DNA of 64,000 bases from Pecten maximus (GCF_902652985.1 NC_047016.1:52204001-52268000); one strand, 5' to 3'. Positions 1 to 64,000 are shown, numbered from the stretch's first letter. The notes: generated by a model not told the origin, from the sequence alone. Program-made: numbers and translations.

Positions 1-657
1 GGCCATATTGTAAGAATTTAGTATTACAGAACAAGATCTGTTTGAGTTATATATACAACATATATTTTGTCTAATATTTTTTTTATTCAAACAAAGTAAG
101 CAAACCTCAACAAATCAGCACAAATGCTCTCAAAATACGTAAATTTCAGTAATTGAATACGTACACTTTTTACGAATTGAACATTCTTCAGCAAATATTG
201 AATATTTTATATACGACCGCTTAATTATTTTAGAGGGTATTACTTCATACAGAATACATGGCAATGTTTATCGCACTATTGTTGAAAATTTATTTTAAAG
301 TAAGCACCGTATATTTTACATTGGTAGATTTTAAAAGGTGTCATCTGTCAATAAAATGCGAAACTAACAATTTTGTATATGGTATTGTTTGAAATAAACC
401 CCTTAAATAAAACTTTCTTAATGTTTAAAATGATTCCAGAACAAGTTATATCAATTTATATTAATCACTATTATTGGCCCGGCTGGACGCGCGTGAAGGT
501 TGTTAGTGGGGGAGGGAATTGGAGTACACAGGGAAAAAAACTCGTGGCCGGGCAATTGGCTACTTTTCACGGCAGATCTAGAAATCGAGCAGCATGTGCC
601 TAGGTTATATGCAAGTGTGTTTGGAAACGTATAATCAATGTGTCCTTTGATGTTTAG

Positions 658-3600
658 GGATACTGGTGAAACTGTTGCTGTCTTTCTCTGTGTGGACCAA
701 TGGGAGAAAGCTGTTAAATGCAGAACAAGGCGGTGCTCTAGGAGCTGTTAATGGCCTTCGGTTCCTGAGCATGTCCTGGGTAATTCTTGGACATACTTAC
801 TCCTTCTCCATGGCCTATATCCGTAAGTTGTTCCCTGTAGTATTCCAAAATTACATGTGTAATATATTGTATAATATCAAAATATTTAGAAGAGAAAATA
901 TCATTGACGACGTATATCTATGAAGGTATAATGGCAGAATTTTATATATTTTTTTTAATTTCTTTTTGATTTCCTAGATACATTATTTATTTATTTATTT
1001 ATTTATTCATTCATTCATTCATTCATTCATTTTGCGGGTTTGCCGTATTTCTATATAATAATAGTATGCATGTCAACATCTTATTGATTTATTCTATGTA
1101 TGGATCACAAGAAATACGTTTTGTAGTGCACAAGGGACCAAACTAAAATCCTGAAAATAAAACATACTTGTCCAATGCTGAAAAAAAGACTAAATTGCAA
1201 TTATATGCGAGTTTCAAATCTGTCTATTATTTCTAGACATTTAATTTATTATAATGTAATATTCATCCGTACATGCACTGTAGTCATTGTAATATTTCGA
1301 CACAACCTTTAATAATGTCTTCATCCTTTGACGAATGTGTGTGTGTGTTTGTGTTTTCTTTTTGTCATCATATTATTGATAATTTGATGCCATTTTTTTC
1401 AGAGAACTTTACGTTCTTTACCAGTGTAGTATCCCGTTGGACGTTTATGGCTATAATCAATGGCCTGATGGCAGTCGATACTTTCTTCACTATGAGGTTT
1501 GTATAAGTTTTTATAGATAGAAAAATCAAAAGGACTTTTTATATTGAAGTCCAAAAATCATGATTCGCCCGAGTCGATTCCGAGTTAACGAGGCCTTTTT
1601 GTGTCGTGTAACATTAACTCATTGTTTATCTTGAATTTCTACAGCGGGTTACTTGTGGCGTTTGTGTTTATGAAGGAGATGAAGAAGGAAAAGGGTCGAA
1701 TTAACTGGTTTTTGTTCTACTTTCATCGGTTCTGGAGGTAAGTCATTATCAATAAGGTTGATGTAGTATGTTGTAGTATATGCCAAACCAATGAGCCAGA
1801 GGACCTCGATAAAATCCGTTGATGATTAACCCGTTATCAATGTATCTCCTGTGATTAACATTGAATCAACTCCTATTATTTCAATGTATCTATTGTGATA
1901 AAGATTAAATTGACTCCTGTTATTTTAATGTTTCCATTGTGATAAACACTGAATTGAATCCAGTCATTTCACTGTATCGACGTTATTTTCACACACCTTT
2001 TTTCTCCGTATCCTTTCGTTATTCAATTTAAAAAGAGGTTACATAAGTTGTTATACGATATCAAATAAGTCAAACTTCGTTAACTCGAACTCGGATAACT
2101 AGGACAACCCGTCTAACTCACAGTATTACTCCGGTCCCGGCCAAAATCCTTCTTTCTCTTCGTAATAAAAACTCGGATAATTCGAACTCGGATAATTCGA
2201 AAAACTCGTTTACCCCGAAGTAAAATGCTGGTCCCGATATTATAAAACCTATGTAAAATGTACCGTAAATGTAACATGCAATTTGCTAGTTAATCCTCAT
2301 TCCGAGATCTTCAAACCGGAGATAAAAAAATGCGGCACGTTTGTCGCTTGGTATGACAGGAGCAGTATATATATTGATGATGCATGATACAAGGTCTCAG
2401 TGTAAGTAAAACCATTAGGTAGATGAGTCTTCGAATTGCGTAACAAATTGAAATTTACATGAAATGTAGATACCGACTTACATTCAGAGATCAAAATAAT
2501 AACAAGATCATCGATTACTGGTTATCGTGAAATTCCGGTATGGGCAAATATGGAAGCTTTTTAAGTACTGAATTAGTATAAGAAAACTTAATGTAAGGGC
2601 ACAACGTTTCACGTCAGAAATGTCAACAACAAATTTTGTTCGGGAGCCAGTCACGACTTCATCTGATTAACGAGATCCACTTTTTGCGAATATTTATGTT
2701 TTCTTTGTTTAGCAGCGTTATGTTTCAAGGTTGATAACTTCCACGAAAATTCCGTATTGTAATTTGACCTCTTGTTAATATCTGTCCGCTAAGTTCGACA
2801 TAAATAATCGTGTTTTTTTTCTCAATATTATCTTTTGAACTGTTGCTGTGAATGTATAACTACAAACCGTTTTGATAAATGCTATATATAAAGTTATACG
2901 TTCCGTAAAATTATTCAATCTTTGACACACACAGACTCACGCCCGCCTACATGTTGATATTGATGATCAATGCAACACTATCTCGCTACCTTGGTGATGG
3001 ACCAGAATGGCCAAAGGATGGATTTGAGATTGATTCATGCTCAACCACATGGTGGACAAGCCTTTTATATGTGAACAATTTCGTTCATTCCGAAAAAATG
3101 GTGAGATCATAGACTGGTTTGATCTTGCTTGTTAAACATGTCAAATTTCAATGACATTTGACAGTCCAAGTCAATGCGTAAGATATATTGTAATGCTTTA
3201 TAGTATGTGACAGTTGCAATTGATTATTTTACATTTGTAAAGTAATATCTAATAGCATTATGCAATTGTAAATCAAGGTATAATAGTGTTTCACAAATGT
3301 ATATATACGTGTAGGTACATCATGCAATAGATTTTGCTGATAGCTTTCGACTAACGGAAACTATCTCCAAAGGATAACAATAGACAAAAAAAAAAAAAAA
3401 AAAGCAAGAAAACAAACACTCACAAAAAAACCGTATACTTCCAGTGAGACAAACACTTCAATTGTCTTATTCCTTATTTAACTTAGTGTGCACGGTAAGT
3501 ATAATGGGATAATCGAAGGTTATTTTACATTTTTATTCCATATAAACCTCACCTATATTTTTACCAATGTTATTATACATGTATATATTGTTTGTTCCGT

Positions 3601-6600
3601 TTAATATTATTCCACCATTGTTTTTCAGTGCCTGGGAGTAGCATGGTATCTAGCAAACGATATGCAGTTCTACATACTGAGCCCTCTGATGTTGGTTCCT
3701 CTGTACTTGTAAGCATACACATAATTCTTACTTCAGATAATACACTCCACGAACACGAACCAGCATGAAGTATTCTGTTGACATTTACCTCACATAAAAC
3801 TGCAAATATATTTTGGTTCATACTTAGTTATTTATTTACCGCAAAGGAATTACCTTGTCTTACAAGGTGGCGTTTAAACGCAAATAACAGATAAGTAAAT
3901 ATTTTTTTCCCTATTCTTTCTTTGTTTAGAAAGTACAATATAATCTATATGCACATATGTCATGATATCTCTTTTGTTCCTCAACTTGATACCGTGCATT
4001 GGCATAAACCTAAAAAGTGTTCTATTGAAAATTTCAATTAAATTGTTTGGGCAAAATACTAATATAGTTGTGTTTTATTATTATTCATATTCATAGTATC
4101 CTTATATATAAAAGTTAGCTACGTTATAATTTACTATTATATCAGATTAACATATACATGTAATATCATGCTGCTATCCATGTGTCTACTACAGCTTCAA
4201 AAAGATAGGAGTCCTGGTGTGTGCTGTGTTCCTGCTTGGCGTAACGGTGGCTACTGCTATCATATCAGCTACATATGATCTTCCCATCACTTTTGTTGAC
4301 GTGGCGTGAGTAAATTTTGTCTTTTTGGGGGAAAAAAACAAAATTATAATGCGTTGGATTTACTGTCAGAGTTGATTATGGATCAAGTCTATAATTCTTA
4401 AAAGAATTAGGAGCTTAAAATCCAAAAGGAAACAAAAGCGTTTATTTCTTGATTTCTATGTCAAAACCATGCTAAAATATTTCTATGACCCGTCTTTGGC
4501 TGAACCACGCATAGGACATCAGAGAATTTGATCATTTTATGTAAATACTTTATGTAAAAGTGCAATATGTGTTCGCTAGGAATTAACTGTATAAACACGA
4601 CTTTCGTAAAACTAAACGATTGATACATACAGCTGTATATGATTAAGAAGCGAAGATGGCGAGACAGTAATATCAACTGAAATCGATAAATTAATGATGA
4701 TATATTTGCATGGAGGCCATTAAAACATTACAAGAACATACACTGGTATTCCAGCAAAGAGGTTAGCGACTTTTGTTTCATAAACGACACCCACCATTTC
4801 ACTCTTCGTCAAATCGGGGTAAAATCGTGAGTGCGAAAATGAAAATCCGCTTTGGGATGATTGATTATTTTGTATCAGAAAAAAAACATAGGAAATAGCA
4901 CATGCGAGATAGTCGCACTTAACTGTTTACAAATCCATGAAAATCCAGACTTTTTTTTATTACATATTAAAATGTTTTAACATTTCAAGTGCATCTGGCG
5001 ACTATATGACGAAATACTACATCAAACCCTACTGTCGTATGGGGCCGTACATCGTCGGATTAGTCACTGGATACATACTACACGAAAAAGGACTGAATGT
5101 GAAAATAAACAAGGTTGGTTCTGAAACACGGACGTCTCAAACAGAAATATGGAGTGGAGAAGTTGTCTTTACTTGAGTTTCATTTTATGTATAGATACGA
5201 AATCAGATCATTGAACACAGTTGACTTGCTTTTAATAAGTACATATTGCAAAATACAAAATGCAAAGTACATGATAGGAGACATTTAAAAGAAAAAAATA
5301 GCGATATTCGTATCGACTGCAATTCCCATGTTGATAACGATCTTATTGGCTATCTTTACTACATGCATGGTCAAAAGTTTGAGGAGTATTTCATGTATAT
5401 CTATGCCGTTAAGGGGTAACTTGATTTATTTGGAATCTGAATATGATACACAATAATAATTAACAATGACGATCACAATTCTATGCTCATCAAATTAAAA
5501 AAAAAAACAGAAAAAAACAGAAAAAAAGAAAAAAGGAAATAAAAATGAAAAACAAACAAACAAACAACAACAACAACAACAAACTCCTTTAGAGTCATCT
5601 GTAATGTAAAAAAGTTGTTTATTTTCATTTCCAGTATGTCAATTTCTTCATTTGGGTAGTAGCAAGCGTTGTCGCTTGTCTAGTCGTTTATGGTATTTAC
5701 GATTCTGCGAACGGAGACCCTGTCAGTGTTGGAGTAGCCGCCCTTTACAATTCAACTTCAAGATCCTTGTGGGGAGCATGCATAAGCTGGGTGATATTCG
5801 CATGCGCTACCGGAAATGGAGGTATACTGAAACAATTTATATTTCAATGAATGTAATTAGTCATATCTTTTGTTTACGAACCATGGAGCTTGTTTTACTG
5901 TTATATCGTGTGTTTACTAATTATCAATAAATTAACTATGTATTACTTTTTGGGGAGAATTTATGAAAAGAAATATTTCCTCTACTATTTCTGTAACTAT
6001 GCTATAAAACCGCTTTAATCATGCAATCCATGCATAATATTCTTATCTTTGACAGGTTTTGTGAACACGATTCTATCCTGGAAACCGTTTGTGCCGTTGG
6101 GAAGGCTTACTTACTGTGCCTACTTAGTCCACATGATAATTATGTTAATGAACCTAATGTCAGCAAGAGAATACATCTATGCCACCGACAAAGCATTCGT
6201 AAGTGTTAATACTATCTATGTCACCGACAAAGCTTTCGTAAGTGTATTAATACAATCTATGTCACCGACAAAGCTTTCGTAAGTGTTAATACTATCTATG
6301 TCACCGACAAAGCTTTCGTAAGTGTTAATACAAATGCAGTATTTAGAAAATCGGTCAAATGGATGCAATTTATCTTCTAAATGTTAATTATGGAGCTTGT
6401 TCCGAAAGCTACATCGTATATATGTTTGGGATGAAAACGGCAATATATTTTATTTATAAATTATTTAAAGCACATGGTACATAACTCACTAGCGTAATCA
6501 TCCGTAAGGGTCTCGTTTTCATATACAGGTGATAAGATGTATACTTTCAAAATTAATTAGGCATACAAAATGTATATGTGAACGCATATGTGTTTTAAAT

Positions 6601-7369
6601 TTGGTTTGTTTGATTGAACGAAAAGGGTAACCTTAAAATAAAAAAAGAAGGCATAATGCCAACACACGAATAACTAGCCAAATTTACATTCAATACATTG
6701 GCGATTTTGTGAAATAGTGTTGTAATATTTAAATAGTGTATCTGAATATCTTTAATTTTTAAAGCATCCCCGTAACTTGTATCAAGTAGTTTCACAAAAA
6801 AAAAAAAAAAAAAAAAACAGAAACAGAAACAAAAACAAAACAAACAAAAAACAAAAAAACACCAACATGAAGATTTTCATCATCCATCGTCCATGGACCA
6901 TTATCTTGAACGGAGAAATTATACAGAATACGTACAGTATTATCAAGGGATTTTATTGTAAAACCGTACAAGATGTTTTTACTTTAATGTGATGTTTTCG
7001 ATGATTATATTTAACGATTTTATCAAGGGGTTTAAAGGAAAGTGGATGAAATATTTAGGAAGATTTTGAAACGAACCATAATTTTCTCTTCGCCTTTATT
7101 GTCAAGATATTGTTTTTAACTTATTATTTTTTCCTAGAAAAAGGGAAATTAAAATTTCCTTAAAAGAAGATTTTTCATTTTATTGAAAAAAATAATTCAT
7201 TTATAAGGTATGATTTTATTTGCAGATTTTTCTGTTTCTGGGTTACATGGTGATGTCGTACATGGCGGCCTTTGTTCTCTCCCTGGCGTTTGAAGCTCCA
7301 ATGATGGCCTTGGAGAAAGTTATATTCCGTAGAGGGGGTGGAAGAAAAGAAGGAAAAACCAAAAAGTGA
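658..7369 (+). CDS. Nose-resistant-to-fluoxetine-6 / O-acyltransferase-like protein (acyltransferase-3 family), 3' part of a multi-exon gene; 5' exons lie upstream of the window
   Basis: Ten phase-consistent GT-AG exons: 658-822, 1403-1496, 1645-1737, 2935-3100, 3629-3708, 4195-4305, 4990-5113, 5635-5821, 6056-6198, 7226-7369 (TGA). Spliced protein has family motifs NGLRFLSMSWVILGH, AVDTFFTMSGLL, FYFHRFWRLTP, WYLANDMQFY, YIKPYCR, PLGRLTYCAYLVH and FEAPMMALEK. Confidence 0.93.
1820..1975. repeat. Degenerate ~44-bp tandem repeat in intron
   Basis: About 3.5 copies of ttatttcaatgtatctattgtgataaa...attgaatc-like units. Confidence 0.6.
2068..2240 (+). mobile_element. Tc1/pogo-like MITE terminal fragment
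   Basis: agtcaaacttcgttaactcgaactcggataac followed by repeated ctcggataattcgaa subterminal motifs, typical of invertebrate Tc1/pogo MITEs. Other terminus not identified. Confidence 0.45.
6175..6332 (+). repeat. 39-41 bp tandem repeat spanning an exon/intron junction (four GTAAGT donors)
   Basis: Unit atctatg(t/c)caccgacaaagc(t/a)ttc|gtaagtgttaatac; GT at 6199, 6238, 6279 and 6318. Confidence 0.9.
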
Positions 7370-7531
7370 AGACAGGCATGACATAAAGTCACGAAAGATG
7401 TGATTGGAAATGAGTAATATTGTTGATTTTTTTGATTTTTTCTCGAAAATGACAGTTTAAATGTCTAATCATTCATAAAGACATGTCATTATACTCGTAT
7501 TATATTTTTACTGATTAGAAAATCTGTATGC

Positions 7532-7537
7532 AATAAA
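7532..7537 (+). promoter_or_regulatory. Putative polyadenylation signal of the acyltransferase gene
   Basis: AATAAA about 160 nt after the stop codon. Confidence 0.45.
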
Positions 7538-8494
7538 TATGCAACTTTAAAATACATCTATTTTTAAACTTCAACATTTTTTTTATGATATATGTTTTGT
7601 TTACTGCAACTTCATCATGTGGTATTTTATCAAAGAATTTCCCGACATTGCTATTCACAGAAATCGCGGATGTTGTGTAGACATGAATTTAATTGATATG
7701 AATCTGTTTACCGTAATAAACCTCCTGATATATGTTTAGCATATAAGTACAAATACCTATATGTTCAATAACGAGAAGTTCTTTTGAAAATGTTCGATAC
7801 ATGGACATGCTATCATTGATATATAACTCTCAGCGATTAAACTTCGGGTTTTTTGACGCACTTTGTGGACAAACTATTCAGATGAATGCGGAGTTTTTGG
7901 TCATAATACTTCAGTTGTCAGCTTATATATATATATGTGTATAAACTATGCATATAAATGTATCTTAAGTTCAACTTTTTTCTACTTTCAACTTCGGAAT
8001 TAATTTAAAATCACACTCACATTGAAACATTACCAAATGTTTTATAAATCTATTTTTATTTTTTCAAAATGTTATTAAGGTATGTTGATGATATATTTGG
8101 AGCAAAGAAGTTTTCTTTAAAAAAAGAAAGGGAGAGAAATAGGAAAAAAAGGAGAGAAAAAAAACCGGCCGATAAAGTTATTATAATTATGATACCCTTG
8201 TACCAGAAATATCTATACCAGCCCTATAATTATTTTTAATTTGATTACATTGAACATCATTATGTCCATACATCTGTTTCACTATGCCATAATATCTGAC
8301 GTTGTCTCGGTCGGGCGGAGTAGGAAACCCGTGTTGAACCTTGTTGTAAGATCTTAAAGTCAATATATACTATTTATGGGATTTCTCTGCGGAAATTTTT
8401 AATTCATTTATAGATACAGTATACAATACTTCTTTAATCAAAATGAATTGAGCGAAATTAATACCAGAAATAATTACACATAAATCTGTGACAC

Positions 8495-8560
8495 ACGAAC
8501 TACCGACCCAGAGGTGACTACAGTGTCAGAACACCTTAACTTCGGCCACCGCCTTACCCC
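8495..8560 (-). mobile_element. tRNA-derived SINE head fragment
   Basis: Reverse strand gcggtggccgaagttaaggtg...ctctgggtcggtagttcg resembles the head of the full SINE at 35462. Confidence 0.6.
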
Positions 8561-8576
8561 CCCCCCCCCCCCCCCC

Positions 8577-8970
8577 CAACACGACACGACACAACACGAC
8601 ACGACACAACACGACACAACAGAGCACAACACGACACGCGACACAACACAACACAACACAACACAACACAATACGACACGACACGACACAACACAACACG
8701 ACACAACAGAGCACAACACAACACGACACAGCGCGACACAAAACAACACAACACAACACGGCACAACAGAGCACAACACGACACGCGACACAACACAACA
8801 CGACACAACACAACACAACTGAGCACAACATGACACGACACGACACAACACGACACGACATGACACAACACGACACGGCACGACACGACACAACACGGCA
8901 CGACACGACACAACACAACACGACACGACATGACACAACACGACACGGCACGACACGGCACGACACAACG
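8577..8970. repeat. Pentanucleotide microsatellite (CAACA/CGACA)n
   Basis: Direct inspection; explains the spurious VVSC/TTQH ORFs here. Confidence 0.95.
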
Positions 8971-10540
8971 CGAACGATTCCATGCAATCTATAGGAATAA
9001 ATGTCTCCTTCTTCGAAACAATAAGAATTAAGATCAAACGCAGCTATTCAGAAGATGAATTGAGTACAACGTGCTTCTCATACTGCTGTTTTTGTATGAA
9101 GGATAATAAATACATTATGACAAGCGGATAAATGACTCCAGTTTTATATGTCAAATGATGTGTAACAAAATACTGATACCTTTATCGGATTTATCAGCTT
9201 TTCTTTAGAAAATGTGATTTATTTTTTTTATTTTGAAGTGTCGTTTTCCACTATTTGTTTGGTATTTGTGTGTATTATATACCTGGCTTCTTTGCTATCT
9301 TACAAGGATACAAACAATTGGTGCTTTAAAATAAATATTACGAATGGAATATACAGATTGGACTTTTTTTCTTCATTTTTTTGGGAGGGATGGGGGTGTT
9401 GGTGTTGGTGAAAAACGTCATTTTGCAGATTCTTAGAACGTCTACACATGATTTTAACCAGTGTCTTCTTTTTTTATATGTATAACCGGAAGAAATCTCA
9501 AAATGAATGGGATAGTTTGAGATATTGTATACCTAATTATATGCCATAACGTGTCGGCCTTTTCATCCTCAGACATGCTGATAAATTGTTGTAGAACTGA
9601 TATGATGGTGCATATTATGTCGCTCAATCACAGAATTCCTCTTTATATTGAATCGTTCTAAAATCATTCTGATACAGAAATCTGAACGCAGCAACTGACA
9701 TTATATCTGCAAGAGTTGTGTCCCTTCTTTCAAAGTGCCAAGTACAGTGATCTGTATGAAGGAACATTCCAGTTCCGCCTGATCAAAATATAGAATAAAT
9801 CTGAATTGAAACAGATATATCTTTATAGACTTATGATGTCTGTCAATTTTCTGATTAATAGTAAGTGCGTTTCTTGTTACCGTTAATTACAAAATTGACA
9901 AAATTGGCCTTGTATAAAATAAAGTTGTCGTCCTAAAATTATCTAATACTATCTGACTGATATAATTATATATATATATTTACATTCTGTTTTGCATTTG
10001 CCTATATGTCGTTAGTAAACCAAATTGTATTCATGAGACTGTATACTACAATTTACAGTGATTCGGTCAGAGTAGGAATACAGCCCCAGGTGTTGCTGGT
10101 CAAAACAATGGCCGCCAGTTACTTTCGGCCTGGAGAGATTTCGAATGCTAGCATTTATTATCCACAACGCAAAAAAGAAAGCAACTTCACAAGTTATGAG
10201 AGTAATATTTTATGATTAAAACAAAATGTAGTCAACACAAAATAACTATAAGCGCCGTTCTTGATCTAAGAATGATCGAATTGTCAATGTCGTCACACTC
10301 ACAGGGGCTCGTTTCCGAATTGTCGTTAATGAGGGACTATATTAATCATTCTGGCAGTTTCGACTGTTCCGGTATTTGAACCTGATGACGTCAGTGATAG
10401 GGGAAGCGGCAAATTTAAACGCGTCTTAAGCTACAGTAAATAAAAAAAAATTATGAATGTAAATATAATAAATGTACTGATGCGTACTGGTCATGCGACC
10501 GGGAAACATGGACATTATACATCAGCAAAGAATAAATAAT

Positions 10541-12741
10541 CTATTTCTTTTTGATAGCAAGCATTGCAAAACTTTCGCTGGACGAGGATGGATTCCATTT
10601 TCCGCCTTCACTCACTACCGTTTGAGTGCATTTGACTATATCGAATCCACATTCTGTGTATATTTGACCGATGCTATTTTGAGATAGAGGGACACACTGG
10701 AATTTGAAGTGCCCTACATCATAATGTGGGATGTTGAAGGCACCCAGTACAATCAAATGACCACCAACTTTCAGCAAAGAAGCCACATTTTGTACGTTCT
10801 TATGGTACTCTTCCAAAGTCTGCGAAGCTGATTCTAAACATAGACTTGTCGTAATTACATCAAACTGGAGAGGATGGTTTCCATTCCCTAGAGGATTTCC
10901 AGATCTAACGTCAATTGGAAGAATTCCACGAATCTTTGTCTTCATCATTTGCTGTCTTTCTTCAATGGAATTTCTTAAATAGATAAATAAAGAAATAAAT
11001 ATTACCATATAATAAATAAGCATTACCACAAAAGAGATAAATGAATAAATTCATTAATTGTCATCACTTACATAAATATATGCATTAGCATTGATCAAGT
11101 AAATATTCAAGTAAGTATTACCATTAAATAGAAAGATATTGTCATTAAATTAATAGATAAAGAAACATGTACTAACATTTAATCAAAACATGAATAAATA
11201 AAAAAATAAAAAAAATATTACGATCAAGCAAAAATATGTATATAGAAATATTTAAGTAAATCTTACCATTAGATAAATATTACCATCAAGTTAATAAACG
11301 AACAAATATTATCATTTAATAGTTAAATGAAGAAATAAGCAAATACTGGCTTTGAATAAATAAATATATATTACAATAAAAAAAAAAAAAAAAAAATTCC
11401 AATCAAAAGAAAAAAAATAACCCAATCAAATAAAAGAGTAAATCAATAATTGCATTGAAAAATAAATAAATTAATAAAAAACTAATATTATATTTAAATA
11501 AATGAGTAGATAACTATTGAAAGTATAAATTTGATTCTACCATGTTTGCCTGTAACGCCAGTTTTGATTGGTTAAAAACCATGTATTATTTTCCAATAAC
11601 CCACGCTCGTGCCAATAATACACGCTCGTGAGTCACGGCTGTTACAATTTTAAATATCTAATATTCACCCGTTTCATAAAAGGTTACTATAGTCGAGTGG
11701 GCTAATGGGTTAGTCTTTCAATATATTTTTATCACGACGCGAGTTCGAATCCTACGGAGGCCCCCACTTTTTTTTTTTTTTTTTTATCCTTTTTTTTAAT
11801 TTTCAAAATCAATGCCATATGATAGATGCTCTTGATCGTAGTACTGTATTGCCTGTATATTTCATCAACAAATAATGCAATACTCAAGAAATAAATTACA
11901 AGGTTTTCCCAGGGTTTCTTTGCTGTTTTTCTATTAGAAAGAGGTCGATCTCAGAACTAAACAGTACATGGTAGAATAGAAATAATCAACTTTGACTCGT
12001 GTATTGTTGCAGGATATACAACTCGGACTCGGATAGTTTGCAATTTTAATTAATAACTCAGGCCTGTGGCCTTCGTTATTAATTTAATTGCAAAATATCC
12101 TCGTCCTCGTTGTATATCCTGCAATAATACACGAATCATCGTTAATTATTTCTTAAATATACTATGTAAATCATACGTATTCTAAAACGTACATGAACTT
12201 ATAACGATCATGGTAATTCCTTGTAGATATGGTTAACATTATTAGACGTACCTTGCATTCTCTTTCTTTAAGACATAGTCCGTTAATTCTTGTTCAGACG
12301 TTTGTTCACTTTTCCACCAATCATTCAAGAGGTCGCGACTTTGCTTATTGACGTCACTGAGATAGATATTATCAACGTGACCACATGAACTGAGTATGGT
12401 ACGGATGGTCGGCCCAGTCCCTACATCCAATAAGTTATGGCCCCTTACTGCACCTATTCAAATTTTAAAACAAATATGGTTAGATGGATGATTAACGATA
12501 AACAGTAGGACAGGTAGAAATACACAGGGCAATAGGAATGAGAGATATATTGCAATCAGTGTAATAAATCATCTTCTTTTTAATATACAAATGTACCTGA
12601 ATGAAAGATATCGTGAAGAGCGTCCACATTAAATAGAAGAATCTTCTTCTCTGCCTCGTCACCAAAAGAAAATCCGCGATCACCAATGTAGGCCTGGGGG
12701 TCAAAGTTATCATAGTCTGTAGTTTCGGTTAAAAACGACAT
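10541..12741 (-). CDS. NNMT/INMT/PNMT-family SAM-dependent N-methyltransferase, complete 3-exon gene
   Basis: Exons 12741-12597, 12453-12252 and 10973-10541 with canonical GT-AG and matching phases. Motifs FDPQAY, LLDVGTGP (SAM motif I), IYLSD, FDVITTSLCLESAS, LLKVGGHLIV and YDVG...F; three-exon layout as in vertebrate NNMT. Confidence 0.92.
11534..12157 (+). mobile_element. Palindromic non-autonomous element (Crypton-like architecture) in methyltransferase intron 2
   Basis: Short IR attctaccatgt (11534-11545) / acatggtagaat (11966-11977), immediately followed by a ~175-bp imperfect hairpin (11978-12153) with a ggcc-tgt-ggcc apex. Confidence 0.7.
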
Positions 12742-12807
12742 CCTGCTCGGGAAAATTACAAACACAGGTTAGGCCAGTATTCTTCCTGAAAATTGTGAAA
12801 CATGGTC

Positions 12808-12815
12808 TTTATATA
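12808..12815 (-). promoter_or_regulatory. Putative TATA box of the methyltransferase gene
   Basis: TATATAAA on the - strand about 70 nt upstream of the ATG at 12741. Confidence 0.5.
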
Positions 12816-13480
12816 CTGATGTGTGTATCATCATTTCATCTTCAATGGAGTCAAAAATAAAAACAACGATTGGCTGAAAAACCAATGAATATTTGATGTT
12901 TGCAATTCTTTGATCATTATTCAACAACAGAATGTTATACACATATATTTGCTTTGTTCTTTTCATTCTTACCCGGTACCTGTAATAAATGTTCACATTA
13001 GAATAATAGGCGCAGTCGTCAACTCATCATCAAAAAAGCCATGCCTATTTATTATGCTGACGGTGATTAAATACAAAAATATATACTTATTAGTGCAAGA
13101 TGTTACAATCACAGGTGGTCAGGTGGTAAAATTTAACCGATAAAATTCTAAATGCTAAAGTAGCATACTCACCACTTATCATCGGTGTTGTTTTAACTTT
13201 TGTGATATCTTCGCAAACATGCAGAGTTGCGAAAAGAATTTTCCGAAAGAGATTTAAGAACCGAAAGAAATAATTAAAAAAAAACACCCAACAACACTGC
13301 AACATAGCGAAGAGAAAGTATATCAAGGTTGCATTGACAACATGGACAGCCAATATCAGCCCTTTCATATGTGTAAACTTTAGTTATTTTACAACAGTTG
13401 CGACAAAAGGTGTGTAATTCTATATAAATCTCGATTGTGGACGACTCAGATTTCTGAGCGCGAGGGGGATTACTGTTAGA

Positions 13481-16400
13481 GATGGTGGTGGATGTTTACC
13501 TTACACTGCCCTCTGGTGATGGTGGCGGATGTTTACCTTACACTGCCCTGTTGTGATGGTGACGGATGTTTACCTTACACTGCCCTGTTGTGATGGCGGC
13601 GGATATTTTCCCTTACACTTTATTCTGGTGATGGTGGCGGATGTTTGACCTTACACTGCCCTCTGGTGATGCTGGCGGATGTTTACCTTACACTGCCCTG
13701 TTGTGATGGTGACGGATGTTTACCTTACACTGCCCTCTAGTGATGGCGACGGATGTTTTCCCTTCAACAACCGTCTGGTGATGCTAGCGGATGCTTTCTC
13801 TTACACTGCCTTCTAGTGATGGTGGCGGATGTTTACCTTACACTGCCCCCTGGTGATGGTGGCGGATGTTGACCTTACACTGCCCTCTGGTGATGGTGGC
13901 GGATGTTTACTTTACACTGCCCTCTGGTGATGGTGGCGGATCTTTACCTTACACTGCCCTCTGGTGATGGTGGCGGATGTTTACTTCACACTGCCCTCTG
14001 GTGATAGTGGCGGATGTTTATCTTACACTGCCCTCTGGTGATGGCGGCGGATGTTTATCTTACACTTCCCTCTGGTGATAGTGGCGGATGTTTATCTTAC
14101 ACTGCCCTCTGGTGATGGCGGCGGATCTTTACCTTACACTGCCCTCTGGTGATGGTGGCGGATGTTTTCTCTTACACTGCCCTCTGGTGATGGCGACGGA
14201 TGTTTTCCCTTACACTACCGTCTGGTGATGCTAGCGGATGTTTTCTCTTACACTGCCGTCTGGTGATGGTGGCGGATGTTTCTCTTACACTGCCCTCTGG
14301 TGATGGTGGCGGATGTTTACCTTACACTGCCCTCTGGTGATGGTGGCGGATGTTTTCTTTTACACTACCGTCTGGTGATGGTGGCGGATGTTTTCTCTTA
14401 CACTACCGTCTGGTGAAGCTGGCAGATGTTTTCTCTTACACTGCCCTCTGGTGATGGTGGCGGATGTTTACTTTACACTGCCCTCTGGTGATGGTGGCGG
14501 ATCTTTACCTTACACTGTGCTTTGATGATGGTGGCGGATGTTTAATCTTACACTATTATTTGGTTATGATGGCGGATGTTTTACCTTACACTGCCCTCTG
14601 GTGATGTTGGCGGATGTTTACCTTACACTGCCCTCTTGTGATAGTGGCGGATGTTTTTCCTTACACTGCCCTCTGAGTGATGGCAGCGGATGTTTACCTT
14701 ACACTGCCCTCTGGTGATGGCGGCGGATCTTTACCTTACACTGCCCTCTGGTGATGGCGGCGGATGTTCTACTTACACTGCCCTCTGGTGATGGCGTCTG
14801 ATCTTTACCTTACACTGCCCTCTGGTGATAGTGGCGGATGTTTTCCCTTACACTGCCCTCTGGTGATAGTGGCGGATGTTTTACCTTACACTGCCCTCTG
14901 GTGATGGCGGCGGATCTTTACCTTACACTGCCCTCTGGTGATAGTGGCGGATATTTTCCCTTACACTGCCCTCTGGTGATGGCGGCGGATGTTTACCTTA
15001 CACTGCCCTCTGGTGATAGTGGCGGATGTTTTCCCTTACACTGCCCTCTGGTGATAGTGGCGGATGTTTTACCTTACACTGCCCTCTGGTGATGGCGGCG
15101 GATCTTTACCTTACACTGCCCTCTGGTGATAGTGGCGGATGTTTTACCTTACACTGCCCTCTGGTGATAGTGGCGGATATTTTCCTTTACACTGCCCTCT
15201 AGTGATGGTGACGGATGTTTTACCTTACACTCCTCTCTGGTGAAGGTGGCGGATATTTTATATTACACTGCCCTCTGGTGATAGTGGCGGATGTTTTCCT
15301 TACACTGCCCTCTGGTGATAGTGGCGGATGTTTTACCTTACACTGTCATGTGGTGATGGTGACGGATGTTTGACCTTACACTGCCCTCTGGTGATGGTGA
15401 CGGATGTTTTCCTTTACACTGCCCTCTGGTGATGGTGGCGGATGTTTTCCTTTACACTGCCTCTGATGATGGCAGCGGATCGTTACCTTACACTGCCCTC
15501 TGGTGATAGTGGCGGATGTTTTCCTTACACTGCCCTCTGGTGATAGTGGCGGATGTTTTACCTTACACTGCCCTCTGTTGATGGCGGCGGATCTTTACCT
15601 TACACTGCCCTCTAGTGATGGTGACGGATGTTTATCTCACACTGTCCTCTGGTGAATGTGGCGGATATTTATATTACACTGCCCTCTGGTGATAGTGGCG
15701 GATGTTTTACCTTACACTGCTCTCTGGTGATGGTGGCGGATGTTTGACCTTACACTGCCCTCTGGTGATGGTGGCGGATGTTTGATCTTACACTGCCCTG
15801 TTGTGATGGTGACGGATGTTTACCTTACACTGCCCTCTGCTGATGCTGGCGGATGTTTACCTTACACTGCCCTGCTGTGATGGTGACGGATGTTTACCTT
15901 ACACTGCCCTCTGGTGATGGTGACGGATGTTTACCTTACACTGCCCTGTTGTGATGGTGGCGGATGTTTGACCTTACACTGCCCTCTGGTGATGCTGGCG
16001 GATGTTTACCTTACACTGCCCTCTAGTGATGGCCACGGATGTTTTCCCTTCAACAATTGTCTGGTGATGCTAGCGGATGTTTTCTCTTACACTGCCCTCT
16101 AGTGATGGTGGCGGATGTTTACCTTACACTGCCCTCTGGTGATGGTGGCGGATGTTTACTTTACACTGTCCTCTGGTGATGGCGGCGGATCTTTACCTTA
16201 CACTGCCCTCTGGTGATAGTGGCGGATGTTTTACCTTACACTGCCCTCTGGTAATGGCGGCGGATCTTTACCTTACACTGCCCTCTGGTGATAGTGGCTG
16301 ATGTTTTACCTTACACTGCCCTCTGGTGATAGTGGCGAATGTTTTCCTTACACTGCCTTCTAGTGATGGTGACGGATGATTACCTTACACTGCCCTCTGG

Positions 16401-19400
16401 TGATGGTGGCGGATGTTTTCCTTTACACTGCTCTCTGATTATGGTGACGGATGTTTGACCTTACACTGCCCTCTGGTGATGGTGGCGGATGTTTGACCTT
16501 ACCCTGCCCTCTGGTGATGGCGGCGGATCTTTACCTTACACTTTCCTCTGGTGATGGTGACGGATGTTTGACCTTACACTGCCTTCTAGTGATGGTGACG
16601 GATGATTACCTTACACTGCCCTCTGGTGATGGTGGCGGATGTTTTCCCTTACACTGCTCTCTGATGATGTTGACGGATGTTTGACCTTACACTGCCCTCT
16701 GGTGATGGTGGCGGATGTTTGATCTTACACTGCCCTGTTGTGATGGTGACGGATGTTTACCTTACACTGCCCTCTGCTGATGCTGGCGGATGTTTACCTT
16801 ACACTGCCCTGCTGTGATGGTGACGGATGTTTACCTTACACTGCCCTCTGGTGATGGTGACGGATGTTTACCTTACACTGCCCTGTTGTGATGGTGGCGG
16901 ATGTTTGACCTTACACTGCCCTCTGGTGATGCTGGCGGATGTTTACCTTACACTGCCCTGTTGTGATGGTGACGGATGTTTACCTTACACTGCCCTCTAG
17001 TGATGGCCACGGATGTTTTCCCTTCAACAATTGTCTGGTGATGCTAGCGGATGTTTTCTCTTACACTGCCCTCTAGTGATGGTGGCGGATGTTTACCTTA
17101 CACTGCCCCCTGGTGATGGTGGCGGATGTTTGACCTTACACTGCCCTCTGGTGATGGTGGCGGATGTTTACTTTACACTGTCCTCTGGTGATGGCGGCGG
17201 ATCTTTACCTTACACTGCCCTCTGGTGATAGTGGCGGATCTTTACCTTACACTGCCCTCTGGTGATGGCGGCGGATGTTTACTTTACACTGCCCTCTGGT
17301 GATGGCGGCGGATCTTTACCTTACACTGCCCTCTGGCGATAGTGGCGGATCTTTACCTTACACTGCCCTCTGGTGATGGCGGCGGATCTTTACCTTACAC
17401 TGCCCTCTGGTGATGGTGGCGAATGTTTTCCCTTAGGCTGTCCTCTGGTGATGGTGGCGGTTTTTTTTACGTTACACTGTGCCTTGATGATGGTGGCGGA
17501 TGTTTTATCTTACACTATTATTTGGTTATTGTGGCGGATGTTTACCTTACACTGCCCTCTGATGATGGCGGCGGATCTTTACCTTACACTGCCCTCTGGT
17601 GATAGTGGCGGATGTTTTACCTTACACTGCCCTCTGGTGATAGTGGCGAATGTTTTCCTTACACTGCCTTCTAGTGATGGTGACGGATGATTACCTTACA
17701 CTGCCCTCTGGTGATGGTGGTGGATGTTTTCCCTTACACTGCTCTCTGATTATGGTGACGGATGTTTGACCTTACACTGCCCTCTGGTGATGGTGGCGGA
17801 TCTTTACCTTACACTGCCCTCTGATGATGGTGGCGGATGTTTACTTTACACTGCCCTCTGGTGATGGCGGCGGACCTTTACCTTACACTGCCCTCTGGTG
17901 ATAGTGGCGGATCTTTACCTTACACTGCCCTCTGGTGATGGCGGCGGATCTTTACCTTACACTGCCCTCTGGTGATGGTGGCGGATGTTTTCCCTAAGGC
18001 TGTCCTCTGGTGATGGTGGCGGTTTTTTTACGTTACACTGTGCTTTGATGATGGTAGCGGATGTTTTATCTTACACTATTATTTGGTTATGGTGGCGGAT
18101 CTTTACCTTACACTGCCCTCTGATGATGGCGGCGGATCTTTACCTTACACTGCCCTCTGGTGATGGCGGCGGATCTTTACCTTACACTGCCCTCTGGTGA
18201 TGGCGGTTGATGTTTACCTTACACTGCCCTCTGGTGATGGCGGCGGATCTTTACCTTACACTGCCCTCTGGTGATGGCGGCGGATGTTCTACTTACACTG
18301 CCCTCTGGTGATGGCGTCTGATCTTTACGTTACACTGCCCTCTGGAAATATTGGCGGATATTTTCCCTTACACTGCCCTCTGGTGATAGTGGCGGATGTT
18401 TTACCTTACACTGCCCTCTGGTGATGGCGGCGGATCTTTACCTTACACTGCCCTCTGGTGATAGTGGCGGATATTTTCCCTTACACTGCCCTCTGGTGAT
18501 GGCGGCGGATGTTTACCTTACACTGCCCTCTGGTGATAGTGGCGGATGTATTCCCTTACACTGCCCTCTGGTGATAGTGGCGGATGTTTTACCTTACACT
18601 GCCCTCTGGTAATGGCGGCGGATCTTTACCTTACACTGCCCTCTGGTGATAGTGGCTGATGTTTTACCTTACACTGCCCTCTGGTGATAGTGGCGAATGT
18701 TTTCCTTACACTGCCTTCTAGTGATGGTGACGGATGATTACCTTACACTGCCCTCTGGTGATGGTGGCGGATGTTTTCCTTTACACTGCTCTCTGATTAT
18801 GGTGACGGATGTTTGACCTTACACTGCCCTCTGGTGATGGTGGCGGATGTTTGACCTTACCCTGCCCTCTGGTGATGGCGGCGGATCTTTACCTTACACT
18901 TTCCTCTGGTGATGGTGACGGATGTTTGACCTTACACTGCCTTCTAGTGATGGTGACGGATGATTACCTTACACTGCCCTCTGATGATGGTGGCGGATGT
19001 TTTCCCTTACACTGCTCTCTGATGATGTTGACGGATGTTTGACCTTACACTGCCCTCTGGTGATGGTGGCGGATGTTTGATCTTACACTGCCCTGTTGTG
19101 ATGGTGACGGATGTTTACCTTACACTGCCCTCTGCTGATGCTGGCGGATGTTTACCTTACACTGCCCTGCTGTGATGGTGACGGATGTTTACCTTACACT
19201 GCCCTCTGGTGATGGTGACGGATGTTTACCTTACACTGCCCTGTTGTGATGGTGGCGGATGTTTGACCTTACACTGCCCTCTGGTGATGCTGGCGGATGT
19301 TTACCTTACACTGCCCTGTTGTGATGGTGACGGATGTTTACCTTACACTGCCCTCTAGTGATGGCCACGGATGTTTTCCCTTCAACAATTGTCTGGTGAT

Positions 19401-22400
19401 GCTAGCGGATGTTTTCTCTTACACTGCCCTCTAGTGATGGTGGCGGATGTTTACCTTACACTGCCCCCTGGTGATGGTGGCGGATGTTTGACCTTACACT
19501 GCCCTCTGGTGATGGCGGCGGATGTTTACTTTACACTGCCCTCTGGTGATGGCGGCGGATCTTTACCTTACACTGCCCTCTGGTGATAGTGGCGGATCTT
19601 TACCTTACACTGCCCTCTGGTGATGGCGGCGGATCTTTACCTTACACTGCCCTCTGGTGATGGTGGCGAATGTTTTCCCTTAGGCTGTCCTCTGGTGATG
19701 GTGGCGGTTTTTTTACGTTACACTGTGCCTTGATGATGGTGGCGGATATTTTATCTTACACTATTATTTGGTTATTGTGGCGGATGTTTACCTTACACTG
19801 CCCTCTGATGATGGCGGCGGATCTTTACCTTACACTGCCCTCTGGTGATAGTGGCGGATGTTTTACCTTACACTGCCCTCTGGTGATAGTGGCGAATGTT
19901 TTCCTTACACTGCCTTCTAGTGATGGTGACGGATGATTACCTTACACTGCCCTCTGGTGATGGTGGCGGATGTTTTCCCTTACACTGCTCTCTGATTATG
20001 GTGACGGATGTTTGACCTTACACTGCCCTCTGGTGATGGTGGCGGATGTTTGACCTTACCCTGCCCTCTGGTGATGGCGGCGGATCTTTACCTTACACTT
20101 TCCTCTGGTGATGGTGACGGATGTTTGACCTTACACTGCCTTCTAGTGATGGTGACGGATGATTACCTTACACTGCTCTCTGATGATGTTGACGGATGTT
20201 TTCCCTTACACTGCTCTCTGATGATGTTGACGGATGTTTGACCTTACACTGCCCTCTGGTGATGGTGGCGGATGTTTGACCTTACACTGCCCTGTTGTGA
20301 TGGTGACGGATGTTTACCTTACACTGCCCTCTGGTGATGCTGGCGGATGTTTACCTTACACTGCCCTGTTGTGATGGTGACGGATGTTTACCTTACACTG
20401 CCCTCTGGTGATGGTGACGGATGTTTACCATACACTGCCCTGTTGTGATGGTGGCGGATGTTTGACCTTACACTGCCCTCTGGTGATGCTGGCGGATGTT
20501 TACCTTACACTGCCCTGTTGTGATGGTGACGGATGTTTACCTTACACTGCCCTCTAGTGATGGCGACGGATGTTTTCCCTTCAACAACCGTCTGGTGATG
20601 CTAGCGGATGCTTTCTCTTACACTGCCCTCTAGTGATGGTGGCGGATGTTTACCTTACACTGCCCCCTGGTGATGGTGGCGGATGTTTGACCTTACACTG
20701 CCCTCTGGTGATGGTGGCGGATGTTTACTTTACACTGTCCTCTGGTGATGGTGGCGGATCTTTACCTAACACTGCCCTCTGGTGATAGTGGCGGATCTTT
20801 ACCTTACACTGCCCTCTGGGGATGGCGGCGGATGTTTACTTTACACTGCCCTCTGGTGATGGCGGCGGATCTTTACCTTACACTGCCCTCTGGTGATAGT
20901 GGCGGATCTTTACCTTACACTGCCCTCTGGTGATGGCGGCGGATCTTTACCTTACACTGCCCTCTGGTGATGGTGGCGAATGTTTTCCCTAAGGCTGTCC
21001 TCTGGTGATGGTGGCGGTTTTTTTACGTTACACTGTGCCTTGATGATGGTGGCGGATGTTTTATCTTACACTATTATTTGGTTATGGTGGCGGATGTTTA
21101 CCTTACACTGCCCTCTGATGATGGCGGCGGATCTTTACCTTACACTGCCCTCTGGTGATCGCGGTTGATCTTTACCTTACACTGCCCTCTGGTGATGGCG
21201 GCGGATCTTTACCTTACACTGCCCTCTGGTGATGGCGGCGGATGTTCTACTTACACTGCCCTCTGGTGATGGCGGCTAATCTTTACCTTACACTGCCCTC
21301 TGGAAATATTGGCGGATATTTTCCCTTACACTGCCCTCTGGTGATAGTGGCGGAGGTTTTACCTTACACTGCCCTCTGGTGATGGCGGCGGATATTTTCC
21401 CTTACACTGCCCTCTGGTGATGGCAACGGATGTTTAACTTACACTGCCCTCTGGTGATAGTGGCGGATGTATTCCCTTACACTGCCCTCTGGTGATGGCG
21501 GCGGATGTTTTACCTTACACTGCCCTCTGGTAATGGCGGCGGATCTTTACCTTACACTGCCCTCTGGTGATAGTGGCGGATATTTTACCTTACACTACCC
21601 TCTGGTGATAGTGGCGAATGTTTTCCTTACACTGCCTTCTAGTGATGGTGACGGATGATTACCTTACACTGCCCTCTGGTGATGGTGGCGGATGTTTTCC
21701 CTTACACTGCTCTCTGATGATGGTGACGGATGTTTGACCTTACACTGCCCTCTGGTGATGGTGGCGGATGTTTGACCTTACCCTGCCCTCTGGTGATGGC
21801 GGCGGATCTTTACCTTACACTTTCCTCTGGTGATGGTGACGGTTGTTTGACCTTACACTGCCGTCTGGTGATTGTGGCGAATGTTTTCCCTTACAAAGCC
21901 CTCTGGTGATTGTGGCGGATGTTTACCTTACACTGCCCTCTGGTGATAGTGGCGGATGTTTTCCCTTACACTGCCCTCTGGTGATGGTGGCGGAGGTTTA
22001 CCTTACACTGCCCTCTGGTGATGGTGGCGGATGTTTTCCCTTACACTGCCCTCTGGTGATGGTGGCGGATGTTTTCTCTTACACTGCCCTCTGGTGATGG
22101 TGGCGGATGTTTTCTCTTACAATGCCCTCTGGTGATGTTGGCGGATGTTTTCTCTTACACTGCGCCGTGGTGATGGCGGCGGATGTTTACCTTACACTTC
22201 CCTCTGGTGATGGTGGCGGATGTTTGACCTTATACTGCCCTCTGATGATGGCGGCGGATGTTTACCTTACACTGCCCTCTGGTGATGGTGTCGTATATTT
22301 TCCCTTACACTTTATTCTGGTGATGGTGGCGGATGTTTTCTCTGACTCTGCCCTTTGGTGATGGTAGCGGATGTTTTCTCTTACACTGCCCTCTGGTGAT

Positions 22401-22860
22401 GTTGGCGGATGTTTTCCTTACACTGCCCTCTAGTGATGGTGACGGATGATTACCTTACACTGCCCTCTGGTGATGGTGGCGGATGTTTGACCTTACACTG
22501 CTCTCTGATGATGGTGACGGATGTTTGACCTTACACTGCCCTGTTGTGATGGTGACGGATGTTTACCTTACACTGCCCTCTAGTGATGGCGACGGATGTT
22601 TTCCCTTCAACTACCGTCTGGTGATGCTAGCGGATGCTTTCTCTTACACTGCCCTCTAGTGATGGTGGCGGATGCTTACCTTACACTGCCCCCTGGTGAT
22701 GGCGGCGGATGTTTACCTTACACTGCCCTCTGATGATGGCGGCGGATGTTTACCTTACACTGCCCTCTGATGATGGCGGCGGATGTTTACCTTACACTGC
22801 CCTCTGGTGATGGTGGCGCATATTTTCCTTTACACTGCCTCCTGATTATTGTGGATGTGG
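13481..22860. repeat. 9.4-kb minisatellite array, 37-38 bp unit, about 250 copies, with higher-order structure
   Basis: Consensus ttacactgccctctggtgatggtggcggatgtttacc; copy number estimated from length divided by unit size; diagnostic variants recur at offsets of 1199 and 2358 bp. Confidence 0.98.
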
Positions 22861-24057
22861 TCTATACTTTACACGCAAATAATTCAAAATAACTTATGAT
22901 TCTAGATAGTGCCACCACTTTAAAGTTATTATGTATGTTGACAAGCAAACAGGGGTTTTATTTCTTTCTCGCATGTAGACACGCTTCCTGGAATACATAT
23001 ATACATCTACATTTGTATAGTGTATAGTTCAGTACGAGTCATGTGTTATACAAAAACAGCAAGAGAAAATATCACATACCCTTTCCTATTCATTAATATT
23101 GTTCTACTATTATTCAAATAGCCACACAGTGGTGTTTATATCTAAATTGGCTAGGTTGCAAATCCCAGATAAACCTTTATTTGTTTGGCCATGAAAACTC
23201 GATAGAACAAGAAATTACCACGTATGTATGATACCGTAAATTGAGAATAGGAGGGTACTATAAATATTTACACAGGCACACCTGAGAATGTCCAAGGTTA
23301 ATGGGACCAGGTGTCTCAAAAGAGTTAGCGTTTTCTGCTGTAGAGAAAGCAATCGCTTTGAAAACCGATGTCAAAGCCAGGAAATATTTCGTAGTCGCTA
23401 TATGTCCTTAGGAACATTTCATGTCTGATTTTTGAGTATAGTTTAAAGAATTCGTATTGCTGGAATGTAAAATATGACTGGGACGTCCCAATTCATTTGG
23501 TGTTTTTCCCTGCACATATCAACAAAGGCTTGGTTTATAGCACAATACCAGGATGTACATCACAGTACCCTGGGTAAATATGCAAAATAAATAAAACAAA
23601 TAAATGTATAAATACAATATAAAAAAATAAAATAAAAAGCAAAAAACGAAATATATATATATAAAAAAAATAAAAGGAAAGCAAATGATTGGTTGAGAAT
23701 ATATAACTTTATTTGATTAGACCATATCTTCACAAGTTCCGCTGACTTAACCTCCAAATAAGGGATACGGATCAGTTATTAGGTTTCACTTAACGTCATT
23801 AAACAACTGTACGAGTTACATCAGTGAGTATGTACAATGTACTTCAAATAATGTATATAGTTAAAGGATGAGTAGGCAGTGAAAATCTGTATCATAAGGA
23901 ATTTTCGTCAGTGGTGCTAGTGCTAGGGTACATTAGGAATGTAGTTTGGGGAATGTATCCAACTTGTCAATAAAAAGGAAGAAGTCACTTGTTAATCCAA
24001 TTTGAAATCCAAAAATGAAAACCATGGAAGTTGTTAAATCATAAGGCTATCGCACAA

Positions 24058-24141
24058 TTAGATGTTAACATTTTGCTAGATTTTAACATTTTGTTAGATT
24101 TTAACAATAAGTTAGATTTTAACAATAAGTTAGATTTTAAC
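24058..24141. repeat. 17-18 bp tandem repeat
   Basis: About five copies of ttagattttaaca(ataag/ttttg). Confidence 0.8.
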
Positions 24142-24687
24142 ATTTTTTTCAGCCTATTCTGAGTTTTCTTGGACGCCTCCCCAGTATCAACTTTTTTTTT
24201 TTTTTTTCGTTTTTTATTTTTTAATATATTAATGTTTTTATGTATATTAGCAACGGCAAATTCCATGAAGACTATGCGATGAATATTTACACTCAACATA
24301 CAGAATTTTATTAAAATCTATTAATGAAAACAATCATTATCAGTAATCAGTAATCACAATCAGTAATTCTTAGAAAAAAATAACTTTTTGTTAAAAAGCA
24401 GTGTCATCACATCGCTTCAACTTGCGCTGCTACTTTTAAAACCCTTTTTTTTAAAATTGTTTTAGTTATACCATCTGTACACCACCTAAGCTATTTTCCA
24501 ATTAACTACAAAAGCCTTAAAATAGTCTATATACGAAGTGTACATGTACGTACAGATTTCTTACAGTGGACCGCGAGCGTGCATATAAAATGATATTCTA
24601 TCTTAATAATCTTAGACATACACCATCATTACTGTGTCCTACCAGGACTACAGATATGTAGATGCACAATGGTGTTTTCATAAAAAA

Positions 24688-25577
24688 GATAAGTGTTTGT
24701 CAATGATTAATAGAATCTTTCCCTACCTTGAGGGTGTGACAGAGAAATCTCAACCTGAGGGGGAGATTCTTGAATGTCCAACCCGAGGCTTGCCGAGGGT
24801 TTGGACATTCAAGAATCTCCCCCGAAGGTTGAGATTTCTTTGTTACACCCTCAAGGTAGGGAATGATTATTTTTCTCCCACCTCTTTTCTGTATGTGTTT
24901 TCCCATCGGCGATCTCCGTCTGTTTGTAAACAAGTACACATGTCAAAAAAAACGCGGGAAATATGCACACATTTCCATTCATCCATTTCACGTGGGGTGA
25001 CGTCACTCACTCATCACTGTCCGACTCGGAGTAAATCACACGAGGTCGCTTTGAAATCGACTTTGTGTTGTCATTATGGCTGTGGAAATGGATGTTAAAT
25101 GTTCCCCCACTGATTGTGGATCCATAAAACACCGATCTTGTGACATCGGACGGAGTTGGGCACAAGGAAATGCTGTTGTGCGATCTTTTTACTTGTGACA
25201 GTTGAACAATTTTGTCGCGATCGGTGCAGGTAGGTGCACTTGCTCTCAGTTTCAGTTGTAGGCCTACAGTTGGGGGATTCATTTGTATTTGAAAGAATGG
25301 CAGACATTTTTTGTTTTTGGAAACTGTTCAGTTGTCTATAGTTGTTTAGAGACTGGGGATTTTTGTATTATTGTGTACACAATTTGTTTGTTGACGTAGC
25401 AGACGACGTAATGTAAACACAAAAAGTAGTTCCGGTAGTACTTCCGGTGAAGAAAGTGAGCGCGTGCAATCTGTCACACCCTAGGGTATGACAGATTGCA
25501 CGCGCTAAAAAAGACAGAGAAATCTTGTACACTCAAAACGAGAGACAAATCAGTGAAAGGTGGGAGAAATACTTATC
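24688..25577 (-). mobile_element. Crypton-type tyrosine-recombinase DNA transposon, internal-deletion derivative
   Basis: ~150-bp hairpin 24710-24870 with cgaggcttgccgag apex; IR tttctcccacct (24872) / aggtgggagaaa (25558-25569); 48-bp internal palindrome 25459-25506; YR C-terminal coding remnant inside. Confidence 0.75.
25007..25364 (-). pseudogene. C-terminal remnant of a Crypton/DUF3504-type tyrosine recombinase
   Basis: Translates KNPQSLNNYRQLNSFQKQKMSAILS, resembling the GHK..SL..Y....Q..MS..L end of Crypton YRs (putative catalytic Tyr codon 25340-25338). A frameshift leads to the tail FYGSTISGGTFNI...KRPRVIYSESDSDE. Confidence 0.7.
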
Positions 25578-27161
25578 AAAGTTTTACATGGATTCTTGAA
25601 CATTAATGGAAACGCACATTAAAAAAAAATAATAACACATAGGTCGGCCATCTTGTTCTTCAAAAAATTGTTCACGAGTGAAAGAAGTGACGTATTTAAG
25701 TGGAAGCAGTCAAATGTTTTATATCAGAATTGAGCATAACAGTATATTTGTTATGATTTTTCCATTTTAAAGAAACATAAAGGGCTGCTGATTTATTTGG
25801 AAACATATGAAACCAACGCTTATGGGGCAGTTATAACATGCTTGTCAAATGTTCAGGATTATAAAATAATCAAAGGGACCAAAGGCTCTAAAAAACATCA
25901 GGGTCTGAGGTAATAAAATAAGGAATTTAAAATTGAATTTTACAGTCAGACAGCTACATTTGTATCAGATGAAATTCCTTAACTGGTTATTTCTATTCTA
26001 TATGTATTCAGGAAAACATGTATAACATATTTATCTGCTGAAAACTTTCCAATAGCTGAGTATAGTTATTGCCCTGACCTTTTTCTTTAATGTTTGTGGA
26101 AGATTATTGACATACTTCTGAATCAGTAAAGCTACTTGTAAACTTCGAAAAAAATCAACTGAAGGACAAATCGGACTATTAACTGTTACCTGTACAATAT
26201 GCAGAGAAAAAAATCCAAGATGTACACAGCCTAAGTTTTTTTAATTTATATTGTAAGATGTTAATTAGGCATAGCAAACATCTATTTTATGACCCCTAGT
26301 AACATCGAAAATGCAAATATTTTAACTCCGATAGAAAACTGCGGTCGCGCTGTCGGTCAGGCTGTCCGACGAGACATATATAGGCCTACAGTTTTGACAA
26401 ACAAGACGCCAGTACATCAGTCACCGATCATAATCGTTAGATTATTTTCAAATAAACAAATAACAATCTTATTTAATAAAATCCTCATGAAAAACGGCAA
26501 TGTAGTTTGCTACAACTTGTCTTCAATTTATGTTGATATTTCTTGCGTATTCTAGCGACATAAAATTAATATGCAACTGCGAACGGTCGCTGGTTTAGTT
26601 ACATTAGACGTAGCCGCCATTTCCCGCCATTTTGGCCGATAAGTGATGATCACGTGATTAGTCACGTGCCAGACAGCTGAAGTTCCCTTGGAATGGTTGG
26701 CTGCAAAGCTATTTATAGAATTGTAAACATTTGACTACGTAAACATGGTTGGTTTTAGGCTTATATGAGATGTTCTTGCATATGAACTCAGGATGAACAT
26801 ATGAGTCTAAGACGTGTGGATAGTTTCTCTGTGGACGCATGTAAATTTCCTTGACGATCAACTGAATTTATTTACTTTTGTTGTCAAGGCAAGATTGAGA
26901 CAGAACTACGTAATCTTACACCTACAAAATTGCATATACTGATGAGGAAAATGTTTATATTTATAATCTAAAATAGTCTAGAACACCAAACATTCATATT
27001 TCATTTTAAATAATTGCAGTAAACACGGGAACCATCAGTTAAATCGTATTAATAGTTGCTGTTAAAATAGGAACTATATTAGGCTGCGGATGTATATCAT
27101 TTGTATTACAGAAAAGAGAAGTTGTTAGCCGGAAACAAATGTGTGACTAACAAAATTTAAC

Positions 27162-27240
27162 CACAGAGTAAAAATATTACCGCTTCACCGAGTAAAAATA
27201 TTACCGCTACACAGAGTAAAAATATTACCGCTACACCGAG
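27162..27240. repeat. 24-bp tandem repeat
   Basis: About three copies of cacagagtaaaaatattaccgcta. Confidence 0.85.
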
Positions 27241-27246
27241 ATTAAT

Positions 27247-27568
27247 ATAATCTATCATGGGTCTGTTCCGTGGACATGGATATCTCAACCCGTGTGTAAG
27301 AGTTTGGCCAGTCAGCACGAGGCGTGTCGAGTGCTGGCCAGCCAAAGTCTTACTCGGGGGTTGAGATATCCTTGTGCGTGGAACAGACCCATGATTGATT
27401 ATTTTTCTCACATACTTGCAACCAAACGTAAGTTTTTATGATTTTTTTTTATCGCGATATCTTCAATGCTCCTTGGAATGTGCGTCAAAATTGATGATGT
27501 CATCATTTACGACTTGGTTATTCAACGTAAATGATAACGTTACGTTATTTTTTGAGCAGATTTTCTTT

Positions 27569-27570
<2 letters not shown>
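27247..27570 (-). mobile_element. Truncated palindromic Crypton-like element
   Basis: ~155-bp hairpin 27247-27402 with apex cgaggcgtgtcgag, followed by atttttctc as in the 24.7-kb element; the distal IR is missing. Confidence 0.6.
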
Positions 27571-27601
<31 letters not shown>

Positions 27602-27725
27602 AGTTAGTTGGGTAGTGAGGTGACAATCTGTGCCATACAGAAGTCAAATGTCAGTTTTGTTGGGTAGTGAGGTGAGAATGAATGTCATTCTGAAGTCAAA
27701 TGTCAGTAAGTTTGTTTGTGAGGTC
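27602..27725. repeat. ~51-bp minisatellite, short diverged copy downstream of FReD-1
   Basis: gtcagt..gtttggtagtgaggtg...gaagtcaaat units; paralogous to 40241 and 49361. Confidence 0.75.
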
Positions 27726-28248
27726 TCAATCATCGTCGTTCCAAAGACAATGGTTAATGAGTTTAACAATAAAGTGACCACCATTGCATTAAAATATGAT
27801 AATATCAAACGCATTTTACTAAAAGCTAACACATTTCCGTAGCCTACACAATCTTGACATCTTAACACACAAATCAATGGCGAATGCTTCCATACCAGTG
27901 AATGCATATGCCCCTAGATTTAACACAAAGTCCATGTATGTTGTAACATCGGAGACCTTTTCCCGCTTGCTTGTTTGCATGGTTAATAGCACTGTGAACA
28001 GACAGGGCTGTGGTGACGCAAAATATCCTTGTAGTGGCGTTTTGTCACCATTCTAATCCGCGTGGTGGTAATCATCAGCTTTTCCAAGGAGACTTCCTTA
28101 ATTATATCGTACGTCATATTATAATATGTTAGGCGGCCTAAGCACTTTCAAGACGTTATCAGTATTACAAGTTGACCACTATCCTGCCTATGTGTTGTGT
28201 TGATTATGATCTTAGCTCTATATCAAACGGCAAACAAATAATCACAAT

Positions 28249-31200
28249 CTATATTCTCAGAAGCATCATACGAGCTTTCTTCATCGGTACATGTTGTCTG
28301 TTTTTAAAGAAATATCTCCAAGCCATAGATTCATTGGTGTCTCCAGTGTCGATCATGTACCTTCCGTTAAGATTCGCCAATGAACACCTCCTGTACCACC
28401 ACGCACCATGTCGTCGAACGGCACAGTTGACGCCTTCAAAACCGTCATTATCCCGGTCCTTTGTTGCAAACAGTTCGCCGTTTTGCGGTCTCACCCCATC
28501 GGCTGTGAAAGAAAAGAACGAATATTTGCTTCTGTATATTTATTTTGAATGGTTATTACTAAATAAATTCAGACACAAACATACATTTATTATCGAAATA
28601 GTTTGTATGCTAAGTCCCAAAGTTAATAACCTCGCTTCCCTGCTAATCTACGGAGAGGCTAGCGGCAGAATATTGTTTGCGGAAGACTTCTGGGGGCAAG
28701 ACATGTCACGTGTGTACGACATATCTTTCATAAACCTTAAAATTAAAGGACTTTTTCCATGATTATCACGATTTTTCTGACAGATGACCTCTACACAGGC
28801 AATATTCCTTCACGTGGAATTCACGTAAAGAAATATTGCCTGTGTACTAAACCCTCTTCGCCGAAGTATATGCACCTAGTATTAGTCGCCATGACTTATA
28901 TTTGATACTTGAGAGTTAACCTGATATAAATCGTTTGATACTCTATTCTGTGTTATTCTTTCATATCAAATATAATGTATTGTTTTAGGTATCCTGTGTT
29001 GCGGGATATACTAAAACGTACTTATGTTGCCGGAGAAAGCCTTGACACGAAGTTGATAATTTTCTGCCTCACTACCGATCTTGAAGTCGGAATACTCGGC
29101 TATGCCAACAGAGCCATCCCAAGCTTCCAACTCAATTCGAAGTCTGTACGACGAAAAGTTGACTAGTGAATAAATTTTGTCATTTCCTGAAAAAATAAGA
29201 CTGAACAAATACAACTCTTATGCAAAGAAACGAATTAGTTAAAGCAATTCCAGACTATTTCACACATGTATTTCACAACACACAACAAATAGTCATTACC
29301 CATCTGTCGCCCTTAGCTGATGGGTATTTAAAAATGTGGAAAAAAGTGTTATTACCTAGCCAAAAATTTCCGGAAAGATCACCGAATCCGGTTTTGTATT
29401 CGGCCCAGTTTCGGAAGAAGTCGACAGCACTACTTTGCCGGTTGTGAATCACCTATAGACGTGAAGTGCAATATCAGATAAGATAAATGTTTCTTTAAAC
29501 ATTTAAACATAACATTTGAAGCAACAAGTTAGCATAGATAGCATTATCTCTACTGCCCTGCAGTTAGGGCGTTAGAATTGTCTTGTCTCTCACCTTAGAT
29601 GATCGCCAGAGGATATTATCTTTACTCTTTTTCTAAACAACTTTCCTTTTGCTAATGCCTTCCTTGATGCTGCCTCATATTTTGCCTTTAGTTTAGTGTT
29701 TGATCCAGTTAAGGTTTTTGATTCTGTCCCCTTGCCCAGACATAACATAGTCTATAGTAACGGTAGTTTCTACTCCTGCTTAGCGCTCTGCATTTTGGGA
29801 GTGGCAAATTACAAATGTACTTCCACGATCTCCCTTTCCCCCCGAACAAAACGAGACAAGATAAGTTCTAAACGACATCTTAAACTATAAAAATACAGCT
29901 TTTATGTTGGATTGCATAGCTGTAATTTTTAATAAAATGTGATGAAATAATATAATGTTGTCATTTCAGACTTACATTCCAATATCTCTGTTCGTTGTCC
30001 TTGTAACAGAATATGTCAAAGCTTTTTCCAGGAATTGGGGTAATTCTGTAGACGTTCGAACCGCATGTAGGGTCGACATCGGCACAGTCTCTCAGATCAG
30101 TTGCTTCTATATAAAGAACGAAACTCAACATTCTATAGCTTGTAAAATTAATTATATTTCAGAATATAAATTTTATTACATTATAGCTGGGGAATGTAAG
30201 AAATTATCAACTTGATAAAACTTATAATATCATCGTCAATAGTATCATTAATGATGACATAACTGTTTTTTGACCAATTAGATCTGCGCTTTCTACTAAC
30301 CGCATTGTAATCCGCCGATATTTCGGTTCATGAGGTAAAATATGAAAAGATTGTGCTGCATTTCATAATATATATTGCAGGTTTGATGATAATGACAACA
30401 TTAATACAAGCAATGTAAGAGCAGAAAACGATTATAGGCTACTGTACGGCTTAACATACAGTCTTTTTTTTCTACTTGTCATCTTTAAAAGTAAAATAAA
30501 TATTTTAGGAGATTGCTCATCCTGAATTTTTCAGTGAAAGTGGTCATAATATGTCTTTAAATGACAATGTTGTAGGATCGTATGGGCTAATAGGGAAAAA
30601 TGACAACTTTAATTCTGTTTAAATGATATTCATCCCCAGTGACACAAAAACAGAGAAAAAATTAAGGTTTGTCTTCGACACATATTGCAAAGTCAAGATA
30701 GATGAGAAATTTTGAAGGAGTTCGACAGGAGGCTGGGAGAAACTGAACCGGGTTTGGTGTGCCTGGTGATAGATATATATGTCAGTGTTCACTGAATTGA
30801 AAGAAAAATGGCGAAATCTAAAAATCGCTTGACGAGAAACACTTTACATGTAGAAGCTTCTTAGTGGTGGTTCAGCTAGACTTTGTGGCATTCAGGTACC
30901 ATCTTTTAGTGGTATCCTTTTACGGTTAAATAGATGACTGCTGAGAGCATATACAAATTTAAATGCTGTGCAATATACATAAATATTATACAAACGATAT
31001 TACTCAGCGTGTAAAGATTCCCGGACACATTGAACATGTTCGATCGGTCGTGGAAAGTAAAGACGCCGGATATTTCATCGTATGACACAGTTTCTCGTTG
31101 TCTGGTCAACCCATACGCTAGACACGCCGATAACGAGACAGCTGAGGTCTGGTTCCCTCCAGTTTCCGGAAGTAAACACATGTCAACTGTAGCTACTCGG

Positions 31201-34200
31201 ACCCAATACTGTTGTTTTGTTGACGCTGCTCCTCCAATCACTGTAATCTCGAAGGATATGAATTATTACTAAGTTATATAAGTGCTACATGTACACATTC
31301 AAAAATTATCTTTAACTTGTGTTTACATTTCAAAGCTGGTTCGACATTCAAGAGCCTGTTCTCTATATCGCTATTTCTGTGATACAAATGTATTATAAGG
31401 TTTTAACAGATGCACGTCGAAAAAAATATTTTTTTTATCCACATTGTTATACCATTTTTCTTTTTAATATTTGACATGCTATAATTTATCAACATGCCTG
31501 AGGAGTCTCTTGCCACTATCGTGGTTCTCATTTCCAGGACATGACATAGCCGTGTTGTCAATAAAGCTTCGAACGCTTTACCTTTCGGAACGCCTTGACT
31601 TATTCAACTCTGAACGTTCCAATCTAAATTTTGTTCAGACAATCATTCGTTTAAATGACGATATTTGTAAAATGAAAATTCTTCAAGAATCTCTAGTTGC
31701 ATTCCATGAGATGTGTCTCTAGATTCGATGATGTCATCAATGCATATTGTCGTTGTTTACATAGCATATAGGTCAACATTAAAAACCAAGCCGTATCAAG
31801 CCTACAATGTTGACAAACATCAATAACTTTGATGCATTAACAAGCCTGTCTTAATAAGTCATCTGTCTCATTTGCCTGTCGAATTAAATATTCGAATCAG
31901 TTAAATATTATGTCTCGTCTGAAAGCTTTGAATAGAACAGGAAAATAGTTCAAATATAATATCGAGATATTACAAGATAAGTATAGATTAATCCTCATCG
32001 CCATACATCTCCATACCATCTCCATATCATCCCATCTCCATACCATCTCCATACCATCCCATCTCCATACCATCTACATACCATCTCCATATTATAAGCC
32101 TAAACGCTTGCTGTTTATGAATAAAGGTATACTAATGTATTTTTACAGACAGAATATAAATCCGATATCAAAATTAAAACGTAGATGAACTATGAGCCCA
32201 GACACCAAAGCGACAAAGATAAACAAAGCCAAGAAAGATCAGACATGGAAGGAAGAAAAGACAAGAAATAAATCGCAATCATTGCAAAGAGAGCAGCAGA
32301 TCATCTCTGGGGTGATCAGAGTTTTCGTCAAAGATAATTCCATTGATTCAATGGATGTTTCCATTCACGGATACAAGATATACCTCTGAGATAGAAACCA
32401 TTAATGCTTACATTCCAGAATCTATTTCTCTTTATATACATACTTTGGTGTCTATGATATTTATAGTTTAGTTTATTCACTTTGGTTTGTACATATGTGG
32501 TTCCTATTTGTTGAAACGAAAAACATATATATATAATAGAACGTAGGTTTGAATATAGTTTTCCATCTCGCTTATCACACATTCCGTGGGAACAAAACAG
32601 AGGTACCCAATGGGAACGTATTGGTAATAATGAAACTTTGACGAATCATCAATTTGCTGAGGACTTAATTATTGATTTTTTACGTATTTTCTTTTTACAA
32701 ATTCAGAAACACGTTCGTTTCCCACTGACTGGAATAAGGTATAAATGTGTTGACATATGGTAATCTAACTGGAATAGGACACGAACGCTCCAAGAATTTA
32801 TATTGTTTAGAAACATTTGACTAGTTATAAACGGAAGCTTCTTATGTGATAATACTGTCTGAAAACCAATTTTGTTTTGACTTCATCCACAGAATATATA
32901 AAGGTAATTTTCAATGATGTCATATAGTTCAGATGTCTTTTAATATGTTATGTCTGAAGAGCTGTTATTACGACGCCGCTAAGGAACAAATATTGTATAT
33001 ATATTTGAGGAAAACCAACGATGAAACAAACGTTCTATCGATGGGGGAACAACGAAACAGACAGACATCATCACCAGCCGCCAGCGCGACTCGAACCCAC
33101 GTTCTTCGGGAGAGTGATCTGAAGCTAGCGCATTAGCGATCACGGCTGCCGGGGCACCCGTCACAGTATTGGTATGGACCTCCCGAACTCTTGTTATACT
33201 CCACTTTTTACGGAAGCCAGTTAGGGTCACAGCGAAAAAATATATTATGTCGTAATAACGACTTAGTATCTCGTAATAACGACTTAGCTATGTCGTTATA
33301 ACGACTTAGTATCTCGTAATAACGACTTAGCTATGTCGTAATAACGACTTAGTATCTCGTAATAACGACTTAGCTATGTCGTTATTACGAGATACTAAGT
33401 CGTTATTACGACATAGCTAAGTCGTTATTACGACATAATATATTTTTTCGCTGTGACCCTAACTGGCTTCCGTAACTTTTGAACTAGAAGGGTGAAGTAC
33501 AATAATTATGTCATCAAGGCACATTTGATGCAATTACGACAGAAAAACACATAAATTATGCACAACAGCCAGATCGCTTTTAAGATAGGTGTTGTCCCAG
33601 TCACCCGATCTCTGGCCTATTCCGCTGTGATGAAATATCATATGCTGTCATATATATTTTATGTACTTTTCCAAAGATAGCATAATGTTATGGTTATCCT
33701 CGATGTGCTGTATATATTTAATGTGTTGTCAAGTGTCGTCGTGTGAATTTTTAATGTGTGTTGAAGTATATTCTATCTGTGTCTTCTCGAAAAATCAATA
33801 ATGGACCTTAGTAAGCTGTTCTTAGCTTCCATCCAGAAACGAACAAAAGAACAGAGTTATCGACATACTACATAAATGTTACTCAATATCGATTATATTA
33901 TGGTAAATACGATCAAGAGAATAAAACTGCATGATACCTTTGAACAAAGTACAAGTAGAATAAGACCAGGCGTTCTGCTTCATCCACAACACTAGTAATA
34001 CAAATATGGCTCAAATTCGAGCAAGGCATTTCCTTTACAAGTATATATAAACAAGAATCAAACGCGCCTACCGTCATATCTCACAAAACATATTTTTGTC
34101 AAAACCTTGTCGTGATGTCGACCATAACACTCTCAGATTGTCTTAATTAATATGTATCTGTAGTGTTGTTAATTTTTCCTTCAATAGTCGATATTTATTA

Positions 34201-34918
34201 CATTAATCATAATTATGTAAACAAGCTATTCAAATCATCTTGGTCATATTAGCGTAATCTGGAATGTTGCTGTTAAGAAATGGAAATAAGAAATCGGCAC
34301 AATAAAATCAATACGTTCATTCATTCATATAGATTATTTGTAAACTGTCCCTGGTTGTCATGTTGTAAGTAAATATCAAGGCAAACGGATGATGAATAGT
34401 ATTTGAGTAACCGGATCCTACTCTTTCACTTAGTCACACATAGTGCCAACGCATTCACCTTTTACAAAAGCGACCAAGGTTCGACTTCTGATTGCACATT
34501 GAAAGGTACATATGTTGGATAGCACAACACAAAAAAACACGTCGTCCACAAATCGTGCGTACATTATGCGTTCAATTCAGGGATGCGCCGTGCGGTTTCC
34601 TAAAATTGAATTATCAATTTTGCTTAATGACAAAACTATAGAATATGTCGTCAACTGACATACATACATCTGTATATACTATATACACAATTAAAATTGT
34701 TAAGTCCGTGTTAACTAACATACGAAATTTTAATTACCTGCATAGACCTATGCAAATAAATAATACATATTTTCACGAATATATGTTTTCTTAACGTAAA
34801 TATTCAACGTTTAAGAGAACAAAGAAATGCAATGGTTTTGTAAGGTCAACGCAAACCAATCATAGTCAGTTTCTTACTTACCACAGGTAAAAAGGGGTAA
34901 TAATAGAGGCAAACACAT
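28249..34918 (-). CDS. Secreted fibrinogen-related domain protein FReD-1 (signal peptide + degenerate PAN/apple-like + FReD)
   Basis: Exons 34918-34882 (MCLPLLLPLFTC, tentative), 31240-31004 (donor tentative), 30106-29976, 29452-29356, 29186-29022 and 28502-28249. Motifs RDC..V, DFFRNWAEYKTGFG..GNFWLGN, LRIELEAWDG, FATKDRDND, NCA...GAWWY..CS.ANLNG and KARMML. Confidence 0.85.
28792..28846. repeat. 55-bp near-perfect inverted repeat in FReD-1 intron 5
   Basis: Arms tacacaggcaatattccttcacgtg / cacgtaaagaaatattgcctgtgta with 2 mismatches. Confidence 0.85.
29552..29810 (+). mobile_element. SINE remnant (Meta-domain-like)
   Basis: tRNA-like start followed by ctcctgcttagcgctctgcattttgggagtgg, shared with the copies at 43255 and 52463. 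Confidence 0.55.
32001..32092. repeat. (CCATA/CCATCT)n microsatellite, paralog at 45351-45452
   Basis: Direct inspection. Confidence 0.85.
33080..33160 (-). mobile_element. tRNA-derived SINE head (paralog ~46465-46545)
   Basis: Reverse strand carries A-box-like gcagccgtgatcgctaatgcg and B-box gggttcgagtc. Confidence 0.5.
33209..33474. mobile_element. 266-bp IS3EU-like foldback MITE with 6-bp TSD
   Basis: Perfect TIRs tacggaagccagttagggtcacagcgaaaaaatatattatgtcg..., internal 21/22-bp repeats, TSD actttt (33203-33208 and 33475-33480), empty site ccacttttgaact at ~46588. TAYGG termini with 6-bp TSD are the IS3EU signature. Confidence 0.88.
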
Positions 34919-35461
34919 TTTAGATAGTCTATAATCTTAACAATATTATCACTTTCTGTATTCTATGGCGGAACGAACGGAGTCAATGTTTGATCATCAG
35001 TTATTTGTTTATCAACACAACATGGAATGGTGTATATTTTTCATGGTTTCTTTCGTCTAGTATATTCGCAATTGAACATTATACATGTATATTCATAGGA
35101 ATACTCGGTAAGGCTTCTGTATGTTAAAGTCGACAGTTCACGCCGCGATGGCGAGTGATCATAAGTCACAGATCACAGGCCGATGTTATCCGATTGAAAA
35201 AATGGAAACGTTAAATTTTATTTTCTAAAATAGAATAAAAGATCGATAAGCTGACATATATAAATATGTGTAGAATCCGAACGTTTCTACATTGTATCAC
35301 CCACGCCAGCTATCGCAAACACTTCGTTTCGTTTGCCCATCGTGCGCACATTCGCCTTATTCTATCGTGCATATAGAGTGCAGACTTCGTGCAGACATCG
35401 TGCGCATATCGTTCATCGTGTAACATTTTGCGATCGCACAAGCATATTGGGTTTATCTGGA

Positions 35462-35668
35462 GGGGCCGCGGTGGCCGAGTTGTTAAGGTGTCCCGACACT
35501 TTAACACTAGCCCTCCACCACTGGGTTGCGAGTTCGAAACCAACGTGGAGTAGTTGCCAGGTGGTTTTTATCCGGGTACTCCGGCTTTCCTCCACCTCCA
35601 AAACCTGGCACGTCCTTAAATGACCCTGACTGTTAATAGGACGTTAAACAAAAACAAACCAAACCAAA
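35462..35668 (+). mobile_element. Near full-length tRNA-derived V-domain-like SINE
   Basis: A box ggtggccgagttg, B box gagttcgaaacc, V-like core ccgggtactccggctttcctcc, 3' end ttaaatgaccctg.ctgttaataggacgttaaac and (aaacc)n tail. Confidence 0.8.
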
Positions 35669-35732
35669 TATAATTTCAACCGGTTAACGGTAGGAATTAG
35701 GATGTAATTATTTTCTCTTCGGTATGAGGTAC

Positions 35733-36145
35733 GCCAATAGGTGGCGTTACTGGTATTTGCACGTGCAAATCGGGTAAGGTATAGCCTATACGTGTCATTC
35801 AGGCGACACAGGTATACCAGATCACACGTAAATTTTAAACTTTTAAGGGTAATTTTCATATGTTGTATTATAATACAGTATAGGTTAGGTTAGGGTAGGA
35901 GTTGTGTGTGTGAAATATGTTATTTCGTAATACATGTATTGTTATTTGACAATAAAGTAGTCAGTGCCTATGTCGCTGGGAAATACACTTCATCAGTTAG
36001 TCAGTGCCTATGTCGCTGGGAAATACCAACACTCATCAGTTAGTCAGTGCCTATGTTGCTGGGAAATACCAACACTCATCAGTTAGTCAGTGCCTATGTC
36101 GCTGGGAAATACAACTTTTGTGTTTGTGTTCTTTATCCTATTGGA
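35733..36145. mobile_element. Non-autonomous element with internal 40-43 bp tandem repeats and a (ggtta)n tract
   Basis: Terminal IR ccaatagg/cctattgg; four copies of agtcagtgcctatgtcgctgggaaatac (35958-36113); taggttaggttagggtagg; palindrome atttgcacgtgcaaat. Confidence 0.5.
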
Positions 36146-36211
36146 TAGTTTAGAAGAGAAATGGGTTTATCTGCTCCATTACACGGGCAAATATACAGAT
36201 CCATGTATTAA

Positions 36212-36830
36212 TAGTGCTGCAGACAGGAGGCGATTTTTTTGATAAGCCTTACCCAACGTGGACCAAAGTACAACCTACTTTTTATTGTCTGGTAAGGGAC
36301 CAGAAAAAGGTGGTTATACTAAAATAGAATAATAAAACAAAAATATTGAATAGTTTAAAGTTAAAGTTAAAAAGATACAAGCAAAACGAAGAAAATATGA
36401 TGAAGAACACAGTATCATGTTTTTTAAACACTCAATCAATTCAAAAAATGCGTTGCAATGCAGTGATTTAGATTTGGTTTGTATCTCCCTTCGCTTTTAA
36501 GCAGCTATGTTGCGATCCGAAATACGGTGGGAATAACAGAAACGGTGATACTGTGCATCGTAGGCAAACAAATTGAGGTACGAAAGCATTCTAAGATGAA
36601 CAGCGTCATCCTGCCATTCTTCTTTCTTCTTAAATTTCCCACATATGAAACAATCACGGTGAATCTCAAAGAGTGCAATGTTGGTCCCGCTGAGCCTGGT
36701 ATGGGTCCTTGCTGTTCGTTCAGTTCGTTCCACCGGAAAAGGTTATACAATGTACTGTATTTCATTTGCTGGTATATCTGGCACGACATGCTTTGTGAAA
36801 AGAAACGTTCATCTTGAAACTTAAAATGTT
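36212..36830 (-). mobile_element. Academ-like DNA transposon fragment
   Basis: Possible TAG-starting terminus at 36212; degenerate reading frames with FHKACRARY, CFICG and LFAYDAQYHRFCY, resembling the N-terminal C/H motifs of Academ-type transposases. Confidence 0.5.
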
Positions 36831-37029
36831 TTCCAGCGGATGCAATTGACTATACTTAACCATGTCTTAATTATGCAGCTTTTTTTATTGCTTATACTAT
36901 AAATCCTCTTTAGATGGATTTTTAAAATTGGCTCCTTCAAATCAATTCAAAACCAATTCAATTGCAGTAAGACAATATGTTAGGAATTGGCGCGCCACTG
37001 ATCTACGACAAAAACGTGACTATGAATGT

Positions 37030-37215
37030 GGTCTGGTGGCATAGTGGTTCGATTCCCCGATAGGACGTAAAAAGGTATGAGATCACCTTCCCGAATATGT
37101 TAGGTTTTCTTGGAACTCTGGTTTTCTATCGCAGTAAGACCCCTCGTGCGCTTTCATTAAGGCCAACAAGCGTGATGAATGTAAGCTGATAAAACTTGTT
37201 TCACAATTGCTGTAA
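37030..37215 (+). mobile_element. V-like SINE (second family); paralog at 56215-56440
   Basis: ggcatagtggt...tcgattcccc head, ggttttcttggaactctggtttt core and cagtaagacccctcg shared by both copies. Confidence 0.6.
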
Positions 37216-39185
37216 AATACTTAAAATCTACATTTACATAATCTACGTCACTGGAGGACACAAGTTTCGGGTCTTGCCAAAATTCAAATCTATTCTTTTT
37301 CTACTTTTGTTTATCCGATTTAACATCCCAAAACGCCAATGCGACAATACAATCCTATATTTTAAGATTACCGCATAAATCCTCCATTAATCTAAGTCCA
37401 CATTGTCTAACTTTTCTCAAATCCTAAAAAAAAATTCCATCTATTGTCTACATACCATGCACTGTATTTCGCTTAGCGGGGATTCGGTTTTAGTTTTTGT
37501 TGGGGGGTGTTTTTTTTGTTAATATGTGACAATTGTGAATATTAAAAAAATCCAGCATTTATACACCTGAAATAGAGATTGAACAGATTTTAGAATGTGT
37601 ACAAGGACTGATTAGTGTTATTCACGAATGTCACCCAGTAACTATTAGCAATGCATAATAAAGCTGTATTGATCGCGAAATTATATCTATATATATATTG
37701 TTTTTTGTTTGTTTTTTGTTTGTAAACGAGAATCTAATCTTGAAAATTCCATCTGCAAGTGTATTAATTTTCAAATAAACAAAATCAGAACTTTATGATT
37801 TGTTGCATTGACGACATCAGTAGTTACATCTACAAAGTGACGCATTTACATGACGCCATACCCTGTCCACTTAAACTGCAATCAGATGGCGGGAATGTTA
37901 AATTGATTGACGTCAATATAAGGGTTAATTGTCAGCTTTGTTGCTGGCATGGTCTGATGAATGGAAGTGAATCTCGTGCACATGGTATGTGAACTATTTC
38001 ACAGTTCATTCAATTTACTAGCATACACCAACCTTTCCAGTGTGAATTAATAGTTAACTAAAAATAATAAAGACCCCAGCTGCCTTCACTTTCATCTATC
38101 TTCACCTTAAAATATCCTATATCTGTGATGAGTGCTTTAAAATGAAGAATATTTTAGAAAGCATTTGAAATGCTAATTTGTGTTATAGTAATTTCTGATT
38201 TAGGAAAATCAATCATCATGAAACTGAAAGAAAAAATGCTTTTACAACAGAGAGGACAATCAGAGGGATTCCGAGTGATGCTTCTAGAAGCAGACTAAAC
38301 AAAATTCTAACACGATTCGTTTCCAACGCGTGGTTTGATTGGATACGGACCATGTTCTAGTCTGTGATAGAACCATGATCAATAATGTTAAGCCCCGCCC
38401 ATCACGATTAAGCCACGCCCCGTTTCTAATCGAAACAATATGGCGTCAAGTCGCCTCTTAGCGAAATTATAAACTCCGCAGCATTTAGGATTAATTTTAA
38501 AATACGCTCAGCAATACGATAAAAACAGTTTCCAGTGCCGCATCCTTAAATTGCACCTACACCAACCATTGTGTTAGGGCTACATCAATAACTGTTTTGT
38601 CGCACGCGGGAGTTGAGTAAAGGGCTTTTATGAGAATTCCAGGTCACCGTAATGAGTCGTCACTGAAGCATTATAATGCTGACAGTTCGGAGTCGCAAAA
38701 AAGGTAATACTCTGACATTTTCCAAGCTAGAGCTTGTGTTACTCAGAAACTATAATGCCCGATGCAATGTCCTGAACAATCCAACAACCCCCTTCACAAT
38801 CAGCTGGTTCGTCAGACTCAACAATAAAATAAACGACCTTGCCCTCAGCCGTCTGACGACACTTAACAAATCCAACTTATCTTTCATCAGAACTCTCAAA
38901 CCGCACAGGACAATTTGCAATTCATAATTCAACTGTCAATATATATTATTATTATTATAGCTGAAATAGGGAAGAGCACATAGAGCGACGGTAATACAAG
39001 GTTTGTTTCGTTAATAATTAGTGAGGCATATTGCCACGTTGTACATTGAAGGCATAACTGTTAACATAACATACGCCTATTATATACCAGACATTTCCTT
39101 AAAAAAAATTGTGTGGTTTACTTATTCATTCCTATTTACACTTTTGTCACTGGATATCATTTCCCGATTTCATAAACGTTCATTT

Positions 39186-39875
39186 CCATGGGTAACGGGA
39201 CTGTTATTCCCTTGGATAACGGGATTCTTACTCCTGGGGATAACGGGATTCTTACTCCTGGGGATAACGGGATTCTTACTCCTGGGGATAACGGGATACT
39301 TACTCCTGGGGATAACGGGATTCTTACTCCTGGGGATAACGGGATTCTCATTCCTGGGGATAACGGGATTCTTACTCCTGTGGTAACGGGATTCTTACTC
39401 CTGGGGATAACGGGATACTTATTCCCTTGGGTAACGGGATTATTATTCCTGGGGATAACGGGATTCTCATTCCTGGGGATAACGGGATTCTTATTCCCTT
39501 GGGTAACGGGATTCTTATTCCTGTGGTAATGGGATTCTTATTCCAATGGATTATGGGAGTGGCCACGGTGGCCCAGCGGCTAAGGTGTCCCGACACTTTA
39601 TCTGTAGCCCTCCACCTCTGGGTTGCGAGTTCGAAACCTACGTGGGGCAGTTGCCAGGTAATGACCGTAAGCCGTTGGTTTTTCTTCGAGTTAATCCGGC
39701 TTTCCTCTACCTCAAAAACCTCGCAGGTCCTTAAATGACCCTGGCTGTTAATAGGACGTTAAACAAAACATCCCAAACAAATGGTCGCGGGATTCTTATT
39801 CCTATGGGTAACGGGATTCTTATTCCTATGGGTAACGGGATTCCTATGGCTATGGGTAACGGGATTCTTATTTCC
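39186..39875. repeat. 24-bp VNTR interrupted by a V-SINE (39556-39780)
   Basis: Unit (c)ctggggataacgggattcttact / catgggtaacgggattcttattcc; SINE is the same family as 35462. Confidence 0.9.
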
Positions 39876-40240
39876 ATTGTTTACGTATTCTACTGCAAGG
39901 GGACCCCGCCTCTAAATGACCATGGCTGATCACAGGGCGATAAACCTATCAAACAAACAAAACCTAGCGACACGCTCCCCATAAGACGCTTTTCCTTCCG
40001 AAACACAAGGTTTTAACATCGTACTTTTAAGGTTCAATCTCCCGTGGTAATCTTACATGCCGACACTATTTCACTTTCTTTCGAGAGTTAGGGTTATTAT
40101 TTCAATTTGTTGGACGTCTGTATTATACAAATAATTATATACGGTGTTCGTGAAAAAATCCATAATATTTGACACGAGGTAATATTAATCGACCTATTTT
40201 CTATTGCACAAGGCCGACGGTATATTTTTTTTATAAGGCA

Positions 40241-40645
40241 GATGTCAGTAAGTTTGGTAGTGAGGTGAGGGTGTCATACCGAAGTCAAATGTCAGTAAGT
40301 TTGGAAGTGAGGTGCCAATATGTGTCATACCGAAGTCAAATGTCAGTAAGTTTGGTAGTGAGGTGTCAATCTGTTTCATATCGAAGACAAATTTCAGTCA
40401 GTTTAGTAGTAAGGTGGGAGTATCCTACCGAAGTCAAATATCAATACGTGTAGCAGTGAGGTGACAATCAATGTCATATCGAAGTCAAATCTCAGTAAGT
40501 TTTGTATTATGTGACAATCAGTGTCATACCGAAGGTAAATGTCAGTTAGTTGGTAATGAGGTGGCAGAGTCATACCGAAGTAAAATACCAGCAAGTTTTG
40601 TAGTGAGGTGACAATAAATGTCCTACCGAAGGCAAATGTCTGTAC
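40241..40645. repeat. 48-51 bp minisatellite downstream of FReD-2
   Basis: gtcagtaagtttggtagtgaggtgtcaatatgtgtcataccgaagtcaaat units. Confidence 0.88.
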
Positions 40646-40984
40646 GTTAAATTGAAGACATCATACATTATTAGTACCAAGGATGATCCTCTTTATTTTT
40701 TTTTTTTTTTTGTTTAATTAATAGCACTATGAACAGTCAGAGCCGTACTGACGCGATATATCCTTGTAGTGGCTACACCATTTTTAACTACATTGTGGAA
40801 GTCACCAGCTACATGTATTTCAAGATGCTTCTGTAATATTAACCGTACGTCATATTACAATATATAAGGCATGTCTAGCACTTCCAAGACGTTATCGATA
40901 TTAAAAGTTAATAGACTGTCCCTGCTGATGTGTGTGTTTGATTACAATCTTAGCTGTATCAAACAGCAAAGAAATAATCGGTAT

Positions 40985-43900
40985 TCATTTTCTCTGAATC
41001 ATCATACGAGCTTTCTTCATCGGTACATGTTGTCTATTTACAAAGAAAAACTTCCAAGCCATAGCTTCATTGGAGTCACCAGTATCGATTTCGTATCTTC
41101 CGTTAAGATTCGCCGCCGAACAGCTGTTGTACCACCACGCACCATGTCGTCGAATAGCACAGTTGTTGCTAAGTTGGTCATGATCGCGGTCCTTTGTTGT
41201 GAACATTTTGCCGTTCTCCTTATACATCGCATCACCTGTAGAAAAAGAATTAAAAAACAATATTGACTTCTGTATTTTTATGTTGTGTTATTGAGATTAA
41301 ATTAAGACACATGCATTCATTTTCAAAATTATTTAAGGCTTCCTTCCAAAGTTAATATCTCCCCATCCCGCCCAATTTATGAAGAAGTTGGCAGTGAAAG
41401 CATTGCTTGAAGAAGACTTTGGTGGCCATGCAAATCAAGCCAATGTGTTGCCAATATTTGTGTATAATGCATGCTTGTGTTAAACCGTTAAGATGAAGAA
41501 CAGCTGTCCTCTACTCATGAGGAACGTAACAACATGGTGTTTGCATGTTAATGAAGACAATAGTATGAAGGCAGACGTGCCCGATATTTGTTGATATGCC
41601 TTGTGGTTCTATAATCACCGACTTAATTCTGCGAAAGTGATAACCCGGTTTTCACCTAGAATTGTACATTGTAGCAGTTGGTTCCGTTGAAGCAAATGAC
41701 GGATACCATTACGGAACACTTGGACAAACGATTCTCTTGTCGGTTTTTGTGTTAGTTAATATATAGGCTGTAATTCGGTATTCCCGGTTGTTTCTGTCTT
41801 ATAACCAATATATATATATATGTTTTAGGGCAAAGTAATTATCTTCAAGCAATTATTAACAGTTCTTTTAAACACTCATAACTGAAGAACCGACTAGTAG
41901 TCGCTTTACCTATATTTAACACTTGGGAATTGACCTGATAAGCACCATCTTATACCTGAGAATTAACAGGACAAACACAATTTTATACCCGAGAATTCAT
42001 CTGATAAACACCTTTTACAACCCTACTCTGTGTTTATATTTGCCATCTAATATTAAACAAGTATTGCCTTTTGTGGAGATGTACACGAGACTATACGGAC
42101 ATGATCAAGAGTTTGTTCATTGAGGCCGCAGGCCGAGGCGAACATACCCTTGACCAGGTCCGTATAGTCTCGTGTACACCGAACACAAAAGGCAATAACT
42201 GTTTTGTAATATGGCAAACTAAAATGAATGAAAAAATCCCAAGGCAATATCCTGTCATAATCATGTTGACTAAAGTTTTCAAAGTCGGCATGAAGACTGA
42301 CTTTTTGAACTTAAATATGGTCGAAATAGTTCTGTTGCACCTGATGTATTTTTCTGTGTGTTCAACAAGTCTTTTTTTCTTCAAAATCTTGTAATTCCTC
42401 GTCATTTGAAGTAGCGAAACGTTGTTGGATTCTCGTCTGCCATCAGAGTGTTGCCAAAAAATCGTTTGTTTCCAGAATTATGATTTGCTGTTGTCCAAAG
42501 TAACAGGTTGCGTGATTGGAGGTAAATACTGCCGACCTATTTGTGCTATAAATATAACAAACAGGTCGGCAATGCCTGGGAATTTTCCATGCTGAGCTAT
42601 TTTTTTTAGCACGAACAGGTCTTCTCACTGATGGGAACATGTGAGGAAAACAGGAAATTGGCCAAGGAAAATTATTGAAACAATCTAGCCATATTACAAA
42701 AAGTATTCTGGGGTATATGTTGTGGTGTAGTGTGATGCATTAGAACGTACTTATGTTGCCGGAGAAACCCGTGACATACAGTTGATAATTATCTGCCTCA
42801 CTACCGATCTGAAAGTCGGAATACTCGGCTATGCCAACAGTGCCATCCCAAGCTTCCAACTCAATCCGAAGTCTGTACGGCGCTAACTTGACCAGTGAAT
42901 AAATCTTAACATTCCCTGAAAAATTAGATTGAAGAAATACAGCACTAATGTAAGGACATGAATAAGTGGTAGTTATTCCTGACTATTTCATACATGAATC
43001 TCACAAGGTGTTGTGCATGACTACCTACTACCCTTAGCTTATGGGTATTTAAAAATGTCATATTACATGTACCTAGCCAAAAATTTCCGGTAAGATCACC
43101 GAATCCGGTTTTGTATTCGGTCCACTTCCTGAAGAAGTCGACAGCACTACTTTGCCGGTTGTGTATCAGCTGTAAATGAAAAATGCATTATAAGATTAGA
43201 TAGATATTTGTTTGATAATGTAATCATAATAATTGATAAAATAAGGAATGACGTTATAATTGTACCTGTCTCTTCCATTGGAAGGTCGCGACTAAATTTA
43301 GGATACTATCCTATTTTCCCTGCTTAGTGCTCTGCATTTTGGGAGTGGGGCGAATGGCTAGCCCGTTGTCAGTATAATGTGACCGGGTGGGGAGTCCTGC
43401 TTGGTGTCCTTGGTAGTATTCTTTAGGTAGATAGCAGTAACAATCGTTATAATAATCAAAGGGAGACAAACATAAACATACCTAGCCTCCCAAAACACAC
43501 AAACACACACACTCAAAATACACACGCTTCTCGCACGAAAGAAAAGCCGTCATTAAACGACCATAGCTGTTGATAGGACGTAAAACAATACAAAACCGCA
43601 TCAAACCACGACAAAACAAAAACAAAAAACAAAAAACAATAGGAAGACGAGATAAGTTCTAATCAACATCTTCAACTTTGTAAATACAGCTGCTACGTTT
43701 GATTGTCTGCCTAACTGTTTTAATCTTTAATCAAATGGAGAGAAGTAATATAATATTGACATTTCAGACTTACATTCCAATGTCTCTGTTCGGTGTCCCT
43801 GTAACAGAATATGTCAAAACTTTCTCCAGGAATCGGGGTAATTCTGTAGACTTTTGAACCGCATGTAGGGTCGACATCGGTACAGTCTCTCAGATCAGTT

Positions 43901-46900
43901 ACTTCTAAAGAACATAAAGTTGGTAAAGTTAAATACATTTCAAAATAGAAATATTTATTACAATATAGTTTTGAAATGTACGAAATTATCAACTTGATAA
44001 AATACATAATAATCATCGCTCATATCATCACAAATGGTGACAGAGCTCTTTTTTAACATCTAGATATTGCGCTTTCTGTTTGCCGCATTGTAATCCGCAA
44101 AGCCAAGAGAGAAATGTTGACAGAAGACTGGAAGAAACTGAACCGGGTCTGGTGTGCCTGGTTCATGAATATATATGTCAGTGTTCACTGACAGGAAAGA
44201 AATATGGTGAAATCCAAACAGCGCTTTTTGAAAACCATGTTACATGTATCTGTTTGATATCCTTTTATGTTTACGGTCAAATAGATGACTGCTGAAAGCA
44301 GATTTTAAATGCTGTGAAATATTCATATATAGTATTTTTTAAAACAATATTACTCAGAGTGTAAAGATTCCCGGACACATTGAAAATGTTCGATCGGTCG
44401 TGGAAAGTACAGACGCCGGATATTTCATCGTATGACACAGTTTCTCGTTGTCTGGTCAACCCATACGCTAGACACGCCGATAACGAGACAGCTGAGGTCT
44501 GGTTCCCTCCAGTTTCCGGAAGTAAACACATGTCAACTGTAGCTACTCGGACCCAATACTGTTGTTTTGTTGACGCTGCTCCTCCAATCACTGTAATCTC
44601 GAAGGATATGAATTGTTACTAAGTTATGTAAGTGCTACATGTACACATTCAAAAATTATCTTTAACTTGTGTTTACATTTCAAAGCTGGTTCGACATTCA
44701 AGAGCCTGTTCTCTATATCGCTATTTCTGTGATACAAATGTATTATAAGGTTTTAACAGATGCACGTCGAAAAAAATATTTTTTTTATCCACATTGTTAT
44801 ACCATTTTTCTTTTTAATATTTGACATGCTATAATTTATCAACATGCCTGAGGAGTCTCTTGCCACTATCGTGGTTCTCATTTCCAGGACATGACAAAGC
44901 CGTGTTGTCAATAAAGCTTCGAACGCTTTACCTTTCGGAACGCCTTGACTTATTCAACTCTGAACGTTCCAATCTAAATTTTGTTCAGACAATCATTCGT
45001 TTAAATGACGATATTTGTAAAATGAAAATTCTTCAAGAATCTCTAGTTGCATTCTATGAGATGTGTCTCTAGATTCGATGATGTCATCAATGCATATTGT
45101 CGTTGTTTACATAGCATATAGGTCAACATTAAAAACCAAGCCGTATCAAGCCTACAATGTTGACAAACATCAATAACTTTGATGCATTAACAAGCCTGTC
45201 TTAATAAGTCATCTGTCTCATTTGCCTGTCGAATTAAATATTCGAATCGGTTAAATATTATGTCTTGTTTGACAGCTTTGAAAAGAACAGGAAAATAGTT
45301 CAAATATAATATCGAAATATTACAAGATAAGTATAGATTAATCCTCATCGCCATACATCTCCATACCATCTCCATACCATCTCCATATCATCCCATCTCC
45401 ATACCATCTCCATACCATCCCATCTCCATAACATCTACATACCATCTCCATATTATAAGCCTAAACGCTTGCTGTTTATGAATAAAGGTATACTAATGTA
45501 TTTTTACAGACAGAATATCAATCCGATATCAAAATTAAAACGTAGATGAACTATGAGCCCAGACACCAAAGCGACAAAGATAAACAAAGCCAAGAAAGAT
45601 CAGACATGGAAGGAAGAAAAGACAAGAAATAAATCGCAATCATTGCAAAGAGAGCAGCATATCATCTCTGGGCTGATCAGAGTTCTCGTCAAAGATAATT
45701 CCATTGATTCAATGGATGTTTCCATTCACGGATACAAGATATACCTCTGAGATAGAAACCATTAATGCTTACATTTCAGAATCTATTTCTCTTTATATAC
45801 ATACTTTGGTGTCTATGATATTTATAGTTTACTTTATTCACTTTGGTTTGTACATATGTGGTTTCTATTTGTTGAAACGAAAAAAATATATATATAGAAT
45901 ATAATTATGAAAAAAAGTGTGGATAAAGGACGTAGGTTTGAATATAGTTTTCCATCTCGCTTATCACACATTCCGTGGGAACAAAACAGAGGTACCCAAT
46001 GGGAACGTATTGGTAATAATGAAACTTTGACGAATCATCAATTTGCTGAGGACTTAATTATTGATTTTTTACGTATTTTCTTTTTACAAATTCAGAAACA
46101 CGTTCGTTTCCCACTGACTGGAATAAGGTATAAATGTGTTGACATATGGTAATCTAACTGGAATAGGACACGAACGCTCCAAGAATTTATATTGTTTAGA
46201 AACATTTGACTAGTTATAAACGGAAGCTTCTTATGTGATAATACTGTCTGAAAACCAATTTTGTTTTGACTTCATCCACAGAATATATAAAGGTAACTTT
46301 CAATGATGTCATAGTTCAGATGTCTTTTAATATGTTATGTCTGAAGAGCTGTTATTACGACGCCGCTAAGGAACAAATATTGTATATATATTTGAGGAAA
46401 ACCAACGATGAAACAAACGTTCTATCGATGGAGAAACAACGAAACAGACAGACATCATCACCAGCCGCCAGCGCGACTCGAACCCACGTTCTCCGGGAGA
46501 GTGATCTGAAGCTAGTGCATTAGCGATCCCGGCTGCCGGGGCAACCGTCACAGTATTGGTATGGACCTCCCGAACTCTTGATATACTCCACTTTTGAACT
46601 AGAAGGGTGAAGTACAATAAGTATTTCATCAAGGCACATTTGATGCAATTACGACAGAAAAACACATAAATTATGCACAACAGCCAGATCGCTTGTAAGA
46701 TAGGTGTTGTCACAGTCACCCGATCTCTGGCCTGTCCGGCTGTGATGAAATATCATATACTGTCATATATATTTGATGTACTTTTCCAAAGATAGCATAA
46801 TGTTATGGTTATCCTCGATGTGCTGTATTTATTTAATGTGTTGTCAAGTGTCGTCGTGTGAATTTTTAATGTGTGTTGAAGTATATTCTATCTGTGTCTT

Positions 46901-48195
46901 CTCGAAAAAACAATAATGGACCTTAGTAAGCTGTTCTTAGCTTCCATCCAGAAACGAACAAAAGAACAGAGTTATCGACATACTACATAAATGTTACTCA
47001 ATATCGATTATATTATGGTAAATACGATCAAGAGAATAAAACTGCATGATACCTTTGAACAAAGTACAAGTAGAATAAGACCAGGCGTTCTGCTTCATCC
47101 ACAACACTAGTAATACAAATATGGCTCAAATTCGAGCAAGGCATTTTCTTTACAAGTATATATAAACAAGAATCAAACGCGCCTACCGTCATATCTCACA
47201 AAACATATTTTTGTCAAAACCTTGTCGTGATGTCGACCATAACACTCTCAGATTGTCTTAATTAATATGTATCTGTAGTGTTAATTTTTCCTTCAATAGT
47301 CGATATTTATTACATTAATCATAATTATGTAAACAAGCTATTCAAATCATCTTGGTCATATTAGCGTAATCTGGAATGTTGCTGTTAAGAAATGGAAAAA
47401 AGAAATCGGCACAATAAAATCAATACGTTCATTCATTATCATATAGATTATTTGTAAACTGTCCCTGGTTGTCATGTTGTAAGTAAATATCAAGGCAAAC
47501 GGATGGTGAATAGTATTTGAGTAACCGGATCCTACTCTTTCACTTAGTCACACATAGTGTCAACGCATTCACCTTTTACAAAAGCGACCAAGGTTCGACT
47601 TCTGATCGCACATTGAAAGGTACATATGTTGGATAGCACAACACAAAAAAAACACGTCGTTCACAAATCGTGGGTACATTATGCGTTCAATTCAGGGATC
47701 CGCCGCGCGGTTTCCTAAAATTGAATTATCAATTTTGCTTAAAGACAAAACTATAGAATATGTCGTCAAATGACATACATACATCTGTATATACTATATA
47801 CACACTTAAAATTGTTAAGTCCGTGTTAACTAACATACGAAATTTTAATTATCTGCATAGACCTATGCAAATAAATAATACATATTGCCACGAATATATG
47901 TATTCTTAACGTAAATATTCAACGTTTAAGAGAACAAAGAAATGCAATGGTTTTGTAAGGTCAACGCAAACCAATCATAGCCAGTTTCTTACTTACCACA
48001 GGTAAAAAGTGGTAATAATAGAGGCAAACACATGTTAAATAGTCTATAATCTTAACAACATTATCACCTTCTGTATTCTATGGCGGAATTAATTATGTGA
48101 AAAAACCTTCTAGAATAGAACAGAGAATAATTAAAATTTTAATATAAAATCATCTTACCTGATATGACTAGTAATGAAACTCCCAAGTGCATCAT
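40985..48195 (-). CDS. FReD-2 (chimeric PAN-like + fibrinogen-domain protein)
   Basis: First exon either 48195-48159 (MMHLGVSLLVIS) or 48033-47997 (MCLPLLLPLFTC); then 44590-44354, 43904-43774, 43169-43073, 42915-42751 and 41235-40985. Internal exon lengths 237/131/97/165 are identical to FReD-1; frame intact. Confidence 0.87.
42055..42701 (-). mobile_element. Palindromic Crypton-like non-autonomous element in FReD-2 intron 5
   Basis: ~150-bp hairpin 42055-42204 with apex gaggccgcaggccgag; IR ttttgtaatatggc (42202) / gccatattacaaaa (42688-42701); absent from FReD-1 intron 5. Confidence 0.72.
43255..43625 (+). mobile_element. Meta-domain-like SINE in FReD-2 intron 3 (paralog 52463-52860)
   Basis: ctgcttagtgctctgcattttgggagtgg, gtcagtataatgtgaccgggtgggg core, 3' gctgttgataggacgtaaaac and A-rich tail. 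Confidence 0.6.
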
Positions 48196-48545
48196 GTATC
48201 TTCTCTCATAAAGTGTATTGCCTAATGTTCCAATTGGCATACTTCGCTTTAGATGAGATAGGACGATGCTTATTATAGTGTGTACTGCAGTTCTGTCACA
48301 TCTGATGTCTTCTGGTAGGATGTTACAACGGGAAGAACACATAGAGCGACAGTAATAAAGGTTTGTTTCGTTAATAATTAGTGAGGCATATTGCCACGTT
48401 GTACATTGAAGGCTTAACTGTTAACATAACATACGCCTATTATATACCAGACATTTCCATAAAACAAAATGTGTGGTTTACTTATTCATTCCTATTTACA
48501 CTTTTTTCACTGGATATCATTTCCCGATTTCATAAAAGTTCATTT

Positions 48546-48995
48546 CCATGGGTAACGGGACTGTTATTACTTTGGGTAACGGGATACTTACTCCTGGGGA
48601 TAACGGGATTCTTATTCCCTTGGGTAACGGGATTCTTATTCCTGTGGTAATGGGATTCTTATTCCAATGGATTATGGGAGTGGCCGCGGTGGCCCAGCGG
48701 CTAAGGTGTCCCGACACTTTATCTCTAGCCCTCCACCTCTGGGTTGCGAGTTCGAAACCTACGTGGGGCAGTTGCCAGGTAATGACCGTAAGCCGTTGGT
48801 TTTTCTTCGAGTTTATCCGGCTTTCCTCTACCTCAAAAACCTCGAACGTCCTTAAGTGACCCTGGCTGTTAATAGGATGGTAAACAAAACATCCCAAACA
48901 AATGGTTGCGGGATTCTTATTCCTATGGGTAACGGGATTCCTATGGCTATGGGTAACGGGATTCCTATGGCTATGGGTAACGGGATTCTTATTTC
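48546..48995. repeat. 24-bp VNTR with V-SINE insertion (48675-48900), ~350 bp upstream of the FReD-2 MMHL exon
   Basis: Paralog of the 39186 array with fewer units. Confidence 0.9.
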
Positions 48996-49360
48996 TATTG
49001 TTTACGTATTCTACTGCAAGGGGACCCCGCCTCAAAATGACCATGGCTGATCACAGGGCGATAAACCTATCAAACAAACAAAACCTAGCGACACGCTCCC
49101 CATAAGACGCTTTTCCTTCCGAAACACAAGGTTTTAACATCGTACTTTTAAGGTTCACTCTCCCGTGGTAATCTTACATGCCGACACTATTTCACTTTCT
49201 TTCGAGAGTTAGGATTATTATTTCAATACGTTTGACGTCTGTATTATACAAATAATTATATAAGGTGTTCGTGAAAAAATCCATAATATTTGACACGAGG
49301 TAATATTAATCGACCTACTTTCTATTGCACAAGGCCGACGGTATATTTTTTTTATAAGGC

Positions 49361-49810
49361 AGATGTCAGTAAATTTGTTAGTGAGGTGAGGGTGTCATAC
49401 CGAAGTCAAATGTCAGTAAGTTTGGTAGTGAAGTGTCAATATGTGTCATACCGAAGTCAAATGTCAGTAAGTTTGGTAGTGAGGTGTCAATATGTGTCAT
49501 ACCGAAGTCAAATGCCAGTAAGTTTGGTAGTGAGGTGTCAATATGTGTCATATCGATGACTTTCAGTAAGTTTAGTAGTGAGGTGGGAGTGTCCTACCGA
49601 AGTCAAATATCAATAAGTGTGGTAGTGAGGTGACAATCAATGTCATATCGAAGTCAAATCTCAGTAAGTTTTGTATTATGTGACAATCAGTGTCATACCG
49701 AAGGTAAATGTCAGTTAGTTGGTAATGAGGTGGCAGAGTCAAAACGAAGTAAAATACCAGCAAGTCTTGTAGTGAGGTGACAATAAATGTCCTACCGAAG
49801 GCAAATGTCT
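49361..49810. repeat. 48-51 bp minisatellite downstream of FReD-3
   Basis: Paralog of the 40241 array with about one extra unit. Confidence 0.88.
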
Positions 49811-50154
49811 GTACGTTAAATTGAAGACATCATAAATTATTAGTACCAACGATGATCCTCTTTATTTTATTTGTTTTTTGTTTGTTTAATTAATAGCACT
49901 ATGAACAGTCAAAGCCGTACTGACGCGATAACCTTGTAGTGGCTACACCATTTTTAACTACATTGTGGAAGTCACCAGCTACATATATTTCAAGATGCTT
50001 CTGTAATATCAACCGTACGTCATATTACAATATATAAGGCATGTCTAGCACTTCCAAGACGTTATCGATATTAAAAGTTAAAAGACTGTCCCTGCTGATG
50101 TGTGTGTTTGATTACAATCTTAGCTGTATCAAACAGCAAAGAAATAATCGGTAT

Positions 50155-53100
50155 TCATTTTCTCTGAATCATCATACGAGCTTTCTTCATCGGTACATGT
50201 TGTCTATTTACAAAGAAAAACCTCCAAGCCATAGCTTCATTGGAGTCACCAGTATCGATTTCGTATCTTCCGTTAAGATTCGCCGCCGAACAGCTGGTGT
50301 ACCACCACGCACCATGTCGTCGAATAGCACAGTTGTTGCTAAGTTGGTCATGATCGCGGTCCTTTGTTGTGAACATTTCGCCGTTCTGCTTATGCATCGC
50401 ATCACCTGCAGAAAAAGAATTAAAATAACAATATTGACTTCTGTATTTTTATGTTGTGTTATTGAGATTAAATTAAGACACATGCATTCATTTTCAAAAT
50501 TATTTAAGGCTTCCTTCCAAAGTTAATATCTCCCCTCCCCGCCCAATTTATGAAGAAGTTGGCAGTGAAAGCATTGCTTGCAGAAGACTTTGGTTGCCAT
50601 GCAAATCAAGCCAATGTGTTGCCAATATTTGTGTATAATGCATGCTTGTGTTAAACCGTAAAGATGAAGAACTTACGCTATCACCATTTCCCTAACAGCT
50701 GTCCTCTACTCATGAGGAACGTAACAAGACAGTGTTTGCATGTTAATGAAGACACTAGTATGAAGGCAGACGTGCCCGATATTTGTTGATATGCTTTGTG
50801 GTTCTATAATCACCGACTTAATTCTGAGAAAGTGATAACCCGATTTTCACCTAGAATTGTACATTGTAGCAGTTGGTTCCGTTGAAGCAAATGACGGATA
50901 CCATTACGGAACACTTGGACAAACGATTCTTTTGTCGGTTTTTGTGTTAGTTAATATATAGGCTGTACTTCAGTATTCCCGGTTGTTTCTGTCTTATAAC
51001 CAATGTATATATATATGTTTTAGGGCAAAGTAATTATCTTCAAGCAATTATTAACAGTTCTATTGAACATTCATAACTGAAGAACCGACTAGTAGTCGCT
51101 TTACCTATATTTAACACTTGGGAATTGACCTGATAAGCACCATCTTATACCTGAGAATTAACAGGACAAACACAATTTGATACCCGAGAATTCATCTGAT
51201 AAACACCTTTTACAACCCTACTCTGTGTTTATATTTGCCATCTAATATTAAACAAGTATTGCCTTTTGTGGAGATGTACACGAGACTATACGGACATGAT
51301 CAAGAGTTTGTTCATTGAGGCCGCAGGCCGAGGCGAACATACCCTTGACCAGGTCCGTATAGTCTCGTGTACACCGAACACAAAAGGCAATAACTGTTTT
51401 GTAATATGGCAAACTAAAATGAATGAAAAAATCCCAAGGCAATATTCTGTCATAATCATGTTGACTAAAGTTTTCAAAGTCGGCATGCAGACTGACTTTT
51501 TGCACTTAAATATGGTCGAAATAGTTCTGTTGCACCTGATGTATTTTTCTGGGTGTTGAACAAGTCTTTTTTCTTCAAAATCTTGTAATTCCTCGTCATT
51601 TGAAGTAGCGAAACGTTGTTGGGTTCTCGTCTGCCATCAGAGTGATGCCAAAAAATCGTTTGTTTCCAGAATTATGATTTGCTGTTGTCCAAAGTAACAG
51701 GTTGCGTGATTGGAGGTAAATACTGCCGACCTATTTGTGCTATAAATATAACAAACAGGTCGGCAATGCCTGGGAATTTTCCATGCTGATCTATTTTTTT
51801 TAGCACGAACAGGTCTACTCACTGATGGGAACATGTGAGGAAAACAGGAAATTGGCCAATGAAAATTATTGAAACAATCTAGCCATATTACAAAAAGTCT
51901 TGTTTTAAGTATTCTGGGGTAAATATTGTGGTGTAGTGTGATGTATTAGAACGTACTTATGTTGCCGGAGAAACCCGTGACATACAGTTGATAATTATCT
52001 GCCTCACTACCGATCTGAAAGTCGGAGTACTCGGCTATGCCAACAGTGCCATCCCAAGCTTCCAACTCAATCCGAAGTCTGTACGGCGCTAACTTGACCA
52101 GTGAATAAATCTTATCATTCCCTGAAAAATTAGATTGAAGAAATACAGCACTAATGTAAGGACATGAATAAGTGGTAGTTGTTCCTGACTATTTCATACA
52201 TGAATCTCACAAGGTGTTGTGCATGACTACCTACTACACTTAGCTTATGGGTATTTAAAAATGTCATATTACATGTACCTAGCCAAAAATTTCCGGTAAG
52301 ATCCCCGAATCCGGTTTTGTATTCGGTCCACTTTCTGAAGAAGTCGACAGCACTACTTTGCCGGTTGTGTATCAGCTGTAAGTGAAAAATACATTATAAG
52401 ATTAGATAGATATTTGTTTGATAATGTAATCATAATAATTGATAAAATAAGGAATGACGTTAGAATTGTACCTGTCTCTTCCATTGGAAGGTCGCGACTA
52501 AATTTAGGATACTATCTTTTTTTCACTGCTTAGTGCTTTGCATTTTGGGAGTGGGGCGAATGGCTAGCCCGTTGTCAGTATAATGAGACCGGGTGGGGGA
52601 GTCCTGCTTGGTGTCCTTGGTAGTATTCTTTAGGTAGATAGCAGTAACAATCGTTATAATAATCAAAGGGAGACAAACATAAACATACCTAGCCTCCCAA
52701 AACATACACATACACACACACTCACAATACTCACGCTTCTCGCACGAAAGAAAAGCCGTCATTAAACGACCATAGCTGTTGATAGGACGTAAAACAATAC
52801 AAAACCGCATCAAACCACGACAAAAAGAAAAAACAAAAAACAAAAAACAAAAACAAAAAAAACAATAGGAAGACGAGATAAGTTCTAATCAACATCTTCA
52901 ACTTTGTAAATACAGCTGCTACGTTTGATTGTCTGCCTAACTGTTTTAATCTTTAATCAAATGGAGAAAAGTAATATAATATTGACATTTCAGACTTACA
53001 TTCCAATGTCTCTGTTCGGTGTCCCTGTAACAGAATATGTCAAAACTTTCTCCAGGAATCGGGGTAATTCTGTAGACTTTTGAACCGCATGTAGGGTCGA

Positions 53101-56100
53101 CATCGGTACAGTCTCTCAGATCAGTTACTTCTAAAGAACATAAAGTTGGTAAAGTTAAATACATTTCAAAATAGAAATATTTATAACAATATAGTTTTGA
53201 AATGTACGAAATTATCAACTTGATAAAATACATAATAATCATCGCTCATATCATCACAAATGGTGACAGAGCTCTTTTTTAACATCTAGATATTGCGCTT
53301 TCTGTTTGCCGCATTGTAATCCGCAAAGCCAAGAGAGAAATGTTGACAGAAGACTGGAAGAAACTGAACCGGGTCTGGTGTGCCTGGTTCATGAATATAT
53401 ATGTCAGTGTTCACTGACAGGAAAGAAATATGGTGAAATCCAAACAGCGCTTTACGAAAACCATGTTACATGTATCTGTTTGATATCCTTTTATGTTTAC
53501 GGTCAAATAGATGACTGCTGAAAGCAGATTTTAAATGCTGTGAAATATTCATATATAGTATTTTTTAAAACAATATTACTCAGCGTGTAAAGATTCCCGG
53601 ACACATTGAAAATGTTCGATCGGTCGTGGAAAGTACAGACGCCGGATATTTCATCGTATGACACAGTTTCTCGTTGCCTGGTCAACCCATACGCTAGACA
53701 CGCCGATAACGAGACAGCTGAGGTCTGGTTCCCTCCAGTTTCCGGAAGTAAACACATGTCAACTGTAGCTACTCGGGCCCAATACTGTTGTTTTGTTGAC
53801 GCTGCTCCTCCAATTACTGTAATATCGAAGGATATGCATTATTGCTAGGTTATATAAGAGCTGCACGTACAATTTGAAAAATCAATGTATCGTGTCAAAC
53901 TTGTTTCGATAGTCAACGGCTTGTTCCCTTTATCGTTATTTCCCTGACACAAATGTACTTTACGGTTATGAGTGATGTACTTTGAAAAAAAAAAAACGTA
54001 TCCGGGAGCTATATGATCCCAATTATGATACCATTCAATACTTTTAATGGAGCAATATGATCTCATTTATCAACATATCTGGGGATTCCATTGTCACTAC
54101 CGTGGTTCTCATTTCTAGGACGTGACATAGCCGTGTTGTCACTAAAGCTTAAAACGCCTTTACTTTTTCAACTGTTAACGTTACAATCTATATTTTGTTA
54201 GTATAATCATTAACTTACATGACTGTATTTGTACAATTAAAATTTTCCAAAAAGCTCTAGTTGCATTTCGTGAGATATGTCTCTAAATTTGATGATGTCA
54301 TAAATGCATATTGTCGTTGTTTACATTGCATATAGATCAACACTTAAAAACAAATCGTATCCAGCCTACAATGTTGACAAGCAACAATAACTTTAATGGC
54401 AAGCATTAACAACCATGCTTAATGAGCTATCTATCTCATTCACCTGTCGATTTAAATATTCGAATCATTTAAATATCATTTCTCGGTTGACAGCTTTGAA
54501 TAAAACAGAAAAGTAGAAATATCAATATACTACAATATATGTTTTGATTGTGTTCAACAGTTATGTCGCTATCTGTGTACAGCAATATCCCCGTGCTAAT
54601 ACGTTTTGCATAACAACAACAGATCAGGGAGATCACTGTATATGGAATTGATAATAAAATCACGTGACAAAAATCTCCCGAAATGCATTTTTCTTTTCAG
54701 CCAACTGCATGAATGAAGTTGGATCACGGGAGTCGTTTTACTACGTGTGTTACTAATAAATACACAGGTTTTGTACATATTTAGGAAACTCCCTGCTGGA
54801 CGTGGATTTACATCAAAAGTTAAAAATAAGTTGAAGGCGAATATTTACCTTCACTGGAACTAGACTTGATATAGGATCTTACTGGAACTACATGTGAAAA
54901 GAAACACTATCTCACATCCAGTTAAAGTAAGACTCTATTTCACATCTAGTTCCAGAAAGACACTACGTCTAGCTAAAATAAGACACTATATCAGGTTTTG
55001 TTCCAATAAGACACTATCTCACGTCTAGTTCCACTGAGACACTATCTCACGTCTAGTTCCACTGAGACACTATCTCACGTATAGTTCCTTTGATATACTA
55101 TATCACGTCTAGTTCCTTTGATATACTATATCACGTCTAGTTCCTTTGATATACTATATCACGTCTAGTTCCTTTGATATACTATATCACGTCTAGTTCC
55201 TTTGATATACTATATTACGTATAGTCTTAATGAGACCCTGTCTCCAATCTAGTTCAGAAAAAAACACTATATAACGTCTAATTGTAGTAAGAAACTATTT
55301 CAAGTCTAGTTCCAGAAAGACAATATATCTCGTCTAGTTCATTTGAGACACTATCTCACGTATAGTTTTATTGAGACACTGTCTCACGTCTAGTTACAGT
55401 AAGACACTATCTTCGGTCTAGTTCCTTTGAGACACCGTCTCACATATAATTCCTTAGATATACTATATCACGTATAGTTCTATTGAGACACTGTCTCATA
55501 TCTTCTTCGTTTTAGACACTATCTCACGTCTAGTTCAAGAAAAACACTATATAACGTCTAATTAAAGTAAAAAACTATTTCTCAAGTCTAGTTCCAGAAA
55601 GACACTATCTCTCGTCTAGTTCATTTGATACACTATCTCACATATAGTTACAGTAAGACACTGAATCACGACTGGTTCTATTGAGACACTATTTAACGTC
55701 TAGTTCTAGTAAGACACTATCTTCGGTCTAGTTCCTTTGAGACACTATCTGACGTCAGTTTCAGAAAGATACTATATCTCTTATCTTACTTTATTGACAC
55801 ACTATTTCACGTCTAGTTCAACTGAGACACTCTCTCAAGACTAGATCCATTGAGACATTGTTTCAAGTCTTGTTTTATTGAGGCACTGTCTCACGTCTAG
55901 TTCCAATGAGACACTGTATCACGCCTAGTTCCAATGAGACACTGTATCACGTCTAGTTCCACTAAGACACTATATCACGTCTAGTTCCAGTTAGACATAA
56001 TCTCGCGTCTAGTTCCAGCTAGACACTTTCTCACGCCTAGTTCCAGTGAGACGTCTAGTATTATTCCAGTAAGACGCTATTTCACGTCTAGTTCCAATGA

Positions 56101-59100
56101 GACACTCTCTAGCGTTTAGTTCCAGTGAGTCACTATCTCATGTCTAGTTCCAGTAAGTCACTATATAAAGAATGGGCGCGCCACTAATCCACGACAAAAA
56201 CGTGACTATTAAAGTGGTCTGATTGCATAGTGGTAGCACACTTGCTTTCACCTAGGCGGCTCGGGCTCGATTCCCTGATCGGAAGTGAAAAGTTATGGGA
56301 TTACCTTCCCGAACAAGTGAGGTTTTTCGCGTGCTCTGGTTGACTCTCACAGTAAGACCCCTCGCACTCTTTCATCTAGTTAAACAAGTGTGATGAATAT
56401 AAGCCGAAAAAAAGTTATTTCGCAATTATTGTAAAATAAATGAAATATACATTTACATAATCTACGGCACTGGAGGACACAAGTTTCGGGTCTCAAAATA
56501 CTGCCAAATTTCAAAAAGGTTTTCTCTATTAATTTTTATCCGATTTAACATCTCAAAATGCCAGTGTGACAATACAAAGCTATATTTTAAGATTACCGCA
56601 TAACTCCTCCACTAATGTAAGTCCACAATGCTTAAATTGTCTCGAACTCTAAACAAGTTACACCTATTTGACTACATTCCGTGTAATTTCGCTTCACGGG
56701 GATTCGGTTTTATTTTTTTCATTTATTTTTTAATTATAATAATTTTCAGTCGTGACAAGATCCTGCCTCCCAACTATGGTAAATACAATCTGAGGTGTAT
56801 TTGGATTGATAAAAAATACTTTAAAAAAAATAAAGGAAAAGGGCAGGTATTGATTATAACAATATATTAACACAACATGTAGGTGAAAATATATCCAGGG
56901 GAAAATATGGCAAGGCAATTAGCTACGTCATCCATGTTTTAAGTTAATAAGTGGCTCCTATGTCAGGTCAGAGGTTACATGACAGGGCCATTAGTCACAT
57001 CATTCATTCAAGTTTCAGTTGGTAGCCCCTGGGACATGTCAGAGGTAACATGATGGGGCTATTAGCCATGCAGTTCTAGTTCAGTTGGTAGCCCCTGGGT
57101 CATGTCAGAGGTAACATGGTGGGGCTATTAGCTATACCTGTAGGACACCAGGTAGACCTTGTGGCATTAAATCCATTGGTCAATATTAATGTCGCATGCA
57201 TTTTTCTCAAAAGCATTTTTCAATTACATAGGCAAAGTACAATGCTTACCAGAAAGCAGCCATCTGGCTCCACCAAACAAACAAAGCAACCCAGGGTTCG
57301 ACGTACAGACTCATCAATACCCATAGCCAACCAGCAGCCACCACAGCCGCAGCCCGTACTAACAGCTATTAGAGCTATTTACAGCTTAATGACAAATAAC
57401 ATGCAAGATCCCAGCAAGGGCACAACACCAGCCCCTACACCAACTGCCCAACCACTAGCACAAGACCAGGAGATATCAGTAACCGATCTTCTAGAGGAGA
57501 CCACAGAGGACACTCCTGGGAGCCTTATACCCGAAATAACAGTGACAGGTAGCAATCGACCGCTAGATTGCAACATTGACCCCAAAACTAAGAGCCAGAT
57601 ATGGGCAAACCAATATGTAGATTTGGGGACTTTAGTATTTGAGGCTAAACCCCAGGTCTTGGATATCTAAAGTACCTCAGGGAAGTTTGGCCTTGTCCCT
57701 AGGTATAAATCGTATAGAATCAACACCATAGAGAAATGGAACGAGGCTTTCAGGGTCTTTGTTGCAATCTATGCACAGGAATATCCAAATAATACCCCAC
57801 AATTAATGAAGTATAGTGCCATGGTAAATACAATAGCCACTGATAAGGGGGATTGGCAATTCTATGACACTTACTTTAGGAAATGGAAGGCACAGGAAAA
57901 CCTACAATGGGGTAGTTTAAATACTGAGTTGTATACCCAGGCAATCACTAAAGGGTTCACTAAAACGAATAATTTTCGAGGCCAACAAGCTAACGGAACC
58001 ACAAACACCAACAGCCGCATGCGTAAAGTTTGTTTCCCATTCAACAGAGCAGTATGTTCCAGACAAAACTGCAGATTCCTTCACAAATGTGAGCAGTGTG
58101 GGGGAGATCATTCCAAAAAATCCTGTCCAGGGTCCACTGGCAAGGCGGGGTCAAGCGGTTCCTCCTCCCAGGGAAATAAAAACAAATAACCGTAATACTG
58201 GTATATACAGCTCAGCCCCAGTAGTTACTCCTATCAATGTACCTAGGCTTAAATATTGGCTAAAAGGTTATCCATCACATTTAGCAGACAATCTCATTGA
58301 AGGGCTTACCAATGGTTTTCATCTCCATTATTCTGGTCCAAGATTATTTAGAGATGCAGATAACTTAGTTTCAGTAAAACAACATCCAGAGATATTACGA
58401 GCTAAAATAGATAATGAAAAATCCTCGGGCAGGATTGAGGGGCCTTTCGATACCCCACCATTTGAGAACTTGCATGTTTCTCCTCTAGGTTTAGTACCAA
58501 AAAATCCCCTAATGAGTTTAGAGTAATCCATCACCTTAGTTACCCAGAGGGTTCTTCTATCAATGATGGTATTCCTTCGGAGGAATGCTCAGTTCAATAC
58601 CAAACCATTGATCATGCAATATCCCATATCTGTAGCATAGGAGTAGGTGCCATAATGGCTAAAACCGATATTGAATCTGCATTTAAATTAATACCTATAA
58701 GTCCTGAAGATCATGAATTATTAGGCTTAAAAGTAGATGGAAAATATTATTTTGACAAAACCTTACCGATGGGAGCATCTGTATCATGTAGTTTATTTGA
58801 AAGTTTCAGTACTGCACTACACTGGGTGGCGGAGCATAAATTGGGGATAAATTATTGTGTTCATGTGTTAGATGATTTTTTAATAGCTACCTCCCCTGAA
58901 ACAGCAAAATGCCAAAGTCAGTTGGACAGTTTTTTTTATTCTGCAAAGAGATTAGGACTCCTATTAAATCAGAAAAAACTAAAGGTCCTTCAACAATTAT
59001 GGTACTTTTAGGGATTGAACTGGATTCCATTCTTATGGAAGCTAGGCTACCCATGGACAAAATAAACAAGATCAGGAACAACATCAATCACATGATCACT

Positions 59101-61370
59101 CGTAAAAAAGTTACTCTTAAGGAAATACAATCCTTGATTGGTCTCCTGAATTTTTCGTCCAGAGTTGTCGTCCCTGGTAGAGTATTTCTCAGACGTTTGA
59201 TAAACTTGACAAAATGGTTTAAACGCCCTCATCACTGGATTCGAATCACTCAAGAGGCTAGGAAAGATTTAGCAATGTGGTTAAGTTTTATCACAGATTT
59301 CAATGGTAAAACCATGTTTTTAGATTACATATGGGAAAATTCAAACCAGCTCCACCTTTACACTGATTCCAGTAATATTGGCTTTGGGGCAATTTTTCAA
59401 AACTCATGGTTTTGTGGAAGATGGGCTGAATCTGTTTTTCCTTGCCATATTTCAGTGCAATAATTTTTCCCATTAGTATTGGCCAAAGAAACCTGGGGGT
59501 ACAAGTTCCAAAATAAATGCATTATGTTCCATTCTGACAACTTGGCTCTAGTAGAAGTTGTTAACCGTCAAACAGCTAAGGACATTAACCTAACGTCCCT
59601 AATTCGCAGATTGGTTTTAATATGCCTAAAGAATAACATTCTGTTTAAAGCATGCCATATTCCTGGTATCCAAAATACTGCTGCGGATATGCTCTCACGA
59701 TTTCAGATCAGTGCTTTTCTGAGGGAACATCCCCAAGTCAACAAAGAGCCGGAATTCCCCTTAGGCCATCTCTGGACAATCTTCTGATGCATAAGGAATT
59801 GTTTCTAACCAGTGCGCTTGCTCCACGGTCACGTAAAGTTTACAAGAAAGCATATAGTGAGTTACAGAACTTTGCTAACTCAAACGATTTAGAGTTTGAA
59901 CTGTTTCCCACTAGTGTTCAGTGTTTATCCTTATGTATTGCTTACAGTTCTACACGAGGCCTGGCAGCATCAACAATACCAACATATGTATCAGCCATAG
60001 GGTATTATAACAAACTGGCTGGTCACCCTGACCCTGGCAATAATTTTGTTATTCACAAGATGTTGAAAGGTTATTCAAAGTTAAATCGAGCTACAGATTT
60101 ACGCCTGCCCATTACTTACCATATCTTATGCAAGTTATTAACAGGTGTGAAACACACTACGGGTAGTCGGTATGAACGAACTCTGCTGCAAGCCATGTTT
60201 CTCTTAGCATTCCACAGTTTCCTGAGAAAAGGGGAGATAACCCAGAGGTCTAAAAGTGATGATCCCTGCATCACATCAACCGGTCTCATTTTTACCAAAT
60301 CCAAGGGGATTATTTCCCAGTTTAGTTTTACATTACAACATTTCAAAGGTCATTATGGCAACCCAGTGACCTTGAATGTTTTGGCCAACTCTTCCATTAA
60401 CTCTCCTGTTAAAGCCATGTTAAATTATGTAAAGATGCGTGGGGCCAATTCAGGGCCCCTTTTTGTCTTACCAGGACAGATACCAGTTCCTCGGCCTTAT
60501 TTTCCCCATCACCTTAACCGTGCCCGCATTTGGGCGGATCTGGACCGTGCTAGATTCAAAGGACACAGTTTCCGTATCGGCTCGGTCACATCTGCTCTGA
60601 CCTTTCCGGATGTACAGTGGCGGTATTGAACCCCACCTTCGTGGCAAATGCATATATTTCTTGAAATATCTAGTCAATTTGGTATCTAGTCAATTTGCTA
60701 GTAATTTGTTAACCAGAATGATTACATAAATGTTGTGTCTCCCTTGGGATTATTGGTCTCTGGGTGACTGGATAGTTCTTCTAAGTCATATAAGTCTAGT
60801 CAATTTTTGTAATAATTGATGCTACTACAATCATTTGACTCATTACACATTTTGTTGTATTACCCTTGGGATCATTGGTCTTTGGGTGAATGGCAAATAC
60901 CTATGGAGAACTGTAAATCTTCAATAGCTAGGTATTTGTTTTTTTGTAATTGAATTGTACCATTTATTTGGTCACCCATGGGATTATCGGTCTCTGGGTG
61001 ACACTGACGTCGTTTGGAGTTTAATAAACGACCTTTTTCATTCAGTACGTCTTTGTCATTTCATTATTGGCCACGAACAAGCAGCTTACGTGATTTAACA
61101 TAAAGGATAATTTGTGTTTCAATTTAGGAATATTGATCAACATGAAACTGAAAGGAAAAATATTCCGAGGGATGCTACTGGAAGCAGACGGAACAAAAAT
61201 AGTTGATTCTGAAACTGTTTTGTTTACTCGATGTTTAAGCCTATTCAGCTCATTGATCATTAATCATTTATACTACAAAAAAATCTAGAATGGAACAGAG
61301 AATAATTAAAATTTTAATATAAAATCATCTTACCTGATAGGACTAGTAATGAAACTTCCAAGTGCATCAT
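50155..61370 (-). CDS. FReD-3 (PAN-like + fibrinogen-domain protein)
   Basis: Exons 61370-61334 (MMHLEVSLLVLS, phase 1, GTAAG donor; inferred), 53816-53580, 53130-53000, 52375-52279, 52121-51957 and 50405-50155; frame intact. Confidence 0.85.
51250..51895 (-). mobile_element. Duplicated copy of the 42055 palindromic element
   Basis: Near-identical sequence at the same intron position. Confidence 0.72.
54851..56165. repeat. 28-bp minisatellite (~1.3 kb) with two inverted units at its left end
   Basis: Unit agacactatctcacgtctagttccactg; 54851-54900 contains reverse-complement units (cactggaactagac...). Confidence 0.9.
57116..58189 (+). pseudogene. Gag-like ORF1 of the YR retrotransposon (in-frame stop at 57668-57670)
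   Basis: KSQIWANQYVDLGTL, EKWNEAF, WQFYDTYFR..., and zinc finger CFPFNRAVCSRQNCRFLHKCEQCGGDHSKKSC. Confidence 0.8.
58190..59787 (+). pseudogene. Reverse transcriptase / RNase H ORF2 (frameshifts ~58500, ~58930, ~59470; stop 59461)
   Basis: VSPLGLVPK, FRVIHHLSYP, AKTDIESAF, LPMG, VLDDFL, LGIELDS, LYTDSSNIGFGA, FHSDN and HIPGIQNTAADMLSR. Confidence 0.9.
59786..60629 (+). pseudogene. Tyrosine recombinase ORF3, C-terminally truncated
   Basis: N-terminal core-binding region (RLPIT), AFHSFLRKGE (catalytic R) and FKGHSFRIG (HxxR); the following GRW..S...Y segment is missing. Confidence 0.85.
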
Positions 61371-61722
61371 GTATCTTCTCTCACAAAGTGTATTGCCTAA
61401 TGTTCCAATTGGAATACTTCGCTTTAGATGAGATAGGACGATGCTTATTATAGTGTGTACTGCAGTTATGACACAACTTATGTGTAACCCTGGTTGGATG
61501 TTAAATATGGAAGAACACATGGAGCGACGGTAATAAAGGTTTGTTTCGTTAATTATTAGTGAGGCATATTGCCATGTTGTACTTTAAAGGCTTAACTGTT
61601 AACAAAACACATGTATACTTTATACCATACATTTTCATCCAAAGATATTTGGCTCACTTATTCATTCCTATTATCACATTTTGCACTGAATATCATTTTT
61701 CCTATTTCATAAAAGCTTATTA

Positions 61723-62745
61723 CCATGGATAATGGGATTCTAATTCGCAAGGGTAACGGGATTTTGATTCCCATAGGTAACGGGATTCTTATTCCCTTGG
61801 GTAACGGGATTCTTATTCCCATGGGTAACGGGATTCTTATTCCCTTGGGTAACGGGATTATTATGGCTATGGGTATCGGGATTCTTATTCCCATGGGTAA
61901 CGGGATTCTTAATCCAATAGGTAACTGGATTCTTGTGGCAATAGGGAAACGGGATTCTTATTCCCATGGGTAACGGGTTTCTTATTCCAATGGGTAACGA
62001 GATTCTTATTCCCATGGGTAACGGGGTTCTTATGGTTATGCGTATCGGGATTATTATTCTAATGGGTAACGGGATTCTTATTCCCATGGGTAAGGAGATT
62101 CTTATTCCCATGGGTAACGGGGTTCTTATGGTTATGGGTATCGGGATTATTATTCTAATGGGTATGGGGATTCTTAATCTTATTGGTTACGGGGTTCTTA
62201 TTCCCATGGGTAACGGGATTCTTAATCTTATGGGTAACGGGGTTATTATTCCCGTTGGTAACGGGATTCCTAATCTTATTGTTTACGGGGTTCTTATTCC
62301 CATGGGTAACGGGATTCTTAATCTTATGGGTAACGGGTTTCTTATTCCCATGGGTAACGGGATTCCTAATTTTATTGGTTACGGGGTTCCTATTCCCATG
62401 GGTAACGGGATTCCTAATCTTATTGGTTACGGGGTTCTTATTCCCATGGGTAACGGGATTCCTAATCGTATTGGTTACGGGGTTCTTATTCCCATGGGTA
62501 ACGGGATTCTTAATCTTATGGATAACGGGGTTCTTATTCCCATGGGTAACGGGATTCCTAATCTTATTGTTTACGGGGTTCCTATTCCCATGGGTAACGG
62601 GATTCCTAATCTTATTGGGTACGTGGTTCTTATTCCTGTGGTTAATGGGATTCCCAATCTTATTGTTAACGGGGTTCTTATTCCCATGGGTAACGATATT
62701 ATTATTCCCATGGGTAACGGGATTATTATTCCCATGGGTAATGAC
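61723..62745. repeat. Expanded 24-bp VNTR (~42 units) ~350 bp upstream of FReD-3 exon 1
   Basis: catgggtaacgggattcttattcc units, partly alternating as a 48-bp dimer; no SINE insertion. Confidence 0.93.
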
Positions 62746-62949
62746 CCCGCCTCTTAATGACCCTGGCTGTTCACATGGCGATTAACTCATCAAACAAACT
62801 CAGCGGCACGCTTCTCAGAAGATGCTTTCCCTTTTGAAACACCTTGTCTTAACATTGTTCTTTGAACGACCCCTCCTCCAACATTTATCTTACATGCCGG
62901 CAATATATCATCTTTTTTCGAGAGTAATGGTTTAAGTAAGGATTGATCA

Positions 62950-63250
62950 TATGTCTATCTGTATATTACAACACAGTCCCCATTGTGAATCTTAACATGC
63001 TTGACATTGCGTCTTTCTGTATATTAAAATTCAGACTACCTTGTCTATCGCAAAATGTTTAACACCGCTTCTGTCTGTCAATTACAATTAAGATTGCCTT
63101 GTCAATCTCAATACGTTTGACTATTCTTCTATCTGTATATTACAACACCGACTGCCTTTTCTATCACAATATGTTTAACACTTCTTCTGTCTGTATATTA
63201 CAATACAGACGGTCTTGTCTATCACAATATGTCTTACAATGCTTCTGTCC
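62950..63250. repeat. Degenerate ~55-60 bp tandem repeat
   Basis: Recurring ctgtctgtatattacaa...ttgtctatcacaatatgtttaacac, about five copies. Confidence 0.7.
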
Positions 63251-64000
63251 GTCACTGATTTATTCATATAAAGACAGAGGACCCTTCCTTTATTATAGCT
63301 GTCAGAAGTTGTTGAATAGGGCAAAGGCAGTAGAGGAAGTCAAAATTTGTCTGGTCAAACAGTAGTTTAGTTTAGAGAATCAGACTGTGTGTACAGTGGT
63401 AGTAATACTACTAGTGAGGATAAGATTAGTCGAGATCAACTTAAACTAATTTCAGAAAGGCTGGGCGATATAGGAAAATGACAGTCTTAACAACGAGATA
63501 ATATTTCTTGAACAAATTAAAACTGTGTTCTAGAAGCCGTTATTTGGACAAAAATAGTGTTCATATATCAGAATTGTTTTTCTTTTGTTTACCGACTCCT
63601 ATATCACAGTATTGAACATTTGAAATAAAAGTCAACGCTTCTATATGTACTTTTCTGTTACGTGTAGGGAGAAAACTAGATTGTTTAAACATTAATACTG
63701 ACGGTGTATCAGCATTGCATTGTCTTGTTAGTTATCTTGATCAATGTCAGGATACAGTCGTTAAACTAACTATATATAAACTATGTTAGGTACAGTGAAA
63801 TGGTACGGAATAAATAATTGAAGGGACAAAGTAAAAGCGGGGTACTTTTATGCCGCATTACATACCGATAGTTTCATATCTTTGTGCGAGAACGGCAATG
63901 ATTATTAGATAGGATGCTGTCTCTAATTATCAAAATATACCTCAGCTCTTACAGTGAAGACATATTCATTATTAGTGACAAGTGAAAAGATGGGATCCCC

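What the first reader, a model, noticed from the sequence alone, without database searches (positions are those of the whole stretch)
13481..22860. 9.4-kb minisatellite that reads as a co-oriented array of up to ~250 CTCF motifs (candidate super-insulator or loop anchor)
Seen: the reverse complement of the consensus unit contains tCACCAGAGGGCAGTG. Established: the CTCF core consensus is CCASYAGRKGGCRS, so only the first, less constrained, position differs; CTCF is conserved across most bilaterians. Several recurrent variants (CACTAGAGGGCAG, CACCAGGGGGCAG, CAGCAGAGGGCAG) stay within the consensus, although others (ctgttgtg, ctctgatg) break it. All motifs face left, toward the methyltransferase promoter ~0.7 kb away, and the array separates two metabolic genes from the immune FReD cluster. 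Inference: it may act as a copy-number-tunable insulator or superloop anchor, analogous to mammalian DXZ4/FIRRE; I know of no such description in molluscs.
Basis: partly seen in the sequence, partly recalled or inferred. Interest (0 to 1): 0.82.

Follow-up and report, generated by a model that had tools for sequence, protein, structure and literature searches.

The report
Scallop minisatellite of CTCF-like sites
A 9.4-kb tandem repeat upstream of a king-scallop methyltransferase gene carries about 150-195 same-direction copies of the binding motif of the genome-folding protein CTCF. It evolves like ordinary junk repeat, so it is a good test locus, not a shown insulator.

Summary
Window 13481-22846 of Pecten maximus chromosome C2 holds about 250 head-to-tail units of 37/38 bp. 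The unit occurs nowhere else in the 918-Mb genome. On the minus strand, 146 units read NCASYAGRKGGCRS, a 13/14 match to the CTCF consensus, and 183 pass a CTCF matrix at p<1e-5.

The motif is probably meaningful in this genome:
- The strict consensus occurs 639 times, against 31-111 for reversed or rotated controls.
- Thirty sampled single sites have unrelated flanks.
- Those sites prefer T/C at the unconstrained next base, as vertebrate CTCF sites do.
- About 21 other loci carry tandemly repeated perfect consensus sites with unrelated spacers. Five control motifs give about one such locus in all.

No sign of selection was found inside this array:
- Motif columns vary as much as spacer columns.
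- Substitutions do not spare the motif.
- 22% of units have lost the motif.

The genome holds roughly 260,000 minisatellites, so a few chance matches are expected. No RNA contigs cover the array.

The most likely reading is a neutral VNTR amplified from a CTCF-type site. It may bind CTCF, but an insulator role is unproven. The scan's first readers had already flagged five other CTCF-like arrays in this genome.

The parts
13481..22846 (-). Minisatellite of 250 units of 37/38 bp (plus-strand consensus begins GATGGTGGCGGATG). The CTCF-like core TCACCAGAGGGCAGT reads on the minus strand, pointing toward lower coordinates.
   Evidence: TRF; unit segmentation and column table; motif counts; found at this locus only in the genome.
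22847..22880 (.). Degenerate terminal partial unit that fades into unique right flank. It lacks the CTCF-like core.
   Evidence: Sequence; segmentation. The right flank 22847-23580 is unique in the genome.
13373..13481 (-). 5'-truncated copy (3' tail plus about 100 bp) of a roughly 245-bp tRNA-derived SINE. It directly abuts the left edge of the array. Its AT-rich tail supplies the TATA-like and CCAAT-like strings seen on the plus strand there.
   Evidence: At least 14 other genomic copies all start at the same base with unrelated upstream DNA. The consensus has A and B boxes. Alignment ends at the array edge, and the unit is no more SINE-like than its shuffles.
16215..17263 (.). Internal 1,049-bp block (28 units) duplicated at 18573-19621, with 26 of 28 units identical. 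This shows growth by multi-unit unequal exchange.
   Evidence: Unit-level diagonal search; lag peaks at 32, 63 and 95 units.
18573..19621 (.). Second copy of the 1,049-bp internal block.
10544..12741 (-). INMT/NNMT-family methyltransferase gene. CDS exons are 12741-12595, 12454-12251 and 10975-10544. It is the gene the motifs point toward.
   Evidence: Pfam PF01234; 100% identity to an NCBI Pecten maximus protein; tblastn exon map.
12780..12880 (-). Probable core promoter of the methyltransferase gene: CCAAT near 12872, TATATAAA at about 12808-12815, and the ATG about 70 nt further on. It lies about 0.7 kb from the array, so the array is upstream and intergenic, not intronic.
   Evidence: Read directly from the sequence. 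The transcription start is inferred; no RNA contigs cover the gene.

Best explanation
**What it is.** A single-locus, intergenic minisatellite (VNTR) of the king scallop. It has about 250 copies of a 37/38-bp unit. It lies 0.7 kb upstream of the TATA/CCAAT promoter of an INMT-like methyltransferase gene and is flush against a 5'-truncated SINE.

**How it grew.** By slippage or unequal exchange, including recent kilobase-sized block duplications (shown).

**The motif.** Each intact unit carries TCACCAGAGGGCAGT on the minus strand, a 13/14 match to the CTCF consensus (shown). The canonical consensus is several-fold over-represented in this genome at unrelated unique sites, with the expected pyrimidine after the core. 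Scallop CTCF therefore very probably recognises this kind of sequence (inferred). Roughly 150-195 units are then potential CTCF sites, all pointing toward the methyltransferase gene.

**Most likely origin.** The array began as a tandem amplification of one CTCF-type site. At least 21 other loci in this minisatellite-rich genome show the same thing on a smaller scale.

**Current state.** It is drifting neutrally. Motif columns change as fast as spacer columns, and 22% of units have lost the motif (shown). If the chromatin is open it would act as a dense CTCF landing pad, but as a by-product, not as a selected insulator (inferred).
For: **Array anatomy and uniqueness:**

**Growth:** block duplications.

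**Motif quality:**. The consensus is confirmed from the literature.

**The consensus is in use in this genome:**
- 639 hits against 62 for the reversed control.
- 111 and 31 hits for the rotated control and its reverse.
- Markov expectation of 56-161.
- About 390 independent loci.
- 30 sampled singletons share no flanks. The base after the core is T in 18 of 30 and T/C in 23 of 30.

**Tandem amplification of the consensus:**
- 89 adjacent pairs in about 21 loci, against 0, 0, 0, 0 and 7 pairs for five control motifs.
- Those arrays have unrelated spacers, and T/C follows the core in 20 of 21.

**Neutral evolution:**

**Minisatellite load:** about one array per 3.3 kb.

**Presence in a second individual:**

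**CTCF in molluscs and oyster:** PMC10658182, PMC7021899.
Against: - No binding, accessibility, methylation or Hi-C data were available, so CTCF occupancy is inferred from sequence alone.
- The unit has T, not C, at the first consensus position. Not one unit matches the strict 14-mer.
- The scoring matrix was recalled from memory.
- I did not verify the CTCF gene in this genome.
- With about 2.6e5 minisatellites, a handful of chance matches at this score are expected. This array alone is therefore not significant genome-wide.
- Lack of per-unit constraint does not exclude function in a 250-fold redundant array.
- Concerted evolution makes variant counts non-independent.
- No single-copy progenitor site was found.
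- Orthologous loci in other scallops could not be fetched.
Confidence: 0.5

Rival explanations
1. Selected architectural element: the array is kept because many co-oriented CTCF sites form a strong, copy-number-tunable insulator or loop anchor between the FReD genes and the methyltransferase promoter.
For: - High-quality motif in 150-195 units.
- The canonical CTCF consensus is enriched and recurrently amplified in tandem in this genome.
- In about 20 other arrays the core is somewhat less variable than the spacer (15 of 20, Wilcoxon p=0.02).
- Position between the 3' side of the FReD genes and a promoter.
- Present in a second individual.
- A CCCTC-like motif is enriched at squid TAD borders (PMC9023564).
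Against: - No motif-specific constraint in this array. 22% of units are broken and substitutions are not motif-sparing.
- The weak signal in other arrays is biased, because they were selected for perfect copies. It vanishes for arrays of 8 or more units (p=0.16).
- A 37-bp spacing is close to the length of DNA that one full CTCF would cover (my own knowledge). Adjacent sites may therefore compete.
- Loop extrusion is undemonstrated in spiralians (PMC10658181).
- No functional data of any kind.
Confidence: 0.2
2. Pure look-alike: an ordinary GC-rich minisatellite whose unit resembles the CTCF consensus by chance and is not bound by CTCF in the animal.
For: - About 2.6e5 minisatellites in the genome times 2e-5 to 2e-4 per unit gives a few to tens of chance matches.
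- The first consensus position is T and there is no strict match.
- Neutral pattern of variation.
- The first readers scanned many windows for many motifs, so there is a look-elsewhere effect.
Against: - The match is 13/14 at the consensus positions, with the correct T after the core.
- Composition-matched control motifs almost never form arrays, while the CTCF consensus does at about 21 loci. CTCF-type arrays as a class are therefore not chance.
- The core has no CpG, so methylation would not block binding (sequence).
Confidence: 0.25
3. Splice-site-seeded or transcribed repeat: like the 'mirage' minisatellites reported elsewhere in this genome, the unit (minus strand ...CAGTGTAAGGTAAAC...) copies an exon-end or splice-donor junction. 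Alternatively, the array is a non-coding RNA or coding repeat.
For: - Donor-like GTAAG strings occur in every unit on the strand of the neighbouring gene (sequence).
- Earlier follow-ups of this scan report donor-seeded arrays as common in this genome.
- 37+38 = 75 nt is divisible by three, and plus-strand ORFs of up to 105 aa exist.
Against: - The gene's CCAAT/TATA promoter lies between the array and the ATG, so the array is not in its intron.
- No exon lies at either edge. The left edge is a SINE and the right flank is unique non-coding DNA.
- No RNA contigs on the array in three RNA runs (weak evidence, because these are contigs only).
- No ORF exceeds 105 aa.
- No Rfam match.
- Folding is no better than shuffles.
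Confidence: 0.04

Closest known systems
Mammalian CTCF-bound tandem repeats (DXZ4, FIRRE, ICCE; mouse Dxz4)
   Same: A tandem array in which every unit carries a CTCF site in one orientation. Array size varies. The proposed role is as an architectural anchor (PMC3491370).
   Different: - Units there are 3-6 kb, GC- and CpG-rich, transcribed, and bound allele-specifically on the inactive X.
- Here the unit is 37 bp, has one or two CpGs with none in the core, shows no RNA contigs and sits on an autosome-like chromosome of a mollusc.
- Binding and long-range contacts are undemonstrated.
Gypsy insulator of Drosophila (12 clustered Su(Hw) zinc-finger sites)
   Same: Many closely spaced same-direction sites for an insulator zinc-finger protein packed at tens-of-bp spacing. 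This works as a strong enhancer blocker (my own knowledge).
   Different: - It has twelve sites inside a retrotransposon, a different protein and proven function.
- Here there are about 150-195 sites, the unit is not TE-derived and function is unknown.
Ordinary hypervariable minisatellites / VNTRs, including the very abundant minisatellites of this scallop genome
   Same: - A 10-100-bp unit at a single locus, more GC-rich than its surroundings (51% against about 35%).
- Internal variant units and block duplications, with degenerate edges.
- The genome carries about one minisatellite per 3.3 kb.
   Different: - Unusually long (9.4 kb, 250 units). Other CTCF-type arrays seen here have 2-25 units.
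- The unit carries a near-consensus site for a known architectural protein.
Repeat-borne CTCF site expansions (e.g. SINE B2 in rodents)
   Same: Repetitive DNA multiplies CTCF motifs beyond what selection placed (my own knowledge).
   Different: - There the spread is dispersed, by transposition.
- Here it is local, by tandem duplication.
- The adjacent SINE does not carry the motif, and 30 single sites are not TE copies.

Membership tests
CTCF core binding motif (consensus CCASYAGRKGGCRS) | Exact match to the 14-bp degenerate consensus | tested here: not met
   0 of 250 units match strictly. Position 1 is T. 146 units match positions 2-14. The consensus wording was verified in PMC6746451.
CTCF core binding matrix match (human CTCF matrix) | High score against the human CTCF matrix, on one strand only | tested here: met
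   The consensus unit scores 19.5 of 31.9 bits (p=1.4e-7). 183 units reach p<1e-5, all on the minus strand. The matrix was recalled from memory, so the numbers are approximate.
CTCF site in this organism | The organism uses the canonical motif: enrichment over controls, plus the extended-motif preference at a position not used in the search | tested here: met
   - 639 hits against 62, 111 and 31 for controls, and a Markov expectation of 56-161.
- T/C after the core in 23 of 30 singletons and 20 of 21 arrays.
- Flanks unrelated.
CTCF site in this organism | The genome encodes CTCF with conserved zinc fingers 3-7 | not tested
   No CTCF query sequence was available from a tool, and I did not type one from memory. 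From the literature: CTCF orthologues in molluscs (PMC10658182) and oyster CTCF cloned (PMC7021899).
CTCF site in this organism | Protein occupancy in vitro or in vivo | not testable with these tools
   No ChIP, CUT&RUN, DAP-seq or ATAC data could be reached.
CTCF-bound tandem repeat (DXZ4/FIRRE type) | Every unit of a tandem array carries a CTCF site in one orientation | tested here: met
   78% of units reach p<1e-4, all on the minus strand.
CTCF-bound tandem repeat (DXZ4/FIRRE type) | Kilobase-scale, transcribed unit with its own promoter | tested here: not met
   The unit is 37/38 bp. No RNA contigs lie on the array in three RNA runs.
CTCF-bound tandem repeat (DXZ4/FIRRE type) | Long-range contacts or a boundary in Hi-C | not testable with these tools
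   No Hi-C of this species could be laid. The single reads call was used on the left junction.
Minisatellite / VNTR | Head-to-tail units of 10-100 bp at a single locus, with variant units | tested here: met
   There are 123 unit types among the 250 units.
Minisatellite / VNTR | Copy number differs between individuals | tested here: inconclusive
   A contig from another individual joins 13569 to 13832, 7 units shorter. Short-read contigs collapse repeats, so this cannot be trusted.
Selected transcription-factor-site array | Motif positions less variable than the spacer, with substitutions that spare the motif | tested here: not met
   - Variation 6.9% against 7.9% (p=0.82).
- Variant types present 26/42 against 33/54 (p=1.0).
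- Count-weighted mean score change of -4.0 bits, against -3.5 bits for all possible changes.
Splice-junction-seeded minisatellite ('mirage') | The array abuts an exon end and the unit copies the exon/intron junction | tested here: not met
   The promoter lies between the array and the gene. The edges are a SINE and unique DNA. No RNA contigs cover the region.
Transposon-derived satellite | The unit is homologous to a dispersed element, or is present at other loci | tested here: not met
   The unit is found only here. Its alignment to the adjacent SINE is no better than shuffles (42% of shuffles score at least as high).

The most novel reading that the evidence does not exclude
The king-scallop genome uses tandemly amplified CTCF sites as a class of architectural elements. 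There are at least 21 loci with perfect consensus arrays and tens more with relaxed ones. This 9.4-kb, roughly 170-site array is the extreme member: a protostome counterpart of DXZ4/FIRRE or of the gypsy insulator, acting as a one-sided loop-extrusion barrier upstream of the methyltransferase gene. A weaker novel variant: CTCF-occupied sites are themselves mutational hot spots for tandem duplication in this genome.
Probability: 0.15. Interest if true: 0.8.

Novelty: new member of a known kind. Interest (0 to 1): 0.5.

Why it matters
Whether CTCF-dependent loop extrusion operates outside vertebrates, and in spiralians in particular, is an open question (PMC10658181, PMC10658182). The only mollusc evidence so far is a motif enrichment at squid domain borders.

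This work adds sequence-level evidence that the canonical CTCF consensus is in use in a bivalve: several-fold excess, unrelated contexts and the correct extended base. It also shows that such sites are repeatedly amplified in tandem.

A natural 9.4-kb block of about 170 same-direction sites next to a simple TATA promoter is an unusually strong test locus. One ChIP or CUT&RUN experiment and one Hi-C map would show whether mollusc CTCF binds the vertebrate-type motif and whether it stops cohesin directionally.

If nothing binds, the array is one more example of how a minisatellite-rich genome produces convincing-looking 'regulatory' arrays by accident. That is a useful caution for the rest of this scan.

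Tried and rejected
- **Coding repeat: rejected.** No ORF exceeds 105 aa, none of 60 aa or more lies on the minus strand, and the mix of 37- and 38-nt units breaks the frame.
- **Structured or known RNA: rejected.** No Rfam match at E<=1. DNA folding z-scores are about 0.3.
- **Plus-strand promoter firing into the array (TATATAAA at about 13422, CCAAT at about 13350): rejected.** Both strings belong to the AT-rich tail of a SINE shared with at least 14 other copies.
- **Unit derived from that SINE: rejected**.
- **Array inside a larger transposon: rejected.** The right flank is unique and the two flanks share no repeats.
- **Genomic excess of the consensus explained by one dispersed repeat: rejected** for the 30 sites sampled. 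Two arrays (L026, L029) do look related beyond the core.
- **RNA evidence: none obtained.** The RNA runs that 'held' part of the stretch did so only through two high-copy inserted elements. They give no coverage of the gene or the array.
- **A random 800-kb genome sample for a cleaner null: not done.** Minisatellite density and Markov models therefore rest on about 150-217 kb, part of it near CTCF sites.
- **CTCF gene of this genome: not searched.** No tool-given query existed.
- **ARAGORN:** it does not call the SINE head as a tRNA.
- **Pfam:** it found nothing in 28 other ORFs of the window.

Full report
**1. What is there**

The window is G000:C2:52204001-52268000 of a 918-Mb, 3,983-contig genome. 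The neighbouring gene product is 100% identical to an NCBI protein of Pecten maximus, the king scallop.

TRF reports one array at 13481-22839 with period 37 (equally 75), 249.8 copies and 85% matches. A wrap-around alignment to the consensus unit splits it into 250 units ending at 22846: 136 of 37 nt, 112 of 38 nt and 2 of 39 nt. A degenerate partial unit follows and fades into unique DNA.

The array is 51% G+C in a roughly 35% G+C neighbourhood. It contains 123 distinct unit types. It also contains recent multi-unit duplications: for example, 16215-17263 and 18573-19621 are 1,049 bp each with 26 of 28 units identical. It therefore grew by unequal exchange of blocks as well as of single units.

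The unit exists only at this locus. A 226-nt probe hits only the array. A 36-nt pattern with up to 3 mismatches gives 120 forward and 0 reverse matches, and every listed match lies inside the array.

Contigs of an independent individual (run X5) carry the left junction and units, so the array is not an assembly artefact of one sample.

**2. The motif**

Counts on the minus strand of the array:
- TCACCAGAGGGCAGTG occurs 120 times.
- 146 units match positions 2-14 of the consensus.
- No unit matches position 1, which is T.
- The plus strand has no match.

I scored the window with the JASPAR MA0139.1 counts as I recall them (not fetched; treat the numbers as approximate), against a 36% G+C background. 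The results:
- The consensus unit scores 19.5 of 31.9 bits (p=1.4e-7).
- 147 units reach p<1e-6, 183 reach p<1e-5, 195 reach p<1e-4 and 55 fall below that.
- The remaining 54.6 kb of the window holds a single p<1e-5 hit, at 35731 on the plus strand.

Co-orientation is automatic for a tandem repeat.

**3. Is the match more than chance?**

For this array alone, only marginally.
- Shuffles of the unit reach 19.5 bits in 2.2e-4 of trials. Shuffles of typical AT-rich local minisatellite units did so in 0 of 39,000 trials.
- The genome is saturated with minisatellites. There are 20 arrays in this 64-kb window and about 22 non-selected arrays in 84.5 kb of other loci. That is about one per 3.3 kb, or about 2.6e5 genome-wide.
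- A few to tens of chance matches are therefore expected somewhere in the genome.

**4. Is the CTCF consensus meaningful in this genome?**

The evidence here is much stronger.

*Abundance.* The strict 14-mer occurs 639 times (365 forward, 274 reverse), against 62 for the same pattern read backwards. A rotated version that keeps the two half-sites gives 111, and its reverse gives 31. Markov models of order 0-4, trained on 217 kb, give expectations of 56-161. After collapsing arrays, chromosomes C1-C3 hold 71 loci, which scales to about 390 loci genome-wide. That is a 3.5- to 12-fold excess.

*Independence of the sites.* Thirty singleton sites fetched with flanks share nothing but the motif. The excess is therefore not one dispersed repeat.

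*An independent check.* The base after the core was not part of the search pattern. It is T in 18 of 30 sites and T/C in 23 of 30, which is the preference of vertebrate CTCF sites. GC at positions 13-14, which creates a CpG, is used in 16 of the first 40 listed sites despite the AT-rich genome (my count).

*Literature.* CTCF orthologues are reported in molluscs, and a CTCF motif is the most abundant motif in open chromatin of an annelid (PMC10658182). Oyster CTCF has been cloned, and the DNA-binding fingers are the conserved part of the protein (PMC7021899). [quoted passage not shown]

I did not verify the CTCF gene in this genome.

**5. A class of arrays**

I required two strict consensus sites 15-45 bp apart. 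This gives 89 pairs in about 21 loci on 13 chromosomes plus an unplaced scaffold (C3419), against 0 pairs for the reversed control. Two rotated controls and their reverses give 0, 0, 0 and 7 pairs.

I fetched 20 of these loci. They are small minisatellites, with period 30-57, 2-25 units and 70-1,000 bp. Their spacers are mutually unrelated, and T/C follows the core in 20 of 21 including this array.

A relaxed pattern (VCANNAGRNGGCRSY pairs, which excludes this array) gives 797 pairs against 72 for its control. A few large arrays dominate the pair counts, and some of those arrays look more like YY1 sites.

How surprising is the class? About 5% of CTCF-consensus loci are tandem arrays. Random seeding would predict about 1%, because unit sequences of all arrays add up to about 9 Mb of 918 Mb. 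Control motifs give about 0-1 array in roughly 300 loci. CTCF-type sites are therefore amplified, or retained as arrays, a few-fold more often than expected. Part of the class is also explained simply by many sites multiplied by a genome that duplicates everything.

The array studied here is by far the largest seen. The next largest are at least 3.5 kb on scaffold C3419 and 3.6 kb at C3:20464212. The scan's first readers had independently flagged five other CTCF-like arrays in this genome, which agrees with this count.

**6. Is the motif under selection inside this array?**

No sign of it.
- Mean non-consensus frequency is 6.9% in the 14 core columns, 6.25% in the eight columns with at least 1 bit of information, and 7.9% in the 18 non-motif columns (Mann-Whitney p=0.82 and p=1.0).
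- Within the motif, variability does not fall with information content (Spearman rho=-0.16, p=0.52).
- Observed substitutions cost on average 4.0 bits, against 3.5 bits for all possible substitutions. They are not motif-sparing.
- Variant types are equally present: 26/42 in the core against 33/54 outside it (Fisher p=1.0).
- Counting each distinct unit once gives 8.5% against 9.2% (p=0.92).
- In three duplicated blocks, every second unit has lost the motif (map).

Two caveats apply. Units are not independent, because of concerted evolution. And a 250-fold redundant array may tolerate loss of single sites.

In the other arrays the core is slightly less variable than the spacer (15 of 20, p=0.02). 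Those arrays were selected for perfect copies, and the effect is not significant for arrays of 8 or more units.

**7. Surroundings**

*Left side.* An NNMT/PNMT/TEMT-family gene (Pfam PF01234; named INMT-like by NCBI) lies on the minus strand. Its CDS exons are 12741-12595, 12454-12251 and 10975-10544. Upstream of its ATG the minus strand reads CCAAT (about 12872) and TATATAAA (about 12808-12815). The promoter is therefore about 0.7 kb from the array, and the array is intergenic, not intronic.

*Between the promoter and the array.* A 5'-truncated tRNA-derived SINE lies at 13373-13481. Its homology to at least 14 other copies ends exactly where the array starts. The unit itself is not SINE-derived.

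*Right side.* The flank is unique. FReD-type exons (FTTKDRDHD...WWY.SC) lie on the minus strand at about 41.2 kb and 50.4 kb.

*Order on the minus strand.* FReD genes, then 16-18 kb of DNA, then the array, the SINE, the promoter and the methyltransferase. The motifs point toward the methyltransferase.

*RNA.* No RNA contigs from three RNA runs lie on the array or on the methyltransferase exons. The only RNA and high-depth signal comes from two inserted high-copy elements (about 9970-10467 and 11530-12152) that are absent from individual X5.

**8. Verdict**

The thing itself is a real, single-locus, very large VNTR. Its units are near-consensus CTCF sites in a genome that evidently uses the canonical CTCF motif.

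The best-supported history is tandem amplification of one CTCF-type site in a genome prone to such amplification, followed by neutral drift. Probable but unproven CTCF binding would then be a by-product (confidence 0.5).

A selected insulator or loop anchor remains possible (0.2) but has no positive evidence. A pure look-alike that nothing binds remains possible as well (0.25). Splice-site-seeded, coding or RNA readings are essentially excluded (0.04).

In kind it is a minisatellite. In possible working it is closest to the DXZ4/FIRRE macrosatellites and the gypsy Su(Hw) array, but the features that define those (occupancy, contacts, kilobase-scale transcribed units) were either untestable or not met.

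No description of CTCF-motif tandem arrays in bivalves was found in the searchable library.

- The scoring matrix was recalled from memory.
- Only assembled contigs, not raw reads, were available for the runs laid.

Noticed in passing
window 13373-13481 (minus strand); other copies L044-L054: A roughly 245-bp tRNA-derived SINE family. The consensus has A and B boxes and an AT-rich tail ending ...AAATAAAGTTTAC. The copy here is 5'-truncated exactly at the array edge. ARAGORN does not call the head as a tRNA.
   Followed up: yes
window 9970-10467 and about 11530-12152: Two high-copy inserted elements flank or lie within introns of the methyltransferase gene. Both are absent from the contig of another individual (X5 joins 9969 to 10468 and about 11363 to 12153), so they are insertion polymorphisms. 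They caused the spurious 'RNA holders' in the run search.
   Followed up: partly
G000 C3:6109711, C3:15002374, C3:35929357, C4:39596617, C4:44541339, C6:14886443, C6:22310745, C6:33955121/33993429, C7:41673208, C8:7242620, C8:32881906, C10:25605404, C10:28647602, C11:9486237, C11:26284104, C13:21882546, C14:15933147, C14:38026600, C17:7936556, C18:23507909, C19:15460006, C3419:8694-12247: About 21 independent minisatellites (period 30-57) whose units each carry a perfect CTCF consensus, with unrelated spacers. Composition-matched control motifs form almost none.
   Followed up: partly
G000 C3419:8694-12247 versus C14:15933147-15933234 (L039): The same 37-bp CTCF-consensus unit forms only about 6 copies on chromosome C14 but at least 3.5 kb on an unplaced scaffold. 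This may be an alternative haplotype with a greatly expanded array.
   Followed up: no
window array, plus strand; genome-wide hits of the rotated control: 48 units read ATGGCGGC (44 read GATGGCGGCGG), which is the YY1 core. The rotated control pattern's genomic hits are dominated by AGATGGCGGCCAC, also YY1-like. Several kb-scale arrays have 32-bp units with ACACAAGRTGGCRST (C3:20464212-20467830, C4:5073769-5074879). YY1-type motifs may be another amplified class.
   Followed up: no
L026 (C4:39596617) and L029 (C6:22310745): The units of these two CTCF-type arrays resemble each other beyond the core (TCACCA.TAGGTGGC.CTG.AT..GACAT), so some arrays may share a source. An earlier first-reader note mentions a CTCF-like/E-box cassette in terminal repeats of tyrosine-recombinase retroelements.
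   Followed up: no
window 8557-8970: A run of 18 C followed by about 400 bp of (CACGA/CACAA)n pentanucleotide repeat. It explains the strong composition skew of that kilobase.
   Followed up: no
window 39193-39544, 39788-39872, 48549-48665, 48909-48992, 61716-62741: One 24-bp minisatellite family (unit about CGGGATTCTTATTCCTATGGGTAA) recurs five times around the FReD genes, with up to 43 copies. Further arrays lie at 54981-56166 (28 bp x 42) and 40235-40648 (51 bp x 8).
   Followed up: no
window 35731-35749 (plus strand): The only other CTCF-matrix hit at p<1e-5 in the window (CGCCAATAGGTGGCGTTAC, 15.3 bits). It is oriented away from the array.
   Followed up: no
L075 (G000 C2:3498387, minus strand): A single-copy strict CTCF site whose core and next five bases (CACCAGAGGGCAGTGTAA) are identical to the array unit over 18 nt. 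It lies 49 Mb away on the same chromosome. This is probably coincidence.
   Followed up: partly
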